A program made the position numbers and the translations under genes. Source: Candidatus Peribacter sp. (lineage in GTDB: Bacteria; Patescibacteriota; Gracilibacteria; Peribacterales; Peribacteraceae). From it: a stretch of 64,000 nt of DNA. This document shows, one piece after another, positions 1-64,000 of the stretch (positions are counted from its first letter, which is position 1; each line of letters starts with the position of its first letter). Location: assembly GCA_030647195.1 (NCBI GenBank), contig JAUSKD010000003.1, forward strand, positions 28,724 through 92,723. The letters are read 5' to 3'. The notes below the pieces were generated by a model. That model searched no databases, was not told the origin of the DNA, and saw only the letters and a program-made list of their open reading frames with translations.

Positions 1-1
1 A

Positions 2-262
2 CAAAATGACATTTCAGAATTCAACGATAAAATCACCGGAAAACTGCAAAGCACACGGGGCTTCTACATATCTGCGGCAGGGTGCGACGAGAGGGCGGTG
101 AAGAAGTTTTCAGGAGACAACCCGCGCATTATTCTTACTAATGGCGAAGATTTGACTCATATCCTTCAAGGACGTCTTCTCCTGCTAGATGCTATCCGCG
201 CCAAAATTGATGCTGCCGTAAAACATGGGAACATTGATTTGCGATTGAGAAGCTTATTTTGA
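2..262 (+). CDS. C-terminal fragment of a restriction-endonuclease-like (Mrr-type) protein; N-terminus off window
   Basis: Frame 2 is open from the window edge to TGA at 260-262. The translation ...RGFYISAAGCDERAVKKFSGDNPRIILTNGEDLTHIL... resembles the C-terminal core of Mrr-like endonucleases. This is recognised from memory only. Confidence 0.35.
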   Translation, partial: QNDISEFNDKITGKLQSTRGFYISAAGCDERAVKKFSGDNPRIILTNGEDLTHILQGRLLLLDAIRAKIDAAVKHGNIDLRLRSLF

Positions 263-660
263 AACTCTCGTCGCCAGATTCCGTAGCAACCTATTAGAAG
301 CCCTTATACAAACACTGCCCCATTTCGACTATAAAGGGACGTAAAATGCCCGATAACAGCACTAGGGGCTTTAGCGCAGCAGCTAGAGGCGTTTCCAAGA
401 CGTATCTACTCCCAATTACGAGGCTAGTACGACTTTTGGCAAAAGTGATAGGTCTGAGATTTCAGAGAGTCAGCATATAACAATGACACAATTACTTCTT
501 ACCCCATTATTTATGGACACAAGTTAAACACCATCGGCACGGTCGCTCTCGAAAACCGCAGTTATCAATCCACATACAGAACGCTAAGGAACGTTTTTGT
601 GTCCCGACCCCAAACAAACATTTAATTTCCAATTTTTTATTTCCCAATTTCCTAATTTCT

Positions 661-1002
661 ATGACTACATCAGTCTCCGCCGCAGGCAAAAATGCGATAA
701 AGCTAGCACAAACTCTATTGGAAAATGGCCGACCAATAGATGTAATTCCGTTTGAAGATGACGGCTTAAAAAAATCATTTCCAATGTTACCCATGATAGA
801 AGCACGTGTCTATGCGCGTGAGAATGGAAATCATGTGGATATTGTGTTCACAACACTTGGTCAGGTAATGGACTTAATCACCGATGCAGACCGTGAGAAA
901 TATGATGCTTATGTCAAAGCCTACTGGCACGGCATGTGGGCAGGGTTTTTTATTCGTGACGCAATAGGTTTCGCGCAAAAATCTCCCAATAGGAAGAGAT
1001 AA
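661..1002 (+). CDS. Hypothetical protein (113 aa) in the AT-rich element
   Basis: ORF in the track with no recognisable motif. It is preceded by an ATTTCC-type direct repeat tract at about 622-660. Confidence 0.35.
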   Translation: MTTSVSAAGKNAIKLAQTLLENGRPIDVIPFEDDGLKKSFPMLPMIEARVYARENGNHVDIVFTTLGQVMDLITDADREKYDAYVKAYWHGMWAGFFIRDAIGFAQKSPNRKR

Positions 1003-1062
1003 CTGGCTTGATGTTTTATGGCTTCCCAAAGCCATATATACTTACTTGTTGCCATTCATTCC

Positions 1063-2721
1063 ATGAAGCCCAACGCAATCCTCTACTGCCGCGTTTCAGA
1101 TAAGTCCCAGGCTGATGGTCAATCCATCAAACTACAGCCGCCCATGCTTAAAGAATTCGCCACAAAAAATGGCTATAGCGTCTACCGAGTTTTCATTGAT
1201 GTGGCCAAGTCTGGGACTTCCACTGATAAACGTGATGGCCTCTGGGATGCACTCAACCTCATTGAGAAGGAAAACAAGGACAAGAATAAGCCTCGCATTC
1301 AGGCATTTATCGTCCAAGACACGGACAGGCTGGCGCGAAATGAGAAAGACCATTATCTCATTCGCGCCCACCTGAAGAAGTACGGCGTTATTCTTCTCTC
1401 CAAGAATCAGCCAGGTATCAATGATTCGGCGGAAGGGCTTCTCTTAGATACTCTCATGGCCGGAGTTAATGCCTTTCAATCCCGTCTCACCGGACGGAAG
1501 GTACGAAATACCGTTAGCATGATGGCTGAGAATGGACTGACGACGCACAAAGCCCCTCTGGGCTATCTCAATCGCCAGCGAGAGGAAGGAGGTAAGACTA
1601 TCAAGTACGTCGAAAAAGACCCGGACAAGTCAAAGCTGGTTCTTCAGATGTTTCGTCTATACAGTAAAGGATTGTATTCGCTTCATGCCCTTGCCAAGTA
1701 TATGAACAAACGTGGCCTCACAACGACAGGCGATAAGCCGCTTCAGGCAAGCGGACTAAGTGAGATAATGAACAACCGCTATTACTTGGGCAAGATTAAG
1801 CACAACGGAAAGGAGTTTCAGGGAAAACATCCTCGGCTGATTTCAGATGCATTATTCAAGCAATGCGCGAAAATATTGGAAATTCAGCGTAATCACGCCT
1901 CACGCCGCAGGAAACCGAAGAACACCAAGCTGTTCTATCTGAAGGACGTGCTGAAGTGCGGTTCCTGCGGCTACCGTGTGACAGGAGGTGGTTCCAAGGG
2001 CAGAGACCACATGTACAACTATTACTACTGCGGAAGACTCATGCGAGACCCAAAGTATCACTCGAAGAAGGGCAATTGCGTCAATCTTCCAGAAATCCAC
2101 GCTGAGATTCAGGACTTCTTCGGATTATTGGAGTTAACCCCGGACATTGTGGAGGAGGTGAAGATGAAGGCCGCCCAAATACTTTCAGAGACGCATGGCG
2201 ACATGGACGGTGAAAGGGCAGAGATTCAGCGCAATCTCACCCGTCTCGACCATCAGAGGAAGAAACTCGAAGGCTTGTGGCTGGCTGATGAGGTGGTTGA
2301 GGATTATTACAATCGCAACCACAAGACCATCGAGGCTGAAATCACAGCAGCCGAACAGCGTCTTTTGGAAATATCCGGCCTCCGCACAGACAGGACGACG
2401 ATGTTTGAAGCATTGGTGAGATTGGCTAGAGACCTTCCTGCGGCCTACGAGAAGGCCAATCCTGAGGTGAAACGCATGTACCTTAAAATCTTTTGGGAAT
2501 GTTTTGAAATAGGGGGTGGCACGGTGCAAAAGGCGGTTCCATCAAAGGTTGTAACCGCGTTAATTCACGAAAAGCTTATAAATCTTAAAGCCAATTCGCA
2601 GAATCGGAAATTTTTAGTAAGTAAGGTTTGGCTCCCCCGGCTGGACTCGAACCAGCAACCAATCGGTTACACGTTGCCCTTCTGTTTCCAGAAGGAGTGG
2701 ACTATATCATCACCCATCTGA
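1063..2721 (+). CDS. Large serine recombinase (integrase type)
   Basis: N-terminal resolvase catalytic motif ILYCRVSDKSQ, a central recombinase region, the Cys-rich zinc ribbon CGSCGYRV...YYYCG and a C-terminal coiled coil. Start placed at MKPNAILY, with an alternative upstream ATG at 1018. The last ~30 codons (LPRLDSNQQP...) are antisense to the tRNA-Asn 3' exon and intron, so the stop codon is supplied by host DNA. Confidence 0.85.
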   Translation: MKPNAILYCRVSDKSQADGQSIKLQPPMLKEFATKNGYSVYRVFIDVAKSGTSTDKRDGLWDALNLIEKENKDKNKPRIQAFIVQDTDRLARNEKDHYLIRAHLKKYGVILLSKNQPGINDSAEGLLLDTLMAGVNAFQSRLTGRKVRNTVSMMAENGLTTHKAPLGYLNRQREEGGKTIKYVEKDPDKSKLVLQMFRLYSKGLYSLHALAKYMNKRGLTTTGDKPLQASGLSEIMNNRYYLGKIKHNGKEFQGKHPRLISDALFKQCAKILEIQRNHASRRRKPKNTKLFYLKDVLKCGSCGYRVTGGGSKGRDHMYNYYYCGRLMRDPKYHSKKGNCVNLPEIHAEIQDFFGLLELTPDIVEEVKMKAAQILSETHGDMDGERAEIQRNLTRLDHQRKKLEGLWLADEVVEDYYNRNHKTIEAEITAAEQRLLEISGLRTDRTTMFEALVRLARDLPAAYEKANPEVKRMYLKIFWECFEIGGGTVQKAVPSKVVTALIHEKLINLKANSQNRKFLVSKVWLPRLDSNQQPIGYTLPFCFQKEWTISSPI

Positions 2722-3235
2722 GTGTGAGGGTGCGAGGCGCTTCGGCCAGTCCCGCATGTGCGGGACGGGGCTACTCCATAAAGGATAGTCTCTGAACCTT
2801 CCGAGATTCTTCATTCAGAATCAGGGCTTGGCTGCTGATTGCCCTTCGCTTTCGCGGGAGGGTTTCCAGCAATTCACCTCGTTATCGACCCAGGATTTCC
2901 CTGGGAAGCTGCGTTACACCACCATGCAATTCCTGATGACAGTTTGTACAAACGAGGACGCACTTGTCCGCCTCAGTTTTCACCTTGTTCCATGAGCGGG
3001 TTAATCCTCGTGCGGAAAGGCCGAATTCTTTCTGCTTTCCATCAATATGATGAAGGGCGAATGCGCCAATATATTTGTGGTATCCGCAAATGACGCACTT
3101 GCCTCCTTTGTACGCGACAACCATTTCACGAAGTTTCCTTCGTCGCTTGGCTACCGCTTTCTTCAGGTACACCGCACGGTCGGCGTAGGTACGTTTCTCT
3201 GGCATACACATGTGAGTATACCATGAGATGTGTTC
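2670..3235 (-). mobile_element. Group I intron (ribozyme core plus homing-endonuclease ORF) inside tRNA-Asn
   Basis: The 5' exon ends in U and the intron ends in G. In RNA sense the classical core elements occur in order: P AAUUGCUGGAAACC, Q AAUCAGCAGC, R GUUCAGAGACUAUC, S AUGAUAUAGUCC, with P/Q and R/S complementary. GAAA-capped hairpins are present (CGC-GAAA-GCG; CCUUCUG-GAAA-CAGAAGG just before the 3' splice site). Confidence 0.8.
2882..3211 (-). CDS. HNH-family homing endonuclease encoded in the intron
   Basis: 109-aa ORF on the tRNA strand that starts 24 nt after the 5' splice site and stops 10 nt before the P element. Motifs are CVICGY...ALHHIDGK...VLVCTNCHQELH, i.e. two CxxC pairs plus an HH..N..H signature. 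Confidence 0.75.
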   Translation of the reverse strand: MCMPEKRTYADRAVYLKKAVAKRRRKLREMVVAYKGGKCVICGYHKYIGAFALHHIDGKQKEFGLSARGLTRSWNKVKTEADKCVLVCTNCHQELHGGVTQLPREILGR

Positions 3236-3369
3236 ACAGCCGATTGCTCTACCATTGAGCTACAGGGGACCGATGCATGCAAAGAACAGGACAGTCACTG
3301 ATGTACGACTGGCGTCAGTATACGGATACCCGGCTGAGAAGAAATAGTGAAAAACATCGGATATTCTTC

Positions 3370-4638
3370 CTATTTCCTCTTCTTCGGTATCAGCAGCACG
3401 ATTTCGCGTCCCACGTACTGATCCGGGCGGCGGTAGAGGAGCGAGAGTCGTTCTGCACGGCTGGGCGCTATGCCCGGGGGGAGCGTGGCCATGTATCCGG
3501 CACTGTGCGCGGCATCCCACGCGCGATCGAGAAATATCGTCTCATTCTTGATCTTCCAGAAGGGCCACGTGAGTGCGAGTGGGACCCCGGGGAGCGTCTT
3601 GCTACAATTCTCGATGAAGGCAGCCTCCAGCTTCTCGAGCTCCGTCTTGATTTTGGCGGCGGACTTCTGCGACGGGCGGTCTTCGAGGGCGGGGCCGAGC
3701 GTCGTCTCGCTCACGACGATATCCGGCAGTTTCTTTAAGACAAAGGGCTTGGTGGCATCCTGTTTCCACACCAGAGAGTCCGTGTCCTTTTTGAGGATCT
3801 TCATCTCCTTGCGCAGCCATTCGATGTTCTTCTCACTGCCATTCACCGCCTTCTGCATGAGGTCAGAGGCCAGCACGTGCCATCCGCGTACCAGACACTC
3901 GAGCGGGATCACGCCCGTCCCACAGAAGGGATCAAGCACAGTCAGAGGTTCAGATTTCTTCGCTTTCTTCAACACGAGATCCGGAACGGGAGTCTGGCCG
4001 CCGCGGCCCAGCCACGCGCCCAGATTGAGCAGGATCTGTGCGAGCTTGGGTGGCAGCAGCCCCACCGTCGTATCGCGCACGGGTTTGCCGATATCCCGCT
4101 TCGTGTAGGCGTTCACATCCTGCGCGGCCACGGTGCGGCCGACCCAGAGTGTTCTGTTTTCCTCTTCGTCACCCTCGTAGAGCAAAACAAGCTCGCACCC
4201 ACGCTTGGGATCGAGTAACCCCGCGTCGCGCAGGAGCACGGTCGCCGCCGGTTCGCGTTCGCTGCCGACGTAGCGGCAGGGGCGTCCCTGCTTTCTGAGC
4301 GACTCCTTGCACTGGCGGTAGAGAGTGTGGATCGTCTGTCTGGGCATCAGGAAGGTGCGCAGCGCGAACACGACCTTGCCCCGCTTTGCGTCTTTGAGTT
4401 CGCTCAAGAGGATGGAAGGCACTTCCGCGAGGGTCACCGCCTGATCCGTCACCCGCCGGGCCAAAATCACGATGCCGCCCAGCGTATCCAGGAATGCGCC
4501 GTCCAGTTCCACGGGACTCTCGAAGAGCACGATGGAATCATTGAGGAGCGAGCGGAAGACGAATCCCGGCACGGTGGCCGAGAGTTCGGCGAGGGAAATG
4601 CGTGGTTGGTGACCGAGAAAGGCGGCGTACGATGGCAT
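3370..4638 (-). CDS. SAM-dependent methyltransferase (Trm11/UPF0020-like, probably RNA-modifying)
   Basis: SAM-binding motif LDPFCGTGVIPLECL. The expected motif IV (D/N-PPY) is replaced by SETTLGP. Start moved to MPSYAAF (4638) because the upstream 30 codons lie in an intergenic repeat. Confidence 0.55.
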   Translation of the reverse strand: MPSYAAFLGHQPRISLAELSATVPGFVFRSLLNDSIVLFESPVELDGAFLDTLGGIVILARRVTDQAVTLAEVPSILLSELKDAKRGKVVFALRTFLMPRQTIHTLYRQCKESLRKQGRPCRYVGSEREPAATVLLRDAGLLDPKRGCELVLLYEGDEEENRTLWVGRTVAAQDVNAYTKRDIGKPVRDTTVGLLPPKLAQILLNLGAWLGRGGQTPVPDLVLKKAKKSEPLTVLDPFCGTGVIPLECLVRGWHVLASDLMQKAVNGSEKNIEWLRKEMKILKKDTDSLVWKQDATKPFVLKKLPDIVVSETTLGPALEDRPSQKSAAKIKTELEKLEAAFIENCSKTLPGVPLALTWPFWKIKNETIFLDRAWDAAHSAGYMATLPPGIAPSRAERLSLLYRRPDQYVGREIVLLIPKKRK

Positions 4639-4682
4639 CGCATGGCAGGATAGCGTTGCAGGGGATGTTCGTACAGCTGTTG

Positions 4683-4806
4683 AAGGATTCAGGATTTCAG
4701 GGAACCAGGATTGCATGGAAGATCTCAAGAAAACAGGATCTCAAGAGGACAATCGACCCTTTGGATCCTGATTCCTTCCCTGAATTCCTGCATTCCTGGA
4801 ACCCTG
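4683..4806. repeat. Imperfect inverted arrays of GGATTNCA / CAGGAAT-type 7-8-mers
   Basis: Left arm AAGGATTCAGGATTTCAGGGAACCAGGATTGCATGG (4683-4718). Right arm GGATCCTGATTCCTTCCCTGAATTCCTGCATTCCTGGAACCCTG (4763-4806) is its approximate reverse complement. The spacer holds the direct repeat GATCTCAAGA x2. Confidence 0.5.
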
Positions 4807-4832
4807 TCTCCTTCCTTTCACTGCAATCTCGT

Positions 4833-6242
4833 TTATTCTTTTTTCAGTTCCTCCCTCAACAGCAGAACCGTCAGCATCACCACCAGCGGCGCCAACTGCA
4901 CGAACCCGCGCGCGAGCCCGGTTTGCCTGAGCGCTTCCGTCGAGAGGGATGTGAAGAGAAAGAGCCCGACCTGCAGCAACACCGCTGCGAACACGAACAG
5001 CGAGAGGGGGGCAAGCACGGTGGAGAAGAGGCGCTTTCGTCCGAGCGCGATGAGGAGGAGCAGGAGCGGGAAGAGCAGATGCCAGTTGCCCTCGAAGAAC
5101 GTATTCACCCAGAGCACGTACACGACTCCCGGCTGCCAGCCGAAAGAGTAGCTGGAGGAAATTTCTTTGGCATTGCCGAACCCAAGGCCGTGCGTCCACT
5201 TGAAGAGCACCCACGGGAGCCCGATGGCCAGCAGCCAGCCTGCGACCCATGCGAGCGTGCCGGCGATCTCCCGGCGCGTCATCGGGTGCTGTCGGCGGAG
5301 GAACACGATTCCCGCTATCAGCACGGCGAGCAAGAGCGGCAGGTAGAGGACGAGTGCCTCGTTCTTCGTAAAGACGAGGAGTCCCAATGCAAGGGCGGAG
5401 AGACGCAGCAGGCTCCGGCGCCGGGGGATGTCGGTCTCCGTGAGGCCCCGTGTCAGCAGTCCTCCCGCGGCCAGCAGATGGGCCGAGAGGAAGACATCTG
5501 CGTACGCATTCATGCCATGGAAGAAGTAGAGCGGCAGGCTGGCGAGCAGGTACGTGCCCAGCAGGGCCCACTGCCACTGCGTGCGGTGACGCAGCGCGCA
5601 GTAGAGCAGGATCACCGCGGCGAGGAACCAGAGGGCATGGATGCTGTTCGCGAGACCCTCGTGCCACTGCCCGGCCAGTGAGGCGAGAGAGGCCTTGAAG
5701 AGCGGGACCGTGGGCGGGTAACTGCTCAGGGGGTTCGCTTGTTCTCCTCCCGCCGTTCCGACGTCGAGCGTGTGTGTGACGGAGAAGACCTTTGCGCGAT
5801 AGTTCCAGTTCTTGAGTGTGTCGTCGAAGTACGGGGGCGTCGTGACGAGGATGAACGAACCGAAGGCGATTTTGGCGAGGGTCCAGATCGTGAGGAGTAC
5901 GAGCAGGATCGTCAGCCAAAGAGGAGGGCGCGTTGAGGGCGTAGGGGGTAGGGTGTAGGGCGTAGAACGTGGGAAGAATTTCCACTGGAAGAAACCGGCG
6001 AGGACGAGCAGAAGGGTGAAGGCAACCTGCACAGAGAGGAAACCCAGTCGTGTGAAGAGGATGAATCCCGCAATGTGCGCGAGAAAGGTTACGAACATCG
6101 TCGCGGTCACCCCAAAGAGAAACCCCAGTGTCCAGCGTTCCAGCGTCATGAGCACGGGGTGCCGCCCCTCGCAGAGCCGCACGAGCAGCCAGCCGGATAA
6201 GGTGGGGAGCAGGAGGCCGACAGAGAACCAGAAGAAGATCAT
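4833..6242 (-). CDS. Polytopic membrane protein, GT-C-type (ArnT/PMT-like) glycosyltransferase candidate
   Basis: 469 aa with about 11-12 hydrophobic helices throughout. Its ATG overlaps the stop of the upstream gene (ATGA at 6239-6242). The family assignment rests on topology only. Confidence 0.45.
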   Translation of the reverse strand: MIFFWFSVGLLLPTLSGWLLVRLCEGRHPVLMTLERWTLGFLFGVTATMFVTFLAHIAGFILFTRLGFLSVQVAFTLLLVLAGFFQWKFFPRSTPYTLPPTPSTRPPLWLTILLVLLTIWTLAKIAFGSFILVTTPPYFDDTLKNWNYRAKVFSVTHTLDVGTAGGEQANPLSSYPPTVPLFKASLASLAGQWHEGLANSIHALWFLAAVILLYCALRHRTQWQWALLGTYLLASLPLYFFHGMNAYADVFLSAHLLAAGGLLTRGLTETDIPRRRSLLRLSALALGLLVFTKNEALVLYLPLLLAVLIAGIVFLRRQHPMTRREIAGTLAWVAGWLLAIGLPWVLFKWTHGLGFGNAKEISSSYSFGWQPGVVYVLWVNTFFEGNWHLLFPLLLLLIALGRKRLFSTVLAPLSLFVFAAVLLQVGLFLFTSLSTEALRQTGLARGFVQLAPLVVMLTVLLLREELKKE

Positions 6243-7510
6243 GGTTTGTTCGGGGGTTTCAGAGGAGCGGGCGGGGTCACGCGAAAAATGAAGGTGCCTT
6301 TCATGAATTCGTGGATGATCTGGCCGGTCGGGGAGATCGGTTCGCCATTCTCCACGATCCTGCCATCAGTGCTGAACGTGATGTCGGGCCGCTCGTAGAC
6401 GAGCCAGAATGTTGCACCCGACCCTTCCGCCGGGGTCACGGGTTGGCTGGGATACGTCTGGTAGCGCATGAAGTTCATGAAAGTGTCGGTGGTGGGGGCC
6501 AGCAGCACGTAACGCGGCTGGTCGGCCAGCAGACTGCGGCTCGCCGCGGCGAAATCGGGCAGGAAGTTGATGGTGCGGAACGTGCGCTTGCCGGCGGGTT
6601 CCCGAAGGTACGAGCGCACGTCGTACGTCCATGTCGCAAGCACTTCCGCTCCCATGCGGATGTCGAGTGCGACCCAGAAGATGAGGAAGAGCGTCAGCGT
6701 TCCGACGAGGATGCTCCTTCCGCGCCTGCCGCCCGATCTTCGCCACGCGCGGATGGAAAGTCCCGCTGCGCCGAGCACCAGGAGCGCATAGATCACGCGC
6801 ATGGCGGAGTGGGCGATGGGCGGCTGGTTCCTGTACAGATTCGCAAGGGAAACCGGCGTGGAGCAGAGCAGGGGGCCCCAGAAGAAGTTGATGCTGTGGG
6901 CCTTGAGACCGTCAAAGGCCCAGAAGCACTTCATGGCTTCGACCACCCGTTCCCCGACGCTCCAGCCCTTGAGCTCAACGCCGTGGAAGGTGATGTCGGT
7001 AGAGGGCGGCAGCTGGAAGCCGATGGCGCTGGCTCTTGGATCCCAGCCTCCGATGGCGCTCATGTCCACGATGATCGACGTGGAAGACGCGCTCGGCCTC
7101 AGCGTAATGGGAATCTGCAGGTACTGGCCGGCCGGGCTCCCCTTACTCTTCCAGATGAACGAGAGCGCCGCTCCCCGCGGGCTCGTGTAGTAGACGGTCA
7201 CCACCTGGACGCCGTACGACAGGGCGAGGGGGCGGGAGAGCGTACCTTTCTGCGTGGTCGAGATGTGAATGCCGTTTGAGAGCGGAGTGACCGGCGGCAG
7301 CCCCACGGTGTTCCACTGCGACTGTTCGGTTTGGCTGCCCAGACTCAGCATGGTCTGCTGCGCCGCCTCGGCAGCGATAGGCAGCGTGAGGAGGACAACG
7401 GCGAAGAGGAGGGAGCGACCACGCACGAGAAGAGTATACAGATGATTTGCGATTGAAAGATTTATGGATTTGCGATTTTCTCGTCTTTCCATCACTGACA
7501 AAAATCGCAA
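6239..7510 (-). CDS. Membrane or secreted protein of unknown function, translationally coupled to the GT-C-like gene
   Basis: N-terminal signal or anchor LLFAVVLLTLPIAAEA and C-terminal TM helices. The first ~20 codons overlap the GATTT repeat element, so the true start may be downstream. Confidence 0.5.
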   Translation of the reverse strand: MRFLSVMERRENRKSINLSIANHLYTLLVRGRSLLFAVVLLTLPIAAEAAQQTMLSLGSQTEQSQWNTVGLPPVTPLSNGIHISTTQKGTLSRPLALSYGVQVVTVYYTSPRGAALSFIWKSKGSPAGQYLQIPITLRPSASSTSIIVDMSAIGGWDPRASAIGFQLPPSTDITFHGVELKGWSVGERVVEAMKCFWAFDGLKAHSINFFWGPLLCSTPVSLANLYRNQPPIAHSAMRVIYALLVLGAAGLSIRAWRRSGGRRGRSILVGTLTLFLIFWVALDIRMGAEVLATWTYDVRSYLREPAGKRTFRTINFLPDFAAASRSLLADQPRYVLLAPTTDTFMNFMRYQTYPSQPVTPAEGSGATFWLVYERPDITFSTDGRIVENGEPISPTGQIIHEFMKGTFIFRVTPPAPLKPPNKP

Positions 7511-7529
7511 ATTTTGAAATCATCAAATC
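7444..7529. repeat. GATTTNN heptamer element, copy A (5 direct units plus 3 inverted units)
   Basis: GATT starts at 7444, 7451, 7459, 7467 and 7474. Inverted AAATC units start at 7502, 7517 and 7525. Homologous to copy B at 13933-13999. Confidence 0.6.
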
Positions 7530-7541
7530 GCCAATAGTTCA

Positions 7542-9347
7542 TTATTTTTCCTCTTGGGCCACGGTGATCTCTTTCGCGCCTCCTCCGAGCACTGCTTTGA
7601 TGCGCCGCACACCAGCCGAGGAGCTCTCTTCTTTCTGGATCTTGAATGTTCCAAGCATCCCCGTGCGGGCAACGTGAGGTCCGCCGCAGATTTCTTTGCT
7701 GAAGACTTTCTCCCCCTTGCCGACCACGTAGACTTTGACTTCGGCTCCGTAGCGCGCGTCAAAGACTCCTATCGCGCCCTCCTTCTTCGCACCTTCCACA
7801 TCCGTCACGTGGTAGGTCACGGGCAAATCCGCTGCAATCGCGCCATTCACCAGTTGCTCCACTTCTGTGATCTGCTCCGGCGTCATTTTGTCCGGATGAC
7901 TGAAGTCGAAGCGAAGCCGCTCCGCCGTAATGTTGCTTCCCTTCTGGAAGACGTGGTCGCCGAGGACCTTTCGGAGAGCGGCATCGAGCAGGTGGGTCGC
8001 CGTGTGCAGCTTGGTCGTTTCGCCGCTGTGATCCTGCAGGCCGCCCTTGAACTTGGCTTCCGCTCCGGCGCGCGAGAGCGACTGATGCTCCTCGAATTTC
8101 TTTTTGAATCCCTGCTCATCCACGGTGAGTCCCTTCTCGAGCGCGAGCTCCTTCGTCAGCTCCAGCGGAAATCCGTAGGTGTCGTAGAGGTGGAAGACCG
8201 TCGTGCCATCCATCTGTGTTCCTGTTTCCTGCACCGCCCGCTCGAACTGTTTCATCCCTTCTTTCAGCGTCCTGCCGAACTGCTCTTCCTCCCGTTTGAG
8301 GGCATCCAAAATATCCGTGCGTCGTTCCTTCAGTTTTTCGTATACGTGGCCGTACTGGGCAACCACCGTCTCGGCGATTGCAGGCGTGAACGTGCCGTCG
8401 TGTTCTATCTTCAGTTGCCGCGCGGAGCGGATGGCCCGGCGGATGAGGCGCCGCAGAATGTAGCCCTGATCCACGTTCGAGGGCAGAACGCCGTCGGCGA
8501 TGATGAACGTCGCCGCCTTGAGGTGATCCACAATGATGCGCAGATGCCGTTCATCCTTCTGGTCTGCCATCTGCATCACGCGGTCGAAAATCGGTTTCAT
8601 CCGGTCCGTCTCGTACACGTTCGCCGCCCCCTGCAGCACCCGGGCGATGCGCTCCAGTCCCATCCCCGTATCCACGTTCTGCTGCTTTAAGGGCTCGAAA
8701 GTACCGTCCGCCTTTTTGTTGTACTGCATGAAGACGTCGTTCCAGACCTCCATCCAGTCCGCGTCATGCGTCGCCGGGTTTCCCTGCGGCTTGCCCTTGC
8801 CCACCCAGTAGAACATCTCGGTATCGGGTCCGCACGGGCCGGTCTGCCCTGCCGGTCCCCACCAGTTGTTGGCCTTGGGCAGGAAGCCGATGCGCTCACG
8901 CGGCATGCCCATTTTTTCCCAGATTCCGGCCGACTCCTCGTCCTTCGGCGCGTCCTTGTCGCCTGCGAAGCACGTCACTGCCAGCATCTCCTTTGGAATT
9001 TCCAGGATCTCCGTGAGGAAGCGGTAACTCATGGAAATCGCTCCTTCCTTGAAATAATCCCCGAGGCTCCAGTTGCCCAGCATCTCGAAGAACGTTAAAT
9101 GTGACGCGTCTCCCACTTCGTCGATGTCCTGCGTGCGGATGCACTTCTGCACGTCCGTGAGGCGCTTGCCCGCCGGGTGCGCTTCGCCGAGCAGATAGGG
9201 AACGAGCGGGTGCATGCCGGCCGTGGTGAAGAGCACGGTCGGATCATTTTCGGGAATGAGCGAGGCGCCCGGGATCACGGCATGTCCCTGCCCTCTGAAG
9301 AAGTCCAGGTATGCCTTTCGAATGTCATCTGTGGTCATGGGAGGCAT
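7542..9347 (-). CDS. alaS: Alanyl-tRNA synthetase, compact form (601 aa) lacking a C-Ala domain
   Basis: N-terminus DIRKAYLDFFRGQGHAVIPGASLIPENDPTVLFTTAGMHPLVPY...FEMLGNWSLGDYFK. Editing-domain motifs HTATHLL and CGGPHV are present. The protein ends shortly after the editing domain. Confidence 0.9.
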   Translation of the reverse strand: MPPMTTDDIRKAYLDFFRGQGHAVIPGASLIPENDPTVLFTTAGMHPLVPYLLGEAHPAGKRLTDVQKCIRTQDIDEVGDASHLTFFEMLGNWSLGDYFKEGAISMSYRFLTEILEIPKEMLAVTCFAGDKDAPKDEESAGIWEKMGMPRERIGFLPKANNWWGPAGQTGPCGPDTEMFYWVGKGKPQGNPATHDADWMEVWNDVFMQYNKKADGTFEPLKQQNVDTGMGLERIARVLQGAANVYETDRMKPIFDRVMQMADQKDERHLRIIVDHLKAATFIIADGVLPSNVDQGYILRRLIRRAIRSARQLKIEHDGTFTPAIAETVVAQYGHVYEKLKERRTDILDALKREEEQFGRTLKEGMKQFERAVQETGTQMDGTTVFHLYDTYGFPLELTKELALEKGLTVDEQGFKKKFEEHQSLSRAGAEAKFKGGLQDHSGETTKLHTATHLLDAALRKVLGDHVFQKGSNITAERLRFDFSHPDKMTPEQITEVEQLVNGAIAADLPVTYHVTDVEGAKKEGAIGVFDARYGAEVKVYVVGKGEKVFSKEICGGPHVARTGMLGTFKIQKEESSSAGVRRIKAVLGGGAKEITVAQEEK

Positions 9348-9832
9348 GGATGGAGGGGGAGAGTCGGCTTGCCCGGCGAAGCTCCGAGCAGAGCGAGGTG
9401 CGAAGACGGGTCGTCATGTTGCGCATGTGCGGCAAGGATATCAGAAGGATGGGAGATCGACGGATGTTTTTCTCAATTTCACCAATGTGCCTCTGGTGAT
9501 GACAAAAGGAGTGATCTATCCCTCGTTGAAGGAAATATGAACCCGTTTCTTCCGTCAGGGGGCTAGGGCACCTTGCCACGCCCGTACCGAACGTCGGTAC
9601 GTTCGGGCGGGTTCGGTTCCCTAAGCCCCCCGACACCCCCTTTACCCTCCTAACAGTACACCGCATCAACCATACAACTATTTCATTGTTAGATACCCAC
9701 ACGTGCTCAACGGATGTATGTGTTTCTGTACTGATTTGTTCCTGTTTTTTGTATATGTTTTTCTGTTTTGTTGCTGTTCTTCTGCTATGGCAGGAATGGC
9801 AGTTTTTTGCTATAATAAGCGCAATACACACT

Positions 9833-11278
9833 ATGAACTTCTCTACGCCCTCTCTACGGCGCCCTTCAGCCCTTTTGTCGTGGAAGATCGTTCTGTTGCT
9901 CGGGGTGACTCTGGCGGTGGTGGCGGGAGCGTGTGTCTTCTTCTTCCTGCACAGCAGGGGCATCATCGACCATCTCGTGAAGGATCGTCTGCGCAACGAA
10001 GCGGCCATTGCCGCGCTGAATTTCACCGGAGAAGAACTAGCGTCCATTCATACGCAGGCGGACATGCAATCCCCGGAATTCGGGGCGCTCGTCTGGCGGC
10101 TCAAGGATATCCGTGCGCGCACGCCGCAGATCCGTTTCGCGTACATCATGCGCCGCACGGCGGATCCGGACATGCTGGAATTCGTGGCGGATGCCGATGC
10201 GCTCAGTTCCGTCGAAGAGCTCGATGCCAACAAGAACGGGGTGCTCGATACATCGGAAGAGCCGGGACTGCCGGGGGATTTGTATCCCATTACGGACATG
10301 ACGGCGCTTCAGTCGGCGGCGTTTGTGGCGCCCACGACCGATGAAAAAGTCACACTCGATCAGTGGGGATACTCGCTCTCGGGCTACGCGCCGATTTTTG
10401 ACGCGAGTGGCAAGGTGGTCGCTGTGCTCGGGCTCGATATGCTGGCGGAGGATTACGCCGCCATCCTGCAGAGCATCTTCTCGCTGCAGGCCATGCTGCT
10501 GATGCTGCTGGGCGGGATTCTGATTACGTTTTCGGTGATGGGCTTTGTTCTCCGTCACCGCATGGACGAGATGAATCATCTCGATGATGAGCGTCGCTGG
10601 CTGCTGCAGCTGATCCTGCACCAGGTGGGAACGCCGCTCACGATTTTCAAGTGGGGGGTCGAGTCCCTGCAGGACATGCTGCCGCGCCTGCCGGAATCGG
10701 CGAAGGCGGAAGTACAGGAAAACACACTCATTTTGGAAGACGGCGTCTCACGCCTCGATCACGTTGCGGAAGTGCTGCTGGCGGCTGACCGTATTCAGGA
10801 GGGGAGTATGCAGATGGCGCAGGAGCGCGTTTCGCTGCGCAGCGTCATCAATGAAACCGTTGCCGGGATCGAGCCCCGCCTTCAGAAGCGCGAACAACAG
10901 GTGCGGGTGGACATGCCGGAGGATGCCTGGCTGCACCTGGACCGGCGTCTGCTCGCGGGGGTGCTGCGGGAGCTCCTCGACAATGCGATGGTGTATTCGC
11001 CGAAGAGCGGCGTGATTTCGATTCGAGTGGTGCGGAAAAACAAGCATGTGGAAGTCAGTGTGGCTGATCAGGGCGCCGGCATCCCGCCCGAAGATCTCTC
11101 GCGTGTATTCCAGCGCTTCAGCCGCGGTTCCAATGCGGGCAAGTTCGATCCCAACGGGACGGGAGTGGGTCTGTACATTGCCAAAGGCATCATCGAGCGT
11201 TTCGGCGGCAAGATCGCACTGCACTCCGTGGAGGGGGAGGGTACGACGATCACCTTTTCCCTTCCGATTACGCAGTGA
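9833..11278 (+). CDS. Sensor histidine kinase with an N-terminal TM anchor
   Basis: H-box LHQVGTPLT and HATPase motifs LLDNAMVYSP, DQGAGIP, GTGVGLYIAKGI. Start moved to MNFSTPS (9833), which is preceded by TATAAT at 9811-9816. Confidence 0.8.
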   Translation: MNFSTPSLRRPSALLSWKIVLLLGVTLAVVAGACVFFFLHSRGIIDHLVKDRLRNEAAIAALNFTGEELASIHTQADMQSPEFGALVWRLKDIRARTPQIRFAYIMRRTADPDMLEFVADADALSSVEELDANKNGVLDTSEEPGLPGDLYPITDMTALQSAAFVAPTTDEKVTLDQWGYSLSGYAPIFDASGKVVAVLGLDMLAEDYAAILQSIFSLQAMLLMLLGGILITFSVMGFVLRHRMDEMNHLDDERRWLLQLILHQVGTPLTIFKWGVESLQDMLPRLPESAKAEVQENTLILEDGVSRLDHVAEVLLAADRIQEGSMQMAQERVSLRSVINETVAGIEPRLQKREQQVRVDMPEDAWLHLDRRLLAGVLRELLDNAMVYSPKSGVISIRVVRKNKHVEVSVADQGAGIPPEDLSRVFQRFSRGSNAGKFDPNGTGVGLYIAKGIIERFGGKIALHSVEGEGTTITFSLPITQ

Positions 11279-12308
11279 CGGCGGTGCCGTTGGGGGTCGA
11301 CCCGTTCTTCTTTTTTCCGTTACCGTGTCCGTTCCTGACTTTTTCGCCTTTGGTGGCCGCGTCCGTCTGAACAGATGGGGGGGTGGGGGGGAGACGGTGG
11401 AGGATGGTGGCATACGGGGCGTTCTTTTCTTTCACGGCGCAGTCGCGCGCGGCAATCGTTTCTTTGAGCAGGCGCTGGATGGACTGAAGAGTGGTCTGCA
11501 TGGTTTTTTGGACCTCGGGGGATTGCAATGAGTTTGTCGCTCTCTCAAGGGAGGCGGCGTCATTCTGGATTGCCGCAATGCGCGGAGCCCACGCTGTCTC
11601 CACTGCACCGCGGATCGTGCCGGTCACGGCGAGGATGCGACTGCGCAGATCGCCCGAGAGCTTTTCGATGCATGCGACCGTCCGAGCGAATCGCTCATTC
11701 TCCACCTCATGAAGGCGCGAGAGCCGGTTGCCGCTCGCCGCGAGCTCCTCTGTGTACTGGGCGGCATCGAAGTCCCGGGGCAGGGAGCTGAAGTGATGGT
11801 GCGCGAGAAAGCTGCCGTCACTCGCATACGTGAAACGCTTTCGCACATCGCGGAGCTGGAGCGCACGCAGACCGGGGATGGCGGCGATGGGCAGAGCATC
11901 GCATTGCTGGCAGAAGCGCAGATAGTTTTCTTTCTGGGCATCTGCCGTCCGTGTTTCCCGCCTGTGCTGTTTGTCAGAGAGCCGCGAGAGCAGTTGCGCG
12001 CAGAATTTGCGGCGTTGCCACAGGCTGGGCAAAAGCGCACAGATCAGGTCAAAGAAGTGATCTTTCCCCTCGCTGCGCACCTGGGTGATAGCCTGCAGAA
12101 CGCGATCCGGTCCGCAATGATCGATCAATTCCTGTGCAATCGCATGTTCAGAGAGGCCCGCCAGATGTTCGACCGTTGTGTGTCGCAGCATTGCACGGCT
12201 GTATTCGGCTGCGATGACGTCGGCCTCCTGCTGCAGTTCCGGCAGGTCGCTGCCGGAGGGATCGGAGAGCGGGTGATGTGCGGTTTTTGGCGTCTCGCTC
12301 ATTGACAT
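11268..12308 (-). CDS. Hypothetical protein
   Basis: Long ORF in a coding-like context with no motif recognised. Start moved to MSMSETP (12308) so that it clears the ppcA stop. Confidence 0.45.
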   Translation of the reverse strand: MSMSETPKTAHHPLSDPSGSDLPELQQEADVIAAEYSRAMLRHTTVEHLAGLSEHAIAQELIDHCGPDRVLQAITQVRSEGKDHFFDLICALLPSLWQRRKFCAQLLSRLSDKQHRRETRTADAQKENYLRFCQQCDALPIAAIPGLRALQLRDVRKRFTYASDGSFLAHHHFSSLPRDFDAAQYTEELAASGNRLSRLHEVENERFARTVACIEKLSGDLRSRILAVTGTIRGAVETAWAPRIAAIQNDAASLERATNSLQSPEVQKTMQTTLQSIQRLLKETIAARDCAVKEKNAPYATILHRLPPTPPSVQTDAATKGEKVRNGHGNGKKKNGSTPNGTAVTA

Positions 12309-12378
12309 ATTTGCGAAATATGCTACTCGAAATTTTGAGCAAGTCAATGCTCCTGGCCGCGACACCAAGGGTATGCAT

Positions 12379-13911
12379 TTACCCCAGGCTACAGCGAATC
12401 TTGCCCGCTTCGACGATATCGCTCTGCAGGGCATCCGGATCCGAATTGGTGCTCTGCAGCCGGTGGAAGATCGTGGAAGTGATATTGCGGTGGATGATGT
12501 GGTGCGGTTTTTCGGGACTCAGAGTGATGCCCAAAATCTCCTCGATTGCGGCGATATCCTCCTTCACCTGCTCAAATGCGACAAACCGCCGCGCGAGCAG
12601 ATCCAGATTCTCGCGGTTGAGGAATTTACCCGCGTGCTTCAGGTCGTCGCGCAGGGCGGGGTAGTGCCGCTCGAGCAGAGGGAGCAGGCCTTTTTCCCGT
12701 ACCGCCTTGAGTCCGCGCCCGGTCGCAATCAGCTCCGGCGGGACGCCGAGCGAGTAGAAGGCGCAGGTGAAGCCGATGGCGCGGGGGAGCTTGACGGCAC
12801 CGATACCGCGGCTGTAACCAAAGAGGCCGATATGGAGCAACCGTTCGCGGCGCGCGGGGATGAAGGTGGCGATCTCATTGATGACCGGCGCAAGGGCTTC
12901 AATAGTGGGCTTCCAGTGGACGACGAAGAGGTCGGCAAGCTCGCGAAGCTTCTGACGGTCGGCGAGTGAGATGCGCTGCACGGAGCGCTTAGGCGCTTCC
13001 GTTCTGATTTCGGCGAGCGCCCGCTGAACATCCGAAAGAGGATAGTCATAGCGGAAGGCGGACTGGATGGAGTAGGTGCGCGTGCCGGCGTATTGGTCCA
13101 GAAAAGTTTTGGTATACGTGGGGTTCACGCTCCCGCGGAAGGGCAGCGACCCGGTCCCGAGGATTGGGAAAACTTCAAATCCCATCCGCGCAGCCAACTC
13201 GTCCGCTGTGCTCAAGGCGGCGCGCACGGCCAGCACCGCAGGGACGAGTCCGGAGTTCATGGCAGGGTCCGAACGTGCGAGGAAGATGCGCTGGCCCCGC
13301 GTCTTGAGATCCTTCTTCTCGTTCAGGAGTTCCTGCCAGTAGGGTTCCAGGATTTTCTCGATCGTAAACAGCGAATCAATGTCCTCCACGAGGGGAGTCA
13401 CATTGATGAGCTCGAACAGATTCAGCTCGTCCTCTCTGCTCTGGTGAAAGACGGAACGGTGGTAGTCGGCCGTTTCGCGAAAGGCACGCCGCGCAGAGAT
13501 CGGCTGGTCCGCCGATGTCGTGAGTGGCAGGAACATCTCGGTCACGGGCGGCCGCTTGAGGCCTATTTCCTTGGCCAGATCGGCGAGCGAGAGGATGTTC
13601 ATGAAGGCGCGGGCGGCGCGGTGCGTCTTGCCCTCCTGCCACGACGGAATGCGGAACGTCAGGTGCACCTCTTCACCCAGCGGCTTCATCACAAAGAAAT
13701 CCTGCGCGCGCGAGAAGAGCTTCTCGCCCACGGCTTCATCCACGTACTTGCCCTCCCAGTCCCACATGTACTCGTCGATGGGCAGTTCCTTAAAGAGCAG
13801 GAGCAGTTCCTCGATCTCATCCTGCGTGGGGATGAAGGCGTCTGTGCGCCACCACGGCACCCCGGCGTTATCCGGGTGCTGCGTGGCCATGGTGACGGGC
13901 GGCCAGATCAT
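12379..13911 (-). CDS. ppcA: Archaeal-type phosphoenolpyruvate carboxylase
   Basis: 510 aa, starting ...MATQHPDN followed by PIDEYMWDWEGK. Length and N-terminal signature match the PepcA family as I remember it. Confidence 0.7.
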   Translation of the reverse strand: MIWPPVTMATQHPDNAGVPWWRTDAFIPTQDEIEELLLLFKELPIDEYMWDWEGKYVDEAVGEKLFSRAQDFFVMKPLGEEVHLTFRIPSWQEGKTHRAARAFMNILSLADLAKEIGLKRPPVTEMFLPLTTSADQPISARRAFRETADYHRSVFHQSREDELNLFELINVTPLVEDIDSLFTIEKILEPYWQELLNEKKDLKTRGQRIFLARSDPAMNSGLVPAVLAVRAALSTADELAARMGFEVFPILGTGSLPFRGSVNPTYTKTFLDQYAGTRTYSIQSAFRYDYPLSDVQRALAEIRTEAPKRSVQRISLADRQKLRELADLFVVHWKPTIEALAPVINEIATFIPARRERLLHIGLFGYSRGIGAVKLPRAIGFTCAFYSLGVPPELIATGRGLKAVREKGLLPLLERHYPALRDDLKHAGKFLNRENLDLLARRFVAFEQVKEDIAAIEEILGITLSPEKPHHIIHRNITSTIFHRLQSTNSDPDALQSDIVEAGKIRCSLG

Positions 13912-13932
13912 GGAGGAATCCTACACTATATC

Positions 13933-13999
13933 GATTTGCGATTTATTGATTTACGATTTGCGATTTTTTACCGTTCTTCAAATCGCAAATCATGAAATC
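13933..13999. repeat. GATTTNN heptamer element, copy B (5 direct plus 3 inverted units) in the ppcA/aminotransferase divergent region
   Basis: GATTT starts at 13933, 13940, 13948, 13955 and 13962. Inverted AAATC units start at 13980, 13987 and 13995. Confidence 0.6.
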
Positions 14000-14040
14000 C
14001 TACCATCGCAAATACGTCTGTTTGCGGTAAGCTTCCTAGT

Positions 14041-15201
14041 GTGATTCCTTCGCCATTCGCTCATCTTCCTCCTGCGCCCGTCGACCCCGTCTTCGCCATT
14101 GCAGCCGAGGCGAAATCAGCGGGAGAGGGGACGATTGACGCGACCGTGGGGGTGATCAGTGATGAAACGGGAACGCCGCTCATGCTCCCGGGCGTGCGCC
14201 GGGCGATTGAGTCGTTTGCACGTTCGTTCCCGCAGGGGAATTTCGCCTACCCGCCGCTTCTCGGGTTTCCGGAATTCCGTTCGGGCGTGACGCGGCTGAT
14301 CTTCGGCGATCAAACTGACGCCATCGCCTCCATCGCGACCACGGGTGGCACGGGTGCCGTGACCATCAATCTCAAGCTCTTAAAGCTCCTCGGCATCCGT
14401 GAAGTGCTCCTGCCGGTTCCCTCGTGGCCAAACCACAGGCGGCTTCTCACGTCCCTCGGGTTCATCGTCCACGAGGTGCCGCATCTGGAACGGGGAAGTA
14501 CATCCCTCCACGGGATAATGGAAGCACTGTCGGCGGCCAAGCAGCCGTGCGGAGTTCTGCTGCAGGCTTGTGGCCACAATCCGACTGGGTTGGATTTCAC
14601 CGATGAGCAGTGGCGGGAGCTCGCTACGTTCCTCCGGAAGAAAGAGCACGTAGTCCTGCTCGATCTGGCCTATCAGGGATTGGTCAGAGGAGTGGAGGAG
14701 GATGCGGCTTCTGTGCGACTCCTGCGCGAAGCGGGCATCCCGCTGCTCGTGGCGTGGTCCGCGTCCAAGAATCATTCCATCTATGGACTTCGGACAGGAT
14801 TGGCCTGTGCCGTTGCCTCCGATGCCGCCGAGCGGGAGGAACTGGAACGCCACTTCATGATCCTCACGCGTGAAATGCATTCTGCTGCTCCCGTGACCGG
14901 GCAGCAGATTGTGGCTCTGGTGCAGCAGGAACATGCGGATCAGTGGAGGACGGATCTTGAGGATCTGCGGGCAGTGATCACGCGCAAGAGACGGACTCTG
15001 AAGGATGCCGTCCCGCCCTTCGCGGATGCACTCGCCGGCGCCGGCCTCTACGCGCTTCTGCCGTGTTCATCGGAGCAGATTCTTCTGTTCAAACAGCGAA
15101 AGATCTTTCTGCTTCCCGACGGTCGGGTGAACATCGCCGGCATCCCCGATGCGCGCATGGAAGAGTTCACAAACGCCTGCAAACAAATCATCGGGTCATA
15201 A
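14041..15201 (+). CDS. Class I aminotransferase, aspartate/aromatic (AspC/TyrB-like)
   Basis: VDPVFAIAAEAK...IDATVGVISDETG resembles the AspC N-terminus. PLP-lysine motif SASKNHSIYGLRTG. GTG start. Confidence 0.8.
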   Translation: MIPSPFAHLPPAPVDPVFAIAAEAKSAGEGTIDATVGVISDETGTPLMLPGVRRAIESFARSFPQGNFAYPPLLGFPEFRSGVTRLIFGDQTDAIASIATTGGTGAVTINLKLLKLLGIREVLLPVPSWPNHRRLLTSLGFIVHEVPHLERGSTSLHGIMEALSAAKQPCGVLLQACGHNPTGLDFTDEQWRELATFLRKKEHVVLLDLAYQGLVRGVEEDAASVRLLREAGIPLLVAWSASKNHSIYGLRTGLACAVASDAAEREELERHFMILTREMHSAAPVTGQQIVALVQQEHADQWRTDLEDLRAVITRKRRTLKDAVPPFADALAGAGLYALLPCSSEQILLFKQRKIFLLPDGRVNIAGIPDARMEEFTNACKQIIGS

Positions 15202-15410
15202 GTCATGAAGTCCGCAAGATGTAACGTGGGCGAACAGTGTTGCCTGCGTGCGGTGTTCTTCCGAAGTTTCCGCTACCGGAAGGGCTGTGCGAGGGATATG
15301 TATTGTTGTAAGAAAATTGAACAGATCCATTGTGCCGTACGCAGCGCTCGTTGACGGCGCGTGCTGCCGTGACTACAACAGGGCATCTTTTTCCTTTTCC
15401 TCCCTCACCT

Positions 15411-15809
15411 ATGTCGACCGTCGAAGCACTTCCCGGTTCCTCCACTGCAGAGCGTGAGTTCAGCACGCCAGAGACATGGCCAGAGGGTGTGCCGCGCAAC
15501 GGGATGGAACTATCGCAGGAGCTCGACCTGATTCGCGGACCCAACTTCGAAAGGCGGATGGAATTGATGCAGAAGGACGGCCCTGAATTTGCCGAGATTC
15601 AGCAGATCGAATCCCGTCTGGCTTCGCTCACGTATTCCGCACGCCCGTTCACGGATCTGCGGGTGGCGAAGGGTATTGCGGAGGATCTGCAGCGGCTGCG
15701 CGATCTCTACGGAATGGGCAACAGAGTCGGACGCACGCTCCGGGGGTTTAAGCGCAAGGTGGGCGGATGGATAGCGAGGACTCCTGCAATGCAACGGGAT
15801 GCATTGTGA
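15411..15809 (+). CDS. Hypothetical protein (132 aa)
   Basis: ORF trimmed to MSTVEALP; no motif recognised. Confidence 0.3.
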   Translation: MSTVEALPGSSTAEREFSTPETWPEGVPRNGMELSQELDLIRGPNFERRMELMQKDGPEFAEIQQIESRLASLTYSARPFTDLRVAKGIAEDLQRLRDLYGMGNRVGRTLRGFKRKVGGWIARTPAMQRDAL

Positions 15810-15838
15810 TCTGTTTCCCCTTGCGGGATACAGTGAGG

Positions 15839-16285
15839 CTAGAACTTCACCGGGATGCGCACGTTCTGCGCCTTCGCAGGATCGCCCGACGGATTATCCT
15901 TCGCAAGCACGAGTGTGCCCGTCGTACCGGGAGCCACACTGAATGTCAGCGTGACGCTGAAGGGGACAAAGTCTTCTGTCATCCAATCCCCCTGTGCCTG
16001 TGCCGGTGCGGCCGTGATTTCGTTTCCGTTGGAATCCAGCAACCGCACGGGGAAACTCGCTTCGAAGTACCACGTTCCCCGGGCCTCACCCTTCACCGTG
16101 AGCGGGCTTGCGACGGTCGCGTTTGGGGCCGGTTCCGTGACGGAGATATCGCCCGCTGTTGAACTGGCCGCGGAACTCTGAGAAGGAGATCCACCGTCGC
16201 CGGGTGTTCCGGCAGCAGGCAGGCAGGCAGAGAACGCGAGTGTCGCAAGCAGGACTGCCGCGAAGGGGAGGGGAGAGAGTCTCAT
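15839..16285 (-). CDS. Lipoprotein with a Gmad2-type Ig-like domain
   Basis: Signal peptide plus lipobox LAFSAC. The domain pattern ISVTEP..VASPLTVKGEARGTWYFEASFPVRLLDSNG...DFVPFSVTLTF is typical of Gmad2. Confidence 0.6.
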   Translation of the reverse strand: MRLSPLPFAAVLLATLAFSACLPAAGTPGDGGSPSQSSAASSTAGDISVTEPAPNATVASPLTVKGEARGTWYFEASFPVRLLDSNGNEITAAPAQAQGDWMTEDFVPFSVTLTFSVAPGTTGTLVLAKDNPSGDPAKAQNVRIPVKF

Positions 16286-16370
16286 GGAGGAGAGAATAGG
16301 GGAGGCAGCGTCTCCGGGGTAGACATTCGGAGTAGTATTGCAGGTTCTTCTGCAAATATCGGCAATCTGC

Positions 16371-16376
16371 TATAAT
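16371..16376 (+). promoter_or_regulatory. -10 box TATAAT, 7 nt upstream of ATG 16384 (predicted leaderless transcript)
   Basis: Exact TATAAT; no Shine-Dalgarno between it and the ATG. Confidence 0.35.
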
Positions 16377-16383
16377 GAGAGAT

Positions 16384-16590
16384 ATGGATACCGAACCCAA
16401 CCGCAGCCCCGTCCACATCCCCGAGAGGGGGATTCCCAGGAATGAGACAACGAAGGCGGCATGGGCAGAGCTCGATATCGCGACGGCAGCGGTCGAAAAG
16501 CGCCCCGGTGATCCCGCCGTTCAGCAGCTCTTCCAGCAGGCCCGTCAAAACTTTGAAGCTTCCTTTGGCCAAATAGATATAGGAGCGTAG
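16384..16590 (+). CDS. Small hypothetical protein (68 aa)
   Basis: ORF directly upstream of the HATPase gene. Start chosen downstream of the TATAAT box. Confidence 0.3.
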   Translation: MDTEPNRSPVHIPERGIPRNETTKAAWAELDIATAAVEKRPGDPAVQQLFQQARQNFEASFGQIDIGA

Positions 16591-16622
16591 AAAAGGTCCC
16601 TCTTTCAACACACACACACACC

Positions 16623-17804
16623 ATGCCAGGAGAAAATCCCCACCTTCCCGAAGAGAAAGAACCCGCACCCGGCGGAGCGCCCGGCAGCGGTGAGGCGGGT
16701 CCCGTGCAGGCGCAGCAGGATCGCACGCTGGCGTCTTCTCTGCTCGCCACATTCGTCCCGCGGGCAGGCGAGCCCCCGGAGCAGGAGCGCGACCGGTTCA
16801 TCGATGAAGTGCTGATTCCCGCCCTCGAGCGCGGACCGCTTCCCGAGGCGCGCGACCTCATTACAGAGATGACGGAGGTGCTCGAGCGGGGTCTGCCCAC
16901 GCTCGCACAGGCCAGACAATGGATTGCGCACACAGAGACGCTTGTGGCGCGCACCGGGCAGATGCTCCTGGATATCCAACGGGCGACGGGGGGACTGTTG
17001 GGCCCGGTCGGGGCCTTCGCAATGGCGGAGATCGCCCACAGAGGCCCCAAGTACCTGCACATGGTGATCCGATCGGGTTGCTTCGTCATCGCCGAAGCTC
17101 TGGCGAGGGGAGAAACGGAGAAAGCACAGACCGGTCGGAAGTTCATTCTCGAGCACATCGGTGGCATGCAACCTCTTCCTGCCGATGAGCGGTTTATGAT
17201 CCTGCTCCAGAAGTACTCTCTCACGCGGGAGGATTTTCAGAAGTATTTCAGGGATGCAGGGGAAGGCATGCAGGCATTTGGCAGCTTCGGCGCGATTCAT
17301 GGACAGGTGGAACGGCGTTTCTTTCGTACCATCCGTGATGTGCTCGGTATCAAACAGCATGAGTACACGATCGATTGCAACACCAACATTCCTCTCGATC
17401 AGGAAACGGAAGAAATTGTGCCGCGCTTCGGATTGATCGTGGAAGTGCTCGCAGAGCTCATCACGAACGCCCTCAAAGTCATGGAGCAGACGGGGAGCGG
17501 GGGAAAACTGGTCGTTTCCGTCATCCTGCGGAAAAACGGCAGCCTGCTCCTCAAGGTCCGCGACGACGGCCCGGGCATCGGCGACAAAGATCCGGAGGCG
17601 CTCTTCGCCGCCGGCGAAACCACGACGCAGCGGTTCGGCGGGACGGGCATGGGCCTCACGTTCCTGCGCCAGAACATCGAGCGGCACTTTCAGGGATACC
17701 TGACGGCGCAGAAGAATACTGAGATCGACGGAGGATCGGGAATGACCTTTTCCTGCATCCTGCCCCCGGCCGGCGGATGGCCCCGCTCAAGCGAAGACGC
17801 GTGA
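16623..17804 (+). CDS. GHKL/HATPase-domain protein (histidine-kinase-like)
   Basis: C-terminal motifs ELITNALKV, DDGPGIGD and GGTGMGLTFLRQNI. No clear H-box was seen. Confidence 0.6.
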   Translation: MPGENPHLPEEKEPAPGGAPGSGEAGPVQAQQDRTLASSLLATFVPRAGEPPEQERDRFIDEVLIPALERGPLPEARDLITEMTEVLERGLPTLAQARQWIAHTETLVARTGQMLLDIQRATGGLLGPVGAFAMAEIAHRGPKYLHMVIRSGCFVIAEALARGETEKAQTGRKFILEHIGGMQPLPADERFMILLQKYSLTREDFQKYFRDAGEGMQAFGSFGAIHGQVERRFFRTIRDVLGIKQHEYTIDCNTNIPLDQETEEIVPRFGLIVEVLAELITNALKVMEQTGSGGKLVVSVILRKNGSLLLKVRDDGPGIGDKDPEALFAAGETTTQRFGGTGMGLTFLRQNIERHFQGYLTAQKNTEIDGGSGMTFSCILPPAGGWPRSSEDA

Positions 17805-18812
17805 TCAGGTTCCGAAGCGTGCCTGGTACTTGGGATTCCTGAGCATCCGTGCGCCCATCCGGAAGATCCACTTCTGGAAGCGTGGATGCTTTCGGGCACG
17901 GGCCAGCATGCCCTCCCGCAGACGCTTGAGGGCGAGGATGCGCTCCAATTCCGGCATGGAGTACGACGGATCGAGAATGCGCTTTGCCACTTCCTGCCCG
18001 GACGTGAGCGCGAACGCGATGCCCTCGCCGGTCAGCGCCTCGGTCATGCCGGCGGCCTCGCCCGCGAGGTAGATGTTCCCAAATTCCACGCCCTTGTACA
18101 GGACGCCGAGCGGCGCGCCCTTGAGCTGGTCGAGCGTGAACGGAAACCCCATGTCCGCCATGAACGCCCTGAACTCCTTCAGCACTTTCTCAAACGCAAT
18201 CTCGTCCGGGTCGTAGTACGCGCCCACGTTCGTCGTGTTCTCCTGTTTCGGAAAGAACCAGAAGTAGGCCGTGGCAAGCCCCGGCGGATTGAAGTACCAC
18301 AGGACTTTGTCCGTTTTCACGGGGATGTCGAACGTGAAGCCCAGCGTGATCTTCTTCGGCAGCTTCAGAAAGCGGCGAACCATCGAGTCGGTTCCATCTG
18401 CGCCCACGAGCGTTTTGAAGAAGAAGGTTCCCTTGTCTGTCACAACGCTGTCTGACCGGATCTCGGTGACCATCGTGTCCGTGAGGATCGTGATGTTGGG
18501 CGCGCCTTCAATTTCCTTGAGCATAAACTGCCCCAGGTCGAGCCGCGTGATGGAGCGCAGTCTGTGTTTCAGGTGAACGATGGTGTCGTGCCTGCCGATG
18601 CGGATGATGTGCGTTTCGGCGGGGCGGCAGATCGATTCAGGAATGCCGAACGGTTCATCCTGAAACGTCAGTCCTCCACCGCAGGGCTTGGGCCCGATGA
18701 TTTTCTTGCGATCGATGATCAGCACGGACTTGCCCGTGTTCTTCAATGTCCGGGCGCACTGCAGCCCCGCGGGGCCCATGCCGATGATCACGACATCGAA
18801 GTGGTTTTCCAT
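17805..18812 (-). CDS. FAD-dependent oxidoreductase, geranylgeranyl-reductase family
   Basis: Dinucleotide-binding motif FDVVIIGMGPAGLQCA followed by PCGGGL. Start moved to MENHFDVV (18812). Confidence 0.7.
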   Translation of the reverse strand: MENHFDVVIIGMGPAGLQCARTLKNTGKSVLIIDRKKIIGPKPCGGGLTFQDEPFGIPESICRPAETHIIRIGRHDTIVHLKHRLRSITRLDLGQFMLKEIEGAPNITILTDTMVTEIRSDSVVTDKGTFFFKTLVGADGTDSMVRRFLKLPKKITLGFTFDIPVKTDKVLWYFNPPGLATAYFWFFPKQENTTNVGAYYDPDEIAFEKVLKEFRAFMADMGFPFTLDQLKGAPLGVLYKGVEFGNIYLAGEAAGMTEALTGEGIAFALTSGQEVAKRILDPSYSMPELERILALKRLREGMLARARKHPRFQKWIFRMGARMLRNPKYQARFGT

Positions 18813-18889
18813 CTGTTGGGCACTGGTATACCACAAAGCGCACGGGCGGAATAATTCCGTGATCCTCCGAAAAGGGCGTGGAATGAGCG

Positions 18890-18895
18890 TATAAT
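18890..18895 (+). promoter_or_regulatory. Possible -10 box (TATAAT) for ssrA
   Basis: Exact TATAAT about 50 nt upstream of the mature tmRNA 5' end. Confidence 0.3.
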
Positions 18896-18944
18896 GCTGC
18901 CCTCGATCGTTCACAGCATGGGTACTTAAACCCATTAGTCACGT

Positions 18945-19346
18945 GGGGATGATTTGGTTTCGACAGCGTGATACTGGTGGAGTTTCGCTTCTGTTCGGGA
19001 GGGCAACGGTTCCCGCACCCACTGTTGCAAACAATATCTGCCACTGCAGATGTACCGGCGGTCTTTAAGAAGGCGTTCGCGAACTTCACGTTTGCGCCCG
19101 CATTCGCACTGGCTGCCTAAGTCCGTTTCATGCGGACACGTCTCACTCTCGATTCTCGCTACAGGGATGAGGCGTAATCAGCGAGGCAGCGTCGCCGTCT
19201 GATGTCGCGGTGACGCGGTCAACCAGGCATCATCCCTCGCACCTTTCTCTGCTCTTCTCTTAGGGCTGCGAGTACGAGAAGTCCATGACAGCACAAGCAG
19301 CTTCGCTACACGTTGGACCCGGGTTCGATTCCCGGCATCTCCACCA
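18945..19346 (+). ncRNA. ssrA: tmRNA (transfer-messenger RNA)
   Basis: The 5' end GGGGATGATTTGGTTTCGACAGCG and the 3' end GGACCCGGGTTCGATTCCCGGCATCTCCACCA form the tRNA-Ala-like domain. The internal tag frame ends ...FAPAFALAA-TAA (stop at 19118-19120). Confidence 0.9.
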
Positions 19347-19542
19347 TCAACTTCCATAAGAACGACTTTTTGGCTTGCAGAAGACAAGGAAGTTCGACTG
19401 CTCCCGGAAGGTCTTCTCGGGGCAAAAATTGGATTTTGTTTATCTGAAGAGCAAAAGTCGGTTCAAATACCGCTAGCTCGAACTAAGGAGAGCTTCAGAT
19501 TTGTGCAAGGAATTGACGCAAAAGACGTATAATTAAGTTCAA

Positions 19543-20619
19543 ATGATTACAATTACACCTCTCAAAGACAGGAGAATGAATTGGATGAGATCAATTGATC
19601 GCTTAGAAGGCGCTCAAGAGACATACCATGAAAATTGTGAATTGAAGTCTGATTGCTGGATTCCAGGAATTGGAGAATATGCCAATGGTTTCCTGCTCTG
19701 TGGAGGAATTGCAGAGATGAATAAGGATGGTGGCCAGCATTCGTACATTTTGAAGTTGGAATATGCGACTGGGATGGAAGAAACAATAGAAGCTGGAAGA
19801 CGCGGGATTGACCTCTGGCCTTCCAGGGAAATCATTTCTTTGATGTCCCTGCATTTGCATGCAAGGTTTTTCTTATCTTCAACTACAACAGACACCCTTA
19901 CAAGCTCGGGAATTCCGTCACGGACACATCATAAATTTATACAGGGATCATATAAGTTTGACGACGATTCTTTTGTTCCTGATTTGTTTAAGGACAAAGG
20001 CAATCTAACAACGCTTGCTAGTTTTTTAGATGAAATTAGGAATATTCCAGACAGATATCACCGAGATTTAATTTATGCGATCTATAACTACGCTGATGCT
20101 ATTCGCTGGATAGGTTTCGATGAAAAAATCACGTACTTAAAATTGATAATTGCGGTAGAAATTTTGGCAGGTGATGACGAAGAAATTCATGATGAACTGA
20201 ATCTTGAACTCCAAAATAACAAATCTAGAATTCCTGAAGAACTTGCAAAAGAGGTATCGGAATTTCAAAAACAGAGGCGAATCAAAAAGAGCTTCATACA
20301 ATTCATTATGGATCACAAAACAGATTTTCTAGGTTCTCGTAAAAAGACGGATATGTATGTAACAGATGAAAACATTGATAAATATTTAGCGGCTATCTAC
20401 AACAGCAGATCAAATTACATCCACGAAGGTAGACCAATGACAATTAGCTCTCTGAGTCATTATGATTGGGATGTTAGCCCGGGGAAGACAATTCGAGGCA
20501 CTTTGGAGACAGGTGAAAACGAGCAAATTCCCACTGCAGTATTTTTTGAATCATTAGTTCGGCACTGCTTGTTACAATATATCGAAAAGCTGAGGATCCC
20601 TAAACCTACAAAGATTTAA
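19543..20619 (+). CDS. HEPN-like (Rx4H) protein, ApeA/Abi-like putative RNase
   Basis: 358 aa. The C-terminal helical region carries IYNSRSNYIHEG, an R-x4-H motif at 20407-20424. The 3' end overlaps the res 3' end by 14 nt in convergent orientation. TATAAT at 19528-19533 lies 9 nt before the ATG. Confidence 0.4.
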   Translation: MITITPLKDRRMNWMRSIDRLEGAQETYHENCELKSDCWIPGIGEYANGFLLCGGIAEMNKDGGQHSYILKLEYATGMEETIEAGRRGIDLWPSREIISLMSLHLHARFFLSSTTTDTLTSSGIPSRTHHKFIQGSYKFDDDSFVPDLFKDKGNLTTLASFLDEIRNIPDRYHRDLIYAIYNYADAIRWIGFDEKITYLKLIIAVEILAGDDEEIHDELNLELQNNKSRIPEELAKEVSEFQKQRRIKKSFIQFIMDHKTDFLGSRKKTDMYVTDENIDKYLAAIYNSRSNYIHEGRPMTISSLSHYDWDVSPGKTIRGTLETGENEQIPTAVFFESLVRHCLLQYIEKLRIPKPTKI

Positions 20620-22870
20620 GTTCAGATAGCACGTCTTCAGTGTTCTTATTGTGGACAAGAAAGAAATGTAGCTTTCCCTTGCCCAATTTTGCCCACATTT
20701 CACCAATCTTTACTTTGTAAGCTGTATCTTCATTACTTATGCGATCTTCACCTTTCCACTCCAAAGCCACCACAGCCCCTTTCTTGGTTACAGCGATGAA
20801 GTCAGGATAGAACTTGTTTTTCTGCCATCCCTGAATGTAAAAAGGGTCTTTTTTCTCCCTGCTTCTGATCCAAAAATCAATGTTTGGGAGCGTATCTAAA
20901 TCCAAGCGTTCGACAAAGGAGAGCTCTTCTTTGTTAAGCTTATCAATTTTCTTATAGTAATTTTTATTGAAGTCTTGTGGTACTTCTTCAGCGATTGAAA
21001 TTGTTTTTGGAAAGGAATCAAAAGTCTTCGTTGTGATAGCTCCCTTTTTAGCAAGCTCATCAAAGCGTTTCCTGGCGTACTCTTGAAGAACTCCATTTAT
21101 CACTTTATCTAGCTTGTCCATGAGCAAATAGCGATTGACCGAAAGTTCAGAAAGAGAGTGTTTCTTGAGCTGTAAATCGACGGCCTTATCTATAAATTTT
21201 ACCTTGTCGCTCTTTTCAAGAATCGTGAAGCGCATTTTTTTATCAAGCCATTGTACTAACTCCCCCTTTGTGAAATTTTTGTCCTTATAAGTAAGTTTTA
21301 ACATCTGCTGTGCGCCTTTTATCCATTTGTCTTCTTTAATATCAATAACTGCACGACCATCGTTGTCATAATGAATTTCAAAATTAAAATTAGCATCTTC
21401 CTTAGCAAGCTCAAAATCTTCGCCGATCAAATCCTCAAAAGACAGTTTGTCACCATTGAGGCTGACCATCGGTGCTGCAAAATCTTTCTTTACAGCCCTC
21501 TCAATCTCTAATTCGTATTTCTGCTCCTTTTGAGAGGAGTTTAAAAGATCGAATCTACTATAACCATTCGTTTCAAGTCCTGAGATAATCTGCGTGGCAG
21601 CTTCGTTAAAGTTCCTCGCAGAAGCGAAAATATAACATCGGTTCAGATCCTCGTTACTCTTTCTCTTGGCATAAGGCATACGGATAATGCGACCAATAAT
21701 CTGCTCAACTGCAATCTTTGCGCCCACATTAGCAACGGAAATTAGAACATAGGCAAACGAGCAGTCCCAGCCCTCCGCAAGTGCGCTTACGGTAATTATG
21801 TAACGAACTTTGCATTTTTTACTAAAAAGATCGATTCCCTCTAGATCATTTCTTTCAGAAGTTTTGATAGCGATCTCATCTTCGGAAATTTTTGCGTTCA
21901 GCAAATATTCCTTAATCTGCTCAACCGTGACGCTTGGACTAGTTTTGCTTTTTGGCTGCGCTTGTATCAGCGCTATAGGACGGATGTATTCACCTTTAAG
22001 TTTTTTAGCTTCCTTTTCAAGTTCATTTCGCTTTTCAACACCTCTCGCAACAGAATTATTCCATTGTGTTGCACTCTCAAGAACAATAGGAATTTTCACC
22101 ATTTGCTCTTCTTTGAGTTCCGATGCAGAAATATCAACAAGGATATTGCTACCACCTCTCGGCGTAGCAGTGTATTCAATGACAAATGATGGATTAAGCT
22201 CTTTTAGAAAATCTATTGAAAGTTGGGTCTTTGTCTTATGACCTTCGTCAATAACTACCAATGGATTACTCATTCTAACTACATTTGCCAGTGAATTGAT
22301 GACTGTTTTTTGTTCATCCAATTCTAGCCCGTCGCTTTCCGTAATATTTTCGAAGTGGCTTAGTAAGGCACCATTTTCCTGATAAACTTTATATTTATTC
22401 TGCAAAGTCTTTTCTTTGCGGAAGGCATCCAGACTCGACACGATAACGCAGAGGTTATCTGTAATGTCCTCCTTACGGATGCGAAGAGCTTCTTCATTTG
22501 AAAAAACACGAACATTATTTTGGAAGGCTTCATCTAAAATCTGTCGATGCCAGTCGTTCCTATCTTTAAATTTTCTAAGGGTTTGTGTTTTGATCGCTTC
22601 AGACGGGACAAACCACATAATAATGCCGCGTTCCATTTTGTGCTTCAAAAGCTTTCCCATGATTTCATTCACTGCATTACAGCCAACGAGAGTCTTGCCG
22701 CCTCCGGTAGGAATCTTGATGCACACAAAGGGTACATCTCCGAAAAATTCGGCATTGTATGGTTGATTGGTTATCCCCATAAAAGCATATTTTGTTCCTA
22801 CGCGTTCCAGTTCCCTCAAGTAGTCCTTGAGGATATCGAGAGCCTTCTGCTGGTAGTTTTTTAAAATCAT
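20606..22870 (-). CDS. res: Type III restriction enzyme, Res subunit (SF2 helicase plus PD-(D/E)xK nuclease)
   Basis: Walker A KIPTGGGKT, DEAH-like VIDEGHK, motif VI QIIGRIIRMP and the C-terminal nuclease motif FYPDFIAV...ALEWKG. Confidence 0.9.
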   Translation of the reverse strand: MILKNYQQKALDILKDYLRELERVGTKYAFMGITNQPYNAEFFGDVPFVCIKIPTGGGKTLVGCNAVNEIMGKLLKHKMERGIIMWFVPSEAIKTQTLRKFKDRNDWHRQILDEAFQNNVRVFSNEEALRIRKEDITDNLCVIVSSLDAFRKEKTLQNKYKVYQENGALLSHFENITESDGLELDEQKTVINSLANVVRMSNPLVVIDEGHKTKTQLSIDFLKELNPSFVIEYTATPRGGSNILVDISASELKEEQMVKIPIVLESATQWNNSVARGVEKRNELEKEAKKLKGEYIRPIALIQAQPKSKTSPSVTVEQIKEYLLNAKISEDEIAIKTSERNDLEGIDLFSKKCKVRYIITVSALAEGWDCSFAYVLISVANVGAKIAVEQIIGRIIRMPYAKRKSNEDLNRCYIFASARNFNEAATQIISGLETNGYSRFDLLNSSQKEQKYELEIERAVKKDFAAPMVSLNGDKLSFEDLIGEDFELAKEDANFNFEIHYDNDGRAVIDIKEDKWIKGAQQMLKLTYKDKNFTKGELVQWLDKKMRFTILEKSDKVKFIDKAVDLQLKKHSLSELSVNRYLLMDKLDKVINGVLQEYARKRFDELAKKGAITTKTFDSFPKTISIAEEVPQDFNKNYYKKIDKLNKEELSFVERLDLDTLPNIDFWIRSREKKDPFYIQGWQKNKFYPDFIAVTKKGAVVALEWKGEDRISNEDTAYKVKIGEMWAKLGKGKLHFFLVHNKNTEDVLSELKSL

Positions 22871-22879
22871 AAAAATGGG

Positions 22880-24433
22880 TTAATAGACTTTTACTTCGTA
22901 TGGAATCTGCTTAAAAAGCACATTGTATTCGTCCAGTATTTTCTCATCAATCGTACAATTATCTGCATATACAATCTTTTTAGCTTCAGTCTTTCTCAAC
23001 TTTTTGAGGAAGCCTTTGTCTAAAATATTTTTACCCTTCTCTTTATAGATTAAATAATACTCAGTCTCATTGAGTTCACCGATGAAGTTTGTATCCACCT
23101 TAGTACGATCAATATTCGTCTGAGTTTCGGTGAAATAGATATAAGTGGCAAACTGATTAAAGTCACAAGATTCTTCTATTTGCCCATTTTCATTAAAAAG
23201 AGGTTTATCTAACTCGCAGTATTCAAAGCCATCTTTAAAATTGAATTTATCGATGGCCGTTTTTATTCTTTTAGCAGTGATATCTTTTGCAATCGCATCT
23301 TCCATTTCAATAAGAATAAACTTCCGCTTTCCACCATCCTCTTTATTTAACTGAAGTACTGCATGCCCTGTCGTACCAGAACCAGCAAAGGAATCTAAGA
23401 TTAGATCATCAGGGCCTGTGGAAATTTGCAATATGCGATTAATTAGTCTGATTGGCTTGGGTGTATCAAATAAATTTGCCCCAAGAATAGAGTCGATTTC
23501 TTTCTTGGCTTCATCGGTATGTCCAGCATCTTCATGCGGCCACCAGTTATGAGGAGTCATCCCTTGTCGCACCTCCGATAAAAATAATTTTAAGGCAGGC
23601 ACGGTATTATTACCTTTCACTCCCCACCACAAACGATTTTCTTGTATGTGTTTTTTATGAGCGTCTAACTCATATTTCCATGCTTTCTTTGTATTACGAA
23701 TAACCTGTTTTGTATTTGGATTAACAATTTCATAGCATAAATTTGGTCTTTTATCTGGGGATACTTGATTTAGATAATCAACAGCTTTCCATGGTCCACG
23801 AGGATCATTGTCTGGATTTGAGTAACGCTCGATTGATTCTGCAGTTCTTGGAAGAAGGCTATTTTGAAAATTTTCACTCTTAGAATAAACAAGGATATAA
23901 TCAATTATTGTCGCAATTCCTTTAAAATTATTACTCACACTATATTTTCTTTGCCATGTAATACATGCGCGAAAATTTTGTATGCCGAATATTTCATCCA
24001 TTATATGTTTCAATGAAAAGAGCTCGGCATCATCAATGCTTATAAAAATTGCACCATCGTCTCTTAGTAACTGTTTTAACAAGGAAAGCCTTGGATACAT
24101 CATGCAAAGCCATTTATCGTGTCGACACAAATCTTCTGATTCTCTCCCAACAACCTTGCCAAGCCATTTCTTTATTTTTGGAGAATTAACTTTGTCGTTA
24201 TAAACCCAGCTTTCATTGCCAGTATTGTAGGGAGGATCAATGTAGACACATTTCACTTTACCGCCGTAATAGGGCATCAGAGCTTTTAGTGCCTCAAGAT
24301 TATCCCCATGAATAATTAAGTTCTGTGAATCTTTGCCAACTGAGGCTGACTTGACCTTTTTAAGCAAACGAAAGGGAACCTCTTTGTCATGGTTCATTAC
24401 TGCTTCTTTGCCAATCCAGTTAAGAGTGGGCAT
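22880..24433 (-). CDS. mod: Type III R-M DNA methyltransferase, Mod subunit (beta-class amino-MTase)
   Basis: Motif IV VYIDPPYNTG lies N-terminal to motif I DSFAGSGTTGHA. The stop is 9 nt upstream of the res start, giving the typical mod-res order. Confidence 0.9.
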   Translation of the reverse strand: MPTLNWIGKEAVMNHDKEVPFRLLKKVKSASVGKDSQNLIIHGDNLEALKALMPYYGGKVKCVYIDPPYNTGNESWVYNDKVNSPKIKKWLGKVVGRESEDLCRHDKWLCMMYPRLSLLKQLLRDDGAIFISIDDAELFSLKHIMDEIFGIQNFRACITWQRKYSVSNNFKGIATIIDYILVYSKSENFQNSLLPRTAESIERYSNPDNDPRGPWKAVDYLNQVSPDKRPNLCYEIVNPNTKQVIRNTKKAWKYELDAHKKHIQENRLWWGVKGNNTVPALKLFLSEVRQGMTPHNWWPHEDAGHTDEAKKEIDSILGANLFDTPKPIRLINRILQISTGPDDLILDSFAGSGTTGHAVLQLNKEDGGKRKFILIEMEDAIAKDITAKRIKTAIDKFNFKDGFEYCELDKPLFNENGQIEESCDFNQFATYIYFTETQTNIDRTKVDTNFIGELNETEYYLIYKEKGKNILDKGFLKKLRKTEAKKIVYADNCTIDEKILDEYNVLFKQIPYEVKVY

Positions 24434-24486
24434 TTGAAATGAATTTTAGCTGTTTCTTGTCACTAATATAAGCCTAGATTTAACAA

Positions 24487-25209
24487 CTATAATTTTTTCT
24501 CCGTGATTAGCGGTGCCCAATCGATACGTGGTACCGAGACTTGAGCATGTCCAATCGTGGATAACAGCCGCAGCCTTGAATTAAGCCTGTGGTAGTCGAT
24601 CCAGTTTGTAGCTAAATCCATACTTTCAAAATAGGCAGTAGTTCCATCTCGAGAGCCCACAGCAACCTGCAGTGGATTGATACTTCCATTGGCTGTGAAG
24701 TCGTATAGCAATTTGTCGAAAGTGAGTGGCGGCTCGTGATCAACCGCACAGTTTTCTCGGACAATTAAATCGCCTGAGAATGGACAGGTGATCTTCAATG
24801 CTAGATGCGCATCCCGAAAGGCGCGAACGTCTTCGGTAACAGCGGTGCGTGCCGCATTTTTATAGTCCACAAGTCTTTGCGGCTGCAGCACTTTTGTTCG
24901 TTCTCCTCGGAGAAGCTTAATTGCATGATTGAAACTGATATCAATGATCGTGTTGTCAGAGAGCAAGAGCATGAAGCAGCGAGTCGCGTATTGTCCTGTT
25001 CTCTGAACTGTGATTTTCTTTATCCCTTTTAAAGCCTTATCCCCCCACTCGTCATGGTGCTGGAAGAGTTCAATAAGAAAAGGGAGATCTTCATCGGGAA
25101 TAGGCTGCCCATCGGCAATCTTTGCTATGATTTCTCTGCAACGCACTTTGATGCCGTCTTTATTGGAGAATTCTTCGCCAGCGATGGCATAGAAGACTTT
25201 TTCTGGCAT
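24487..25209 (-). CDS. DUF3223-like N-terminal domain fused to a putative HNH/His-Me-finger-like C-terminal domain
   Basis: The N-terminal pattern F..I.GEEFSNK....R..I........I.DEDLPFLIELFQHH....K...GIKKITV......RCF resembles the DCL/DUF3223 domain. The C-terminus has CAVDHEPP...WIDYHRLNSRLRLL...GH. It lies 53 nt upstream of mod on the same strand. Confidence 0.4.
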   Translation of the reverse strand: MPEKVFYAIAGEEFSNKDGIKVRCREIIAKIADGQPIPDEDLPFLIELFQHHDEWGDKALKGIKKITVQRTGQYATRCFMLLLSDNTIIDISFNHAIKLLRGERTKVLQPQRLVDYKNAARTAVTEDVRAFRDAHLALKITCPFSGDLIVRENCAVDHEPPLTFDKLLYDFTANGSINPLQVAVGSRDGTTAYFESMDLATNWIDYHRLNSRLRLLSTIGHAQVSVPRIDWAPLITEKKL

Positions 25210-25217
25210 GGTTGAGG

Positions 25218-25223
25218 ATTATA
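25218..25223 (-). promoter_or_regulatory. -10 box TATAAT (minus strand), 8 nt upstream of ATG 25209
   Basis: Plus-strand ATTATA at 25218-25223; no Shine-Dalgarno. Confidence 0.35.
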
Positions 25224-25301
25224 TAAGCTGTTCACGATTCTTTCTAGGGTACAGTTCTCTCTTGTCGATTAAGTTTTACCTACGTAAGATTGCAATTCCT
25301 T

Positions 25302-26567
25302 ATGAACCAAGATCAAACAATCCTTTGTCCAAGCTGTGGTAAACCAGTGCCTCTGACTGAGGCGTTGACGTCCAAGATCAGAAAAGAGCTAGAAGGCGAG
25401 ATGGCTGTTCAGGAGAAGCAGAAGGAAGCTGATCTATTAGCTAGAGAGAAGGAAATTAAACGTCAGGAAGAGGAGGTAGAGAAGCAGAAGAAGAACACCA
25501 ATGACGTGGTGCAAGAGAAGCTGGCTTCAGAGAGAGTGAAGCTTAAGCAGGAAGCAGAGAGAGAAGCTGAGAAGAAAGTGCAGTTGGAACTTAAAGATGC
25601 ACAGAGTCAGAACGAAGAAATGGCAAAGAAGCTAGAGGAGACACAGAAGAACGAGCTTGAACTTCGCAGAAAGACGCGCGAGCTTGAGGAGAAAGAGAAA
25701 AACGCGGACCTAGAACTTGAGCGACGATTAGCTGAGGAAAGAAATCAGGTATTCACTAAAGCAAAACAGGCATCAGACGAAGAGCATCGCCTTAAAGAAC
25801 TAGAGAGTGAGAAGCAAATGGACGGCCTGAAGAAAACAATTGATGAACTCCAACGAAAAAGCGAACAAGGCTCCATGCAGATTCAAGGCGAAGTCCAAGA
25901 GGAGGATCTGAAGGCCAGCCTACAACGCGCATTCCCGACAGACACTTTCACGGACGTGCCGACTGGAGTGCGTGGAGCTGATCTAATTCAGACAGTCGTA
26001 GCGCGTAACGGAACCATTGCGGGAACTATTTTGTGGGAAAGTAAGAACACCAAGCATTGGGGCGGTGACTGGCTACAGAAGCTCAAAGATGATCAGGTAG
26101 CGGCGAAAACCGATCTATGTGGCCTCATCTCGCAGTGTTTGCCGGAAGGACTTGTGAACTTCGGCTCTATGGAGAACGTCTGGGTCTCAGATTATAAGTG
26201 CGCTAGAGATGTTGCTGCAGTACTCCGGCATCACCTCATTGAACTTACCAAGTTGAAAGGAGTGCAAGTAGGGAGGGACGAAAAGATGGAAGTTATCTAT
26301 AGCTATCTTACGAGTCCTCAATTCAACAACCGAATGCAGTCTATAGTCGGAGCATTCCAAAGTATGAAAACCCAGCTGGATAAAGAGAAGATCGCAATCC
26401 AGCGAATTTGGGCTAAGAGAGAGAAGGAAATGGATCGTATGATTGGAAATACTGTAGGAATGTATGGTGACTTGCAAGGCTTGATGGGTGCAGCACTGCC
26501 AACAATTGCAAGTCTTGAATTGTCGGACGGGGAAGAGGCCTCTGAAGAAGAAGTCTCGGATCATTAA
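25302..26567 (+). CDS. DUF2130-like protein: N-terminal zinc ribbon, long coiled coil, C-terminal PD-(D/E)xK-like nuclease
   Basis: ILCPSCGKPV at the N-terminus, about 180 aa of E/K-rich heptad-like sequence, then GADLIQTV...ILWESKNTK (D...ExK). ATG at 25302 preferred over the TTG at 25290. Confidence 0.55.
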   Translation: MNQDQTILCPSCGKPVPLTEALTSKIRKELEGEMAVQEKQKEADLLAREKEIKRQEEEVEKQKKNTNDVVQEKLASERVKLKQEAEREAEKKVQLELKDAQSQNEEMAKKLEETQKNELELRRKTRELEEKEKNADLELERRLAEERNQVFTKAKQASDEEHRLKELESEKQMDGLKKTIDELQRKSEQGSMQIQGEVQEEDLKASLQRAFPTDTFTDVPTGVRGADLIQTVVARNGTIAGTILWESKNTKHWGGDWLQKLKDDQVAAKTDLCGLISQCLPEGLVNFGSMENVWVSDYKCARDVAAVLRHHLIELTKLKGVQVGRDEKMEVIYSYLTSPQFNNRMQSIVGAFQSMKTQLDKEKIAIQRIWAKREKEMDRMIGNTVGMYGDLQGLMGAALPTIASLELSDGEEASEEEVSDH

Positions 26568-27070
26568 TCATGAGAAATAAGTGATATTCTCCTAGATCTC
26601 TACTTGCTATTTTTTCGTTCAGGAGCAACTTCGCTTGAATATCTTTGCAAGGTAATTCTATGGTCTTTCTACTATGGCTGACTTCAGAGACCAACTCCCC
26701 AAGAAATACAAAGACGTCGACTTCACCAATGCGATTGCACTTCTTGTCTTAATGCAACAGATTCAAGAACAACAACCTCTCTCAGATCCAGATGTCGTCG
26801 TTATCGACAGAGATGGGGAATGGTTGTACTAAGTTCGGAATTACTCCCGGAAGCTCTTTGACGAAATAGGGATCACATGACTAATGCAAATGGCAATGGA
26901 GTAGAGTTACGAAGAGCCGAAATGATCATATCCAATGTTTGCTTCAGTCCAAGAAGTGTTTTACTTGCGGTAACTGCATCGGTTTTGAGAGTATTGTTTA
27001 GTTCGGAATTGGTACCGAATGCTCCACCATCTTTATTATTATTCCTTCATCATTCTTCATCTCCCTCTGC

Positions 27071-27076
27071 TATACT
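27071..27076 (+). promoter_or_regulatory. -10-like box TATACT, 8 nt upstream of ATG 27085
   Basis: Seen in sequence; no Shine-Dalgarno. Confidence 0.3.
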
Positions 27077-27084
27077 CCTCGTTC

Positions 27085-27879
27085 ATGGTGCCCATCATCC
27101 GCGCATCAGAGGTGACCAAGAAATTTCGCGACTTCACGGCCGTGGACCATATTTCGTTTGAAGTGGAACACGGGCAAATCTTCGCCTTTCTCGGCCCCAA
27201 CGGCGCCGGCAAAACGACGACGATCAAAATGCTCACGACCCTGCTGCGTCCTACGAGCGGAAAAATCGAAATCAACGGGCACGATCCGGTCACCGATCAG
27301 AATGCCGCGCGCCAGTCGTTTGGCATCGTCTTTCAGGATCCCAGTGTGGATGACGAGCTGACGGCGTGGGAGAACATGGAGATCCACGGGGTGCTGTACG
27401 GCCTTGAGAAGAAGCTCCGGCGGCAGCGCATCGAGCAACTCCTCGAGATTGTCGAGCTCTCGGACCGCAAAAACAGTCTGCTGCGCGAATTTTCGGGCGG
27501 CATGAAGCGGCGGCTCGAGATCGCGCGCGGTCTTCTGCACCACCCCAAGATTCTCTTTCTCGACGAGCCGACCATCGGGCTCGATCCGCAGACCCGCAAC
27601 CACATGTGGGAGTACGTGCTTGCACTCAATAAGAGCGAAGGCATCACGGTGTTCCTGACGACGCACTACATGGAGGAGGCCGACCGCGTGGCCGACACAA
27701 TCGCGGTCATCGATCATGGCAAGATCATCGCCCACGGTTCATCCGCAGATCTTCAGCAGCGCACGCAGACCGCCAGTCTCGAAGGGGCGTTCCTCTCCCT
27801 CACGGGGCACGCCCTCCGCGACGAGCAGCTGGGCAGTGCCGATCAGTTCCGCATGCATATGCGCAACATGCGCCGTTAA
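27085..27879 (+). CDS. ABC transporter ATP-binding protein (ABC-2/DrrA-like)
   Basis: Walker A GPNGAGKTT, signature FSGGMKRRL and Walker B ILFLDEPT. Start trimmed to MVPIIRASE. Confidence 0.9.
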   Translation: MVPIIRASEVTKKFRDFTAVDHISFEVEHGQIFAFLGPNGAGKTTTIKMLTTLLRPTSGKIEINGHDPVTDQNAARQSFGIVFQDPSVDDELTAWENMEIHGVLYGLEKKLRRQRIEQLLEIVELSDRKNSLLREFSGGMKRRLEIARGLLHHPKILFLDEPTIGLDPQTRNHMWEYVLALNKSEGITVFLTTHYMEEADRVADTIAVIDHGKIIAHGSSADLQQRTQTASLEGAFLSLTGHALRDEQLGSADQFRMHMRNMRR

Positions 27880-27890
27880 TTCCCGCCATC

Positions 27891-28640
27891 ATGCTCTCCA
27901 CTCTCTACATCCTCTGGCTCCGCCAACTCAAGCGCTTCGTGCGCTCCCGCGCGCGCGTGATCGGTTCGCTTGGCCAGCCGATCCTCTTCCTCTTTGCGCT
28001 CGGGTTCGGGCTCGGCCCCATGTTCCAGAAGTCCGGCGGCGGCAATTACATCCAGTTCCTGGCCCCGGGCGTGATCTGCATGGCGATCCTGTTCACCGCC
28101 GTATTCACGGGTATCGAGATCATCTGGGACCGTCAGTTCGGGTTCCTGAAAGAGACGCTCGTCGCCCCCGTCTCGCGCATGAGCATCATGCTGGGCAGGA
28201 CGCTCGGCGGCGCCACGGTGGCCACGATTCAGGGGCTGATCGTCTTCCTGATCGCCCTCATCGCCGGGTTCCGCCCCGAATCCGTGTATTCCGTCGCGCT
28301 CGCGCTCCCCATCATGTTCCTGATCGCTTTACTCTTCACGGCGTTCGGCACCGGAATCGCCTCGGTCATGGATGACTTCCACGGCTTTCAGCTGGTCATG
28401 AACTTCCTCGTCATGCCGCTCTTCTTCCTTTCGGGCGCGCTCTTTCCGCTGGAGGGCCTGCCGCCGATCGTCGCGGTCATCACCCGCATCGATCCGCTGA
28501 CGTACGGGGTGGATGCCATGCGCGGCGTGTTTATCGGCGCATCGCATTTGGGGATGCTGACAGACCTCTCCGTGCTGTCGCTCTGGACTCTGCTCTGCCT
28601 CTTTGTCGGCAGTTATCTCTTTTCGAGGATTCAGGTGTGA
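27891..28640 (+). CDS. ABC-2 type transporter permease
   Basis: Six hydrophobic segments; lies 11 nt after the ATPase gene. Confidence 0.8.
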   Translation: MLSTLYILWLRQLKRFVRSRARVIGSLGQPILFLFALGFGLGPMFQKSGGGNYIQFLAPGVICMAILFTAVFTGIEIIWDRQFGFLKETLVAPVSRMSIMLGRTLGGATVATIQGLIVFLIALIAGFRPESVYSVALALPIMFLIALLFTAFGTGIASVMDDFHGFQLVMNFLVMPLFFLSGALFPLEGLPPIVAVITRIDPLTYGVDAMRGVFIGASHLGMLTDLSVLSLWTLLCLFVGSYLFSRIQV

Positions 28641-28734
28641 GCGTGTATTCCGTATGTTCCTTTCCGGGGTTCTATCATTGACGAAATGAATATCAAGTTT
28701 AGAATTTCACTCCTACTCCTTCCAATCCACTGTC

Positions 28735-28983
28735 ATGAGTATCGAACAACAAGTGCACGAAGAATCTGACGGGGCAGGACATCCGCCCGTTCGTCCGGAG
28801 GATGATGCTGCGGTGAGGAATATCATGCAGGGTCTTTTCCCTGTGCAGGGATTGATGCCCGGGGCAGCTCGCCCTTCCCGGCGGGCATGCATCAAGGGCA
28901 GTCCCGAGACCGATCAGCGCACGGTAGAGCAGCGCCTTGCGGATGTACGCAGGTTGCAGGATGAGATCGACGCGCAGGGTTGA
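28735..28983 (+). CDS. Small hypothetical protein (82 aa)
   Basis: ORF only. Confidence 0.25.
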   Translation: MSIEQQVHEESDGAGHPPVRPEDDAAVRNIMQGLFPVQGLMPGAARPSRRACIKGSPETDQRTVEQRLADVRRLQDEIDAQG

Positions 28984-29003
28984 TCATCCAATATAGGTCA
29001 CAA

Positions 29004-29039
29004 GAAAAAATGCCACCCCTCTCTCGCGATCGGGGTGGC
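29004..29039 (-). terminator. Rho-independent terminator for the SLH gene 29063-29683 (possibly bidirectional)
   Basis: Stem GCCACCCC (29012-29019) pairs with GGGGTGGC (29032-29039). On the minus strand it is followed by ATTTTTTC. Confidence 0.65.
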
Positions 29040-29062
29040 GTTTCAAATACTGGAAAGGGGAT

Positions 29063-29683
29063 TTACTGTGCCTTCTTCATCGCCCGCGTCGTCCACAGCA
29101 TTTTCGACAGTTCGCCGCGGGTGATGGGGCCGTTCAGGTCGGCATCGGCCGAAAGCGCACCTCCGTCGATGAGAGCTTTGACATAGTGAGCGGACCACTG
29201 CTCGGAGGGATCGGTGGTATCCGTCGCAAGCTGGAAGGCTTTGGCCAGTGCCTTTGCTGCTTCGGCACGCGTCACGAGGGCATTCGGGCGGAAGTTGCCG
29301 TCCGTGAAGCCGCGCATGACTCCCGCACGCATGGCAGTGCAGAGGTCGATGCCGTACGAGGCGTCTTTCTCCACATCACGGGCGAGGAGCGAGTAATCGG
29401 ATTCCGAGAGCTTGGGGAAGCAGCGCTCCGAAGGCTTGAAGAGCCGGCGCACGATTGCGGCCACGAAGGTGGAGCGCTTGATCAGAGCGTCGGAGTTCCA
29501 GGTGTAGGCGACCGGTTCCACGGCGGGCAGCGGAGGAGGCTTGGCCGCGACGAGGGGTTCTTCCGTGATCACCTGCATGGGCGGGCCGGGAGGCAGCGTC
29601 ACGTCTTCGGGAAAGTACGCAGACGCCATCTGGGGGAGAAGCAGGGAACAGATGAGGAGAGCGGAGAGGGAGCGGGTAGACAT
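29063..29683 (-). CDS. Secreted SLH-domain protein
   Basis: Signal peptide MSTRSLSALLICSLLLPQMASA and the SLH-like motif FTDGNFRPNALVTRAEAAKALAKAF. Confidence 0.6.
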   Translation of the reverse strand: MSTRSLSALLICSLLLPQMASAYFPEDVTLPPGPPMQVITEEPLVAAKPPPLPAVEPVAYTWNSDALIKRSTFVAAIVRRLFKPSERCFPKLSESDYSLLARDVEKDASYGIDLCTAMRAGVMRGFTDGNFRPNALVTRAEAAKALAKAFQLATDTTDPSEQWSAHYVKALIDGGALSADADLNGPITRGELSKMLWTTRAMKKAQ

Positions 29684-29934
29684 GGGGTATGGGGAAAAGG
29701 GGGCGATTGTGAACGATCCTTGTCATCTCTGCAACAGGCATTGAACACAGGAATTGCCCTGTGCTCCTGATGCAGACATCCCTTTTGTTGGCGGATTGAA
29801 AAGTGAATGTCTCTGTTGCAATGAAACCAACGCGCGAAAGCGGGCTTCGCCCGCTTGGAGCGCAACCGCTTGGGGAAGGGTGGGTCCACGGGAGGGACAC
29901 CGCAGGTGGCCATCCCGAGCTTTGCGCGGAGTGC

Positions 29935-31092
29935 TCAATTCTCGGGGATTTGCAGCTTGCTCAGCATGCGCATGAAGGCCGTTTGCGGGTTATGCAGTTG
30001 GCTGCCGCAGTGCAGAGTGAAGCGCACGAAGCGCTTGGGCGTGATGATGAAGGCGCTGCGGCCCGTACAGGCGTCGGTGGTTTCGTCGTAGAGAATCGTC
30101 CAGGTGTGATCCACAATTTCATCCGAGAGGATGTGCACAGCGGGATCGGCGCGCAGCGCATCCAGCGCATCCGCCGCTCCCTTATGATCAAAGCCCGTCA
30201 GCGAGAAATCCGTTTCGATACAGAGGCTTCCACCCAGGCACTTTCTCTGCGGGCCGGCGAAGAGCTGCCAGAGCGTCGGCAGTTTGGGGGAGAGCGAACC
30301 GTCATAGGTGCTGCGGGTCACCAGGTGCGGTACGGGCCAGGAGTTGGGGTAGGAGAGCGCGTAGCCGAGCGTTTCATTGTGCGCTTCCGCCCACGTGACA
30401 GGATTCGCCACCTCCACTTCGTCGAGCGCGATGCGCTGTGCGGGGGGCAGTTCGGAGGGGAGCTTCAACAGCCGCGCCAGCATCTCGGCCACTTCGCCGC
30501 GCGTGAGGATGTGCGCATAGCCCTGCGCCGAAGGCGGAATGGCTCCTTCGCTGTCCATGTAGTGCAGGTAGGGCTTGTACCATTCCGTCCCGAGGAGGTC
30601 CAAGTCCGGGATCTCGATCGGGGCCAGCTTGAAAGCGATCGAGAGGATCTTCGCCCCCTCGGCGAGGGTGATGGGGCGGTCGGGGCGGAAACTTCCGTCC
30701 CCGTAGCCGGAGACGAACCGGTACGACCAGGCAACGCATACGGACGGCGCGTACCACGCATCCGTCGTCACGTCCGAGAATTGCATGCCGAGGCCGTACT
30801 TCTGCAGCGAAGAGGCATCGTCGAGGCAGCCGTCGATGAGGACCTGCGGAGAGAGAGCATGGACGATCATCTTTACGAATTCCGCGCGGGTCACGGCAGA
30901 CTCCGGCCAGAAGGCGTGGTAATCGCCGGGGACGATGAATCCCTGCACGATACCGCGCTGCCGCAGGAGCTCGATGGCTTCAGCATAGGGATGTGTATCG
31001 GGCACGTCCGAGAAAGCCGAAGCCGCTGCTGCGGTGGGCAGGCATCCGAGGGCGATGATGACGAGAGAAGCGATCCAGCGGAGCGTCCACAT
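29935..31092 (-). CDS. Secreted SLH-domain protein
   Basis: FSDVPDTHPYAEAIELLRQRGIVQG and FSDVTTDAWYAPSV...GYGDGSFRPDRPITLAEGAKIL. Start trimmed to MWTLRWIASL. Confidence 0.65.
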   Translation of the reverse strand: MWTLRWIASLVIIALGCLPTAAAASAFSDVPDTHPYAEAIELLRQRGIVQGFIVPGDYHAFWPESAVTRAEFVKMIVHALSPQVLIDGCLDDASSLQKYGLGMQFSDVTTDAWYAPSVCVAWSYRFVSGYGDGSFRPDRPITLAEGAKILSIAFKLAPIEIPDLDLLGTEWYKPYLHYMDSEGAIPPSAQGYAHILTRGEVAEMLARLLKLPSELPPAQRIALDEVEVANPVTWAEAHNETLGYALSYPNSWPVPHLVTRSTYDGSLSPKLPTLWQLFAGPQRKCLGGSLCIETDFSLTGFDHKGAADALDALRADPAVHILSDEIVDHTWTILYDETTDACTGRSAFIITPKRFVRFTLHCGSQLHNPQTAFMRMLSKLQIPEN

Positions 31093-31194
31093 GGGGGTGC
31101 AGGGGAGTGCTGGTATACCAGCATAGCAGATGACGGGCACAAGAGTCGTGAATCTCGCGATGCGCTATGATGCCTGCACTTTCCACTTTCACTC

Positions 31195-31389
31195 ATGGAT
31201 CACCAGGAACTCCAGAAACGTGTCGAGGCCTTTCTCAAGGATCTCCATATCCCGAGCTTCATCGTCTTCGGTTTTCAGAAGAACGACAAGGAGTTCGGCT
31301 TCATCGCTTCATACCAGCAAATGCCGACCAACGTGGCGATCAAGGGGCTCACCTGGGCGCTGCATGATTTTGTGAATAAGCTGCCGTAG
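31195..31389 (+). CDS. Small hypothetical protein (64 aa)
   Basis: ORF only. Confidence 0.3.
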   Translation: MDHQELQKRVEAFLKDLHIPSFIVFGFQKNDKEFGFIASYQQMPTNVAIKGLTWALHDFVNKLP

Positions 31390-31407
31390 AGATCTCTCGC
31401 AAGTGTT

Positions 31408-31506
31408 GTCATCCTGAGCTCTGTCGAAGGATGACTTCGTGTGTCTATGGTTCGACCCAGCCTTCGCTTGCGAGCTACGGCGGGCAGGCAGGGCTCACCA
31501 TGACAC
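31408..31506. repeat. REP-like hairpin pair between convergent genes
   Basis: First hairpin GTCATCC-TGAGCTCTGTCGAA-GGATGAC (31408-31435). A second, longer hairpin has arms GTGTCTATGGT and ACCATGACAC (31441-31506). Confidence 0.6.
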
Positions 31507-31512
31507 GCCTCA

Positions 31513-31905
31513 TTATCGGATGATTTCCTTCATCACCCAGTTCGCAAAGCCGATCGCGGCGGCGACCACGATCCAGCCCCAGACTCCGCCGAAGATATCG
31601 AGCCCCACGATGGCGGGGTCCATCCTGAGGACGAGAAGGTGCACCAGCCACACGAAGAGGCCGTTCACGACGATCACGGCGAGAATGGTGGCGAAGAGCT
31701 TCAGGGGCAGTGTCAGGATGGCGAGGATCGGACGGACGAGGAGATTCAGGAGGGTCAGAAGCGCGCCGACGATGACAATCGCCCGCCACCCGCCGGTGAG
31801 CGCGAAGTACTGATCGAGGTACGTGGCCATCGCCCAGACGAGGGCGACATTCAGGATTGCCTTGATGGTGATTTTGAGCGGGAGGGAACCCGAAGAGTCG
31901 GCCAT
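31513..31905 (-). CDS. Phage-holin-4_2/DUF360 family membrane protein
   Basis: 130 aa with four hydrophobic helices; the pattern LLNLLVRPILAILTLPL is typical of the family. Confidence 0.55.
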   Translation of the reverse strand: MADSSGSLPLKITIKAILNVALVWAMATYLDQYFALTGGWRAIVIVGALLTLLNLLVRPILAILTLPLKLFATILAVIVVNGLFVWLVHLLVLRMDPAIVGLDIFGGVWGWIVVAAAIGFANWVMKEIIR

Positions 31906-31917
31906 AGCGGGGGCAGT

Positions 31918-34900
31918 CTACCTCTTCTTGAGTCTCACCGTCACGTGCGATCCGGAAATCTCGACAGGAACCGCTGGACCGTCATTCTCCTGCAGGACGG
32001 CATGCGTCTCCTGCGCAATCACGTTGCCGTATTCCTGCATGACGTCTTGCAGGCCCTCGATCGCGAGGATGATTTCATCCAGAAAGTGCAGCCCGGCTTC
32101 CTTGCGGATTTTTTGCACCGCACGGACGAGGTCGCGGGCCAGCCCCTCCCGTTTCAGCGCTTCAGAGACGGTCGTATCCATGCTCACCACCACGCCTTTC
32201 TCCACGGCGATATCTTCACCTTCTCTGCTGCGATAGGTGATGCTGACTTCATCGGGGGCGAGCACCTCATCCAAAATGAGCACGGTCCCGTCCTCCCGCA
32301 CAGTGAAGTCTCCGGTTTTTCCGGCCCTGATGATCTCCTGCACGCGCGCACCGAGCCGCGGTCCCACCTTGCGGGCGTCCACCTGCGCGATGCGCTCCGC
32401 GAGCTCGCCGGGGTCAGGGGCAAATTCCAGGTCTTTCACGTTCAGTTCATTTTTGAGCAGGTTGCGGTCTTCTTCGGTGAGTGTGATGCGGGCGAGGGCG
32501 GGTGGCAGGGCGACCACGGCGCGCGCGAGTGGTTGGCGCACTTTGAGTTTCTTTCCTGCGCGGATGCCGTGGCCGAGCGAGACGATCAGTTTGAGCAGAC
32601 GATGGCGGGCGATGAGTGCCTCCTCTTCATGTGTCAGCTCCTTGCAATCCGGCCAATCGGTCAGATGCACCGAGCCGTGATCCCCGGGCACGAGGTTGAT
32701 GTAGATCGCGTCGGTGATGAATGGGCAGAACGGGGCAAGCGTCTGGCAGACGGTGAGCAGAACATCGTAGAGCGTTGCGAGTGCTTCCGTCTGTTCGTCT
32801 TCGTGTGTCGACAGCTCGGCGGAGGGACTCGTGTCCTCTTCATCCACCGCGCCCTTGCCCGCGAAGCGGCGTCGCGAGAGCCGCACGTACCAGTTGGTGA
32901 GCGCATCAATCGTTTCGTGGATTTCCGCGCTGGCGGCCGAGAGGTCGTAGCGGTCGAGTTCCCGCGTGATGCGGTTCACGAGGTCCTGCACCTCGGCACG
33001 GATGTAGCGGTCCAGGGGATGATTACTGTGTCGGCGGCTTTCCACCGGTTCGAATTTTGCCGCATTGGCGTAGGTCACGAAGAAGCTGTAGACGTTCCAG
33101 AGCGGGAGCAAAACGGCGCGCACGGTTTCCGAAACGAGTGTCTCTGAGAAGCGCAGGTCTTCGCCCCGGACCGCAGGGGAGGCCATGAGCGTGAAGCGCA
33201 CGGCGTCCGCCCCGTGGCGGTGCACGACCTCGGTCGGCTCCGGATAATTCTTGAGACGCTTGCTCATCTTTTTGCCATCCTCGGCCAGCACGATGCCATT
33301 GACGATGCAGTTCATAAATGCGGGTTTCTTATAGAGGGCCGTCGACAGGATCATGAGGGTGTAGAACCATCCGCGCGTCTGGTCCATGCCCTCGGCGATG
33401 AAGTCCGCGGGGAAGCCGGGGGGGAGCTGAGAGCTTTGAGCTTTGAGCTTTGAGCCCGCTTTGTTTCTGCTGAAGGCGAAAGGGAAGTGGCTCTGCGCAT
33501 AGGGCATGGAGCCGGATTCGAACCAGCAGTCGAGCACCTCCGGAATACGTTTCATGAGTGCGGGCAGCTTGAGATCGATCGCCCCGGCGTTCTTGGGAGC
33601 GGTTGCAGCTGCCTCCGCCAGGGACAAATTTTCGACCAGTGCCTGCAGGCATTTGATCGGGCCCCCGTGGCAGGCCACGAGCACGCGTTTGCCCGGATAT
33701 TCGGCGCGGATGCGCTGCAGTGCTCCTTCCAGTCGCTGCAAAAAAGCCTCGAAACTCTCGCCGTTCGGGGGAGTCAGAGGGGAGAGGCCGGGGCTTGCGA
33801 TCACGCCGTTCGTCAGAATGGTCCTGAAGTTCTCTTCGGGTTTGCCGGTCCAATCGCCCGTATCGCGTTCATTCAATTCCTTCCACTTGGCCGCGTGCGG
33901 GACCTTCAATGCCGCGCTGAGGATCTCGGCCGTTTCGACCGCGCGCTTCAGGTCCGAAGAAATGATCACGTCGAATTTCTGCTTCTTCAGTTTCTTCGCA
34001 AGCGCATGCACCTGCGCTCTTCCTGTCTCATTGAGCAGCGAATCGGTGTTCCCGCCATTGACCTTGTCCTGCTTGTTCAGATCCGTCTCGCCATGACGGA
34101 CCAGGGTGAGCTGCGTGTCACCCTTCTCTGCAGACGCTCCCCACGTGATGTCATCCACGATGTGCTTGTGCAGGTCGAGCTCACGCTGCGTGCGATGATC
34201 CCAGAAGAAGGAGAGCGGCTCGGCGTACCGGGGGTACGGCCGGTGATTCAATTTCAGCGGATCTTCGCCGGTGAAGAAGTGCCGAATGTTCTGCACGGGA
34301 TCGGCGTGCGTGACGATGACGATGTGGTCGCCGCGGTGGCGGGGAAGGATTTCCGTGAGGAATGCGCTGATGCGCTCATGGACGGCGCCGAAGGTCTCCA
34401 TCCCCGGAAAGTGGTAGATGCTCTCGGGCGCATTGGTCTCGAGCTTGTGCGCGCGTCTTGCCTTCACGAAGGTCAGATCAGAAAAATCGACGGTCTTGCC
34501 CTCGTAGTCCCCGAAGGTGACTTCGTGCAGGCGCTCATCCACGATCAGGGGCGCACCGGTCGCCTTGGCGATCACGGCCGCGGTTTCCTTCGTCCGGTCT
34601 AAGGGCGAACAGTAGATGGCGGAGATTTCCCCGACATTCAGAAAAGCTGCGGCAGACGCGGCCTGCGTCTTGCCTTGGTCCGTCAGGTGCGAGCCCGGAC
34701 ACTTGCCCTGATAGATCGGAATGAGGTTTCCTTCACTCTCGCCGTGCCGGAGGACCGTCACTTTGGTGAAGCGGATCTTCTGATGCGCCATAAGGTCGTC
34801 CCGGCTTTGGATCACCTCCACATCCTCTCCGATCGTTTCTGCCCTTTCCCCCTTTTCTTTCCTTTCTGTCCTCCAAATGGGCAGGGGGGTTCCCCAGTAG

Positions 34901-36312
34901 CGGTTGCGGCTGATGGCCCAGTCGCGGGCCCCCTCCAGCCACTTGCCGAACCGGCCGTCGCGCACGTGCGCGGGGACCCACTCCGTTTCCGCATTCGCCC
35001 TGAGCATGTCCTCCTTGATCTTCGTGACGTTCACGAACCACGAGCTTGTGGCGTAGTTGAGCAGCGGCGTCTCGCACCGCCAGCAGTGAGGATAGCTGTG
35101 CCGATAGGTCTCTTTGCGCCAGACGAACCCTTTTTTGCGGGAGTCCTCGATGATCTGTTTCTCTCCGTCTTCCACGTGCATGCCTGCGTAGGGGCCGGCC
35201 TCGGGCCCGAAGTGGCCGTTCATCTGCACGTCCATGACGATGGGCAGCTTGTTCTTCTTCGCCGCCTCCATATCGATCTCGCCGTACGAGCCGTTGATGG
35301 TCACGATGCCCGTTCCCTCAGACGGATCCACGTAATCCGCGGCGAAGATGTGGTAGACATGGGGGTTCTTTTTGACTTCCGGAATCTCCCCGTACCAGGG
35401 GGCGATGTGTTCGTAGGCCTTGCCGACCAGTTTTTTGCCGGGGATTTCATCGACGACTTCGTACTGCTCCGTTCCTTTCATCACGTCGGCAACGCGGCCT
35501 TTGGCCATGATGAGGTGTTCATCCCCTGCACGGACCTTCACGTACGTGGCATCCGGCCGGATCGAGAGACCCATCGTGGAGAGCGTGCTCCACGGCGTGG
35601 TGGTCCAGGCGAGCACGAAAGTGTTCTTCTCTCCCGCCAGCCTGAACTTCCACGTGACGGCGGTGTCATCGATATCCTTGTAGCCCTGCGTCACCTCGAA
35701 GTTACTGAGCGGCGTTTCGCAACGGGGGCAGACCTGCATGGCTTTCCGTCCCTCGTAGACGAGACCTTTCGCGTGGAGCTGGTTGAAGACCCACCAGATC
35801 GATTCCATGTACTCGGGGTCCATGGTGCGGTAGTCGTTGTCCATGTCCACCCAGCGGCCCATGCGTTCCACCACGGTCCGCCACTCTTTGGTGTAGCGCT
35901 GCACCGAGCTGCAGCAGAGTGCGTTGAACGTGTCCACGCCCATCTCTTCGATCTGCTTGTGGGAGGTGATGTTGTGCTCCTTCTCGATCAGGTTTTCGAC
36001 GGGGAGTCCGTGGCAGTCCCAGCCGAACCGGCGCTCCACGTAGTGGCCACGCATCGTCTGGTAGCGTGGGATCACGTCCTTGATCGTGCCGGCGAGCAGG
36101 TGCCCGTAGTGCGGCAGGCCCGTGGCGAAGGGTGGGCCGTCGTAGAAAGAGAACGTCTCGCTCCTGCCGCCGACGGGCCCGTCCAGAATATCGCCCGTCC
36201 CTGCCGAGCGAAGCCGAATGCTCCTCTTAAAAACATCTTCTTCCTGCCAGTAGCGGAGGATGCCTTCTTCCAGTTCGGGCAGCCGCTGTTTGGGATCCAC
36301 GGGGTCGAACAT
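31918..36312 (-). CDS. ileS: Isoleucyl-tRNA synthetase (eukaryote-like type 2) with two inserted histidine-phosphatase domains
   Basis: HIGH motif PHYGHLL, CWRCETPL, WGTPLPIW, CWFESGSMPYA and KMSKS motif KKMSKRL. The length is 1464 aa, against roughly 1050 that I would expect. The insertions carry VLRHGESEGN and LVRHGETDLN. Confidence 0.9.
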   Translation of the reverse strand: MFDPVDPKQRLPELEEGILRYWQEEDVFKRSIRLRSAGTGDILDGPVGGRSETFSFYDGPPFATGLPHYGHLLAGTIKDVIPRYQTMRGHYVERRFGWDCHGLPVENLIEKEHNITSHKQIEEMGVDTFNALCCSSVQRYTKEWRTVVERMGRWVDMDNDYRTMDPEYMESIWWVFNQLHAKGLVYEGRKAMQVCPRCETPLSNFEVTQGYKDIDDTAVTWKFRLAGEKNTFVLAWTTTPWSTLSTMGLSIRPDATYVKVRAGDEHLIMAKGRVADVMKGTEQYEVVDEIPGKKLVGKAYEHIAPWYGEIPEVKKNPHVYHIFAADYVDPSEGTGIVTINGSYGEIDMEAAKKNKLPIVMDVQMNGHFGPEAGPYAGMHVEDGEKQIIEDSRKKGFVWRKETYRHSYPHCWRCETPLLNYATSSWFVNVTKIKEDMLRANAETEWVPAHVRDGRFGKWLEGARDWAISRNRYWGTPLPIWRTERKEKGERAETIGEDVEVIQSRDDLMAHQKIRFTKVTVLRHGESEGNLIPIYQGKCPGSHLTDQGKTQAASAAAFLNVGEISAIYCSPLDRTKETAAVIAKATGAPLIVDERLHEVTFGDYEGKTVDFSDLTFVKARRAHKLETNAPESIYHFPGMETFGAVHERISAFLTEILPRHRGDHIVIVTHADPVQNIRHFFTGEDPLKLNHRPYPRYAEPLSFFWDHRTQRELDLHKHIVDDITWGASAEKGDTQLTLVRHGETDLNKQDKVNGGNTDSLLNETGRAQVHALAKKLKKQKFDVIISSDLKRAVETAEILSAALKVPHAAKWKELNERDTGDWTGKPEENFRTILTNGVIASPGLSPLTPPNGESFEAFLQRLEGALQRIRAEYPGKRVLVACHGGPIKCLQALVENLSLAEAAATAPKNAGAIDLKLPALMKRIPEVLDCWFESGSMPYAQSHFPFAFSRNKAGSKLKAQSSQLPPGFPADFIAEGMDQTRGWFYTLMILSTALYKKPAFMNCIVNGIVLAEDGKKMSKRLKNYPEPTEVVHRHGADAVRFTLMASPAVRGEDLRFSETLVSETVRAVLLPLWNVYSFFVTYANAAKFEPVESRRHSNHPLDRYIRAEVQDLVNRITRELDRYDLSAASAEIHETIDALTNWYVRLSRRRFAGKGAVDEEDTSPSAELSTHEDEQTEALATLYDVLLTVCQTLAPFCPFITDAIYINLVPGDHGSVHLTDWPDCKELTHEEEALIARHRLLKLIVSLGHGIRAGKKLKVRQPLARAVVALPPALARITLTEEDRNLLKNELNVKDLEFAPDPGELAERIAQVDARKVGPRLGARVQEIIRAGKTGDFTVREDGTVLILDEVLAPDEVSITYRSREGEDIAVEKGVVVSMDTTVSEALKREGLARDLVRAVQKIRKEAGLHFLDEIILAIEGLQDVMQEYGNVIAQETHAVLQENDGPAVPVEISGSHVTVRLKKR

Positions 36313-36363
36313 GCGCAGAGACTAGCATATTCACCATTCCCTGTGTGCCCTATTGTCGTCCAT

Positions 36364-37686
36364 TCATACCGGATAATCGACGTGCGTGAGGGGGTGATCC
36401 ACGAAGGCCAGTTCCCTCAATGTCGCCGTATTCCGCACGATGCTGCTCACGCGCACCCGTTCATCCTGCGTATGCTCGTCCTCGCAGATGGGCGGGAGAA
36501 TCACGGTCGGAATGTGCATGGCGTCGACCAGCGCCCCTTCATCCGCGGTGCCTTTGCCCGCTTTGATCACGGGACGCACTCCGCTGCTGGCCTCCATGCA
36601 ATTGGCAACCGTCTGGACCCAGGTGTGATTGGGGTGATCCAGGTATGGCTTGATGGATGGCGTCAATCTGCCGGGCTCGCCGAGGTAGGTCACGGCGTCG
36701 GGGTCCCTGATTTTCTTCTTCTGCAGTGCCGCATCGACGCCGCGCCGAACGACATCGATGATCGAGGCGGGATCGAGTGCCGGGTTGCCGTTGATCACGT
36801 CGATGTCGATCGTTTCGAGACTCGGCACGCTCATATTTCCCTGACGGACCGTGCCGCGCGTTTCGGGATCGCCCGTGTGTACGTCCCGTACCACGGCCCT
36901 CGTCGGCGGCATGAGCGTGCGAAAGTGCTCTTCCTCCCGCTGCGGGAATTCGATGTGCGGGAGAGCGAGTGTGATGATGGCTGCCCGGGTGGTGACGAGG
37001 CTCAGCGGGTCTGCCGCACTGGCATTTCCCCCGTGCATGCCTTTGCCTTTGATGACGAGGCGCAGGCCCAGCCGTCCCGGGCGGCCCACACAGATGAGCG
37101 GCGGGTCATCGATCTTCGTGCCCACTTCAATATCCGTGGATACGGCACAGCGGGCGTTCCCCACCAGATTGTGGTGCGGGTCTAAGGCGGCGTAGATGCC
37201 GTGCGACTGACCCTCTTCTCCTCCCACGAGCAGGATACGAACGGAGTGCCGGATGCGGGATCGATCCTGTTTCAGCTGCCATGCGGCGGTGAGCATGCTG
37301 ACGATGCCGGCGCCCATGTCGGCGCTCTTGAGTCCCCTGGCGATGTCATCATCTCCGCGTTCGAGTGTCAGTTGATACGGATCCCCCTGATATCCCACGG
37401 GGTAGTGCGTTCTGGGGTCGATGGAATCGAAGTGCCCGAACCACAGCATGTCCCCGGGCCCGGCAGTGCCTTCCGGGTTCACATCGATGGTCACGTTGAC
37501 CGGAGGCGGAGTCGCATCGGCGAATTTCGCGCTTGGAGGATAGGGGTGGATTCCCACGGTGCCCAAGCCCCACCGCTCGGCAAATTGAGCGAGGTATTCC
37601 GCCAGTGAGCGCTCGCCTTCGGGCGTGTGGGATTGCCGTGAGACGAGGTCGCCCAGGAGCTCTCTGGCGGAAGGGAATTCCTGCAC
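36364..37686 (-). CDS. M20-family metallopeptidase/deacylase (ArgE/DapE-like)
   Basis: Metal-ligand-like motifs WFGHFDS, ADMGAG and LLVGGEEGQSHG. Confidence 0.7.
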   Translation of the reverse strand: MQEFPSARELLGDLVSRQSHTPEGERSLAEYLAQFAERWGLGTVGIHPYPPSAKFADATPPPVNVTIDVNPEGTAGPGDMLWFGHFDSIDPRTHYPVGYQGDPYQLTLERGDDDIARGLKSADMGAGIVSMLTAAWQLKQDRSRIRHSVRILLVGGEEGQSHGIYAALDPHHNLVGNARCAVSTDIEVGTKIDDPPLICVGRPGRLGLRLVIKGKGMHGGNASAADPLSLVTTRAAIITLALPHIEFPQREEEHFRTLMPPTRAVVRDVHTGDPETRGTVRQGNMSVPSLETIDIDVINGNPALDPASIIDVVRRGVDAALQKKKIRDPDAVTYLGEPGRLTPSIKPYLDHPNHTWVQTVANCMEASSGVRPVIKAGKGTADEGALVDAMHIPTVILPPICEDEHTQDERVRVSSIVRNTATLRELAFVDHPLTHVDYPV

Positions 37687-37842
37687 AAAGCGGGGGGAAA
37701 TCAGCAGGATATCGTACTAGTTTCTTCGTTTGTCACCAGACATTCTTTAGCGCATTTTTTTGGTCTTCTGTCCGTCAAGCGCTCTTTGCGTATAGTCAAT
37801 TTCTGAGGCATTTTCATTGACGATTACCGCGGAAGGAAGAGA

Positions 37843-38385
37843 ATGTGTGTGTTGGAAAAAGTACCTTCCGGAATCGGCCATGCAGATGTGATAGCAGAGG
37901 TGCGCCTCGCACCCGAAGATGCTGTCGCTTTTTCCACTACCGATTCTTCGTTTGGAGGCCTGGGTTCCGAGAGTGTGCTGGATGCCGATGTTCCGCATCC
38001 GGGCGATGGAGATTCTTCTTCATGCCACAATGATGTGACGGTCATCCAACAGAGACGAGAAACTCCTTCTGATCTTGCAGTAGATCCCGAAGGGGATAGT
38101 GGGGCGCCTGCTGAAAGTTTAGACAGGACACTTGCGATTGCGCGGGGGGAGACGGTATTGAGGACAGCCGACCTTCTCCAGGCTTCAGAGCTTGCCCGTA
38201 GGGTTCAGGATATTGACCATCTCACCACAGTGGTGGCAAGCCAGGTGATGCGGGTCATGCGGCCATGGCTTGTTCAGCAGGCAGACAAAGCCACGACTCC
38301 CAACCGGTTCACGGCGGAACTCCGCCGGAGAGTCGATCTATACGTGCAACGGGCAATAACCCAGCTTCTAGCGAGGTTATCGTAA
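37843..38385 (+). CDS. Hypothetical protein
   Basis: ORF only. Confidence 0.3.
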   Translation: MCVLEKVPSGIGHADVIAEVRLAPEDAVAFSTTDSSFGGLGSESVLDADVPHPGDGDSSSCHNDVTVIQQRRETPSDLAVDPEGDSGAPAESLDRTLAIARGETVLRTADLLQASELARRVQDIDHLTTVVASQVMRVMRPWLVQQADKATTPNRFTAELRRRVDLYVQRAITQLLARLS

Positions 38386-38484
38386 TGACAATGCACAGGG
38401 GACGGTCGTTTTGAGCCAAAGAATCAGCACGCTTTCGGTTGATTGACAATAATGAATTCTTTAGAATAGTTTCCCTTTTCTCAT

Positions 38485-39555
38485 ATGGAAGGAGACGCAC
38501 ACGTCTTCGAGGATGGCATGCCCTCTGAATCCGAACAGGACGGGGATTCCGCAGACTCGGAGGTCGAAGATCGAGAAGTTGCGAAAATCATGCGCACAAT
38601 CAAAGGTCTGCAGAAATCCGGTTCTGATTCTGTTCGGGATGTGTCCGCTGCACGGGAGCGCCTGAAAAGCACTGCACTGGTGCCGATTGAGCTGCCTGCG
38701 GATGCTCCGGCCGAACATCCTGCACTGATGGAGGCGATTGCTCTCTATGACAAAAATCTGGTGCCTGACGAGGCATTTCGGGCGATGGTGGAGGGGGAAG
38801 AGGCGCATTTCCGTGAGCTGATCCAACGGGGAGGCATGCTCAACCGTTCGCGTCCGAATGATGTTGAGCGGCCGTACTACCCGGCCTGCTACGAGCCGGC
38901 ACACGATCAGATGCATCGTGATCTTACCGGTCAGTCGGGCAGACCCGGGCGTTATCAGATGATGGGACTGCGTGGCGGTGACAAAGAGGGACTTGTCGCC
39001 TGGATGACATTCCGGTTACCTCCACGTACCGGGTGCGCAGAGGAAGCAGAGGAAGCCTATCAGGGATATATGAGAAAGGTCTTCAGCCATGTGAAGCTTC
39101 GCGGCATTACGCGCGAAGCTCTTCCGCCTTTTTCCAGCATGATGGAAATCGATACGATCAACGTGAAAAGCGGGTGGAAGGGCGCCGGAACGAAATTGCT
39201 TGCCGAGACGCTGGGGCACCTGCATGCCAGCGAGGGCGAAGAGTGTCCACAGCATATCTACTACTATCGATTTTCCCGACTCTCCCTCAGGCAACCGGTC
39301 ATCGGGGCAGAAACGAGGCTCTTCAGCGGCGGAGAGAACACGTCGAGCGCACAGTTGTTCAGTGCCTGCGGATTTGATCACATCGGCCACCGACAGAGGG
39401 AGAGTGAGGTCGTCGCGCGCGAGGTGGCGAACATCAACTCTCCGCATGTGGTCGTATTGAACCCCATGTGGGAGTACGGACTGGCACAGTTCACGACGGC
39501 CCAGGAACTCGCCGAGAGGCGCCTGGAACGTTTCTACGGCGTTCGCAATAGCTGA
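38485..39555 (+). CDS. Hypothetical protein with a possible GNAT-like C-terminal region
   Basis: IDTINVKSGWKGAGTKLLAETL resembles the acetyl-CoA-binding motif A, but weakly. Confidence 0.35.
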   Translation: MEGDAHVFEDGMPSESEQDGDSADSEVEDREVAKIMRTIKGLQKSGSDSVRDVSAARERLKSTALVPIELPADAPAEHPALMEAIALYDKNLVPDEAFRAMVEGEEAHFRELIQRGGMLNRSRPNDVERPYYPACYEPAHDQMHRDLTGQSGRPGRYQMMGLRGGDKEGLVAWMTFRLPPRTGCAEEAEEAYQGYMRKVFSHVKLRGITREALPPFSSMMEIDTINVKSGWKGAGTKLLAETLGHLHASEGEECPQHIYYYRFSRLSLRQPVIGAETRLFSGGENTSSAQLFSACGFDHIGHRQRESEVVAREVANINSPHVVVLNPMWEYGLAQFTTAQELAERRLERFYGVRNS

Positions 39556-42342
39556 TCAGGTCTGCTGGATTGTTTGCTGTGGCAGTGTGGAATGTTTGAC
39601 GATGAGCGGCAGAGCCGCTCCCAGTGCGACGATACAGCCGGCGGCCAGTACGGGTTGCGCGACGTTGCCCATCAGCAGCGCCTGCCCGACCAGCGTCGTG
39701 AAGATCAGCAGGAAGGAATAGCGGAGCACGAAGTCGATTTCCCGGTGCGAGAGCAGGTAGTAGTAGATGTAGTAGGGCAAGCCGGCGAAGAACACGCTGA
39801 AGAGGATCATGCGCGCGATTGTGGGTGCGTTGTACTGCAGCAGGTGCGCGGCCGGCAGTAGGGGCAGGACGAAGAGCGCGCAGAAGAAGGAGAGGATGAA
39901 GAAGTACTGTGCGGCGCGCACGTCCACATGCTCCAGCCGCTTGTACCGTTCGCTCGCGATCGAGAACGCCGTAAAGCCCGTGACGGCGACGGCGGTGAAG
40001 ACGATGCCGCTCAGGGTCCAGGAGGGCGTGGAGGAGATGAGCAGGAAGATGCCGATGGCGAAGCACGCCCATGCGGCGAGCAGCATCTTCCATCGTTTGC
40101 GGTTGACGATGGTGGTGAGCAGGAAGCCCGAAGCGGTCATGGGGATGGTGTAGTGCGAGGGGAGGGTCTGTTCCAGGGAGGCATACGTGGAGAGGGCCAC
40201 GAAGAACAGGGCGATGACCGAGAGCCAGAGTGTGCGGCTGCGGAGTGGCAGCGAGGCATAGCGGAGCGGGGAGTGCAGCCGTGCCCAGATTAATAAGAGG
40301 CCGCTCATCACGAGCAGAGAGAAGAAGCGGATGATCGTGAGGTCCAAGGCGAAGATGCTGTGAGACTTCAGGAGCAGGTGGGCGAAGATAGGATCGAATC
40401 CCCACAAGGCGAAAATCAGGATGACCGTGAGGACCTGTCGCACCACAGAGTATGTGGGGACGACGCGCACATTCTGCGCACCCACGGCGCGTAATTCGGT
40501 GGCAATGAATTGCTGCTCTTCCGTCGAGAGAGGGAGACGCAGGGCGACCCTGACGTGCTGGTTGCTGGTAGGCAGAACCTGCACGTCGCCCAGTCCGACG
40601 CTGTATCGTTCGGCGAGAAAGAGGAAGCGCGTGAGCAGGTCATTGAGGGGCATCGTTGGAAGAGAGAACTGCACTGTACAGTTCGTCTTCTGCGGCGAGA
40701 GATTCCCGCGCGATCCGGAGGACCGGAAGATGGCGGCGATGGCGACCGAGGGCTGCAGGTGGCCATCGGCAACGGCAATGAAGGCGCCATCCAGAGAGGT
40801 GTAGCCCAGTGTGCGGATGCCCTTGAGCAGGCTTTCTTCTTTGAATTCCTTCAGATAGCCCCGCGCCTGTTTGGTCATGGCTTCCTGCAGAATCCGCCTG
40901 CCGCCCTCGATTTTCTGCTGGCGTGATGCGGACCCCAGGAGGGTGCGGATGGAGGCGATGGCCACTCCCGTATGCACCCACTCCAGCCACTCGCGCGTCA
41001 CCGTGGGGTGACTGGCCAGCTCCAGCGAGAGCGAGGCGCCATCGGAGAGCGGAGAGAAGAAGGAAGTGTCTCTGCCGTTGATTTTAATTGATTTCGTTTT
41101 GAGCGCTTTTTCTTTGTAGAGGTAGAACGCGCCGTCCAGGACGGTGGCCCCGGTGGGGAGCTGGATGGTGGTGTCATCCGGTCCGTAGATGAAGATGGAT
41201 TTGCCGAGGATGTCGCTCTGCAAGCTGTCCCAGAATTCCTGGCTCTTGTCCGCCGTATCCTTGGAGAGCGGAGCGATGCGCTCGGTCCAGGGCAGGTACT
41301 CCATGATGCCGATTGCCTTCTTGTCGAAACAGAGGGTCGCGATGCCCAGTTGGGCGTAGGCCTGCATTTCCTTCGTGCGGATCTTGCAGCGCACGCGCGT
41401 GCCGTTGCCGAGGATGATGGTCGTGTGCAAACCGCGGTAGCCGTTGATGGCGGGGGCGTTGATGAAATCTTTGAACGAGAGGATTTCGTGCTGCCATTTC
41501 TGATGGAGGACGCCGACGGTGGCATAGCACTGGGGGATGGAGGGACAGACGAACGCGAAGGTCACGTCCGAGCGGCCGGTCTTGGCCTCGGTTTCAGAGC
41601 CGAGCCTGGCACGGAGGTGATCCCACGATTTGCGCTCCACGCGCACGATCACGTCAGAGGGCAGCGGCTCCGGCTCGCCGTACAGTTCCTCGCGCATGGC
41701 ATCCACCACCGTTGCGGCCTGACGTTCGTTCAGGTCGCGGAGCTGCGTCAGGAGGGCGAAGGTCTCGGGTTCCAGAATGGCGATGCAGAGCGCTTCCAGT
41801 TCGTCGCTCAGGTCATGCATGCTCATCCGCTCCGCGATCTTCACATAGATGTCCGTCGTCTCCTGCGCGAAGGAGATTTGCCGTTCCTTCGAAAGGAATT
41901 CGACCGTGCGCATGTTGTGCAGACGATCGGCCAGCTTGATCACCATGATCCGCACGTCTTCCTGCATCAGGAGCACCATTTTGCGCAGGGATTCGATCTC
42001 TTCGTCGAGGGTGGGATGCTGCCGCATGTCCTCGTCGTCGAGTTTGGTCATCCCTTCGATTAATGCCGCAGCCGTGTGGCCGAAGCGCTGTTCGGTGTGT
42101 TCGAGGGTGAGATCGGTGTCTTCAATGACGTCGTGGAGGAGCGCGGCGACGAGGGCATCCGCTCCGGCTCCCATTTCCGCGATGAGGAGGGCGACGGCGA
42201 TGGGGTGCGAGGCGTAGGGTTCCCCGGATTTGCGCACCTGCCCTTCATGGGCGCTGATACACAGATCGAACGCCCGGTGCACACGATCGCTGTCTGCAGG
42301 GGAAAGGTGCCGGAGGAAGGATTGGAATTCCTGCCACTCCAT
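39556..42342 (-). CDS. rel: Bifunctional (p)ppGpp synthetase/hydrolase (Rel/SpoT) fused to a C-terminal 10-TM EamA/DMT-like domain
   Basis: HD domain HPIAVALL...LLHDVIEDT, synthetase INGYRGLHTTI, TGS IFIYGPDDTTIQLPTGATVLDGAF and an ACT-like region. These are followed by 296 aa with ten hydrophobic helices (39556-40446). Confidence 0.85.
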   Translation of the reverse strand: MEWQEFQSFLRHLSPADSDRVHRAFDLCISAHEGQVRKSGEPYASHPIAVALLIAEMGAGADALVAALLHDVIEDTDLTLEHTEQRFGHTAAALIEGMTKLDDEDMRQHPTLDEEIESLRKMVLLMQEDVRIMVIKLADRLHNMRTVEFLSKERQISFAQETTDIYVKIAERMSMHDLSDELEALCIAILEPETFALLTQLRDLNERQAATVVDAMREELYGEPEPLPSDVIVRVERKSWDHLRARLGSETEAKTGRSDVTFAFVCPSIPQCYATVGVLHQKWQHEILSFKDFINAPAINGYRGLHTTIILGNGTRVRCKIRTKEMQAYAQLGIATLCFDKKAIGIMEYLPWTERIAPLSKDTADKSQEFWDSLQSDILGKSIFIYGPDDTTIQLPTGATVLDGAFYLYKEKALKTKSIKINGRDTSFFSPLSDGASLSLELASHPTVTREWLEWVHTGVAIASIRTLLGSASRQQKIEGGRRILQEAMTKQARGYLKEFKEESLLKGIRTLGYTSLDGAFIAVADGHLQPSVAIAAIFRSSGSRGNLSPQKTNCTVQFSLPTMPLNDLLTRFLFLAERYSVGLGDVQVLPTSNQHVRVALRLPLSTEEQQFIATELRAVGAQNVRVVPTYSVVRQVLTVILIFALWGFDPIFAHLLLKSHSIFALDLTIIRFFSLLVMSGLLLIWARLHSPLRYASLPLRSRTLWLSVIALFFVALSTYASLEQTLPSHYTIPMTASGFLLTTIVNRKRWKMLLAAWACFAIGIFLLISSTPSWTLSGIVFTAVAVTGFTAFSIASERYKRLEHVDVRAAQYFFILSFFCALFVLPLLPAAHLLQYNAPTIARMILFSVFFAGLPYYIYYYLLSHREIDFVLRYSFLLIFTTLVGQALLMGNVAQPVLAAGCIVALGAALPLIVKHSTLPQQTIQQT

Positions 42343-42492
42343 TGAGGGTACAGTTTACTCGCCTTATTGGGCGAAGTGGAGCGATTTTTCGTGGAAGGGC
42401 CACCTACGGTGCGGCTCAGCGCTGGGCCTAAGGCGGAGCCACCCACCGCTTCGCCGCAATTATTTCATTGGGGGTTTTCCGGCCATATTTGT

Positions 42493-43047
42493 TTAGTCCT
42501 TCCATTTAATACTGCACCCGATGGCATTCGCTTCCGCCACAAGGGGATCGCGGTTCTCGACGAGAGCATTGAGCGCATCCCAAAGATTGCGCTGCTTCAC
42601 CTTGTCCGGGTGTTCCCAGTTATCATCCACGCGGCCTTTGTACTTCAGGGTGCGGTCTCGGCCGAAGACGAAGCAGTGGGGGGTGCAGAGCGCCCCGAAG
42701 GCCCGGGCGACTTCCTGCGTTTCGTCGTGGCAGTATGGGCAGGGGTAACCCCGCTCCTCGTAACGCTCCTTCATGGCGGCGAAGGAATCCTGCGGATAAT
42801 CCGTCGCATCATTGCTGTTGATCAGGATGACCTGTACTCCCTCCTGATCGAAGTGCTCGGCAATTGCGATGATGCGGTCCTCGTAGGCTAAAGCGTACGG
42901 GCAGTGGTTGCAGGTGAAGATCACGGCGAGGAAGGGATCCTTGATCCCGCGCGTGTCGATCGTGAGCCCGTCCACCGCGGGCAGACGAAAGTGCGGCAGG
43001 GGATCACCGATGTTGAGGACGCTGGAGTTGTCGTTGATGAGCGTCAT
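42493..43047 (-). CDS. Thioredoxin-fold (redoxin/AhpC-TSA-like) protein
   Basis: FTCNHCPY active-site-like motif in a typical redoxin context. Confidence 0.65.
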   Translation of the reverse strand: MTLINDNSSVLNIGDPLPHFRLPAVDGLTIDTRGIKDPFLAVIFTCNHCPYALAYEDRIIAIAEHFDQEGVQVILINSNDATDYPQDSFAAMKERYEERGYPCPYCHDETQEVARAFGALCTPHCFVFGRDRTLKYKGRVDDNWEHPDKVKQRNLWDALNALVENRDPLVAEANAIGCSIKWKD

Positions 43048-43141
43048 AGGAGAGCAGGGAACGAGGGAACTCGGGATTCGGACGAAGATGAATCCTCAGT
43101 ATACTCCAGCCTGCATCAACGGCATTGCATCGCTCCGGCAC

Positions 43142-46084
43142 TCACGCTTTCTTCGGCTTCGCCAGCATCCCGACCAGGTATTCCCCGGTGAAGCTGCCCT
43201 TGACCTTCGAAACCTCCTCGGGCGTTCCCTGCGCCACGATGAGCCCTCCGCCGTCGCCGCCTTCGGGGCCCAGATCCAGCACGTGGTCCACAGACTTGAT
43301 GACGTCCAGGTTGTGCTCGATCACGAGGACGGTGTTGCCCTTGTCCACGAGCCGCTGAAGCACGTCTAAGAGCCGGGCGATGTCGTCGAAGTGGAGCCCC
43401 GTTGTCGGCTCGTCCAGGATGTAGAACGTCCGTCCGGTCGCGCGCTTGGTGAGCTCGGTGGCCAGCTTCACGCGCTGCGCCTCTCCGCCGGAGAGTGTGG
43501 TCGCGCTCTGGCCCAGGTGCAGGTACCCGAGGCCCACGTCTTCCAGCGTCTGCAGTTTCTTCTTGATGCCGGGGATCGCCGCAAAGAATTCCAGCGCCTC
43601 GCGCACGGTCATGTCGAGCGCATCGGCAATGGTTTTTCCCTTGTAGGTGATCTCGAGTGTCTCTCGGTTGTAGCGCTGGCCCTTGCAGGTTTCGCACGTG
43701 ACAAACACATCCGGCAAAAAGTGCATCTCGATCCGCTTCATGCCGTCGCCCTCGCAATCCTCGCAGCGCCCGCCCTTCACGTTGAAGCTGAAGCGGCCGG
43801 TTTTGTACCCGCGCAATTTCGATTCGGGGAGGGCGGAGTAGACGTCGCGGATTTCGGTGAAGAGGCCGGTGTACGTGGCGGGGTTCGAGCGCGGGGTTCT
43901 GCCGATGGGGGACTGGTCGATGACGATGGCCTTGTCCAGCTCCTGCAGGCCCTCGATCGTCTGTACGTTCTGCGGGCGCGACTTTGCGCCGTTGAGCACG
44001 CGCTGCAGTTCCGGCGCGAGGATGCCGTGGATGAGGCTCGACTTGCCCGAACCCGAAATCCCCGTGATGCCGATGAAGGTCCCGAGCGGAAGCGTGACCG
44101 AGATGTGCTGCAGGTTGTGATGGTGGGCATCGACGATGCGAAGCTGTTTGCCCGATCCCTTGCGCCGCTTCGCCGGAGTCGGGATGGATTTCCTTCCGCT
44201 CAGGTACTGGCCGGTCACGGACTTGGGATTCTTCACGATCTCTTCGGGCGATCCTCCGGCAATGATCTCGCCGCCGTACTTGCCGGCACCGGGTCCGATC
44301 TCGAGCAGGTAGTCCGCGGCGCGCATGGTTTCCTCATCATGTTCCACGACGATGACGGTGTTGCCCAGATCCCGGAGCTTCGTGAGGGTCGCGATCAGCC
44401 GGGCGTTGTCGCGCTGGTGGAGCCCGATGCTCGGCTCGTCGAGCACGTACAGCACTCCCTGCAGGGCGGAGCCGATCTGCGTCGCCAGCCGGATGCGCTG
44501 CGCCTCGCCGCCCGACAGCGTGGCCGCCGAGCGGGAGAGCGTTAAGTAGGTGAGACCGACGTTCTCGAGGAACGAGAGGCGCGCGATGACCTCTTTGAGC
44601 ACTTTGCTGACGACGGCGTATTCGTAGGGGGAGAGCCGTGAGCCGGTAGTACTGCTCTCATCACGTTCCTCTTTTGGTTGCTTTCTGCCTTCCGCTTTCT
44701 GCCTTCCGCTTTCAGGCATCAGTTCCTCGAAGAACGCTTTGGCTGCGCTGATGCTCATGTCCGTGGCATCGACGATATTTTTGTTCCCCACGGTCACGCC
44801 GAGGATCTCTTTCTTCAGTCTCCTTCCGCTACAGCTGGGGCAGGGAAGTTCCAACATGTACTCCTCGATCTGCTGCCGCACGTAGCTCGAGTCCGTTTCG
44901 CGGTGCCGACGCTCGAGGTTGGGGATCACGCCCTCGAAGGTCGTTTCGTAATTGCCGTCGAATTTCTCGCTTTCGAACGTGACGGCCAGTTTCTCCGGTG
45001 AGCCGTGGAGAATCGCATCGCGGTGTTCGGGGGCCAGTTTCTCCCACGGCGTATCCATGTCGAATCCCAGTCGCTCGGCCAGCGCTTCGAGCAGGCGCGT
45101 GGTGAAACCCATGCGCGAGACACTGGTGGCCCACGGGTGGATGACCCCTTCGGAGAGACTGAGGCGGGGATTGGGGATGATCGCGGCTTCGTCCACCTGC
45201 TGGATGGCGCCGAGACCGTGGCAGACCTCGCAGGCGCCGTGCGGCGAGTTGAATGAAAAGTTGCGCGGTTCCAGTTGCGCCACGGCTTCGTTGGGATGGT
45301 CCGGACAGGCAAAGCGTTCCGAGAAGCGCGTTGCTTTGTTGGTGTCGGCATCCAGCACGATGAGCGAGCCTTCTCCTTTCTTGATCGCCAGCTCCACCGA
45401 GTCCGCCAGGCGGGAGCGGTTGGGGTTCACTTCCCCTTCCTTCGTCTTGAGGTCGCGCACGATCAGGCGGTCCACGATGATTTCGATGGTGTGGGTCTTC
45501 TTCGGATCCAGGTCCGTTTCTTCATCCGTCGTGACGATCTGGCCGTCCACGCGCATGCGCACGAATCCCTCGCGGCGGACACTGTCGAGCACTTTGACGT
45601 GCGATCCCTTGCGCCCCTCGATCAGGGGGGCGAGCAGAAACACCTTCGTCCCCTCGGGCATCGCGGCGATCGTCTCGATGATCTGCGTGGAGGATTGCTG
45701 GCTCAGTTCGCGGCGGCAGACCGTGCAGTGCACGTGGCCCGCCTTGCTCCACAGCAGCCTCATGTAGTCGTAGATTTCCGTCACGGTGCCCACGGTGGAG
45801 CGGGGATTTCTGGCGGCTGTTTTCTGGTCAATGGAGATGGCTGGTGACAGTCCGTCGATCGATTCCACGTCGGGCTTCTCCATCTGCGCGATGAACTGGC
45901 GGGCGTAGGCGGACAGGCTTTCGACGTACCGGCGCTGCCCTTCCGCAAAGATCGTGTCGAAGGCGAGGGACGATTTGCCCGAACCCGACAACCCCGTGAT
46001 GACGGTCAGCTTGTTCCTCGGGATCGTCACATCCACATTCTTCAGGTTGTGCATTTTGGCGCCTTTGACGACGATTGCATCCAT
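43142..46084 (-). CDS. uvrA: Excinuclease ABC subunit A
   Basis: GLSGSGKSSLAFDTIFAEGQRRYVESLSAYARQF, two ABC signatures LSGGEAQRIRLA and LSGGEAQRVKLA, and zinc-finger cysteines. Start trimmed to MDAIVVKGAK (46084). Confidence 0.95.
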   Translation of the reverse strand: MDAIVVKGAKMHNLKNVDVTIPRNKLTVITGLSGSGKSSLAFDTIFAEGQRRYVESLSAYARQFIAQMEKPDVESIDGLSPAISIDQKTAARNPRSTVGTVTEIYDYMRLLWSKAGHVHCTVCRRELSQQSSTQIIETIAAMPEGTKVFLLAPLIEGRKGSHVKVLDSVRREGFVRMRVDGQIVTTDEETDLDPKKTHTIEIIVDRLIVRDLKTKEGEVNPNRSRLADSVELAIKKGEGSLIVLDADTNKATRFSERFACPDHPNEAVAQLEPRNFSFNSPHGACEVCHGLGAIQQVDEAAIIPNPRLSLSEGVIHPWATSVSRMGFTTRLLEALAERLGFDMDTPWEKLAPEHRDAILHGSPEKLAVTFESEKFDGNYETTFEGVIPNLERRHRETDSSYVRQQIEEYMLELPCPSCSGRRLKKEILGVTVGNKNIVDATDMSISAAKAFFEELMPESGRQKAEGRKQPKEERDESSTTGSRLSPYEYAVVSKVLKEVIARLSFLENVGLTYLTLSRSAATLSGGEAQRIRLATQIGSALQGVLYVLDEPSIGLHQRDNARLIATLTKLRDLGNTVIVVEHDEETMRAADYLLEIGPGAGKYGGEIIAGGSPEEIVKNPKSVTGQYLSGRKSIPTPAKRRKGSGKQLRIVDAHHHNLQHISVTLPLGTFIGITGISGSGKSSLIHGILAPELQRVLNGAKSRPQNVQTIEGLQELDKAIVIDQSPIGRTPRSNPATYTGLFTEIRDVYSALPESKLRGYKTGRFSFNVKGGRCEDCEGDGMKRIEMHFLPDVFVTCETCKGQRYNRETLEITYKGKTIADALDMTVREALEFFAAIPGIKKKLQTLEDVGLGYLHLGQSATTLSGGEAQRVKLATELTKRATGRTFYILDEPTTGLHFDDIARLLDVLQRLVDKGNTVLVIEHNLDVIKSVDHVLDLGPEGGDGGGLIVAQGTPEEVSKVKGSFTGEYLVGMLAKPKKA

Positions 46085-46121
46085 AAGGTGGAAGGGGAAT
46101 ACCCCTCGACTTCGCTCGGGG

Positions 46122-46145
46122 TTGTTTTGTGATATCACAAAACAA
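46122..46145. promoter_or_regulatory. Perfect 24-bp palindrome (candidate operator) between divergent uvrA and ribE
   Basis: TTGTTTTGTGAT|ATCACAAAACAA. Read from the minus strand, it follows a GC hairpin (GCGCCG/CGGCGC, 46150-46166). Confidence 0.4.
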
Positions 46146-46241
46146 AAAACGCGCCGACGCGCGGCGCTGAGAGCCCAGCGTAGCAAAAATATGGAGTCCT
46201 GTCTAGGGTCTGGGCCCGGAATGGAATAGAATGCCCTCCTC

Positions 46242-46811
46242 ATGTTCACCGGGATCATCGAAGCAACGGCAAAGGTCATAGCGCAGGGGAGCAGCAGGCT
46301 CACGCTCGAGCGGCCGGGCGCATTCGATGATGTGAAGCTGGGGTCGAGCATTTCTGTTTCTGGCGTGTGTCTGACGGTGGCGGCAATGGATGCGCGCTCA
46401 CTCACGTTCGACGTGATGCCGGAAACGGTTCGAATAACAACGATTGGCGATTGGACGATTGGCGATTTGGTGAATCTGGAGAGGGCGCTCCCCGCACACG
46501 GCCGTTTCGAAGGTCACGTCGTTCAGGGGCATGCCGAAGCAACAGGAGAAGTGACCGGATTAGAAAAACGCGGAAGCGATGTGCGCCTGACGGTCCGCGT
46601 TCCTGCAGAGATGAAGCGCGTCATCGTTCCCAAAGGTTCGATCTGTCTCGACGGCGTTTCGCTCACCGTCGCCGATGCGGCGAACGATTTCTGCACCGTC
46701 GCGCTCATCCCGATGACGCTGCAATCAACGACGCTCGGCACAAAGCGGATGGGCGATCGCGTGAATATCGAAACGGACATTCTCGTCCGCACGCTCCTCG
46801 CATCCCGCTAA
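46242..46811 (+). CDS. ribE: Riboflavin synthase
   Basis: MFTGIIEATAKV N-terminus with a two-repeat structure, 189 aa. TAGAAT at 46227-46232 lies 9 nt before the ATG. Confidence 0.9.
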   Translation: MFTGIIEATAKVIAQGSSRLTLERPGAFDDVKLGSSISVSGVCLTVAAMDARSLTFDVMPETVRITTIGDWTIGDLVNLERALPAHGRFEGHVVQGHAEATGEVTGLEKRGSDVRLTVRVPAEMKRVIVPKGSICLDGVSLTVADAANDFCTVALIPMTLQSTTLGTKRMGDRVNIETDILVRTLLASR

Positions 46812-46820
46812 CATAGTCCC

Positions 46821-47285
46821 ATGCAGACGGATCAGCCTCTCCCCCTGCCGGCGCGCATCTCCTCGGGCTCCCGGATCGGCATCGTCCACTCCCGGTACCA
46901 TCCCGAAATTGTTGCGAAGCTGATTGAAGGAGCACAAAAGGTTTTTCAGGAAGCGGGGATCGCGCAGGGGAATGTACGCACGTACGCTGCGCCGGGGTCT
47001 TTCGAAATTCCGCTGATCGGCTCCGCGCTCATCGCCGCGAAAGAAGTAGATGCCCTCATCGCGCTCGGGGTGATCGTCGAAGGCGAGACACACCATGCCG
47101 CTCTCATCGCGGGCGAGGCGGCGCGCGCGATCATGGATCTGCAGGTCCGGCACAGGATTCCGTTTGCGTTCGAGATCCTGTACGTGCGGAATCTTGCGCA
47201 GGCCCAGGCGCGAACGAACCGTGGGGAAGAGGCGGCCCGGGCGGTTCTGCATGCGCTCGCGCAACTTTCGCCCCTGCATCCCTGA
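46821..47285 (+). CDS. ribH: 6,7-dimethyl-8-ribityllumazine synthase
   Basis: RIGIVHSRYHPEI...GSFEIPL...VIVEGETHH pattern, 154 aa. Confidence 0.9.
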   Translation: MQTDQPLPLPARISSGSRIGIVHSRYHPEIVAKLIEGAQKVFQEAGIAQGNVRTYAAPGSFEIPLIGSALIAAKEVDALIALGVIVEGETHHAALIAGEAARAIMDLQVRHRIPFAFEILYVRNLAQAQARTNRGEEAARAVLHALAQLSPLHP

Positions 47286-47439
47286 GGAGGTTGCGGGCAC
47301 CGCGGAGTGCACTCTGCGGAGAGCGATGACATGCATGTGCGTTGTTGAAATGTGTAGCGCAGAGGGCACGAAGTGGTGTGGCATCTTGTAGAAGGCGGCA
47401 AAAACCCTGTAGGATTGCAAATAATCTCCTCATCCCACT

Positions 47440-48810
47440 ATGCATTCCTCCCTGCGCATCTCTCTCTGCTCCTCCGGAGCGATACTCGCCCTGCTCGCGA
47501 CCGGCGTTGCGGCGGAAGCGATTTTCCCCGATGTTCCCGTGGGGCACCTCTTCGAACAACCGATCAACGCACTGGTGAATGCGGGAGTGCTGACCGGGAA
47601 TCCCGATGGCAGGTTTTACCCCGATCGCCAGGTGAACCGCGCCGAGATGCTCAAGATGCTCTACAAAGCCACGGGCAAAGTGCCGGATGCCACCAGTCGT
47701 GCGTGCTTCTCGGACGTGGAGCGCCTGAGCTGGTACGAGTCCTTCGTGTGCGATGCGGCGGCGCATCACTACGTCGAGGGGTACTCCGACGGAACGTTCC
47801 GTCCCAGCAATTCCGTGAACCGGGTCGAGTCGCTGAAGATGATCACGCAGGTGATCGGCATTCCGGTCGAGAACATCGGCGAAGAGGCGCTGCAGGTCGT
47901 GAAGTTCGTGGATGTCTCGACATCCGCGTGGTACACGAAGTACCTGTATGCGGCGTACGTGAAGGGGATTCTGCCCATCGCCGGGCAGGATGCTGCACGC
48001 TTCAATCCCGATTGGCCGCTCCTGCGCGGAGAGGCTGCCGCCATGATCCATAACGCGCTCAATGCCGATCTTGTGGAACGCAGGCAGGGGAGCAGCGTGT
48101 CTTCGGCCGCGTCCGCCCGGAGCAGCTCGGCAGCGACGGTGCGCACATCCTCTTCCTCCTCATCTTCCAGCGACGCTTCCAGCTACGACGTGCCGTTTCC
48201 CTTCGAATCCGCCGGTAAGTTCACCATGAAAAAGTCCGTCACGTACCGGTTCACGCTCGATCACGCCGCAGTCGTTTCGACGGTGGCCAAATTGCAGTCG
48301 GGGCAGCCGGGCGGCATTTCGTGCCGGCTCTACCTGATGGCGGAATCCGGATTTTCGTTCGAGTACTTCATGGGCTTTCAGGAGGGATCCACCTGCACGC
48401 TGAAGACCGCGCTCAAACCCGGCAGCTACCAGCTCCAACTTGCTCCCACCAGCGCCGATACCACGTTCAGCGTGAAGGCGGAAACAACGACAACTGGTGA
48501 CGGAAACGACGGGTTCGGCGAGGTGCAGACCCTGCCGACGAATCTGGCCCGCACGGGAACACTGGCCCCCGGTGACTATCAGGACTGGTTCAAATTCACG
48601 GTGTCCGCAATGCAGACCCTGACGCTTTCGGTCACGGACTCCACGCAGCTGACGTGCCTGATTTATCCCATGGAAGACGTGGATCTGTACGGCTTCTCGG
48701 GTCCGGCCTGCGGTCAGCGCTACGAATACCAGCCCGGCACGTACGTCATCGCCGTGGGACGGATGTTCCCCTCTGACGCGCGGCAGACGTACACCATCTT
48801 GGCCCAATAA
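47440..48810 (+). CDS. Secreted protein with three SLH repeats and a C-terminal PPC (pre-peptidase C-terminal)-like domain
   Basis: Signal peptide; FPDVPVGHLFEQPINALVNAGVLTG..DGRFYPDRQVNRAEMLKML; C-terminal GDYQDWFKFTV. Confidence 0.65.
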   Translation: MHSSLRISLCSSGAILALLATGVAAEAIFPDVPVGHLFEQPINALVNAGVLTGNPDGRFYPDRQVNRAEMLKMLYKATGKVPDATSRACFSDVERLSWYESFVCDAAAHHYVEGYSDGTFRPSNSVNRVESLKMITQVIGIPVENIGEEALQVVKFVDVSTSAWYTKYLYAAYVKGILPIAGQDAARFNPDWPLLRGEAAAMIHNALNADLVERRQGSSVSSAASARSSSAATVRTSSSSSSSSDASSYDVPFPFESAGKFTMKKSVTYRFTLDHAAVVSTVAKLQSGQPGGISCRLYLMAESGFSFEYFMGFQEGSTCTLKTALKPGSYQLQLAPTSADTTFSVKAETTTTGDGNDGFGEVQTLPTNLARTGTLAPGDYQDWFKFTVSAMQTLTLSVTDSTQLTCLIYPMEDVDLYGFSGPACGQRYEYQPGTYVIAVGRMFPSDARQTYTILAQ

Positions 48811-48886
48811 TGGCCGGATGGATCGGCTGCATTTCTGCCCTTCTGTAGGGAATCGGGAAATAGGGTGTAGGGCTTGGGATTTTTTC

Positions 48887-49375
48887 TTAGCGTGACGGCA
48901 CGCGGAGGATGCGCGGCGTGTGATGTGTCGCCTCGAGGAACCGGACGATTCCTTCGTGTGGGATCACGAGAGTGGCCGTGTTCACGAGCGGGTGGCACTG
49001 CAGGGCTTCGGCGTTTGCGATCGCCTCATCCAGAACGACCTCCACCGCTCCCTCTGTGTCGTTCACGATGCCGAGCAGCGTCACGGCTCCCGGTTCCACT
49101 CCCAGTAGGGACGCAAGTCTCTCGGGCGATGCGAAGCTGAGTTTATCCACTTCCAGCAGATCTTTGAGCCCTTTCAGATCCGCGGCAGTGTCGTATCCGA
49201 CCACGACGAGGAAGTTTCGTGTTCCCTTCCTATCCCTGAGGAGGAGGTTTTTCGTGGATGTTCCGGGCATGTGCGGGCACAGCCGCTCCGCTTCCTCACA
49301 GGTGAAGACGGCGGGATGGTCGAATTTCTCGAAGGGAATGCCGTGTTCCGTGAGAAAGGCGAAGATATCGGGCAT
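48887..49375 (-). CDS. YbaK/ProX-type aminoacyl-tRNA deacylase
   Basis: [15 protein letters not shown]...[16 protein letters not shown] pattern. Start placed at MPDIFAFL; an upstream ATG at 49408 would overlap the ribBA ATG. Confidence 0.65.
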
Positions 49376-49392
49376 CACGGGGATTCTACTTG

Positions 49393-49398
49393 TATACT
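49393..49398 (+). promoter_or_regulatory. -10-like box TATACT, 8 nt upstream of the ribBA ATG
   Basis: Seen in sequence; no Shine-Dalgarno. Confidence 0.3.
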
Positions 49399-49406
49399 GG
49401 CCACTC

Positions 49407-50642
49407 ATGCCACCCTTCGACTCCGCTCAGGGTAAACCCTTCGCTTCCGTTCCGCAGGCACTCGAGGCCTTGAAAGCCGGGCACATGCTGATCGTCGTGG
49501 ATGACGAGGCGCGTGAGAACGAGGGGGATCTGGTCCTGGCGGCCGGGCACATCACCGAAGAGAAAATGGCGTTCATCATCCGGCACACCGGTGGCGTCGT
49601 GTGCCTCGCGCTCAGTAACGGGATCGCGGACCAGCTGAAGCTCCCGCCGATGGTTCAGGAGAACACGTCCAAACGGCAAACACCTTTCACCGTGAGCATC
49701 GAGGCGGCGGAAGGAGTGGATACCGGCATCTCGGCGCATGATCGCGCACGCACCGTGCTCGCGGCCATCGATCCCAATGCCACGCCGGGGGATCTGATGC
49801 GGCCGGGCCACGTGTTTCCCCTGCGTGCGCAGGACGGCGGCGTGCTCGTACGTGCCGGACACACCGAAGCGGCCGTCGATCTCGCACGCCTCGCGGGGCT
49901 GCGCGATGCATCCGTGATCAGCGAGCTGATGCATGACGACGGCACGATGATGCGCCTTCCGGCCCTGCAGGATTTTGCGGCCAAACACGGGCTGCTCATA
50001 CTCCGGATCGCCGACCTCATCGCGTACCGGCACCAGACGGAGATGCTGGTGCGCCGCGAGGCGGAGGCAGCGCTGCAGACTGCGACAGGTGAGTGGACCA
50101 TCCGCGTGTATCGCGATCTGCTTCACAACAGGGAGCATGTGGCGTTGACGAAGGGGATTGTCCGCGGCGCGTCACCCGTGCTCGTGCGCGTGCATTCCGA
50201 GTGCTTCACGGGCGATACCCTCGGATCGCTGCGGTGTGATTGCGGACACCAGCTGCAGGCCGCCATGCGGATGATCCAGCAGGAAGATCGCGGCGTGCTG
50301 CTCTATCTCAAACAGGAAGGCCGCGGCATCGGGCTCATCAATAAAATCCGTGCCTACGCGCTGCAGCAGGAGCAGGGGCTCGATACGGTCGAGGCCAATG
50401 AGCGTCTCGGTTTTGCCGCGGATCTGCGTGAGTACGGCATCGGCGCGCAAATTTTAAAAGATCTCGGCGTGAATGAAATTCGTCTGCTCACCAATAATCC
50501 GCGCAAGGTCATCGGTCTCGAAGGTTACGGACTTTCCATCGTGGAGCGCGTGCCGATCGAGCTCATACAAGCCACAACCGACCAGCGTGCGTACCTCGAA
50601 ACGAAGAGGGAAAAACTGGGACACACGATCCGCGCCGTGTAA
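49407..50642 (+). CDS. ribBA: Bifunctional DHBP synthase / GTP cyclohydrolase II
   Basis: [17 protein letters not shown] and [11 protein letters not shown] (RibB half); [15 protein letters not shown] and [12 protein letters not shown] (RibA half). Start trimmed to 49407. Confidence 0.9.
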
Positions 50643-50878
50643 TTTTTCATTTTTGTGCGTGTTTGATGATGGCACATTTCGTCGAATGCGCCGCAGAAAG
50701 AATTTCCCTTCGGGGGAATTCTGCATAGAGTATGAGGATACGTTTTAGTTTTTTCCCCCAGTGATCATGGTAAAGAAGAAGAAAGCCAGGAAGACCAAGA
50801 AGCGAAAGGCAACGAAGAAGAAGCGCCGATAGTCGCCCTGTGGTTCTGGTGTACGCCCTGCATGCGCGGGGCGTATTT

Positions 50879-51271
50879 TTATGCGGCGAGTTGCTGCGGG
50901 GTTTCTTGTTTCTTTGCAAAGGTGAGCGGCGGGAACTTGCTGTCGAACTTGAAGAGCTCGAGCGCGTCTTTCGTTCGCAGCATGACGTCACCCCGTTCCT
51001 TCTTCCAGCTGTCGAGCATCGGCAGGGGGAGCGGCAGCATCTTGATGGCGCTCCACGTCAGGCGGAGTGTTCCCTTGAGCAGTCCTGCGACCGTGTCACG
51101 AATGATGCGTGGTCCCAACGCGACGGTATCCCAGAGTCCGCGCTTGACGCTCTCTTTCATTTTGGGGAGGGGATTCTCTCCCACCAGCATCTCGACACCT
51201 GCCTTCGCGAAGTCGACGGGCACCTCTGCCACGCTCTGTGCAGAGCGCCCGATGTTATCGAGGACGGCCAT
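50879..51271 (-). CDS. Hypothetical protein (130 aa)
   Basis: ORF. Start placed at MAVLDNIG, 6 nt downstream of a minus-strand TATAAT (plus 51278-51283). Confidence 0.35.
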   Translation of the reverse strand: MAVLDNIGRSAQSVAEVPVDFAKAGVEMLVGENPLPKMKESVKRGLWDTVALGPRIIRDTVAGLLKGTLRLTWSAIKMLPLPLPMLDSWKKERGDVMLRTKDALELFKFDSKFPPLTFAKKQETPQQLAA

Positions 51272-51289
51272 ATAGATATTATACAACAT

Positions 51290-51308
51290 TATTGGATATT
51301 ATCCAATA
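51290..51308. promoter_or_regulatory. 19-bp palindrome (candidate operator) just upstream of the promoter of 50879-51271
   Basis: TATTGGATA-T-TATCCAATA. Confidence 0.35.
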
Positions 51309-51418
51309 GAGAGTTCTCTGTGACGTGACATGGTACCCCCGGCCCATGCTTCGCTCGGCTTCGCAGGGCCTCACTGGAAGCTGCAATTGTTGTTGAGGTT
51401 TGCGTACGGTGTGAGAGA

Positions 51419-51495
51419 TGGTGCCCCCGGCAGGATTTAAACCCACGGCCTCCTGGTTCGAAGCCAGGCGCTCTATTCAGCTGAGCTACGGGGGC
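51419..51495 (-). tRNA. tRNA-Arg(UCG)
   Basis: GCCCCCG TA GCTC AGCTGAATA GAGC G CCTGG CTTCGAA CCAGG AGGCC GTGGG TTTAAAT CCTGC CGGGGGC A CCA. All stems pair; the T stem has two G-U pairs. Confidence 0.85.
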
Positions 51496-51599
51496 ACGGG
51501 TGACAGTATAGCTCCCCGGGACCATCGCGCAGCGATTTTTTTGTTGGACGCCCCGCAAGCGTGGCTAGGTCAGCTGAGCTCTGTGGGCACGGGAGGTAG

Positions 51600-51605
51600 T
51601 ATACT
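51600..51605 (+). promoter_or_regulatory. -10-like box TATACT, 6 nt upstream of ATG 51612
   Basis: Seen in sequence. Confidence 0.3.
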
Positions 51606-51611
51606 GCAATC

Positions 51612-52022
51612 ATGGGTACTCGCGATGACGAAGATGTGTGGGTGAGCAGTTCAAAGCAGGAGCGCTTCACGCGGGCCGATCCGCGCAAAGATGCCCTCAA
51701 GCGCGACATCGAAAGCACGCAGGGCAAGAGCATTCTCGATAAGGACGCCAACAAATTAAAAGAGCTCAAGACGAAGGTGAATTTGAGTGAGCTCCAGTCG
51801 CAGATGGCGGGCAAGCAGGATGAAGAGTCGAAACGTGCGGCGCGCGAAGAGGCGGACCAAAAATCAAAACCCTTCCATACCGAGACGATCAAAGAGAAAG
51901 AGGAAGGAGCGGTGGAGACGGCCAAGACCAAGCCGACATCGGAGAAGCTCATCAAGAAGGAGGAAACGAAGCGCGAGGAGCAGGCGCAGGCGGGACAGGA
52001 GTATCAGCAACAGGTTGGGTGA
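51612..52022 (+). CDS. Hypothetical K/E-rich protein
   Basis: ORF only. Confidence 0.35.
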   Translation: MGTRDDEDVWVSSSKQERFTRADPRKDALKRDIESTQGKSILDKDANKLKELKTKVNLSELQSQMAGKQDEESKRAAREEADQKSKPFHTETIKEKEEGAVETAKTKPTSEKLIKKEETKREEQAQAGQEYQQQVG

Positions 52023-52023
52023 G

Positions 52024-52090
52024 AGCTGGTAGCTGTTAGCTTTTAGCTGGTAGCAGATTTCTCAAAGCTCACAGCCAACAGCCCAAAGCT
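52024..52090. repeat. Inverted arrays of AGCTNNN heptamers
   Basis: AGCTGGT AGCTGTT AGCTTTT AGCTGGT AGC, an 8-nt spacer, then CAAAGCTCACAGCCAACAGCCCAAAGCT, which is the reverse complement of AGCTTTG GGCTGTT GGCTGTG AGCTTTG. Confidence 0.6.
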
Positions 52091-52112
52091 TCGTCTGCTA
52101 TACTGTCGTACC

Positions 52113-54449
52113 GTGCGACGGATGCTGGTTCTTCTCATCGGGCTCCTTGTCTCGACGGCCTCCGCGCAGTCGCAGCCTTTTCTCGATTCAGAAGGTCACC
52201 CGCAGGGTCCGCAGATCGAGATCCTCCACATTCATGGCATCGTGCAGGGGTACGGGTACGGGCTGTATCGCCCCGATGTTCCGATCAACCGTGCGGAATT
52301 TTTGAAGATCCTCACGCTCGCCGTGTATGGACAAGAGATGGCCGGTTCTGCCATCCCGTGCTTCACGGACTTCAGCGGCGCACCGCAGTGGTTCTGGGGT
52401 CCCGCCTGCATCGCAGAGCAGAACGGGATTATCATGGGATACCCGGACGGCACATTTCGCGGTGAGCAAACCGTGAACCTGGTCGAGGCGCTCGCCATGG
52501 CGGAGCGCGCGTGGCAGATGCCGGCACCCTATTACTTCCATCAGCCGTCCCACTGGTATGACAAGTACTTCGATGCGGTGTTGGACCGCGGCGTTTCCGA
52601 ATACTTCCTCGGCAATCCCGGGCACCTGCTCACGCGCGGGGATGCCGCATGGCTTCTGGTCGCTCTCGGTCAGCATCTCTCCACCGTGGGAGAGCCCGTA
52701 TCCTCCTCCTCGGTCTCGTCCCTCTCTTCAGTCTCGTCGGCCTCCTCGGTTTCCTCCGTCTACGTCCATAACGTCTGCGGCAACAGGGTCAAAGAGGGCA
52801 CGGAACAGTGCGACGACGGCAATGCCGAGGACGGGGATGGCTGCAGCTCGATCTGTGTCATCGTGCCCGAGCCGATTCAGCACTCCGCCATTCGTCTGGA
52901 CCAGCGGGCCCTCGGCACGGATACGGTCGCCGGCGGATCCAGCCAGACCGTCCTTTTCTCTTTCGATGCCAACGCCCGCTGGCAGGATGCCATCCTCACG
53001 GGGCTCAAGTTCGATGCGGAATTCGGAGCCTTCACCGCCGCGGTGAATTACCGGCTGTACGAGGACCAGGACGGCGATGGCAAGCCGGAGTCGCAGGTGA
53101 GTTCGGGGCTGGTGCGCGACAACGTGCTGGCCTTCTCGGGCATCGGAGCGCGGATCTTCGAAAGTCGCGGAAAGCGATTCGAGATCCGGGCGGATCTGGT
53201 GCAGACCTCGGGCCATCTGGCGCTGGCATTCCGCACGTCAGACAGCGCGTACGTTGAAGCCGTCGGCGCCATCGACGGGCGGGAGCTCGTCGGCATCCGC
53301 ACGGATCAGGGGGGCTGTCCCCGTGCCGACAACTGCTGGATCGCGGTCTACACGCTGGAGTCCGCGCCCGTCACGCTCACGGATCGCGGAAACCTGTTCG
53401 TCACCGAGGCTTCGCAGCCGGTCCGCAGCCATCAGCTGCTCGCAGGAGTGCAGAGTGCCGATCTGCTGCGCTTAAGCTTCCGCGCGACGGATGAAGACAT
53501 CATGATCCGGCGCATGACGATCACCGGTGCGTCCGATGCGGTTGCCGAGATTCAATTCTTCGATCCCGGCGCATCGGTACCCTTCGCCACGGCGCACACG
53601 TCCGGGTGCCGGACCCCCGCTGCGGGCAAATTCTGCACGGCCATGCAATTCACGGCGCGCAAGGACGTGTTGCGGGACGTGATCGTGCGGGCATTGCTCA
53701 CCTCTGCGGATGACGGGGCCCGCAGCGGCGTCACCGTCGCCCTCACGCTCTCCGCCGACACGTCCGGGCTCGACAAGGCCGTGGAGGCCACGGGCAACTC
53801 TTCGCAGCAGGATCTTTCGCAGAACGACGGGGATTTCAGCGCAGAGGGCGAAGTCTTCATCGGACGCGCGGCTGCGGGAGCCAACAATGCGATCACGGGG
53901 CCGACCAGCGACGTGGTACACGCCGCCCTCCGCAGCATTACAAATGCGGCTTCGTCGTCGGATGGCACAACGATTCCCACGGGGCTGCACACCATCGGCG
54001 TCTTCCGTTTCGCGGCGCAGGATAGACCGTCGGTTGCCCGTTCCTCGCGCTTGGTCACGCTCACCACGCTCTCGTTCGATGTGACGGCCACCAACGTGCT
54101 GTTCGGAACGGGCAGTTTCGCATTCGTGAATATGATGTCTCCCACTGTCGCCGCGCCGTGCACACAATCGGCCCGCACCGGGAACATCCGCGTGACGTGC
54201 TCCGGCTTCGTGACGTACGGGGTGAATACGAGCATTCCCTTCGGCGACTATGTGACCCTGGGTCTCAAGGGCAGTATCGAAAACGCCCAGATCGCGACCG
54301 GCGGGAACAGCACGCTGCAGGTGAGTCTCTCTTCCATCAATAACCGTGAAGCGACGGGCGGCGTGACGTGGAATGACGGGACCTCCGCCTTCCAGTGGGT
54401 CGATATCGGCGCATCGGAAATCAGTTCCACGCTCTACCGGATTCCGTAA
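52113..54449 (+). CDS. Large secreted SLH-domain (S-layer-like) protein with a cysteine-rich repeat
   Basis: Signal peptide; SLH motifs (YRPDVPINRAEFLKIL, GYPDGTFRGEQTVNLVEALAM); CGNRVKEGTEQCDDGNAEDGDGCSSIC. GTG start 8 nt after TATACT (52099-52104). Confidence 0.65.
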   Translation: MRRMLVLLIGLLVSTASAQSQPFLDSEGHPQGPQIEILHIHGIVQGYGYGLYRPDVPINRAEFLKILTLAVYGQEMAGSAIPCFTDFSGAPQWFWGPACIAEQNGIIMGYPDGTFRGEQTVNLVEALAMAERAWQMPAPYYFHQPSHWYDKYFDAVLDRGVSEYFLGNPGHLLTRGDAAWLLVALGQHLSTVGEPVSSSSVSSLSSVSSASSVSSVYVHNVCGNRVKEGTEQCDDGNAEDGDGCSSICVIVPEPIQHSAIRLDQRALGTDTVAGGSSQTVLFSFDANARWQDAILTGLKFDAEFGAFTAAVNYRLYEDQDGDGKPESQVSSGLVRDNVLAFSGIGARIFESRGKRFEIRADLVQTSGHLALAFRTSDSAYVEAVGAIDGRELVGIRTDQGGCPRADNCWIAVYTLESAPVTLTDRGNLFVTEASQPVRSHQLLAGVQSADLLRLSFRATDEDIMIRRMTITGASDAVAEIQFFDPGASVPFATAHTSGCRTPAAGKFCTAMQFTARKDVLRDVIVRALLTSADDGARSGVTVALTLSADTSGLDKAVEATGNSSQQDLSQNDGDFSAEGEVFIGRAAAGANNAITGPTSDVVHAALRSITNAASSSDGTTIPTGLHTIGVFRFAAQDRPSVARSSRLVTLTTLSFDVTATNVLFGTGSFAFVNMMSPTVAAPCTQSARTGNIRVTCSGFVTYGVNTSIPFGDYVTLGLKGSIENAQIATGGNSTLQVSLSSINNREATGGVTWNDGTSAFQWVDIGASEISSTLYRIP

Positions 54450-54452
54450 GAA

Positions 54453-54520
54453 GTGTGTCATGGTGAGCTCTGTCGAACCATGAACACGTGAAGTCATCCT
54501 TCGACAGTGCTCAGGATGAC
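54453..54520. repeat. REP-like hairpin pair between convergent genes
   Basis: The first hairpin has a CATGGT / ACCATG stem around the loop GAGCTCTGTCGA. The second, GTCATCC-TTCGACAGTGCTCA-GGATGAC, is a 27/28 inverted copy of 31408-31435. Confidence 0.6.
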
Positions 54521-54525
54521 AGTGA

Positions 54526-56322
<1,797 letters not shown>

Positions 56323-56505
56323 GGTGTCAGAATGCTCACTTGCCCGGCGAAGCCCAAAGGGCGAAGACGGGTGAATCCCATGTACTTTACCAGAATTTGG
56401 CACTTGCGGGAATACTCCCCCCCGTGGAAAGGCGAGATTTTTTGCCTGCGTTGGCGCGGAGAAGCGCGAAAGCGACGCTCGTGATCCACGCGCAACGGGT
56501 ATACC

Positions 56506-58641
56506 ATGGAACACTTTATGGCTTCTCTGTCACCGCCCGCCGGACACACGCGCCCCGCGAAGGCACGGCAATCCATTCTCTTTCACAGCCTGCTTGCCAA
56601 CGTGCTGGTGTTCGGCGTCATCCTCGCGATGCAGCTTCTGGGCCTGTGGGGCGAGCTCTCGACCATCGCCGTGAGCGAGGTTTCTCTGCCGCAGACGGTG
56701 ATCCTGACGGATGCGCGGGGCGGGGAGCTGCGTCGTCTCTACATGGAGCAGGACCGGCTCGAGCTGGCCGATGATGCGTTTCCGCAGTTCCTCCGGCAGG
56801 CGGTCGTGGCCATCGAGGACGAGCGGTTCTTCAGTCGCGGATGCGTCGATATCCGGGCCATCGGCCGGGCGCTGATCGCCAATGCGCAGCAGAGCAAGGC
56901 GCAGGGGGCCTCGACCATCACGCAGCAGCTCGTGGGCAACCTCTTCCTCGACCGCAGCGACAAGAGCTATGCACGCAAGTCGCTCGAGATTCTGCTCGCC
57001 TGCCGTCTGGAACACACGGTCAGCCGCGACCGGATCCTGAGCATGTACCTGAACCACATGGCGTTCGGCGGGGCGCTCTATGGCGCGGAAGAGGCGAGCC
57101 AGACGTACTTCGGCGTCAGTGCCCGTTCACTGACACTTGCCCAGTCCGCCGTTCTCGCTTCGCTGCTGCAGCGGCCGACGTACTTCAGCCCCTATGGCAT
57201 CCACCTGCACACGGCCGTCACGCGCGAGGTGGCGGAGGCCGTCCGGCAGGGGCGCATCCGCTCGGTAGCAGAAATCCCTCCCGACCAAGTCACACCCGGT
57301 CTCATCGGCATCGAGCTGAATCCGTCGGGGTCCGGCGTGTACCTCGAGGGTCGCACCGATCTGGTGCTCCGGGCCATGCAGGACAGGGAATTCATCGGTG
57401 AGGCGCGCCGCCTCGCCGCCCTGAAGGAGCTCAAGTCGATGCAGTTCAATCGCCGGAAGGCAGCCGTCGTGATGCCGTACTTCTCCCTCTTCGTCGGCAG
57501 GCAGCTCAACGAGGGATCGGTGCGCGCGGACCGCCCGTGCGATGCCAGGGCCGGCGGCTGCATCGTCGAGACCACGCTCGATCCGGACCTGCAGGCGCTG
57601 GCCGAGCGGATCGTGCTCGAACACGCCGAGGAAATCCGGACGAAGTACCGTGCCCACAATATCGCGCTCGTCGCGGCCGACCGCGCAACCGGCGGAATCC
57701 TCGCGTACATCGGCAATGTGCGTTTCAGCGATACGGGCTCCGGCTCGATGATCGACATGGCGCGCGTGGCGCGCCAGCCCGGCAGTAGCTTCAAGCCCTT
57801 CGTGTACGCCGCCGCGTTCGCCGCCGGGATGAACCCCACGACGTTCCTGCTGGATGCGCCGCTCACACTCGGGCCGGATCAGCCGCGGAATTACGAGGGC
57901 GGGTACCGCGGCTGGACCCAGATCAGCCACGCGCTGGCGGCTTCGCGCAATATCCCGGCCATCCGCACGATGCTCATGATCGGCGGCGAAGAGCCGGTGC
58001 TCCAGATGGCCGCACGCACGGGCATCGTGACGCCGCTTCAGACGCTTGTGCGCTACCGCCGGTTGACGCCTGCGTTCACCTTCGGTTACCCGCTCGCCAT
58101 CGGATCCGCCGAGGTGCCGCTGCTCGAGATGGTGCAGGGGTACCTGACCCTCGCCAATGCCGGATACAAGCGGCCGCTCACGACGATCCACAGCATCCAT
58201 ACGGTCGAGGGGATCCCCCTGGATCGCCGGATCGCCGACGGGGGAGTGCAGGCCATCGAATCCCTCCATGCGCGGTGGCTCACATCCATTCTGAGCGATA
58301 CCCACATTCGTCCCACGCCCGGCTGGAACGAGGCGCTGACCGTTCCCGGCATTCAGACCGCCATGAAGACGGGCACTTCGGACCGTTGTGCAGGCATCGA
58401 CCCCGCTTCCGGCCGGTGCATTCTGCTGCCGGGTGACCTGTGGACGCTGGGCTATAGCCCGGAGTTCGTGCTGGGCATCTGGGTGGGCAATGCAGATTAC
58501 TCGCCCCTGTCGCCCACGGCCGACGGCATGAACGTGGTGGCGCCCCTGTGGAAGGAATTCATCGCAGGCGCGCACGCGCTTCGCCCCGACGGCCTGACAT
58601 ACTTTCCGCCGGAGCTGATCGAGAAGAAGAGGAGGGAGTAA
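56506..58641 (+). CDS. Class A penicillin-binding protein (transglycosylase/transpeptidase)
   Basis: GT51 motifs AIEDERFF and GASTITQQL. Transpeptidase motifs SSFKP, SRN and KTGTS. Confidence 0.9.
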   Translation: MEHFMASLSPPAGHTRPAKARQSILFHSLLANVLVFGVILAMQLLGLWGELSTIAVSEVSLPQTVILTDARGGELRRLYMEQDRLELADDAFPQFLRQAVVAIEDERFFSRGCVDIRAIGRALIANAQQSKAQGASTITQQLVGNLFLDRSDKSYARKSLEILLACRLEHTVSRDRILSMYLNHMAFGGALYGAEEASQTYFGVSARSLTLAQSAVLASLLQRPTYFSPYGIHLHTAVTREVAEAVRQGRIRSVAEIPPDQVTPGLIGIELNPSGSGVYLEGRTDLVLRAMQDREFIGEARRLAALKELKSMQFNRRKAAVVMPYFSLFVGRQLNEGSVRADRPCDARAGGCIVETTLDPDLQALAERIVLEHAEEIRTKYRAHNIALVAADRATGGILAYIGNVRFSDTGSGSMIDMARVARQPGSSFKPFVYAAAFAAGMNPTTFLLDAPLTLGPDQPRNYEGGYRGWTQISHALAASRNIPAIRTMLMIGGEEPVLQMAARTGIVTPLQTLVRYRRLTPAFTFGYPLAIGSAEVPLLEMVQGYLTLANAGYKRPLTTIHSIHTVEGIPLDRRIADGGVQAIESLHARWLTSILSDTHIRPTPGWNEALTVPGIQTAMKTGTSDRCAGIDPASGRCILLPGDLWTLGYSPEFVLGIWVGNADYSPLSPTADGMNVVAPLWKEFIAGAHALRPDGLTYFPPELIEKKRRE

Positions 58642-58804
58642 GGAGGGGGAAAACCTCCATCCCGGGTCCTTCCTCTTTTTTTGACATTACCTCCATCCCC
58701 CGACCCCTTCCTCCACAAGAGGAAGGGGAGAAACAATGACAAACACAAACATTCCCCCTCTCTATGGAGAGGGGGTGAGGGGGAGAGGTTCAGTGAAAGA
58801 ACAT

Positions 58805-58842
58805 GCAAAAACCCCGCGCCCGTCTTTCGACGGAACACGGGG
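58805..58842 (-). terminator. Rho-independent terminator of the cold-shock gene
   Basis: Minus-strand RNA reads CCCCGUG UU CCGUC GAAA GACGG G CGCGGGG UUUUUG. Confidence 0.7.
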
Positions 58843-58858
58843 AATGCTGAGAGACGAA

Positions 58859-59053
58859 TTAGGCTGCGACCACGTTTTCCGCCTTCGGACCCTTGTCGCC
58901 CTTCACGATGTCGAACGTCACAGTGTCGCCGACATTCATGCTGTCGTACTGCCCGTTGCAGGCACTGTTATGAAAAAATACATCGGCCGAACCGGGGACG
59001 GTGATAAACCCGTAACCCTTCTCGGTCTTCGTCTTGATAGTTCCTGTAGCCAT
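58859..59053 (-). CDS. Cold-shock domain protein (CspA family)
   Basis: MATGTIKTKTEKGYGFITVPG..DVFFH (RNP1/RNP2-like), 64 aa. Confidence 0.85.
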   Translation of the reverse strand: MATGTIKTKTEKGYGFITVPGSADVFFHNSACNGQYDSMNVGDTVTFDIVKGDKGPKAENVVAA

Positions 59054-59189
59054 ACTGACTGGTGGGGAAAAATAATATGTCGAATGACGAGCCATGATAG
59101 ACCGGTTTCGCTTCCTGCGCCACCGTTATCTTCGCAATATCGGTACCCCGAATTTCCGCCAGCAGAAGGGCAAAAGGGGAGGCCGGGGG

Positions 59190-60479
59190 TCAATACGCCG
59201 TGATCGAGTCCGTATCGCAGTGCTCGGGATCCTCGATGCACTTATCCAGAGCCGTGGTGCGCTCGGCACGCTTCTTGGCGAACTTGATCGTGGCGTCGAA
59301 GGTCTCTTTGGTGACGGTCGAGATCGTGGAACCGAACACCGGCACGTACTCGGTGGCGTACTCCAGCCCCTTGCCCAGGTACACGGCGCCGTGCAGCACC
59401 TTGGCTTTTCCGGCATCGATGCGGCCCTCGGCGAGCAGCTTGTTGATCTCGTCGATCTTGCCCGCCACTTCTTTGTACTCGTCGTAGACCTTCTTCAGCT
59501 TTTCCACCTGCTCGTTGAGCGCCTCGTACTGCTCAGAGGCTTTGTCATACTTGCCCTTCATCCACTCCAGGTTCTCGATGCCGCGCTTCAGATCTTTGCC
59601 GGTGCTCTCTTCCAGATACTTGAGCCCGCGCTTGGCCATCTCTTCTTTGTACTTTTCCACGTCCTCGCCATAGAGATCGTCGAAGGTATCGCTGGCGAAG
59701 CCGCCGGCCCCCTCTTTCATCTGATCCATGAGGGAGTTGGCGTACTCATCCAGGCGCTTGCTGGTCTCTTGCTGGTCCTTGATTTCCTCCATCTTCTTGA
59801 GCTGCTCATTCAGGCTCATCGTGGGATTTTGGTTGCGCAGGGCCACGAACTGCCGCGCGATCTCGGATTTCACGTCCTCGTCGTCGACGTCCGCCATGAT
59901 CGCCTCGCGCTCGGTCTTGAAGTACTGGCCCGCTACTCCCGCAGGCGCGAACTCGAACAGGTCCTTCTGCTTCTTCAAAAGCTCCTTCAATTTGTCCTGT
60001 GCATCTTTATCATCGGGATTCTTGCCTGCCTCGCTCTTGGCGGCCTCCACCTCTTCCGAAATATTCTTGAGCCCGTCCGTCGTGATGCTTTCGCCCACGC
60101 CCTCTTTGCATTTCTGGAACGCAGAGCCCGAGAGCTTTCTGCATCCATCCGGGTCGGCATGCTTCACGGCCGCGCCCAGAATGCACTCCTCGCGCGTGTA
60201 CGACATCAGCCCGCCCTTGATCTGGTCGCAGGCGCTGTAGTCACCCGTGTTCTCTGCGATGAGCAGGTAGCACTTGTCGCGCGGGGGGTTAGAGCCTTTG
60301 AAGCCCTCTCCCTTGATGTTCTCGCACTCCTCCACCTGACCTTCCTGAATGGCGGCCGCCTGGTAGCAGTGATCGGCATCGGGGAGGAAATCGCACATCA
60401 CGGCCATCAGCTCGCCCAGGCAACCCGAGAGGAAGAGCGGCGCGACGAGGAGAATGAAGAGGGAGAAGATTTTTTTCAT
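59190..60479 (-). CDS. Lipoprotein of unknown function (Cys-rich N-terminal part, coiled-coil C-terminal part)
   Basis: MKKIFSLFILLVAPLFLSGC lipobox. Confidence 0.55.
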   Translation of the reverse strand: MKKIFSLFILLVAPLFLSGCLGELMAVMCDFLPDADHCYQAAAIQEGQVEECENIKGEGFKGSNPPRDKCYLLIAENTGDYSACDQIKGGLMSYTREECILGAAVKHADPDGCRKLSGSAFQKCKEGVGESITTDGLKNISEEVEAAKSEAGKNPDDKDAQDKLKELLKKQKDLFEFAPAGVAGQYFKTEREAIMADVDDEDVKSEIARQFVALRNQNPTMSLNEQLKKMEEIKDQQETSKRLDEYANSLMDQMKEGAGGFASDTFDDLYGEDVEKYKEEMAKRGLKYLEESTGKDLKRGIENLEWMKGKYDKASEQYEALNEQVEKLKKVYDEYKEVAGKIDEINKLLAEGRIDAGKAKVLHGAVYLGKGLEYATEYVPVFGSTISTVTKETFDATIKFAKKRAERTTALDKCIEDPEHCDTDSITAY

Positions 60480-60492
60480 GGGAGGGAAGGGA

Positions 60493-60522
60493 AGCTGGTA
60501 GCTGAGAGCTGTGAGCTGAGAG
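60493..60522. repeat. AGCTNNN heptamer array (single arm) upstream of the lipoprotein gene
   Basis: AGCTGGT AGCTGAG AGCTGTG AGCTGAG AG. Confidence 0.55.
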
Positions 60523-60536
60523 AAAACGATAGAGAT

Positions 60537-60998
60537 TCAGCGACGACGGATGAGGATCAGGAGAAACCAAACTACGGCAAGCGCGCTCACGACGGCGGAC
60601 GCGATGAGGAATGGCATGGCCAGCGATCCGATGATGCCGCGTGCGATGTCGGTGTAGGGCTTTTCGCGGTAGGCCAGCTGATAGCCGAACGCGAGTGCGG
60701 GGAGGGCGACTGCCAGCACAACGAGGGGATTCAGGATCTTAAACCTGCGTAACCCCACGATCCGCTTGAGCAGGGCCACGATGTACATGACGATCAGCCC
60801 GACGAGCGCGAGCGCGGGTCCCACCGCAATGCCATACGTATCGAAGATGTCCTTCAGTTGCGCATTGCTGACCACGAGTGCAGATGGCTTTTGCAGGAAG
60901 TACGCGGCTGCGTACACCGCGACAAAGAGGAGCGCCCAGAGTAGTGGTCCCCAACCGGAGTGCAGAACACCGCGGGATTGAGGATTGGAGTCGGTCAT
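60537..60998 (-). CDS. Small integral membrane protein
   Basis: Four hydrophobic helices; start trimmed to MTDSNPQ. Confidence 0.4.
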   Translation of the reverse strand: MTDSNPQSRGVLHSGWGPLLWALLFVAVYAAAYFLQKPSALVVSNAQLKDIFDTYGIAVGPALALVGLIVMYIVALLKRIVGLRRFKILNPLVVLAVALPALAFGYQLAYREKPYTDIARGIIGSLAMPFLIASAVVSALAVVWFLLILIRRR

Positions 60999-61106
60999 GT
61001 CAAAAAGGGGGATAGCGGAGAGCAGCATAGCGGACGGATTTGGGAAGCACACGGACCGCTCTTGCTGCCGGGTGAACGCCTATTTGTTAAATTGATTAAA
61101 TAATGT

Positions 61107-61112
61107 TATAAT
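61107..61112 (+). promoter_or_regulatory. -10 box TATAAT, 6 nt upstream of ATG 61119
   Basis: Exact TATAAT in an AT-rich tract; no Shine-Dalgarno. Confidence 0.35.
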
Positions 61113-61118
61113 ACTGAA

Positions 61119-63272
61119 ATGGATAAAACCCATCTCTCTCATCGCAAACTGATAGGAATCGCCGCTTTGGTAATGGCAGGGCTGACCACATTTGCCGTCG
61201 GACGTTCTTCGGACTTTCGCGCGGATGTCTCGGGCAGCTGCGGCGCTGCGTCCGTTTCGACGGATACCTTTATCAAGACGTACCGCATGCGCGATCGGGC
61301 CGAGGGGTACGGCGTTTTGAGTACGAAAGACGGAGGATACCTCGTCACCGGCGACACCACGTGGAGCAGCGGCATGGGGGTATGGAACGCTTTCATCGTC
61401 CGGACCGATGCGAAAGGCACGGCCCTGTGGAGCCGCCAGTTCGGCAGCCAGAGCGCGGCGCAGGGCGTGCTCACAGAAACGAAGCGCCTCTCCGTGCAAA
61501 CGACGGATGGCAATTTCGTCGTGGCGGGGGACATCATCGATTTCTACGACGCTGCGTATGAGGACAGAAAAGAAGGCTGGGGGGATGTGCTCGTTACGAA
61601 GGTGAACACCAGTGGAAAAGTAATGTGGTCCACGATGGTCGGCGACTACAGCATGGATTTTCCGCAGAAGTTGTGGGCGACCTCCGACGGTGGCGTGATC
61701 CTGCTCGCCAAATTCAAGAAGACCGGATTCGGGGAGGACGTTGCAGATTTCGATGCCGTCCCTGACTACAGCGCCGTCATCAAGTTCGCCGCGGACGGCA
61801 AAGTGCAGTGGAGCAAGAAAATGAATTGGACCGCGACCGACATGGAGTACCTCTCAGACGGCAGCTTCATCGCGTTGGCCGCCATCGATCCGCGCGCAGG
61901 GGGGACAGATATGGCGACGGGCACACTGCCGACCGTCATCAAATTGGATAGCAAGTTGAAGGTGGCCTGGGCCAGGAGTATCGAGGCCCCGTCCATAGGA
62001 TTTGCGATGCCGACGGGCACCTCGAAAGCAACCATGAAAATCAATCAGATGACCATCCGCGTGCCCGGGGGCGATTTTAAGTCCGTGGAACAAACGCCCG
62101 ACGGCGGGTTCATTGCGTTCGGACGCTATCTCAATGCCGCGCAACTTCTGGGCGGCAACGCAGGTGCGATGATCAAGAGCCCCACCGATCCCATTGCTAC
62201 CGTGGCCGTGAAGGTGAACGCGCAGGGGGTGTACCAGTGGGCCCGGAGCGTCAAGACCGCCAATGGTTCCCTTGGGTTGGACCTGAAAGCCGTGAAGACG
62301 AGTGACGGCGCGTTCGTCATCATGCACACGGTCACGCGCAAGGCCGGGTCAAAAAATCTCGCGGATTTCGCGGGCAATGTGGAGGTGATGAAGGTGGACA
62401 GCGAAATGAACCCGCGGTGGGTGAAGAAGATCGATCTCGAGCGGGATGCCGCGGGCTTCGATCTGCAGCCGACGAAGGACGGCGGTGTCGCGCTGTCGGG
62501 CAGAATCATCACGACCGAGGAGCACATGATCATGGGGAGCATGGAGCCGTACGAAGAAACGCTCCTGATTAAAGCGGATACCAACGGGAACGTGAGCGGG
62601 GCTGGTGTGATCGCGGATGGCGGCCCGGTGACGGCCGCGGACCAGACTTCGCAGCTGATCATGCAGAACATGAGTGCGGGCACGGAAGAGCTGAAGCTGC
62701 CGGTCAATAAGAAGGTGAAGGCCGTGCTCTCGGACATCAAAGACAAAGAGCGCACCATCGCGGCCCCTGTCACAACGACGGTGACGCCGGTGTGCAGCAC
62801 GCTGAGTACCGGAAATTCCACGACGAAGGTCGCAAGCTCGAAGGCCAAGACCGGAAGTTCGACCGTGAGGAACAGGAGTTCGAGAAAGTCCTCCACCAGT
62901 CAGCCAACCGCTCCGGTCACGGCTCCCACGGCCGCCACGTACCCGCAGATCAATTTCGACAACGCCAAAGAAGCCCAAATCGAAACCGAGAAGAGCCGGC
63001 AGATCCATGCGGAGTTGCTCCCGATCCTCCAAAAAGTGTTCAGCGAGGTGAAGATGACTGATAACACAAGCGGCCTCTGGCTTACGTACCTCTTCCCCCG
63101 TCAGGCGACCGTTGCCGATCGCGAAGCGGTGCAGAAGGCGCTCGTGGCGCTCAACTACAAAGTGGATGAAGCCGAAGGCGGGGTGCTGCATGTCTCCAAA
63201 GTCGGCCGGTCGCTCAGGATGACCTTCTCCATCAACAATTCCATGATGGGGAAACTGGAGGTGATGCTGTGA
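61119..63272 (+). CDS. Membrane-anchored extracellular protein of unknown function (repeat-rich, beta-propeller-like; Ser/Thr-rich linker)
   Basis: N-terminal TM IGIAALVMAGLTTFAV; recurring DGG(F/Y/V) plus hydrophobic-strand pattern. Confidence 0.45.
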   Translation: MDKTHLSHRKLIGIAALVMAGLTTFAVGRSSDFRADVSGSCGAASVSTDTFIKTYRMRDRAEGYGVLSTKDGGYLVTGDTTWSSGMGVWNAFIVRTDAKGTALWSRQFGSQSAAQGVLTETKRLSVQTTDGNFVVAGDIIDFYDAAYEDRKEGWGDVLVTKVNTSGKVMWSTMVGDYSMDFPQKLWATSDGGVILLAKFKKTGFGEDVADFDAVPDYSAVIKFAADGKVQWSKKMNWTATDMEYLSDGSFIALAAIDPRAGGTDMATGTLPTVIKLDSKLKVAWARSIEAPSIGFAMPTGTSKATMKINQMTIRVPGGDFKSVEQTPDGGFIAFGRYLNAAQLLGGNAGAMIKSPTDPIATVAVKVNAQGVYQWARSVKTANGSLGLDLKAVKTSDGAFVIMHTVTRKAGSKNLADFAGNVEVMKVDSEMNPRWVKKIDLERDAAGFDLQPTKDGGVALSGRIITTEEHMIMGSMEPYEETLLIKADTNGNVSGAGVIADGGPVTAADQTSQLIMQNMSAGTEELKLPVNKKVKAVLSDIKDKERTIAAPVTTTVTPVCSTLSTGNSTTKVASSKAKTGSSTVRNRSSRKSSTSQPTAPVTAPTAATYPQINFDNAKEAQIETEKSRQIHAELLPILQKVFSEVKMTDNTSGLWLTYLFPRQATVADREAVQKALVALNYKVDEAEGGVLHVSKVGRSLRMTFSINNSMMGKLEVML

Positions 63273-63384
63273 GGGATCATTGTTCAGCCCGCGGCCAGGA
63301 ACGGCCGCTTCTCTCTGTGATAAATATTGTCCCCCCGAACCCAGCAGCAGCCCTTCGTGGCTGCGGTTTCTGTGTCAGACTTCA

Positions 63385-63999
63385 TCACTTTCCGGGGACG
63401 GCCGCATCTGCGAATACGACCAGCCGTTCGCTGTAGTTTTTTCGAGCTGCATCCCAGGTTCCGCTGCAGGTCACCAGATTCAGATATCTTCCGTCATTCT
63501 TCTGAAAGAGATCAGGAGCGTACTCATTGGGCTGAAACGTACGAATTTCCCGTACAATAAAAGGAAGAGTCTTTCCTTTGTTCGTCTCGACAGACAGAAC
63601 GTCCCCCTTGCGCAATTTGTCCAAATGCTGAAACACTGCCGTTTTTCCGCCATACCAGTCCAGATGCCCGGCCAGCACGGCGCTGCCCTTCTCTCCCGGC
63701 TTTGACCCAAGATCGTACCATCCCACATTGTCAGGATTGCTGGGCACATCCATGACCCCCGTTGATGTCAAACCAACGGGCTCGATAACGGCATCCACGT
63801 TGATGCGCGGAATCTTCAGACGTACAGGGGGATCTGCATTCTCTTTGAGTTGTTGCAGGAAAGCGGTTCTCTGCACGAATTTCTGCGCGACTGCCTGCAG
63901 ATCCGATCGAAGAGCGGGTTCATGAAGCTGGCACGTGGATGCACATCCTATGTTAGCGATCAAAAGCAGCGCCGCCCTTGAGAGAATTTCTATAGACAT
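63385..63999 (-). CDS. Sortase family transpeptidase (class E/F-like)
   Basis: AVLAGHLDW (catalytic His region) and NLVTCSG (TLxTC-type catalytic Cys), with an N-terminal anchor. Confidence 0.7.
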   Translation of the reverse strand: MSIEILSRAALLLIANIGCASTCQLHEPALRSDLQAVAQKFVQRTAFLQQLKENADPPVRLKIPRINVDAVIEPVGLTSTGVMDVPSNPDNVGWYDLGSKPGEKGSAVLAGHLDWYGGKTAVFQHLDKLRKGDVLSVETNKGKTLPFIVREIRTFQPNEYAPDLFQKNDGRYLNLVTCSGTWDAARKNYSERLVVFADAAVPGK

Positions 64000-64000
64000 T

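Follow-up and report, generated by a model that had tools for sequence, protein, structure and literature searches.

The split tRNA-Asn gene

The window, as the whole stretch of DNA analysed is called here, comprises 64,000 nt from Candidatus Peribacter sp. On its minus strand lies a tRNA-Asn(GUU) gene that is interrupted in the anticodon loop by a group I intron, and the intron in turn holds an open reading frame (ORF) for a predicted HNH endonuclease. The features at the locus are:

3236-3269 (-): tRNA-Asn(GUU) 5′ exon, tRNA nt 1-35, ending ...CUGU; from ARAGORN on the joined exons, with the same half found by exon HMM in 62 or more related loci
2670-3235 (-): group I intron of 566 nt; first base G(+1) at 3235, last base the terminal (omega) G at 2670; from Rfam Intron_gpI and the sole register common to 62 homologous loci
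2882-3205 (-), alternative ATG at 3211: HNH endonuclease ORF (predicted), in L1; 107 aa when started at the conserved Met-Pro, 109 aa when started at 3211; stop codon 2884-2882
2629-2669 (-): tRNA-Asn 3′ exon, U36 to the encoded CCA, discriminator G73; from ARAGORN and exon comparison
1018-2721 (+): large serine recombinase gene, running antisense into the 3′ exon

The two tRNA halves lie 566 nt apart, and a sequence-only reading of this DNA had predicted that they form a cloverleaf once 2670-3235 is removed. This is the case: when ARAGORN is run on the joined exons, whose sequence begins GGTAGAGCAATCGGCTGTTAACCGAT..., a canonical 75-nt tRNA-Asn(GTT) is returned. At the unspliced locus ARAGORN in default mode calls no tRNA, and this silence, as well as that of Pfam on the ORF at E ≤ 0.01, reflects the limits of those tools. 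Because ARAGORN misses the gene or calls it tRNA-Thr, CPR genomes that bear the element will appear to be without tRNA-Asn. The locus is probably the sole tRNA-Asn(GUU) gene of this Peribacteria (CPR/Patescibacteria) genome, its single-copy status being presumed.

The 5′ exon ends in U (3236) and the intron in G (2670), both as read earlier. The further claim that a cloverleaf results solely from the removal of 2670-3235 is correct for the Asn cloverleaf but not as to uniqueness, since a second register also obeys the U(-1)/terminal-G rule, and the Asn register therefore needed comparative proof. The second register would make the split gene a tRNA-Thr(UGU) with its intron two bases further 5′ (exon ...GGCU / GUGAAC...AACG / exon UGUAACC). 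ARAGORN in intron mode prefers it in the window and in roughly half of the relatives, and in this register, too, the window shows U at -1 and a G as the last intron base. Comparison of 62 related loci nevertheless leads to the rejection of a tRNA-Thr(UGU) identity, which is hardly credible. CUGU/...G/UAA is the sole splice register common to 62/62 related split genes, and all 62 have the terminal G when read in this way. The Thr register is impossible in 23 of them, because ...ATG or ...TTG precedes TAA at the intron 3′ end and no terminal G is left. Two loci, L013 and L035, would yield AGU and CGU anticodons as tRNA-Thr genes; GUU alone is constant. In addition, the guide GCAG (see below) positions the U.G wobble after CUGU, and the tRNA body has U1-A72 and G73, as in uninterrupted tRNA-Asn genes with the same 26-nt junction. 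Insertion between nt 35 and 36 of tRNA-Asn(GUU), as originally proposed, is borne out by this register comparison.

The group I ribozyme

Rfam model RF00028 (Intron_gpI), which had been recommended as a covariance-model check, matches 2678-2938 of the minus strand with 85.3 bits (gathering score 50; E 2.7e-20) over the full model, 1-253. The match is far beyond chance, and the element is a group I intron. Its parts, all on the minus strand, are:

3235-3240 (-): P1 5′ strand, G31, C32 U33 G34 U35 and intron G+1; pairs with C-GCAGC 2913-2908
2908-2913 (-): internal guide sequence and P1 3′ strand, C-GCAGC, within ORF codons Thr-Gln-Leu; invariant in 55/55 relatives
2889-2905 (-): P2 hairpin, CCCAGG-GAAAU-CCUGGG, which doubles as coding sequence of the ORF tail; compensatory changes
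2670-2881 (-): ribozyme core P3-P9, from Rfam alignment and RNAalifold
2881-2875/2740-2733 (-): P3, core
2874-2831 (-): P4-P5, core
2831-2797 (-): P6, core
R 2797-2784 / S 2710-2699 (-): P7, core
2784-2742 (-): two extra hairpins, between P7 and P3′
2732-2711 (-): P8, core
2697-2677 (-): P9, core

The core segments P (2874-2861), Q (2840-2831), R (2797-2784) and S (2710-2699) occur in the order first described, and GAAA-type caps are present on the peripheral hairpins P2, P5 and P9.

P1 includes four invariant pairs, C-G, U-A, G-C and U.G, formed by CUGU with GCAG at 2912-2909 in 55/55 relatives. The guide suspected from the window alone, GCAGC at 2912-2908 with its U.G wobble, is the one that is conserved. 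Next to these pairs, the first intron base (+1) and the nucleotide immediately 5′ of the guide covary (G-C in 49, A-U in 5). At exon positions -5 and -6, in the anticodon stem, there is no covariation with the guide; position -5 may be G, A or C, opposite a C that is constant, so that P1 is effectively 4-6 bp. When a P10 helix was sought between UAACC and the bases that precede the guide on its 5′ side, the sole match was of 3 bp or bulged and is not conserved. As the guide is within the last HNH codons, the ORF fills loop L1. An ORF-containing P1 loop had been implied by the earlier reading, and the ORF-less relatives bear it out: they have the same P1, with a loop of 4-10 nt between the 5′ splice site and the guide, and Rfam confirms them as group I introns.

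Double compensatory changes are found by RNAalifold in 24 of 32 pairs, with P2, P4, P5, P6 and P9 among the helices concerned. In P2, they are present at 5/6 pairs (57 sequences). P3 is 93.5% paired with 5/6 pairs covarying, and its observed score is reached by 0/500 shuffles. P7 is invariant, and the first of the two hairpins between P7 and P3′, a P7.1-like hairpin, is 92% paired and displays compensatory changes. The identity of the intron, its splice register, the P1/L1 arrangement and the covarying helices are established by these computations.

The HNH open reading frame

The ORF covers nt 25/31 to 354 of the 566-nt intron, about 58% of its length. It had been described as a 109-aa HNH frame in the 5′ third of the intron; the HNH identity stands and the extent does not. 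PHROG HNH families match the translated sequence at E 5.6e-26 and 9.9e-24. Pfam PF01844 (HNH) scores 15.3 bits on the window protein, under its cut-off of 21.4, and there are weak matches in 31/32 family members. The protein has the His...Asn...His motif and two CxxC zinc-binding pairs, and in 32 sequences C39, C42, H54, H55, C88, C91, H92 and H96 show no variation, N90 being at least 90% conserved. An AF2 model has a pLDDT of 87. In a Foldseek search of the PDB, 35 of the 41 top matches are HNH or Endo VII domains (Cap5, Cas9, Gme HNH, McrA, Endo VII), none of them at E ≤ 0.001. The nearest solved relatives are HNH domains, and alignment with those of 6me0 and 6ghc spans the catalytic and zinc residues. 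By sequence motifs and family matches, the product is predicted to be an HNH nuclease.

The ORF is under purifying selection, with dN/dS values of 0.02-0.31 and a median of 0.17. Its core length is identical in 57/57 relatives, with zero indels, and in-frame stops occur in 3 of 62 copies. These results and the presence of the HNH motifs are, like the ribozyme helices, direct outcomes of the computation.

A conserved motif over the start codon

One further element precedes and overlaps the start of the ORF:

3200-3223 (-): conserved TGGTATACT (3223-3215) and GUAUGCCA (3207-3200), which form an 8-bp hairpin over the start codon; also readable as an extended -10-like box that lies 9 nt before the ATG

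A role in the control of the ORF, as hairpin and as promoter, is proposed for this motif. The hairpin is predicted by RNAalifold (-10.4 kcal/mol in the window). It is nearly invariant over the AUG and therefore has little covariation support, with a few compensatory cases such as GGCAUGC/GCAUGCC in L045 and A-U in place of C-G in L033, L042 and L080. The box, TGnTATA[AC]T, is found in 49/60 intron-borne ORFs and ends 9-10 nt ahead of the ATG in 46 of the 47 scored; among the 60 intron-borne ORFs examined, none has an SD-like motif. The TGGTATACT/AUG motif also precedes most of the free-standing HNH copies described below. A simple promoter/terminator scan does not call the internal site, because the promoter scan demands a -35 box.

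There is about an even chance that the motif is an RNA hairpin alone, acting in translational control or in the folding of L1, or else a promoter alone. The predicted fold and the compensatory cases speak for a hairpin. For a promoter, there are the fixed spacing to an ATG that has no SD, the recurrence before free-standing copies and the T after TATAC, which lies in the hairpin loop and yet is at least 90% conserved. Against either function by itself, the identical bases serve both, and sequence data cannot tell the two apart. Start-codon hairpin together with internal promoter is the arrangement found with I-TevI, which the window motif would parallel.

Related loci

In Patescibacteria species-representative genomes, at least 523 stretches match the HNH-bearing element. 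Related loci were gathered via the HNH protein and the best 80 genome loci examined, so that the proportions of the arrangements are biased. In at least 66 of these 80, the ORF is embedded in a split tRNA-Asn gene, and in the other 14 it lies beside a tRNA-Asn gene. In 12 loci (L009, L015, L021, L025, L031, L034, L038, L041, L046, L049, L051 and L066), the free-standing HNH gene adjoins a tRNA-Asn gene with an ORF-less intron, the arrangement associated with collaborative homing; it is absent from the window, where the ORF is embedded. In 2 loci, the neighbouring tRNA-Asn gene is intron-less. Relatives of the HNH gene in phage contigs adjoin tRNA-Asn genes inside tRNA arrays, the neighbouring tRNA being tRNA-Asn in 51/70 loci versus 65/647 tRNAs overall. 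The HNH family is linked family-wide to tRNA-Asn genes.

A search for intron-less alleles had been suggested with the sequence-only reading. In a metagenome scan the 26-mer across the exon junction is common, running unbroken through at least 120 tRNA-Asn genes that are uninterrupted, but no close intron-less allele of the window tRNA-Asn was found, the best among the matches listed being identical at 67/75 positions.

It is hypothesized, tentatively and with somewhat less than even confidence, that the family consists of homing endonucleases dedicated to tRNA-Asn that have been kept at every stage of one route. The route would lead from free-standing genes beside an intact tRNA-Asn (phage arrays and 2 CPR genomes), through free-standing genes beside an ORF-less intron (12 CPR genomes), to the form embedded in L1 (at least 66 of 80), whose last codons would double as guide and P2 and which would have its own start-codon hairpin and leaderless-type promoter.

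Proposed mechanism and alternatives

The locus is best explained as a mobile group I intron with an HNH ORF in L1, inserted between nt 35 and 36 of tRNA-Asn(GUU); taken as a whole, with splicing, homing and control of the ORF included, this explanation is considered probable. Splicing itself, the activity and target of the nuclease, and homing are predicted from sequence features. Transcription would yield a pre-tRNA of about 640 nt. In it, P1 would arise between C32-U35, together with G31 and intron G+1, and the guide C-GCAGC, which lies 323 nt further downstream, and the whole HNH ORF would be looped out as L1. The P3-P9 core would fold and an exogenous G would attack after U35; the terminal G (2670) would then direct exon ligation to give a normal 75-nt tRNA-Asn. 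The HNH protein may cut or nick intron-less tRNA-Asn genes near the anticodon, and repair would copy intron and ORF into the cut gene. Expression of the ORF would be kept from upsetting ribozyme folding by the hairpin, in which the AUG of the precursor would be buried. Transcription could also begin from the extended -10-like box that these bases form, giving a near-leaderless mRNA without the 5′ strand of the hairpin.

Two other explanations of the locus have to be considered. The tRNA halves might be integration debris, that is, att-site remnants of a serine-recombinase element abutting the 3′ exon, and the gene would then not be working. The recombinase gene that overlaps the 3′ exon is consistent with this, as are the divergent recombinases at the same position in 14 related loci. 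Yet both halves and the intron are conserved in 62 or more genomes, mostly without a recombinase nearby, the intervening 566 nt are a complete ribozyme with covarying helices, and no att repeat, in the form of another copy of the 3′ end of the tRNA, is present in the window. A better reading takes the recombinase for a separate element that uses this 3′ end for attachment, and debris is a very improbable explanation. Less remote, though still improbable, is that the intron is real and vertically inherited while the HNH protein is no longer engaged in homing, being a relic or serving the host or the intron, for example as a splicing cofactor. Purifying selection is very strong here, and indels are lacking across distant CPR lineages, which is unusual for purely selfish endonuclease genes, as these tend to decay; the ORF also has bases in common with P1 and P2, and the closest relatives are within the same bacterial family and share flanking genes. 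On the other hand, every catalytic and zinc residue is kept, and free-standing copies occur beside ORF-less-intron, intron-less and phage tRNA-Asn genes, which fits a DNA-targeting enzyme and not an RNA cofactor. Similarity of the ORFs moreover does not follow the ribozyme core type (0.66-0.68 between types vs 0.69-0.80 within). An HNH maturase is not known for group I introns.

If this reduced genome has no other tRNA-Asn gene, the ribozyme is needed to translate each of its Asn codons. A single intron/endonuclease pair exists in the family as hundreds of natural variants and in three arrangements (embedded, by an ORF-less intron, by an intron-less target), which makes the family a good comparative system for the entry of endonucleases into introns and for an ORF that shares bases with P1 and P2. 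The compact HNH enzyme (~105 aa), presumably with a long target in a tRNA gene, could also serve as a nicking or cleaving tool.

Relationship to known systems

[quoted passage not shown] Split tRNA genes are reported to be frequent in metagenome assemblies from unnamed phyla, and introns above ~400 bp may hold protein genes (doi 10.1101/2020.01.27.920355). That a group I intron can occupy the 35/36 site of tRNA-Asn is therefore already known. The earlier reading knew of no bacterial tRNA intron in this tRNA, at this site or with an HNH enzyme; Asn.4Ug removes the novelty of the first two, and that of an HNH enzyme inside a bacterial tRNA intron stands insofar as none was found in the literature searched. 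A literature search for tRNA-Asn, CPR or HNH tRNA introns gave nothing relevant except Williams (2020). With the site catalogued and the element common in Patescibacteria, the finding is moderately new only. The free-standing arrangements (12 + 2 loci), the phage relatives beside tRNA-Asn and the TGGTATACT/AUG motif before the ORF appear to be undescribed.

The window intron and Asn.4Ug (Williams, 2020) have the same tRNA, the same position after the fourth anticodon-loop base (CUGU/UAA), U at -1 and a terminal G. They differ in that the preprint catalogues the site, whereas ORF, HNH enzyme and P1/L1 architecture are undescribed there. By inspection, Pam37.Asn.4Ug has the guide UGUA in place of GCAG, a short L1 and P2/P2.1, and its core motifs are generic; judged by the guide and P2 region, it probably represents another intron lineage that uses this site.

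[quoted passage not shown] They are ORF-less and ~200-250 nt long, in contrast to the window intron with its 330-nt ORF in L1. The IC3 core is without P7.1/P7.2-type insertions, whereas the window intron has two extra hairpins (2784-2742) between P7 and P3′, where subgroup IA has P7.1/P7.2. The endonuclease I-SspI belongs to the PD-(D/E)XK family. It is encoded by the Synechocystis PCC 6803 tRNA-fMet group I intron, according to Bonocora and Shub (2001) as cited in PMC3984707, and this intron differs from that of the window in its tRNA and site, its cyanobacterial and not CPR host, and an enzyme that is not HNH. 'Group I introns' of 22-49 nt have been reported in cyanobacterial tRNAs (PMC5733544); these are too short for ribozymes.

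Phages, too, have group I introns that encode an HNH enzyme (I-HmuI type; I-PfoP3I, PMC3428280), and T4 td/I-TevI is an example of a regulated ORF that overlaps the ribozyme core (PMC3984707). As in td, the ORF described here reaches into core pairings, and tight control of its expression is to be expected. The phage HNH and td introns are in phage protein-coding genes, unlike the present one, which is in a bacterial tRNA gene with the ORF in L1 and its last codons as the guide. In collaborative homing, a free-standing endonuclease and an ORF-less intron share one target site (PMC3984707), and T4 SegB is a free-standing endonuclease with a preferred site in the phage tRNA-Asn gene (PMC2330249). 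SegB is a GIY-YIG and not an HNH enzyme, the window has the embedded form and cleavage by the present family is putative; the likeness to these systems lies in the 12 CPR loci with an ORF-less intron, the 2 intron-less loci and the phage relatives by tRNA-Asn.

A tRNA-Asn gene split by an intron

At the locus, tRNA and intron lie on the minus strand next to a recombinase gene on the plus strand.

Features at the locus (P, Q, R and S are the group I core strings quoted in the sequence-only reading)
3269-3236, minus: tRNA 5′ half, TCCCCTGTAGCTCAATGGTAGAGCAATCGGCTGT
3211/3205-2882, minus: HNH open reading frame, matching phage HNH families (E 5.6e-26)
2912-2908, minus: guide sequence GCAGC, the 3′ strand of P1, invariant in 55 of 55 relatives
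2874-2861, minus: core string P
2840-2831, minus: core string Q
2797-2784, minus: core string R
2710-2699, minus: core string S
2669-2629, minus: tRNA 3′ half, TAACCGATTGGTTGCTGGTTCGAGTCCAGCCGGGGGAGCCA
1018-2721, plus: large serine recombinase gene with Resolvase, Recombinase and zinc-ribbon domains

In default mode ARAGORN does not find a tRNA here. Once 2670-3235 is deleted, as the sequence-only reading had proposed, it returns a 75-nt tRNA-Asn(GTT) with a regular cloverleaf, a U1-A72 pair, discriminator G73 and an encoded CCA. From the window alone, two splice registers are possible, each with U as the last exon base and G as the last intron base: GGCUGU/GAAC...ACGUG/UAACC gives tRNA-Asn(GUU), and GGCU/GUGAAC...AACG/UGUAACC gives tRNA-Thr(UGU). 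The latter is what ARAGORN intron mode reports for the window and about half of the relatives.

At least 523 stretches encoding the HNH protein were detected among species-representative genomes, and the best 80 (L001-L080) were compared; ARAGORN places the open reading frame within a split tRNA in 62 of them. CUGU/...G/UAA is the sole register shared by all 62. In 23 the intron ends in ...ATG or ...TTG ahead of TAA, so that a Thr register would lack the terminal G there, and in L013 and L035 it would yield AGU and CGU anticodons. The tRNA-Thr(UGU) reading is thereby excluded; by this comparison the gene is tRNA-Asn, broken between nucleotides 35 and 36. In at least 120 uninterrupted metagenomic tRNA-Asn genes the 26 nt spanning the junction are contiguous. 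The window locus (2629-3269, minus) and its relatives are an annotation hazard: since the tRNA is missed in one mode and called Thr in the other, genomes with such genes would seem to lack tRNA-Asn.

The ribozyme and its P1 helix

The Rfam Intron_gpI model matches 2678-2938 (minus) over its full length with 85.3 bits (E 2.7e-20; gathering score 50), in agreement with the group I assignment made earlier, and all four core strings are present. Together with the exon halves, the ARAGORN call after deletion and the HNH match, this places the observation far beyond chance. RNAalifold, applied to 57 aligned ribozyme parts, predicts 32 pairs. Compensatory double changes occur in 24 of these, distributed over P2, P4, P5, P6 and P9, and P7 does not vary. 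In the long-range P3 pairing reaches 93.5%, with covariation in five of six pairs, and the hairpin immediately after P7 is 92% paired. The observed covariation score was reached by none of 500 shuffles, and sliding partner columns by 1-3 reduced pairing to 37-48%. The finding is correct, and these comparative data give good support to the intron as a working element. Two hairpins (2784-2742) lie between P7 and P3′, where subgroup IA introns have P7.1 and P7.2; for this reason the intron is not assigned to IC3, the subgroup of classical tRNA introns.

The guide had been put forward as a possibility only. It pairs with C32-U35 (C-G, U-A, G-C, U.G), to which the window adds G31, and the base directly 5′ of it covaries with intron base +1 (G-C in 49, A-U in 5, unpaired in 1). 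Exon positions -5 and -6 show no covariation with the guide among the relatives compared, which leaves P1 short, at 4-6 bp. The strongest evidence for P1 comes from relatives with an ORF-less intron, also group I by Rfam, in which the two strands are linked through a loop of 4-10 nt, e.g. CUGU/GU-UGAU-AC-GCAG in L009 and CUGU/C-GAAG-GCAG in L038. As the open reading frame occupies this loop in the window, L1 there is ∼320 nt, which bears out the earlier suggestion of an ORF-containing P1/P2 loop.

The HNH open reading frame

The match to phage HNH families upholds the identification of the protein, which scores under the cut-off of the Pfam HNH model. Searched as a profile against the PDB, the protein matches an HNH domain from a group II intron maturase (6me0, E 0.003) and also McrA (6ghc). 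AlphaFold models the protein with confidence (pLDDT 87), and 35 of the 41 top Foldseek matches to that model, none significant, are HNH or Endo VII domains. In an alignment of 32 homologues, C39, C42, H54, H55, C88, C91, H92 and H96 are invariant and N90 is at least 90% conserved. The frame fills ∼58% of the intron and not just its 5′ third, as first described. Its 90-codon core has no indels over 57 loci, and dN/dS is 0.02-0.31 (median 0.17; 36 unsaturated pairs). Three of the 62 intron-borne copies (L029, L047, L075) have in-frame stop codons and are for that reason probably decaying; the L029 stop is TGA, a sense codon in lineages that read UGA as such. Judged by sequence comparison, the gene is kept as protein-coding.

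Coding sequence and ribozyme overlap. The guide coincides with the codons Thr-Gln-Leu in the protein tail (...GVTQLPREILGR), P2 (2905-2889) is formed by the codons next after it, and the stop codon (2884-2882) falls between P2 and P3.

The stretch from the 5′ splice site to the start codon varies among copies, with the exception of TGGTATACT (3223-3215). The motif TGnTATA[AC]T is found in 49 of 60 intron-borne copies and ends 9-10 nt from the ATG in 46 of the 47 scored. A Shine-Dalgarno-like motif is present in none of the 60, which suggests a leaderless message. The GGTATA core precedes 12 of 13 free-standing copies, the full box only five. A promoter scan of the window, which requires a -35 box, did not call the internal site. 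RNAalifold also predicts an 8-bp hairpin (within 3200-3223, minus; -10.4 kcal/mol in the window) in which UGGUAUAC pairs with the AUG-containing GUAUGCCA. Compensatory variants are few (L045, L033, L042, L080) and most pairs never vary; the hairpin bases can also be read as an extended -10 box, and the T following TATAC lies in the hairpin loop yet is at least 90% conserved. Within the pre-tRNA the hairpin would bury the AUG, and transcription from an internal promoter would yield an almost leaderless mRNA minus the hairpin's 5′ strand.

The adjacent serine recombinase

The recombinase gene meets the 3′ end of the tRNA-Asn gene tail-to-tail, and its final ∼30 codons are read on the strand opposite to the 3′ exon and the terminal part of the intron, a position that would suit tRNA halves left as att-site debris from an integration. 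This explanation is excluded, as the split gene is conserved whether a recombinase is present or not, and the RNA between the halves is a complete ribozyme. In 14 other loci of CPR bacteria (L001, L002, L004, L019, L020, L021, L024, L032, L035, L037, L039, L045, L060, L066) the corresponding place is taken by divergent recombinases (22-33% identity), which stop at differing points within the tRNA 3′ end; the opposite flank is conserved among close relatives. The recombinase is better explained as part of a separate integrative element attached at the tRNA-Asn 3′ end, which, from this placement, seems to serve elements with serine recombinases repeatedly as an attachment site in CPR bacteria.

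Relatives in genomes and viral contigs

Homologues of the HNH protein form more than 256 clusters, the majority from CPR bacteria. The frame is inside a split tRNA-Asn in at least 66 of the best 80 loci when L014, L020, L027 and L071, truncated or mis-called, are added. Closest are L001 and L002 (Candidatus Peribacteria/Peribacteraceae assemblies), with 90-92% HNH identity and ∼2 kb of DNA 80-84% identical, which places the window in a Peribacteria (Peregrinibacteria, CPR/Patescibacteria) genome. Directly upstream of the tRNA, a 452-aa open reading frame (3370-4728, minus) with weak methyltransferase-domain matches is syntenic and 84-88% identical in these two, and 52% identical in L027. Other loci differ in arrangement.

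Loci with the HNH gene outside the intron
L009, L015, L021, L025, L031, L034, L046, L049, L066: free-standing, 3-70 nt upstream of a tRNA-Asn gene with an ORF-less intron
L038, L041: just 3′ of a tRNA-Asn gene with an ORF-less intron
L051: divergent from a tRNA-Asn gene with an ORF-less intron
L048, L063: adjoining an intron-less tRNA-Asn gene

The ORF-less introns are 190-245 nt long and occupy the same site as that of the window. Mean HNH protein identity is 0.66-0.68 between ribozyme core types vs 0.69-0.80 within them; protein similarity independent of core type hints that the histories of frame and ribozyme are partly separate.

At least 507 more distant HNH relatives (44-59% identity) are found in viral contigs, in phage tRNA arrays (L201-L280, IMG/VR). 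Where a tRNA lies within 500 nt, the adjacent one is tRNA-Asn(GTT) in 51 of 70 loci, although tRNA-Asn accounts for only 65 of their 647 tRNAs; in five (L204, L209, L221, L236, L238; e.g. L204 2571-3370 and L209 2563-3334) tRNA-Asn genes are on both flanks. Some contigs are near-duplicates, so these events are not all independent. L208 apparently has the intron-embedded form. The family fits homing endonucleases specific for tRNA-Asn genes; a non-homing role of the HNH protein is less likely.

Three further RNA-related features were noted. L066, a Paceibacterota locus, has a LOOT RNA (RF03000, 71.9 bits; 3820-3943, plus) ∼240 nt downstream of tRNA-Asn. The window has a tmRNA gene (18945-19346, plus; Rfam 89.2 bits, also ARAGORN) whose predicted tag peptide is unusually long (26 residues, ATADVPAVFKKAFANFTFAPAFALAA). 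An alanyl-tRNA-synthetase-like frame (7542-9347, minus) has only 601 aa, ∼270 residues fewer than the E. coli enzyme, and possibly lacks the C-terminal domain.

Comparison with known systems

In the td intron, I-TevI expression is kept apart from intron folding. The proposed hairpin and internal promoter would similarly separate expression of the HNH frame from folding of its intron. Frames overlapping core sequences are tightly controlled (review, PMC3984707).

Four settings were long known for bacterial tRNA group I introns, and 21 after Williams (bioRxiv 2020, doi 10.1101/2020.01.27.920355). The seed alignment of that work has Pam37.Asn.4Ug at the same site, and Tyr.4Ug, Asp.4Ug and Lys.4Ug at 35/36, so the novelty proposed in the sequence-only reading does not hold for the tRNA-Asn site. 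Williams also allows for protein genes in introns over ∼400 bp. The genome set comprised GenBank assemblies available in January 2017, which may already include the RIF-series CPR assemblies from which several HNH loci come (e.g. L011, L014, L037, L060). Among bacterial tRNA introns, that of tRNA-fMet is known to encode a homing endonuclease (PMC3984707), and HNH enzymes are known in phage group I introns (PMC3428280). A literature search of incomplete coverage gave no account of an HNH gene inside a bacterial tRNA intron, nor of one in L1 overlapping the guide, nor of the family's tRNA-Asn association. The value is mainly in the family-level picture, less in the single locus.

The arrangements fit the 'collaborative homing' route to composite mobile introns (PMC3984707), in which a free-standing endonuclease and an ORF-less intron share one target site; 12 relatives have this layout, a free-standing HNH gene beside a tRNA-Asn gene with an ORF-less intron. 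A precedent for the HNH family is T4 SegB, a free-standing endonuclease of the GIY-YIG type whose preferred site was shown experimentally to be a phage tRNA-Asn gene (PMC2330249).

Follow-up and report, generated by a model that had tools for sequence, protein, structure and literature searches.

Type III restriction-modification (R-M) systems carry out ATP-dependent cleavage at two inversely oriented unmethylated sites, with hemimethylation by Mod, and RmuC is a DNA recombination protein that joins a coiled coil to a PD-(D/E)XK domain. It is already known that R-M systems can have second-line effectors linked to them, and that defence genes can be nested inside other systems. HEPN-type genes and their links to R-M were defined by Anantharaman et al. 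2013 (PMC3710099), where at least 16 HEPN clades were linked to R-M systems and a logic was proposed in which the effector is held in check. Genes embedded in defence systems are usually autonomous systems, as are HEC-08, in which the Rx4-6H histidine is essential, and other embedded genes; nesting inside defence operons is also the pattern that experimentally predicted defence genes (bioRxiv 10.1101/2024.01.29.577857). HamC is present in 379 Hachiman systems, and HamC-containing Hachiman systems protect against phage (PMC8565338). The DUF2130 family has been classed as PD-(D/E)XK (PMC3424549). As both ideas, linked effectors and nested defence genes, are established, the cluster described here is as a whole a familiar kind of defence island.

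The cluster lies in a window of 64,000 nucleotides from Candidatus Peribacter sp., to which all coordinates refer, and comprises the following features.

18945..19346, + strand: tmRNA (ssrA) gene (ARAGORN; Rfam RF00023, 89 bits, E 4e-34)
19347..19542, no strand: left junction, with a degenerate T-arm-like copy of the ssrA 3' end at 19391-19415 (repeat family D1, alignment)
19543..20619, + strand: g1, 358 aa, unannotated family (invariant residues, AF2 model)
20606..22870, - strand: res, Type III restriction subunit, 754 aa (PADLOC REase_III 8.8e-90; Pfam ResIII 4.4e-12)
22880..24433, - strand: mod, Type III methyltransferase, 517 aa (PADLOC MTase_III PDLC03644 6.8e-186; Pfam N6_N4_Mtase 5.9e-40)
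24487..25209, - strand: g4, HamC-like or "DCL family" protein, 240 aa (Pfam DUF3223 2.7e-12; PADLOC HamC PDLC00205 1e-20)
25210..25289, no strand: g4/g5 divergent intergenic region, with a sigma70-like site TAGAAA-17-TATAAT on the - strand at 25246-25218
25290..26567, + strand: g5, DUF2130 protein, 425 aa (Pfam DUF2130, PF09903, 5.9e-60)
26568..27030, no strand: right junction, low-GC and non-coding, with T-arm-like copies (repeat search and alignment)

The five open reading frames were all present with exactly the coordinates, strands and spacings given in the first-pass annotation. The convergent overlap of g1 and res is 14 nt, res follows directly downstream of mod after a gap of 9 nt, mod and g4 are 53 nt apart, and the divergent gap between g4 and g5 is 80 nt up to the TTG start and 92 nt up to the next ATG. 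Packing this close, together with the 14-nt overlap, would also fit a genuine co-operation beyond the reach of the sampling.

A block of 7.7 kb (~19,347-27,030) is low in GC, at 0.35-0.47 versus ~0.60 in its flanks, and starts directly 3' of the CCA end of ssrA. The right junction holds two further degenerate T-arm-like copies (26832-26858 and 27000-27031), the second of which terminates in CTCCACCATC, the same as the ssrA end. The best repeat of the ssrA 3' end at the right border is an exact match of 10 nt that falls within the shuffle range, and attL and attR sites are therefore not claimed as defined; the T-arm-like copies at this border are suggestive only. A search of the island for an integrase gave none, no att repeat was statistically significant, and tmRNA alone matched when the island was scanned with Rfam for non-coding RNA. 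GC content furthermore splits the island in two, g1, res and mod at 0.36-0.39 versus g4 and g5 at 0.465-0.47. The sigma70-like site between g4 and g5 is a consensus match alone, its regional site count not being above that of shuffled controls. Promoter and terminator scans of the region likewise gave counts no higher than in shuffled sequence, so that any operon structure is putative.

Both subunits of the R-M core matched Type III models with their catalytic motifs intact, in agreement with the original assignment. The PADLOC MTase_III match spans residues 1-516 of the 517 in mod, and the mod translation holds YIDPPYNTG and DSFAGSGTTG, with DPPY preceding FAGSG as in beta-class N6/N4 enzymes. 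The SF2 helicase motifs PTGGGKT, DEGH, TATP and QIIGRIIR are found in the translation of res together with a C-terminal PD...ExK nuclease motif (YPDF...ALEWKG), and its PADLOC matches were all to REase_III models, apart from a weak one to Cas3c. Judged by subunits, motifs and order, mod and res are a complete, intact Type III R-M system. The order of mod and then res, the beta-class Mod with DPPY and FxGxG, and the Res with SF2 helicase motifs and a C-terminal PD...ExK are all as in the EcoP15I/EcoPI type. Unlike the Type III models, which have lengths of 871-989, the island Res is short at 754 aa and only its N-terminal 435 residues align. The Res and Mod proteins are singletons when clustered at 90% identity, and no simple-sequence repeats indicative of phase variation were found in mod. 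Mod would be expected to methylate host sites, while unmethylated incoming DNA would be cut by Res, acting as an SF2 ATPase with a PD-ExK nuclease.

The five genes are of mosaic ancestry. The nearest homologues of g1 (80%), g4 (75%) and g5 (87%) sit in different neighbourhoods, none of which holds another of the five genes intact, and the sole trace of another island gene at these loci is a 3' remnant of res beside the g1 relative. Homology by blastn is confined to each gene, except at g1, where it extends 88 nt into res. In ~110 related loci the five-gene set is not repeated, nor were even two of the three extra genes seen together. The first-pass annotation had proposed that all five genes make up one obligate composite defence system, and this was not borne out. 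Tight packing, short gaps, a nuclease-type signature in each extra gene and the foreign character of the whole block speak for such a system; the unrepeated set, the differing contexts of the nearest homologues, the breaks in DNA homology at gene borders, the two GC classes and the housekeeping contexts of DUF2130 genes speak against it, and we consider it highly improbable. We favour instead, with a probability of roughly 60%, a horizontally acquired mosaic defence island at an ssrA hot spot, built from separately mobile modules and not a five-gene machine. The data show the identities and motifs of the genes, their mosaic ancestry and the recurrence of certain neighbourhoods; the biochemical activities of all modules, and any coupling between them, are what we infer within this framework. 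PADLOC, which the annotation had suggested running, recognised Type III R-M and an orphan HamC-like gene and left g1 without a match; the accompanying statement, that the gene set matches no described system, is trivially true.

The g1 family consists of proteins of ~360 aa in ~210 clusters (210 cluster representatives at E<=1e-3). A mixed beta/alpha N-terminal domain (~1-140) is followed by a helical C-terminal domain with the invariant residues Y183, E206, R289, S290, H294 and P330. Within the stretch R289-S290-N-Y-I-H294 of g1, R, S and H were invariant in 60 of 60 aligned family members. The AF2 model (pLDDT 90, pTM 0.91) places helices at 170-189 and 194-209, the latter with E206, an insert of two helices at 218-226 and 232-258, a helix at 278-295 that ends in RSx3H, and a helix at 332-349. 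An Rx4H motif with a polar residue after R agrees with the HEPN Rx4-6H criterion, and the invariant residues and predicted helix order agree with the published HEPN definition (PMC3710099). By that definition the C-terminal domain has the HEPN hallmarks: helix 2 bears an acidic residue, a helical insert is present, and helix 3 ends in R-S-x3-H.

Profile and structure searches were mostly negative for this family. No match to g1 was found in Pfam, PADLOC, NCBIfam or PHROGs, and other family members gave isolated weak matches only in NCBIfam, PHROGs and PADLOC. None of the Pfam HEPN profiles matched the family above threshold; sub-threshold Pfam matches of single members were to HEPN_Apea (0.0096), Abi_2 (0.0024) and RnlA_toxin_N (0.008). 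Foldseek of the whole g1 model against PDB and BFVD returned nothing with E<0.8 and no HEPN structure, and single-sequence and profile searches of PDB sequences with g1 gave no significant match (best E 0.068). The family was aligned by hhalign, at 97.8% probability, to a protein called "HEPN domain-containing protein" by its source. As that protein has no Pfam or NCBIfam match, its name is a lead only. We regard g1 as probably an R-M-associated RNase effector, predicted to be metal-independent and to act as a second line of the abortive-infection type, either stand-alone or coupled to R-M. Approximately 110 nt upstream of g1 (from 19434) are shared with a 62%-identical relative, and blastn homology to L006 and L007 starts at 19434. 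This segment travels with the gene and probably holds its own promoter.

The neighbourhoods of g1 relatives point repeatedly to R-M. The 80% homologue (P0002) sits between Mrr_cat and MazG-like/RadC/SLFN-helicase genes, and the 62% homologue (P0003) is in a low-GC islet of 2 kb that has no R-M genes near it. A C-terminal remnant of res (36 aa, 78% identity) trails the g1 homologue in L001-L005. One locus (L041) has mod, a g1-like gene and res in this order with gaps of 3 and 42 nt, and five others (L032, L033, L040, L044, L049) have a methyltransferase, RE_BsaWI, a g1-like gene and a second methyltransferase in Type II, BsaWI-like operons whose junctions are <=4 nt (checked in L049). Type I HsdM genes adjoin g1-family genes in L043, L097 and L100, and Mrr adjoins them in L001 and L027. 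The family thereby recurs inside or beside R-M operons of Types I, II, III and IV. DNA methylases are the commonest neighbour class, with 11 of 144 non-redundant neighbours, enrichment for g1 and g4 alike being judged against general gene frequencies and not against matched defence-island controls. In about 80% of g1-family loci, and in most g4-family loci, the two nearest genes on either side include none of R-M type; since many of these contigs are short, the adjacency rates are uncertain in both directions.

The annotation had likened the layout to R-M loci with a back-up nuclease such as PrrC. Comparative support for this was obtained for g1 and none for the five genes as a unit. In the strict form of this idea the Res/Mod complex would hold g1 inactive until a phage block of restriction frees a suicidal RNase, so that g1, res and mod would be a three-gene functional unit with g4 and g5 as bystanders. 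This is consistent with the convergent 14-nt overlap, with the common GC of 0.38-0.39 versus 0.47 in g4 and g5, with the distant g1-like gene between the Type III mod and res of L041 and those nested in Type II operons, and with the same logic as proposed in PMC3710099. The g1/res junction moreover appears ancestral, because the res remnant adjoins the 80% homologue. The relatives in L001 and L006 are however intact without any res-mod, which indicates that g1 is maintained on its own; the four R-M types that partner the family have no common subunit, which speaks against a specific protein-protein interface, and embedded genes are usually autonomous. Coupling of this kind seems rather unlikely. 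Under the mosaic island reading, g1 would have arrived together with res-mod.

g4 is built from an N-terminal DUF3223 domain and a C-terminal DH...H domain. The match to HamC PDLC00205 covers residues 13-218, which is full length, and four further HamC models also match. Invariant residues of the C-terminal domain are C142, P143, D157, H158, W203, H207, R214 and S217; D157-H158 and H207 were invariant in 13 of 13 aligned sequences and no Asn was. The annotation had given all three extra genes a nuclease-type signature. Such signatures were indeed found in each, but with no invariant Asn in the g4 family the reading of its "DH..N..H" as HNH is only approximate. Pfam HNH did not match g4. Foldseek, also suggested at the outset, matched the N-domain of g4 only, to 2K0M (E 5.4e-6), and for the C-terminal domain, as for g1, gave no significant match, the best HNH structure being 4h9d at chance level (E 1.3, probability 0.08). 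The C-terminal domain is accordingly described here as putatively HNH-like.

The surroundings of g4 relatives are mixed. The 75% homologue (P0005) has no R-M nearby, and at least eight other loci of the family are solitary or among housekeeping genes. In L018, OLD, mod, res and a g4 homologue stand in a row, the Type III system being unrelated to that of the island (Res 27%, Mod 45% identical). Type I HsdR adjoins g4 relatives in L009 and L026, and the plasmid relatives include two DCL genes that an AAA ATPase gene overlaps and one with a UvrD helicase gene after it. Under the favoured reading g4 would be an accessory effector or adaptor that is a facultative partner of ATP-dependent motors, for example Res, HsdR, HamB, AAA ATPases and UvrD. 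A firmer version makes the HamC-like protein a true accessory subunit, a second nuclease or sensor riding on the Res motor, and the locus a new Type III variant with Hachiman type II as its analogue. g4 and mod share a strand, with g4 upstream, and the 53 nt that separate them hold no terminator-like site; the sole good promoter-like site precedes g4, which may be the first gene of a transcript shared with mod and res. The L018 arrangement, the relatives that abut HsdR, AAA ATPases and UvrD, and the fact that HamC accompanies HamAB also argue for it. Gene order nevertheless differs, g4 being upstream of mod in the island and downstream of res in L018; the solitary and housekeeping loci, the GC of g4 as compared to mod and res, and scans that did no better than shuffled sequence count against it as well, and we hold a dedicated subunit to be unlikely.

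The PF09903 match to g5 covers 253 of 255 model positions. An N-terminal CxxC precedes a long coiled coil, and the C-terminal domain is of PD-(D/E)XK type, with E204, D231 and E250-x-K252 each retained by at least 95% of 120 homologues. An N-terminal coiled coil ahead of a PD-(D/E)XK nuclease domain is the layout of RmuC; DUF2130 differs in being a separate Pfam family and in its extra CxxC, and the likeness is one of architecture only. The closest homologues (P0167 and P0168, 87%) have as neighbours either Dam-like methylases, with a serine recombinase farther off on that contig, or unrelated genes. In candidate-phyla genomes, homologues with ~50% identity have thioredoxin reductase, RsmB, recA and RNase Y genes around them, and one such housekeeping context is conserved across 24 contigs. 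As its distant relatives are found among housekeeping genes, g5 is probably not a component of the R-M-linked set. It most likely serves in DNA recombination or repair, or is an independent cassette, and would not be a dedicated partner of the other island genes.

These contexts also bear on whether the three extra genes are immune genes at all. g1 could be a toxin or addiction module, g4 a homing-type or mobile-element nuclease and g5 a repair gene, all of which merely accumulate at the ssrA hot spot. About a dozen g1-family loci have serine recombinases or integrases near the g1-like gene, g4 matches the phage protein family phrog_28887 and has relatives near IS66 and terminase genes, and g5 has its housekeeping contexts. 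We find this quite unlikely, given that g1-like genes are repeatedly nested in R-M operons with junctions of a few nt, a pattern with experimental precedent as a predictor of defence genes, and that Hachiman systems with HamC are anti-phage.

A bolder proposal, for which our expectation is equally low, is that the g1 family and HamC-like DUF3223-DH...H proteins are portable effectors for ATP-dependent restriction or helicase immune complexes. If true, the g1 family would be a new clade of HEPN-like RNases with a novel N-terminal sensor domain, licensed when the restriction enzyme next to it is inhibited or overwhelmed. HamC-like proteins would dock on Res, HsdR, HamB, SMC-like AAA ATPases and UvrD as a shared nuclease or adaptor, and both add-ons would be present on the single Type III system in the window.

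Compared with known systems, g4 resembles the Hachiman type II protein HamC, for which NCBI annotation uses "DCL family protein", in its end-to-end match to PDLC00205 and in an N-terminal domain that superposes on 2K0M, the solved HamC/DUF3223 structure. Unlike in Hachiman type II, neither HamA (DUF1837) nor HamB is among the five island genes and the neighbour is a Type III R-M system; assignment of the locus to Hachiman was rejected on the absence of HamA and HamB. Until now HamC-like proteins had been linked to Hachiman type II alone. Their occurrence next to restriction subunits of Types III and I, and next to other ATPases, is new, and these neighbourhoods may help explain HamC function. 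The island is also a clean new example of an ssrA hot spot where genes turn over one by one, with a res remnant in a related genome.

g1 shares with PrrC-EcoprrI and other R-M-linked HEPN clades (PMC3710099) an Rx4H protein encoded against or inside R-M operons, and with PrrC-EcoprrI the proposed logic of a second-line RNase. It differs from PrrC and RloC in having no match to an ATPase or ABC domain, its N-terminal part being a small beta/alpha fold, a novel domain, and, unlike PrrC, in having no match to a Pfam HEPN family above threshold. PrrC is associated with one Type Ic system whereas the g1 family is associated with Types I-IV, and the island g1 is convergent to res and not nested as in R-M operons with internal HEPN genes. 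Membership of g1 in PrrC was rejected, the defining ABC-type ATPase domain being absent. HEC-08 and other embedded single-gene defences (bioRxiv 10.1101/2024.01.29.577857) are comparable in that HEPN-type genes are nested in multi-gene systems; the architecture of g1 differs from that of HEC-08, which is DUF3644 with zinc fingers, and g1 had no sequence match among the HEC and PDC models of PADLOC-DB 2.0.0. What is new relative to these systems is a family of ~210 clusters that has no Pfam, NCBIfam, PHROGs or PADLOC entry, a confident predicted fold that is unmatched, and a catalytic signature of HEPN type. Being novel and repeatedly nested in four R-M types, the g1 family is a good candidate to be a new family of single-gene defences or toxins.

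The G+C content of the window, about 60%, falls to 0.35–0.47 across 19,001–27,000, starting right after the tmRNA gene. The low-GC block is filled by five long open reading frames, lying exactly where the first-pass annotation had placed them and with the spacings it had reported (a 14-nt convergent overlap, gaps of 9 and 53 nt and an 80/92-nt divergent gap):

18945–19346, tmRNA gene (ssrA), detected by ARAGORN and Rfam (RF00023, E 4e-34)
19543–20619, + strand, g1, nuclease-like gene, 358 aa
20606–22870, − strand, res of the Type III restriction-modification (R-M) core, 754 aa
22880–24433, − strand, mod of the Type III R-M core, 517 aa
24487–25209, − strand, g4, nuclease-like gene, 240 aa
25290–26567, + strand, g5, nuclease-like gene, 425 aa

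Two G+C classes were observed within the island, 0.36–0.39 for g1, res and mod (20001–24000) versus 0.465–0.47 for g4 and g5 (24001–27000), which suggests at least two acquisition events. Neither the five-gene set nor any two of g1, g4 and g5 together were found in any of about 110 related loci. With the set never repeated and the G+C content in two classes, the earlier proposal of a composite five-gene defence system was not borne out; the island is a mosaic. No integrase was found in it, and at the right border the ssrA 3' end is repeated over 10 nt at best, a length also reached by shuffled sequence. Degenerate copies resembling the tmRNA T-arm/3' end, not statistically significant, lie near the left end (19391–19415) and on the right (26832–26858 and 27000–27031); they read AGTTCG...CCCGGAAG..., the copy at 27000–27031 ending in CTCCACCATC, and may be relics of successive old integrations at ssrA, a hint and no proof. 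A second stretch of reduced G+C content at window positions 1–3000 (0.43–0.50 versus ~0.60) may be another foreign segment.

Over its full length the mod product fits the PADLOC MTase_III model PDLC03644 (6.8e-186), and it also matched Pfam N6_N4_Mtase (5.9e-40); res matched REase_III (8.8e-90) and Pfam ResIII. DPPY and FAGSG are present in translated Mod, and PTGGGKT, DEGH, TATP, QIIGRIIR and a C-terminal YPDF...ALEWKG in translated Res; together they make up an intact Type III system. Compared with the Type III models Res is short, each of the two proteins is a singleton when clustered at 90% identity, and no phase-variation repeats were found.

No match to g1 was obtained in Pfam, PADLOC, NCBIfam or PHROGs. 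A word-indexed search returned only two relatives and an exhaustive search far more, giving a family of 210 cluster representatives (E≤1e-3), mostly of ~360 aa, with the local motifs LVSAIE, IYxARSxYLHxGxPM and FFExLVRHCLL. Across 60 aligned members, Y183, E206, R289, S290, H294 and P330 never vary. The AlphaFold2 model is confident (pLDDT 90, pTM 0.91) and places a mixed beta/alpha N-terminal domain before helices 170–189, 194–209 (with E206), 218–226 plus 232–258, and 278–295, the latter ending in R289...H294 and followed by a hairpin and helix 332–349. In the definition of HEPN given by Anantharaman et al. (PMC3710099), helix 2 carries an acidic residue, helix 3 closes with an Rx4-6H motif whose R is followed by a polar residue, and inserts lie between these two helices; the alignment and model of g1 agree with all four features. 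Its direct ties to established HEPN proteins are weak. HEPN_Apea, Abi_2 and RnlA were matched by single family members, all sub-threshold; Foldseek with the model against PDB and BFVD and a profile search of PDB with the family gave no match. One remote homologue, encoded on a Pseudoalteromonas replicon and named 'HEPN domain-containing protein' at source, reached 97.8% probability against the family profile; for this protein itself Pfam and NCBIfam gave no match. We put the probability that g1 is a HEPN member at roughly 70–75%.

An 80% homologue of g1 (P0002; loci L001–L005) is flanked by an Mrr_cat gene and by MazG-like, RadC and SLFN-type helicase genes, with a related tmRNA gene ~1 kb away in opposite orientation. 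DNA homology to this locus runs from the g1 ATG to 20707, 88 nt into res. Beside the homologue (5407–6570 in L001) lies a Res 3' remnant (6560–6667, − strand; also in L002–L005) of 36 codons with 78% amino acid identity to Res 719–754; beyond this remnant now come the MazG-like, RadC and SLFN-type helicase genes. Since the homology enters res and still encodes its last 36 residues, the g1/res junction is ancestral; in this relative res-mod was lost and g1 kept intact. A 62% homologue (L006/L007) occupies a 2-kb low-GC islet free of R-M genes. Directly after it in L006 (11104–11967), still within the islet, is a 287-aa gene of no matched family, absent from the window, which may be its partner in that lineage.

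Among 80 further metagenomic loci, g1-like genes were found between Type III mod and res (L041: 2510–4177, 4181–5293 and 5336–7552), between RE_BsaWI and the second of two N6_N4 methyltransferases (L032, L033, L040, L044, L049), next to HsdM-type methylases (L043, L097, L100) and downstream of Mrr (L027); on the short contig L034 only the second methyltransferase is visible, after the g1-like gene. The BsaWI-like Type II set of L049 forms a four-gene operon (6046–9775) with junctions of ≤4 nt. A serine recombinase lies ~1 kb upstream of this operon type in L033 and L049. Counted up to two genes away there are 144 non-redundant neighbours, of which N6_N4_Mtase (8), N6_Mtase (3), serine recombinase domains (3–4), RE_BsaWI (2), integrase (2) and HEPN_AbiU2 (2) are the commonest families; no one partner was common to the whole g1 family. 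The family behaves as a portable gene, at home in R-M operons and defence islands as well as on small recombinase-borne elements.

Residues 25–97 of g4 matched Pfam DUF3223 (2.7e-12), and PADLOC HamC models cover the whole protein (1e-20). The AlphaFold2 model (pLDDT 87) has an N-terminal domain that can be superposed on 2K0M (E 5.4e-6); for its C-terminal domain no structural match was significant, the best HNH reaching E 1.3. C142, P143, D157, H158, W203, H207, R214 and S217 are invariant and no Asn is, so 'HNH-like' can stand as a hypothesis only. HamC accompanies 379 Hachiman systems, and one three-gene system protected against phage (Payne et al., PMC8565338). Contexts of g4 homologues vary: no R-M nearby (P0005, 75%), convergent with Type I hsdR-hsdM (P0009, 56%), directly 3' of Type I HsdR (L026, 22%), or, in a Verrucomicrobiales locus (L018, 2935–10696; 47%), last in a same-strand row that starts with an OLD-family nuclease (PADLOC Old, 1.6e-204) and continues with Type III mod and res, this mod perhaps being frameshifted because it was found by tblastn only and missed by ORF calling. 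The plasmid-borne 'DCL family proteins' include two whose genes overlap that of an AAA ATPase upstream and one that precedes a UvrD helicase. On plasmids CP115967.1 (L114, 3692–6699) and NZ_CP082163.1 (L116, 3491–6693) the DUF3223 gene overlaps the stop codon of a large AAA/SMC-like ATPase, suggesting a two-gene module. The one of these two copies that comes from Bradyrhizobium has MmeI-type R-M, AbiE and SbcCD-like genes on either side. Other copies stand alone or have toxin-antitoxin genes, IS66, a terminase or housekeeping genes around them. Within the window, g4 precedes mod and shares its strand, with no terminator-like site between the two and a promoter-like site just upstream of g4, both from scans no better than shuffled sequence.

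The g5 product matched DUF2130 (5.9e-60), classed as PD-(D/E)XK (PMC3424549), and its homologues conserve E204, D231, E250-x-K252 and an N-terminal CxxC. The database copy (P0166, 400 aa) starts 25 codons after the longest ORF start (25290–25365); the longer start is probably correct because the shorter one would drop C13 and C16, each of which at least 95% of homologues retain. The 87% homologues have as neighbours either Dam-like methylases, on a contig that also carries a serine recombinase farther along, or unrelated genes, and DNA homology to them is confined to the gene itself. In candidate-phyla bacteria, relatives at ~50% identity abound, in the company of thioredoxin reductase, RsmB, recA, RNase Y and UvrD-type genes, one such housekeeping context being repeated in 24 contigs. 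Nothing in these data ties g5 to a defence system.

The suggestion that accessory nucleases accompany the R-M core finds partial support. The best-supported functional link is that of g1 with R-M systems generally, and with the res of the window in particular by shared ancestry; g4 is more weakly linked, to ATP-dependent motors. What is new is the g1 family and the association of a HamC-like protein with R-M systems rather than the cluster as a system. At least 16 HEPN clades (PMC3710099) are reported to behave in the same portable way, as are HEC-08 and other 'embedded' autonomous defences (bioRxiv 10.1101/2024.01.29.577857). The analogy drawn earlier with PrrC of EcoprrI offers a reasonable model for g1, but PrrC carries an ATPase and g1 does not, and g1 has close relatives free of R-M genes and R-M partners that are unrelated. 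On these grounds g1 is at least as likely to act autonomously as through PrrC-like coupling.

What the first reader, a model, noticed from the sequence alone, without database searches (positions are those of the whole stretch)
33568..34773. Isoleucyl-tRNA synthetase with two histidine-phosphatase (PGAM-like) domains inserted into its catalytic core
ileS encodes 1464 aa. Between WGTPLPIW (aa 473-480) and CWFESGSMPYA (aa 929-939) there are two paralogous ~185-aa modules, aa ~514-705 (34198-34773) and aa ~733-915 (33568-34116). Each has an intact RHGE(S/T)xxN phosphate pocket (VLRHGESEGN, with the R codon at 34747-34749; LVRHGETDLN, with the R codon at 34096-34098). Each also has the distal catalytic His context (VIVTHADP; VACHGGPI). 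They flank the normal IleRS segment ELDLHKHIVDDITW, so these are two separate in-frame insertions rather than a terminal fusion or an intein. I am not aware of an aaRS carrying phosphatase or mutase domains. It could link aminoacylation to a phospho-metabolite or to alarmone/nucleotide dephosphorylation.
Basis: partly seen in the sequence, partly recalled or inferred. Interest (0 to 1): 0.75.

Follow-up and report, generated by a model that had tools for sequence, protein, structure and literature searches.

The report
Isoleucyl-tRNA synthetase carrying nested phosphatase domains
The isoleucyl-tRNA synthetase of this Peribacteria (Candidate Phyla Radiation) bacterium really has two intact histidine-phosphatase enzymes spliced into a surface hairpin of its catalytic core; the architecture is conserved and under selection across the radiation, and I found no paper describing it.

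Summary
Confirmed. The ORF at 31918-36312 (-) encodes a 1464-aa type-2 IleRS with HIGH, KMSKS, editing, anticodon-binding and DUF5915 parts all present. Two complete His_Phos_1 domains (aa 514-705 and 733-915) sit in two adjacent loops of a native hairpin between WGTPLPIW and CWFESG.

It is not an assembly artefact. 65 GTDB species genomes of Peribacteria carry the same uninterrupted gene, with one, two or three phosphatase domains. An exhaustive search finds 132 clusters (50% identity) of CPR IleRS with an embedded His_Phos, at four or more different insertion sites.

The catalytic Arg-His...Arg...Glu...His set is essentially invariant even though the domains average 29% identity. dN/dS of both inserts (0.11-0.22) matches the synthetase core.

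By sequence and fold the domains are PhoE/PspA/CobC-type phosphatases, not true mutases. The two share only 25% identity, so this is not a recent duplication.

Sister CPR IleRSs also embed NUDIX, GNAT, serine-hydrolase or P-loop-kinase-like domains, so IleRS is a general host for accessory enzymes in this radiation.

The substrate and physiological role are unknown. Ten full-text literature searches found no description. Verdict: a real, conserved, apparently undescribed variant of a known enzyme; interest 0.72.

The parts
31918..36312 (-). ileS CDS (1464 aa plus stop): a type-2 isoleucyl-tRNA synthetase hosting two nested phosphatase domains
   Evidence: ORF. TIGR00392 775.8 bits (cutoff 621.4). 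Best PDB relatives are human cytoplasmic IleRS 9w01 (707 bits), P. megaterium 8c8v (675.8 bits) and T. thermophilus 1ile, against 247-267 bits for 8c9e and S. aureus 1ffy.
36100..36114 (-). HIGH signature (PHYGH, aa 67-71) of the synthetase active site
   Evidence: Motif search.
35587..35607 (-). CP1 editing-domain Thr-rich motif WTTTPWS (aa 236-242)
   Evidence: Conserved as WTTTPW[TS] in 53 related genes.
34873..34896 (-). WGTPLPIW strand (aa 473-480), the last core element before the inserts
34774..34872 (-). First piece of the native connective hairpin (aa 481-513, ...EDVEVIQSRDDLMAHQKI), which precedes insertion site A
   Evidence: Alignment with uninserted IleRS P0104, P0109, P0112, P0113, P0116 and P0117.
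34198..34773 (-). Insert 1 (D1, aa 514-705): a complete His_Phos_1 domain at site A. Catalytic residues are Arg522, His523, Arg573, Glu597 and His669.
   Evidence: Pfam and NCBIfam. PDB best hits are PspA 4ij5 and PhoE 1ebb. AF2 pLDDT is above 90. dN/dS is 0.11-0.22. Mean pairwise identity is 0.66 in 42 full-length Peribacteria genes.
34741..34749 (-). RHG motif of D1 (Arg522-His523-Gly524); His523 is the predicted phospho-acceptor nucleophile
34117..34197 (-). Middle piece of the native hairpin (aa 706-732, HRTQRELDLHKHIVDDITWGASAEKGD) between the two inserts
   Evidence: The DLH[KR] landmark is present in inserted and uninserted relatives.
33568..34116 (-). Insert 2 (D2, aa 733-915): a complete His_Phos_1 domain at site B. 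Catalytic residues are Arg739, His740, Arg790, Glu815 and His882.
   Evidence: AF2 pLDDT is 75-90 except in the cap loop (about aa 810-845). dN/dS is 0.11-0.21. It is 40-46% identical to free-standing 193-aa phosphatases.
34090..34098 (-). RHG motif of D2 (Arg739-His740-Gly741)
33496..33567 (-). Last piece of the native hairpin and the CWFESGSMPYA helix (aa 916-939), where the Rossmann fold resumes
33256..33270 (-). KMSKS signature (KMSKR, aa 1015-1019)
32527..33012 (-). Anticodon-binding domain (Anticodon_1, aa 1101-1262)
31924..32460 (-). C-terminal DUF5915 domain (aa 1285-1463)
31513..31905 (-). Conserved downstream neighbour: a 130-aa membrane protein (PF04020) 12 nt after ileS, probably co-transcribed. 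Context only.
   Evidence: Pfam. Present directly downstream of ileS in 56 of 65 related loci.
39556..42342 (-). Upstream relA/spoT homologue (928 aa; HD_4 plus RelA_SpoT). Context only.
   Evidence: Pfam. A homologue lies within about 6 kb upstream of ileS in 47 of 65 related loci, in either orientation.

Best explanation
This is a type-2 isoleucyl-tRNA synthetase, probably the cell's housekeeping copy. Two complete histidine-phosphatase domains of the short PhoE/PspA/CobC type are nested in two neighbouring loops (site A and site B) of a native hairpin in the second half of the Rossmann fold.

Shown: the synthetase parts are all intact. Each insert has the full catalytic set and folds as a His_Phos domain. 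Both inserts evolve under purifying selection as strong as the synthetase core. The arrangement is conserved across Peribacteria (1-3 copies) and, with a single copy or at other sites, across much of the Candidate Phyla Radiation.

Inferred from established His_Phos chemistry: each domain is an autonomous phosphomonoesterase. His523 (D1) or His740 (D2) attacks the phosphate to form a phospho-histidine intermediate. Arg522/Arg573/His669 (D1) or Arg739/Arg790/His882 (D2) hold the phosphate. Glu597 or Glu815 acts as the general acid/base.

Inferred more weakly, and my committed guess at roughly 1 in 3: the phosphatases work on a phosphomonoester met at the synthetase, either a nucleotide-type by-product or signal, or a phosphorylated tRNA end. 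On this reading they belong to a CPR habit of tethering accessory enzymes (His_Phos, NUDIX, GNAT, serine hydrolase, P-loop kinase-like) to IleRS.

The stated confidence applies to the 'bifunctional synthetase plus active phosphatases' part, not to the substrate.
For: Architecture.

Not an artefact: 65 species genomes carry an uninterrupted gene with 1, 2 or 3 domains, and full-length NCBI proteins exist (e.g. MDD4628071.1, 1449 aa).

Breadth: more than 100 fragments from Paceibacterota, Uhrbacteria, Kaiserbacteria, Portnoybacteria, Minisyncoccia and others. There are 132 IleRS+His_Phos clusters at 50% identity in an exhaustive HMMER search, with intact single-insert proteins of 1142-1275 aa.

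Catalytic conservation: R, H, R and H are 100% conserved and E is 95% (plus D) in 139 embedded domains whose mean identity is 29%. The same holds in 92 and 118 domains.

Selection: dN/dS is 0.11-0.22 for D1, 0.11-0.21 for D2 and 0.08-0.20 for the core. D1 identity (0.66) is about that of the anticodon-binding domain (0.68) and above the editing domain (0.51).

Fold: AF2 pLDDT is above 90 for D1 and 75-90 for D2. Foldseek gives TM 0.75-0.83 and rmsd about 3 A to PspA, PhoE, CobC, HFP and GpgP.

Link to the synthetase: His_Phos recurs at four or more internal sites of IleRS. It co-occurs with NUDIX, GNAT, Ser_hydrolase and P-loop domains that keep their signature motifs, in sister IleRSs.
Against: No activity has been measured and the substrate is unknown. 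No NCBIfam equivalog cutoff is reached by either domain alone.

The closest solved relatives act on small metabolites (phosphoserine, 3-PGA, alpha-ribazole-P), not on tRNA or synthetase products.

The variety of insertion sites and copy numbers argues against a fixed geometric coupling to the aminoacylation site.

The gene neighbourhood gives no pathway clue beyond a relA/spoT homologue nearby.

Whether a second, uninserted ileS exists elsewhere in this genome could not be checked.

No model coordinates were available, so the positions of the phosphatase pockets relative to the IleRS active site are unknown.
Confidence: 0.75

Rival explanations
1. Hitch-hiking housekeeping phosphatase. The His_Phos domains carry out an ordinary metabolic dephosphorylation unrelated to aminoacylation (PhoE-like broad phosphatase, phosphoserine phosphatase, or a GpmB-like role). 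IleRS merely serves as a permissive, constitutively expressed scaffold in a gene-poor genome.
For: The closest solved and named relatives are metabolic phosphatases. D2 is 40-46% identical to free-standing 193-aa phosphatases. Many insertion sites and 1-3 copies suggest that position relative to the synthetase active site is not critical. Unrelated enzyme types are also nested in CPR IleRS.
Against: A separate gene or a terminal fusion would be simpler. The same family instead recurs at four or more internal sites of the same host, in at least 132 clusters. In the hits examined no other host protein was seen. None of the metabolic equivalog models is reached by either domain alone.
Confidence: 0.3
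2. Regulatory sensor. The domains bind, or are transiently phosphorylated by, a phospho-metabolite or alarmone-derived nucleotide and allosterically tune isoleucylation. This would couple translation to energy or stringent status.
For: The inserts lie in the catalytic domain next to the CWFESG helix. A relA/spoT homologue is nearby in 47 of 65 loci. dPGM-family enzymes form stable phospho-enzyme states (established knowledge of the family).
Against: Conservation of the full hydrolytic set, including the general acid Glu (95%), fits turnover rather than mere binding. Synteny is known only within one class and its orientation varies. There is no direct evidence.
Confidence: 0.12
3. Catalytically dead structural module. 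The inserts only enlarge or stabilise the connective hairpin or add a tRNA-binding surface.
For: The native segment is a variable region that is a Cys-rich, Zn-ribbon-like hairpin in some relatives. D2 evolves faster than the core.
Against: R, H, R and H are invariant and E/D is 99% in 139 domains averaging 29% identity. dN/dS is about 0.1-0.2. The models are complete, confident His_Phos folds.
Confidence: 0.05
4. Artefact. The gene is a chimeric mis-assembly, an intein or mobile insertion, or separate phosphatase genes mis-read as one ORF.
For: Nothing positive. The exact protein is not on record elsewhere and read coverage could not be examined.
Against: 65 independent assemblies carry the same uninterrupted frame. 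Composition is uniform across the junctions. Purifying selection acts on the inserts. The Pfam scan of the whole protein lists no intein or Hint family.
Confidence: 0.01

Closest known systems
Type-2 (eukaryote-like) isoleucyl-tRNA synthetase, e.g. T. thermophilus 1ILE, Priestia megaterium 8C8V, human IARS1 9W01
   Same: HIGH and KMSKS motifs, the CP1 editing domain, the anticodon-binding domain and the DUF5915 C-terminus. It aligns over aa 1-486 and 920-1455 with 634-708 bits.
   Different: About 41 residues of connective hairpin in human IleRS correspond to 434 residues here, holding two phosphatase domains. In this genome and 10 close relatives the editing-site GTG(I/V)VH is GTGIVT.
Short histidine phosphatases of His_Phos branch 1: Geobacillus PhoE (1H2E/1EBB), Hydrogenobacter PspA (4IJ5), CobC (6NRU/6E4B), riboflavin-pathway HFP (9MMH)
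   Same: The same fold (TM 0.75-0.83, rmsd about 3 A), the same catalytic R-H...R...E...H set and a similar size of about 185-210 aa.
   Different: Those are free-standing enzymes with defined small-molecule substrates. Here the domains are nested inside a synthetase. They score below every equivalog cutoff when taken singly, and their substrate is unknown.
NCBIfam NF040702 'isoleucine--tRNA ligase, N-acetyltransferase domain-containing' (ileS_w_GNAT)
   Same: A curated precedent for an accessory enzyme domain nested inside an IleRS (listed). GNAT-bearing CPR IleRSs were also seen here (P0486, P0494).
   Different: The guest domain is of a different family. The window protein scores 220 bits against a cutoff of 1999, so it is not a member. 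I found no NCBIfam model or paper for the His_Phos version.
Mycobacterial MutT1 (Nudix domain plus RHG histidine-phosphatase domain) and Rv2228c-type RNase H/acid phosphatase (NF005567)
   Same: His_Phos domains fused to nucleic-acid or nucleotide enzymes. A Nudix plus His_Phos pairing also occurs in some CPR IleRSs (L067, P0468). NF005567 is among the best NCBIfam hits for both inserts.
   Different: Those are terminal fusions, not nested insertions. The MutT1 C-terminal domain is SixA-like and dephosphorylates sensor histidine kinases (PMC12407098). The inserts here are PhoE/PspA-like, and both score far below the NF005567 cutoff.
The CP1 editing domain of class Ia synthetases
   Same: A hydrolytic domain inserted into the Rossmann fold of the same enzyme, which shows the fold tolerates nested catalytic modules (established knowledge; CP1 motifs seen).
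   Different: CP1 is universal in IleRS and hydrolyses mis-acylated tRNA. The His_Phos inserts are lineage-specific, sit at other loops and belong to an unrelated phosphatase fold.

Membership tests
Isoleucyl-tRNA synthetase (TIGR00392 equivalog) | Whole-protein HMM score above the curated cutoff | tested here: met
   775.8 bits against a cutoff of 621.4, matched in two stretches either side of the inserts.
Isoleucyl-tRNA synthetase (TIGR00392 equivalog) | Class I signature motifs HIGH and KMSKS | tested here: met
   PHYGH at aa 67 and KMSKR at aa 1015; GMDQTRGWF at aa 975.
Isoleucyl-tRNA synthetase (TIGR00392 equivalog) | CP1 editing domain with Thr-rich motif and GTG(I/V)VH...D | tested here: inconclusive
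   WTTTPWS is present and Asp is kept in ...YGEID. The His of GTGIVH is Thr in this genome and 10 close relatives, and His in the others. Editing competence was not assessed.
Isoleucyl-tRNA synthetase (TIGR00392 equivalog) | Charges tRNA-Ile with isoleucine | not testable with these tools
   Needs an aminoacylation assay.
Type-2 IleRS (IleRS2 / eukaryote-like) | Closer to type-2 than to type-1 enzymes, with a DUF5915-type C-terminus | tested here: met
   PDB: 8c8v 675.8 bits, human 707.6 and 1ile 634, against 8c9e 266.6 and S. aureus 1ffy 247.4 (type-1/type-2 labels of these entries are from memory). MupA and MupB models are the next-best NCBIfam hits. PF19302 scores 85.9 bits.
Histidine phosphatase superfamily branch 1 (PF00300) | Pfam HMM above the gathering score, for each insert | tested here: met
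   273 bits over two stretches against a gathering score of 21.7. Each insert alone hits several branch-1 models at E 1e-25 to 1e-33.
Histidine phosphatase superfamily branch 1 (PF00300) | RHG motif with nucleophilic His, plus a second Arg, a Glu and a distal His | tested here: met
   D1 has R522, H523, R573, E597 and H669. D2 has R739, H740, R790, E815 and H882. The set is invariant or nearly so in 139 embedded homologues.
Histidine phosphatase superfamily branch 1 (PF00300) | The alpha/beta fold of the family | tested here: met
   AF2 model (pLDDT above 90 for D1, 75-90 for D2). Foldseek TM 0.75-0.83 to PspA, PhoE and CobC.
Histidine phosphatase superfamily branch 1 (PF00300) | Phosphomonoesterase (or mutase) activity through a phospho-His intermediate | not testable with these tools
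   Needs an enzyme assay with H523A and H740A controls.
Cofactor-dependent phosphoglycerate mutase proper (TIGR01258 pgm_1) | Score above the cutoff with full-length alignment including the dPGM-specific C-terminal half | tested here: not met
   26.2 bits (D1) and 53.7 bits (D2) against a cutoff of 81.7, and only profile positions 2-97 of 245 align. Fold matches to dPGMs have rmsd 7-8 A, against about 3 A for phosphatases.
Alpha-ribazole phosphatase CobC (TIGR03162) | Equivalog score above the cutoff for a single domain | tested here: not met
   The whole protein scores 193 bits only because two domains add up. Singly they score 89.9 (D1) and 114.1 (D2) against a cutoff of 162.9.
Metal-independent phosphoserine phosphatase PspA (NF045917) | Equivalog score above the cutoff | tested here: not met
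   91.2 (D1) and 68.7 (D2) against a cutoff of 350, although PspA 4ij5 is the best solved relative of D1.
IleRS with embedded GNAT (NF040702) | Exception-model score above the cutoff, with a GNAT domain present | tested here: not met
   220.4 bits against a cutoff of 1999; no acetyltransferase family appears in the Pfam scan of the window protein.
Intein / mobile insertion | Hint/intein or homing-endonuclease domain at the insertion | tested here: not met
   The Pfam scan of the whole protein lists only tRNA-synt_1, His_Phos_1, DUF5915, Anticodon_1 and tRNA-synt_1g.

The most novel reading that the evidence does not exclude
In CPR bacteria IleRS acts as a platform for nested accessory enzymes: histidine phosphatase in at least 132 clusters, and in some lineages also NUDIX, GNAT, serine hydrolase or a P-loop kinase-like domain. 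On this reading these enzymes act on chemistry at the synthetase itself. Candidates are clearing or converting nucleotide by-products or alarmone-type nucleotides, healing or modifying the tRNA-Ile end (kinase plus phosphatase resembles end-healing enzymes), or detoxifying aminoacyl-adenylate-mimic inhibitors of IleRS. The two phosphatase domains in this window would then be a new kind of in-cis quality-control or protective activity of an aminoacyl-tRNA synthetase.
Probability: 0.2. Interest if true: 0.9.

Novelty: new variant of a known kind. Interest (0 to 1): 0.72.

Why it matters
Accretion of new domains by aminoacyl-tRNA synthetases is usually presented as a hallmark of eukaryotes (my general knowledge). 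Here some of the most gene-poor bacteria known carry the largest IleRSs (1464 aa in this window, up to about 1675 aa in relatives). These hold up to three phosphatase domains with intact catalytic residues, and other nested domains with intact signature motifs, inside the catalytic core.

If the phosphatases are coupled to aminoacylation, this would be a new class of synthetase-associated activity. It would be directly testable with one recombinant protein.

If they are hitch-hiking metabolic enzymes, there is a practical consequence. Automated annotation already labels such fragments as 'phosphoglycerate mutase', 'PhoE' or K15634, which can mislead metabolic reconstructions of CPR genomes.

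Either way it gives a natural, well-sampled system for studying domain nesting in an essential enzyme, with 132 or more clusters, 4 or more sites and 1-3 copies.

Tried and rejected
- **Assembly artefact or split genes:** rejected. 65 species genomes have the same uninterrupted frame.
- **Fragments:** all hits were 872 aa or shorter. This looked like split genes but reflects short cluster representatives, frameshifted long-read contigs (L066, L068) and in-frame TGA in a probable code-25 lineage (L067). Full-length members exist.
- **Recent tandem duplication of the two inserts:** rejected. They are 25% identical, and D2 is closer to free-standing phosphatases.
- **Number of capture events:** all-vs-all scores could not resolve it.
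- **True dPGM, CobC or PspA assignment:** rejected on curated cutoffs.
- **Intein:** no such domain.
- **RelA-IleRS fusion in L014:** the 2528-aa stop-free frame is a spurious antisense frame over a divergently oriented relA.
- **Exact-sequence look-up of the window protein:** found nothing.
- **D2-only protein search:** returned only free-standing proteins and did not list the embedded homologues, a limit of word seeding.
- **Literature:** ten full-text searches found no description of IleRS with phosphatase, Nudix or GNAT inserts. Only the MutT1 and ItaT papers gave context.
- **Structure model:** no coordinates were returned, so distances from the phosphatase pockets to the IleRS active site could not be measured.
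Full report
**1. The observation**

The window has a single uninterrupted ORF at 31918..36312 on the minus strand, encoding 1464 aa. Pfam finds tRNA-synt_1 (E 1.8e-124), His_Phos_1 in two stretches (273 bits, E 1.7e-81), Anticodon_1 and DUF5915. The NCBIfam ileS equivalog TIGR00392 scores 775.8 bits against a cutoff of 621.4, matched in two blocks on either side of the inserts.

These are WGTPLPIW at aa 473, CWFESG at aa 929, Arg522 at 34747-34749, Arg739 at 34096-34098, His669 and His882. Base composition is even across the gene.

Against solved structures the protein aligns over aa 51-486 and 920-1455 with human cytoplasmic IleRS. About 41 residues of the human enzyme correspond to 434 residues here. 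The best matches are human IARS1, P. megaterium 8C8V and T. thermophilus 1ILE, which I recall as type-2 enzymes. Entries 8C9E and S. aureus 1FFY score far lower.

**2. Where exactly the inserts sit**

Uninserted relatives have a short connective hairpin between the WGTPLPIW strand and the CWFESG helix. An example is WGTPLPIWRNEETGETVCVGSRAELAQLSGCQVDDLHKHFVDEVEIPSKSGGASLKRVPEVLDCWFESG.

In the window all three pieces of this hairpin are kept: ...EDVEVIQSRDDLMAHQKI | D1 | HRTQRELDLHKHIVDDITWGASAEKGD | D2 | LPALMKRIPEVLDCWFESG. So there are two separate insertions:
- Site A lies before the DLHK element.
- Site B lies in the loop after it.

In some relatives the hairpin is Cys-rich and looks like a Zn ribbon. 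Here the cysteines are gone.

**3. What the inserts are**

Each insert on its own hits many branch-1 histidine-phosphatase models at E 1e-25 to 1e-33. Neither reaches any equivalog cutoff:

| Model | D1 (bits) | D2 (bits) | Cutoff |
|---|---|---|---|
| CobC TIGR03162 | 89.9 | 114.1 | 162.9 |
| PspA NF045917 | 91.2 | 68.7 | 350 |
| dPGM TIGR01258 | 26.2 | 53.7 | 81.7 |

For dPGM only the N-terminal half of the profile aligns.

The closest solved sequences are Hydrogenobacter PspA and Geobacillus PhoE for D1, and PhoE, CobC and fructose-2,6-bisphosphatase for D2.

An AlphaFold2 model of aa 441-960 was built with a 94-sequence alignment. It gives pLDDT above 90 for D1 and 75-90 for D2, except for D2's cap loop; pTM is 0.70. 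Foldseek places the model with PspA, PhoE, CobC, the riboflavin-pathway HFP and GpgP at TM 0.75-0.83 and rmsd about 3 A. True dPGMs fit at rmsd 7-8 A.

The inserts are therefore phosphatase-type members rather than mutases.

D1 and D2 are only 25% identical. D2 is 40-46% identical to free-standing 193-aa phosphatases. The pair is not a recent duplication. All-vs-all comparison could not settle how many capture events there were.

**4. Real, conserved and selected**

A scan of GTDB species genomes with the insert region alone returned 65 loci. All were Peribacteria/Peregrinibacteria, apart from a few labelled only 'Patescibacteria group bacterium' and one contig binned as Kiritimatiellales. The closest are two Candidatus Peribacteraceae MAGs at 82-85% identity.

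The gene is one continuous frame in all of them:
- About 50 have the A+B pair.
- 7 have only site A (L056-L062).
- 3 have three domains (L005, L007, L008; ORFs of about 1675 aa). The extra middle domain is D2-like.

The catalytic R-H...R...E...H set is intact in 117 of 118 domains.

Pairwise dN/dS against five relatives is 0.11-0.22 for D1, 0.11-0.21 for D2 and 0.08-0.20 for the core.

Across 42 full-length Peribacteria genes, mean pairwise identity is:

| Region | Mean pairwise identity |
|---|---|
| Rossmann parts | 0.76-0.81 |
| Anticodon-binding domain | 0.68 |
| D1 | 0.66 |
| CP1 editing domain | 0.51 |
| D2 | 0.43 |

**5. Beyond Peribacteria**

A protein search with the insert region plus flanks found more than 100 IleRS fragments with His_Phos_1. 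Sources named them as Paceibacterota, Uhrbacteria, Kaiserbacteria, Portnoybacteria, Colwellbacteria, Minisyncoccia and others.

These hits were fragments for technical reasons: short cluster representatives, frameshifted contigs and in-frame TGA.

An exhaustive HMMER search of 1.84 billion representatives gave 133 proteins at E <= 1e-30. Of the 142 newly fetched representatives among the best 150, 132 are IleRS with an embedded His_Phos. These include many intact single-insert proteins of 1142-1275 aa.

The domain occurs at four sites:
- Site A, before the DLHK element.
- Site B, in the loop after it.
- Site D, between the CWFESG helix and the GxDQTRGWF motif.
- Site C, about 75 aa after KMSKS.

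The combinations seen are A, C, D, AB, AC, BD and DC.

In 139 embedded domains averaging 29% identity (minimum 16%), Arg, His, Arg and His are 100% conserved. The Glu is 95% conserved, plus Asp. This search has no word seeding, so it removes the sampling-bias caveat on the earlier counts.

**6. A wider pattern**

Some CPR IleRSs that carry His_Phos also embed other enzyme domains, each with its signature motif intact:
- NUDIX with an intact Nudix box at the entry of CP1 (L067, P0468, P0250, P0260, P0265).
- GNAT acetyltransferases inside CP1 and at site D (P0494, P0486).
- An alpha/beta serine hydrolase with GHSLG at site D (P0452).
- A P-loop kinase-like domain (AAA_18/AAA_33, GACGAGKT) at site D (P0454).

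NCBIfam already holds an exception model for 'IleRS, N-acetyltransferase domain-containing' (NF040702). I saw none for the phosphatase version.

**7. Context**

The neighbours are ordinary: SLH proteins, a PF04020 membrane protein 12 nt downstream of ileS, an M20 peptidase, a 928-aa RelA/SpoT homologue, a peroxiredoxin and UvrA.

The PF04020 gene follows ileS in 56 of 65 related loci. A relA/spoT homologue lies upstream in 47 of 65, though in either orientation. In Paceibacteria-like contigs ileS instead follows argS and a nucleotide-metabolism cluster. No pathway assignment follows from this.

**8. How it most likely works**

Shown: an intact synthetase, and two complete phosphatase domains with intact catalytic sets, nested in loops and under purifying selection across a deep radiation.

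Inferred from the established chemistry of the family: each domain hydrolyses a phosphomonoester through a phospho-histidine on His523 or His740.

Inferred more weakly: repeated nesting of this and other small hydrolase or transferase domains in IleRS suggests the activity is useful at the synthetase. The candidates are nucleotide-type by-products or signals, a phosphorylated tRNA end, or adenylate-mimic inhibitors. I put this at about one in three.

Against that, the many sites and copy numbers, and the closest relatives being metabolic phosphatases, fit a hitch-hiking housekeeping phosphatase almost as well (about 0.3). A sensor role (about 0.12) and a purely structural role (about 0.05) are less likely. 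An artefact is effectively excluded.

**9. Comparison with what is known, and novelty**

The host is a member of type-2 IleRS, and the guests are members of His_Phos branch 1. Both memberships were tested here. The combination is not described in any paper found by ten full-text searches.

Public databases hold the proteins only as 'class I tRNA ligase family protein', 'isoleucyl-tRNA synthetase' or even 'broad specificity phosphatase PhoE'.

Known fusions of His_Phos with nucleic-acid or nucleotide enzymes are terminal fusions and involve different subtypes. Examples are MutT1, whose RHG domain dephosphorylates sensor kinases (PMC12407098), and the RNase H/acid phosphatase model NF005567.

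I rate this a new variant of a known kind. It is surprising for synthetase specialists because extensive domain accretion occurs here in minimal-genome bacteria. It is directly testable with one recombinant protein.

Noticed in passing
window 2597-3271 (-); intron 2672-3237: A tRNA-Thr(UGU) gene is interrupted after U33 of its anticodon loop by a 566-nt group I intron (Rfam RF00028, 85 bits). The intron carries an HNH-like endonuclease ORF. ARAGORN misses the gene until the intron is removed in silico. A serine recombinase ORF (1018-2721, +) abuts it.
   Followed up: partly
L005, L007, L008 (ileS ORFs, e.g. L005 4429-9453): Three Peribacteria species have three His_Phos domains in IleRS (about 1675 aa). 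The extra middle domain is D2-like (43-53% identity), which suggests a further duplication or capture at site B.
   Followed up: partly
L067 6207-10460 (NCBI GCA_964540725.1); also P0468, P0250, P0260, P0265: This IleRS has a NUDIX domain with an intact Nudix box at the entry of CP1, plus a His_Phos at site C. The gene has two in-frame TGA codons, and a neighbouring NTPase gene (4288-4839) has one too. This 58.5% GC genome therefore probably reads TGA as a sense codon (code 25 or 4).
   Followed up: partly
P0452, P0486, P0494, P0454 (representatives): Other enzyme domains are nested in CPR IleRS alongside His_Phos: an alpha/beta serine hydrolase (GHSLG), GNAT acetyltransferases (inside CP1 and at site D), and a P-loop kinase-like AAA_18/AAA_33 domain (GACGAGKT). 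The region between CWFESG and GxDQTRGWF looks like an insertion hot spot.
   Followed up: partly
window 35299-35301 (aa Thr338 of IleRS): The editing-site motif GTG(I/V)VH is GTGIVT in this genome and 10 close relatives, while the other Peribacteria keep His. The effect on editing specificity is unknown.
   Followed up: no
window 39556-42342 (-) and 31513-31905 (-): A 928-aa RelA/SpoT homologue lies upstream of ileS in 47 of 65 related loci, in variable orientation. A PF04020 membrane protein lies immediately downstream in 56 of 65. The linkage is conserved within Peribacteria only.
   Followed up: partly
window 18945-19346 (+); 7542-9347 (-); 12379-13911 (-); 20606-24433 (-): A tmRNA (tag ATADVPAVFKKAFANFTFAPAFALAA), an AlaRS of only 601 aa, a PEPcase_2-family PEP carboxylase, and an adjacent ResIII helicase and N6_N4 DNA methylase pair (possible type III restriction-modification).
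   Followed up: no
L054 (JAIPIN010000037.1): A contig binned as Kiritimatiellales carries a Peribacteria-type IleRS with His_Phos (65% identity to D1). This is probably a mis-binned CPR contig. Fragments labelled Methylomirabilis (P0021) and Nanoarchaeota (P0061) are likewise on contigs under 2 kb.
   Followed up: no
L014 1351-8934: A 2528-aa stop-free frame upstream of ileS looked like a RelA-IleRS fusion. It is a spurious antisense frame over a divergently oriented relA in high-GC DNA.
   Followed up: yes
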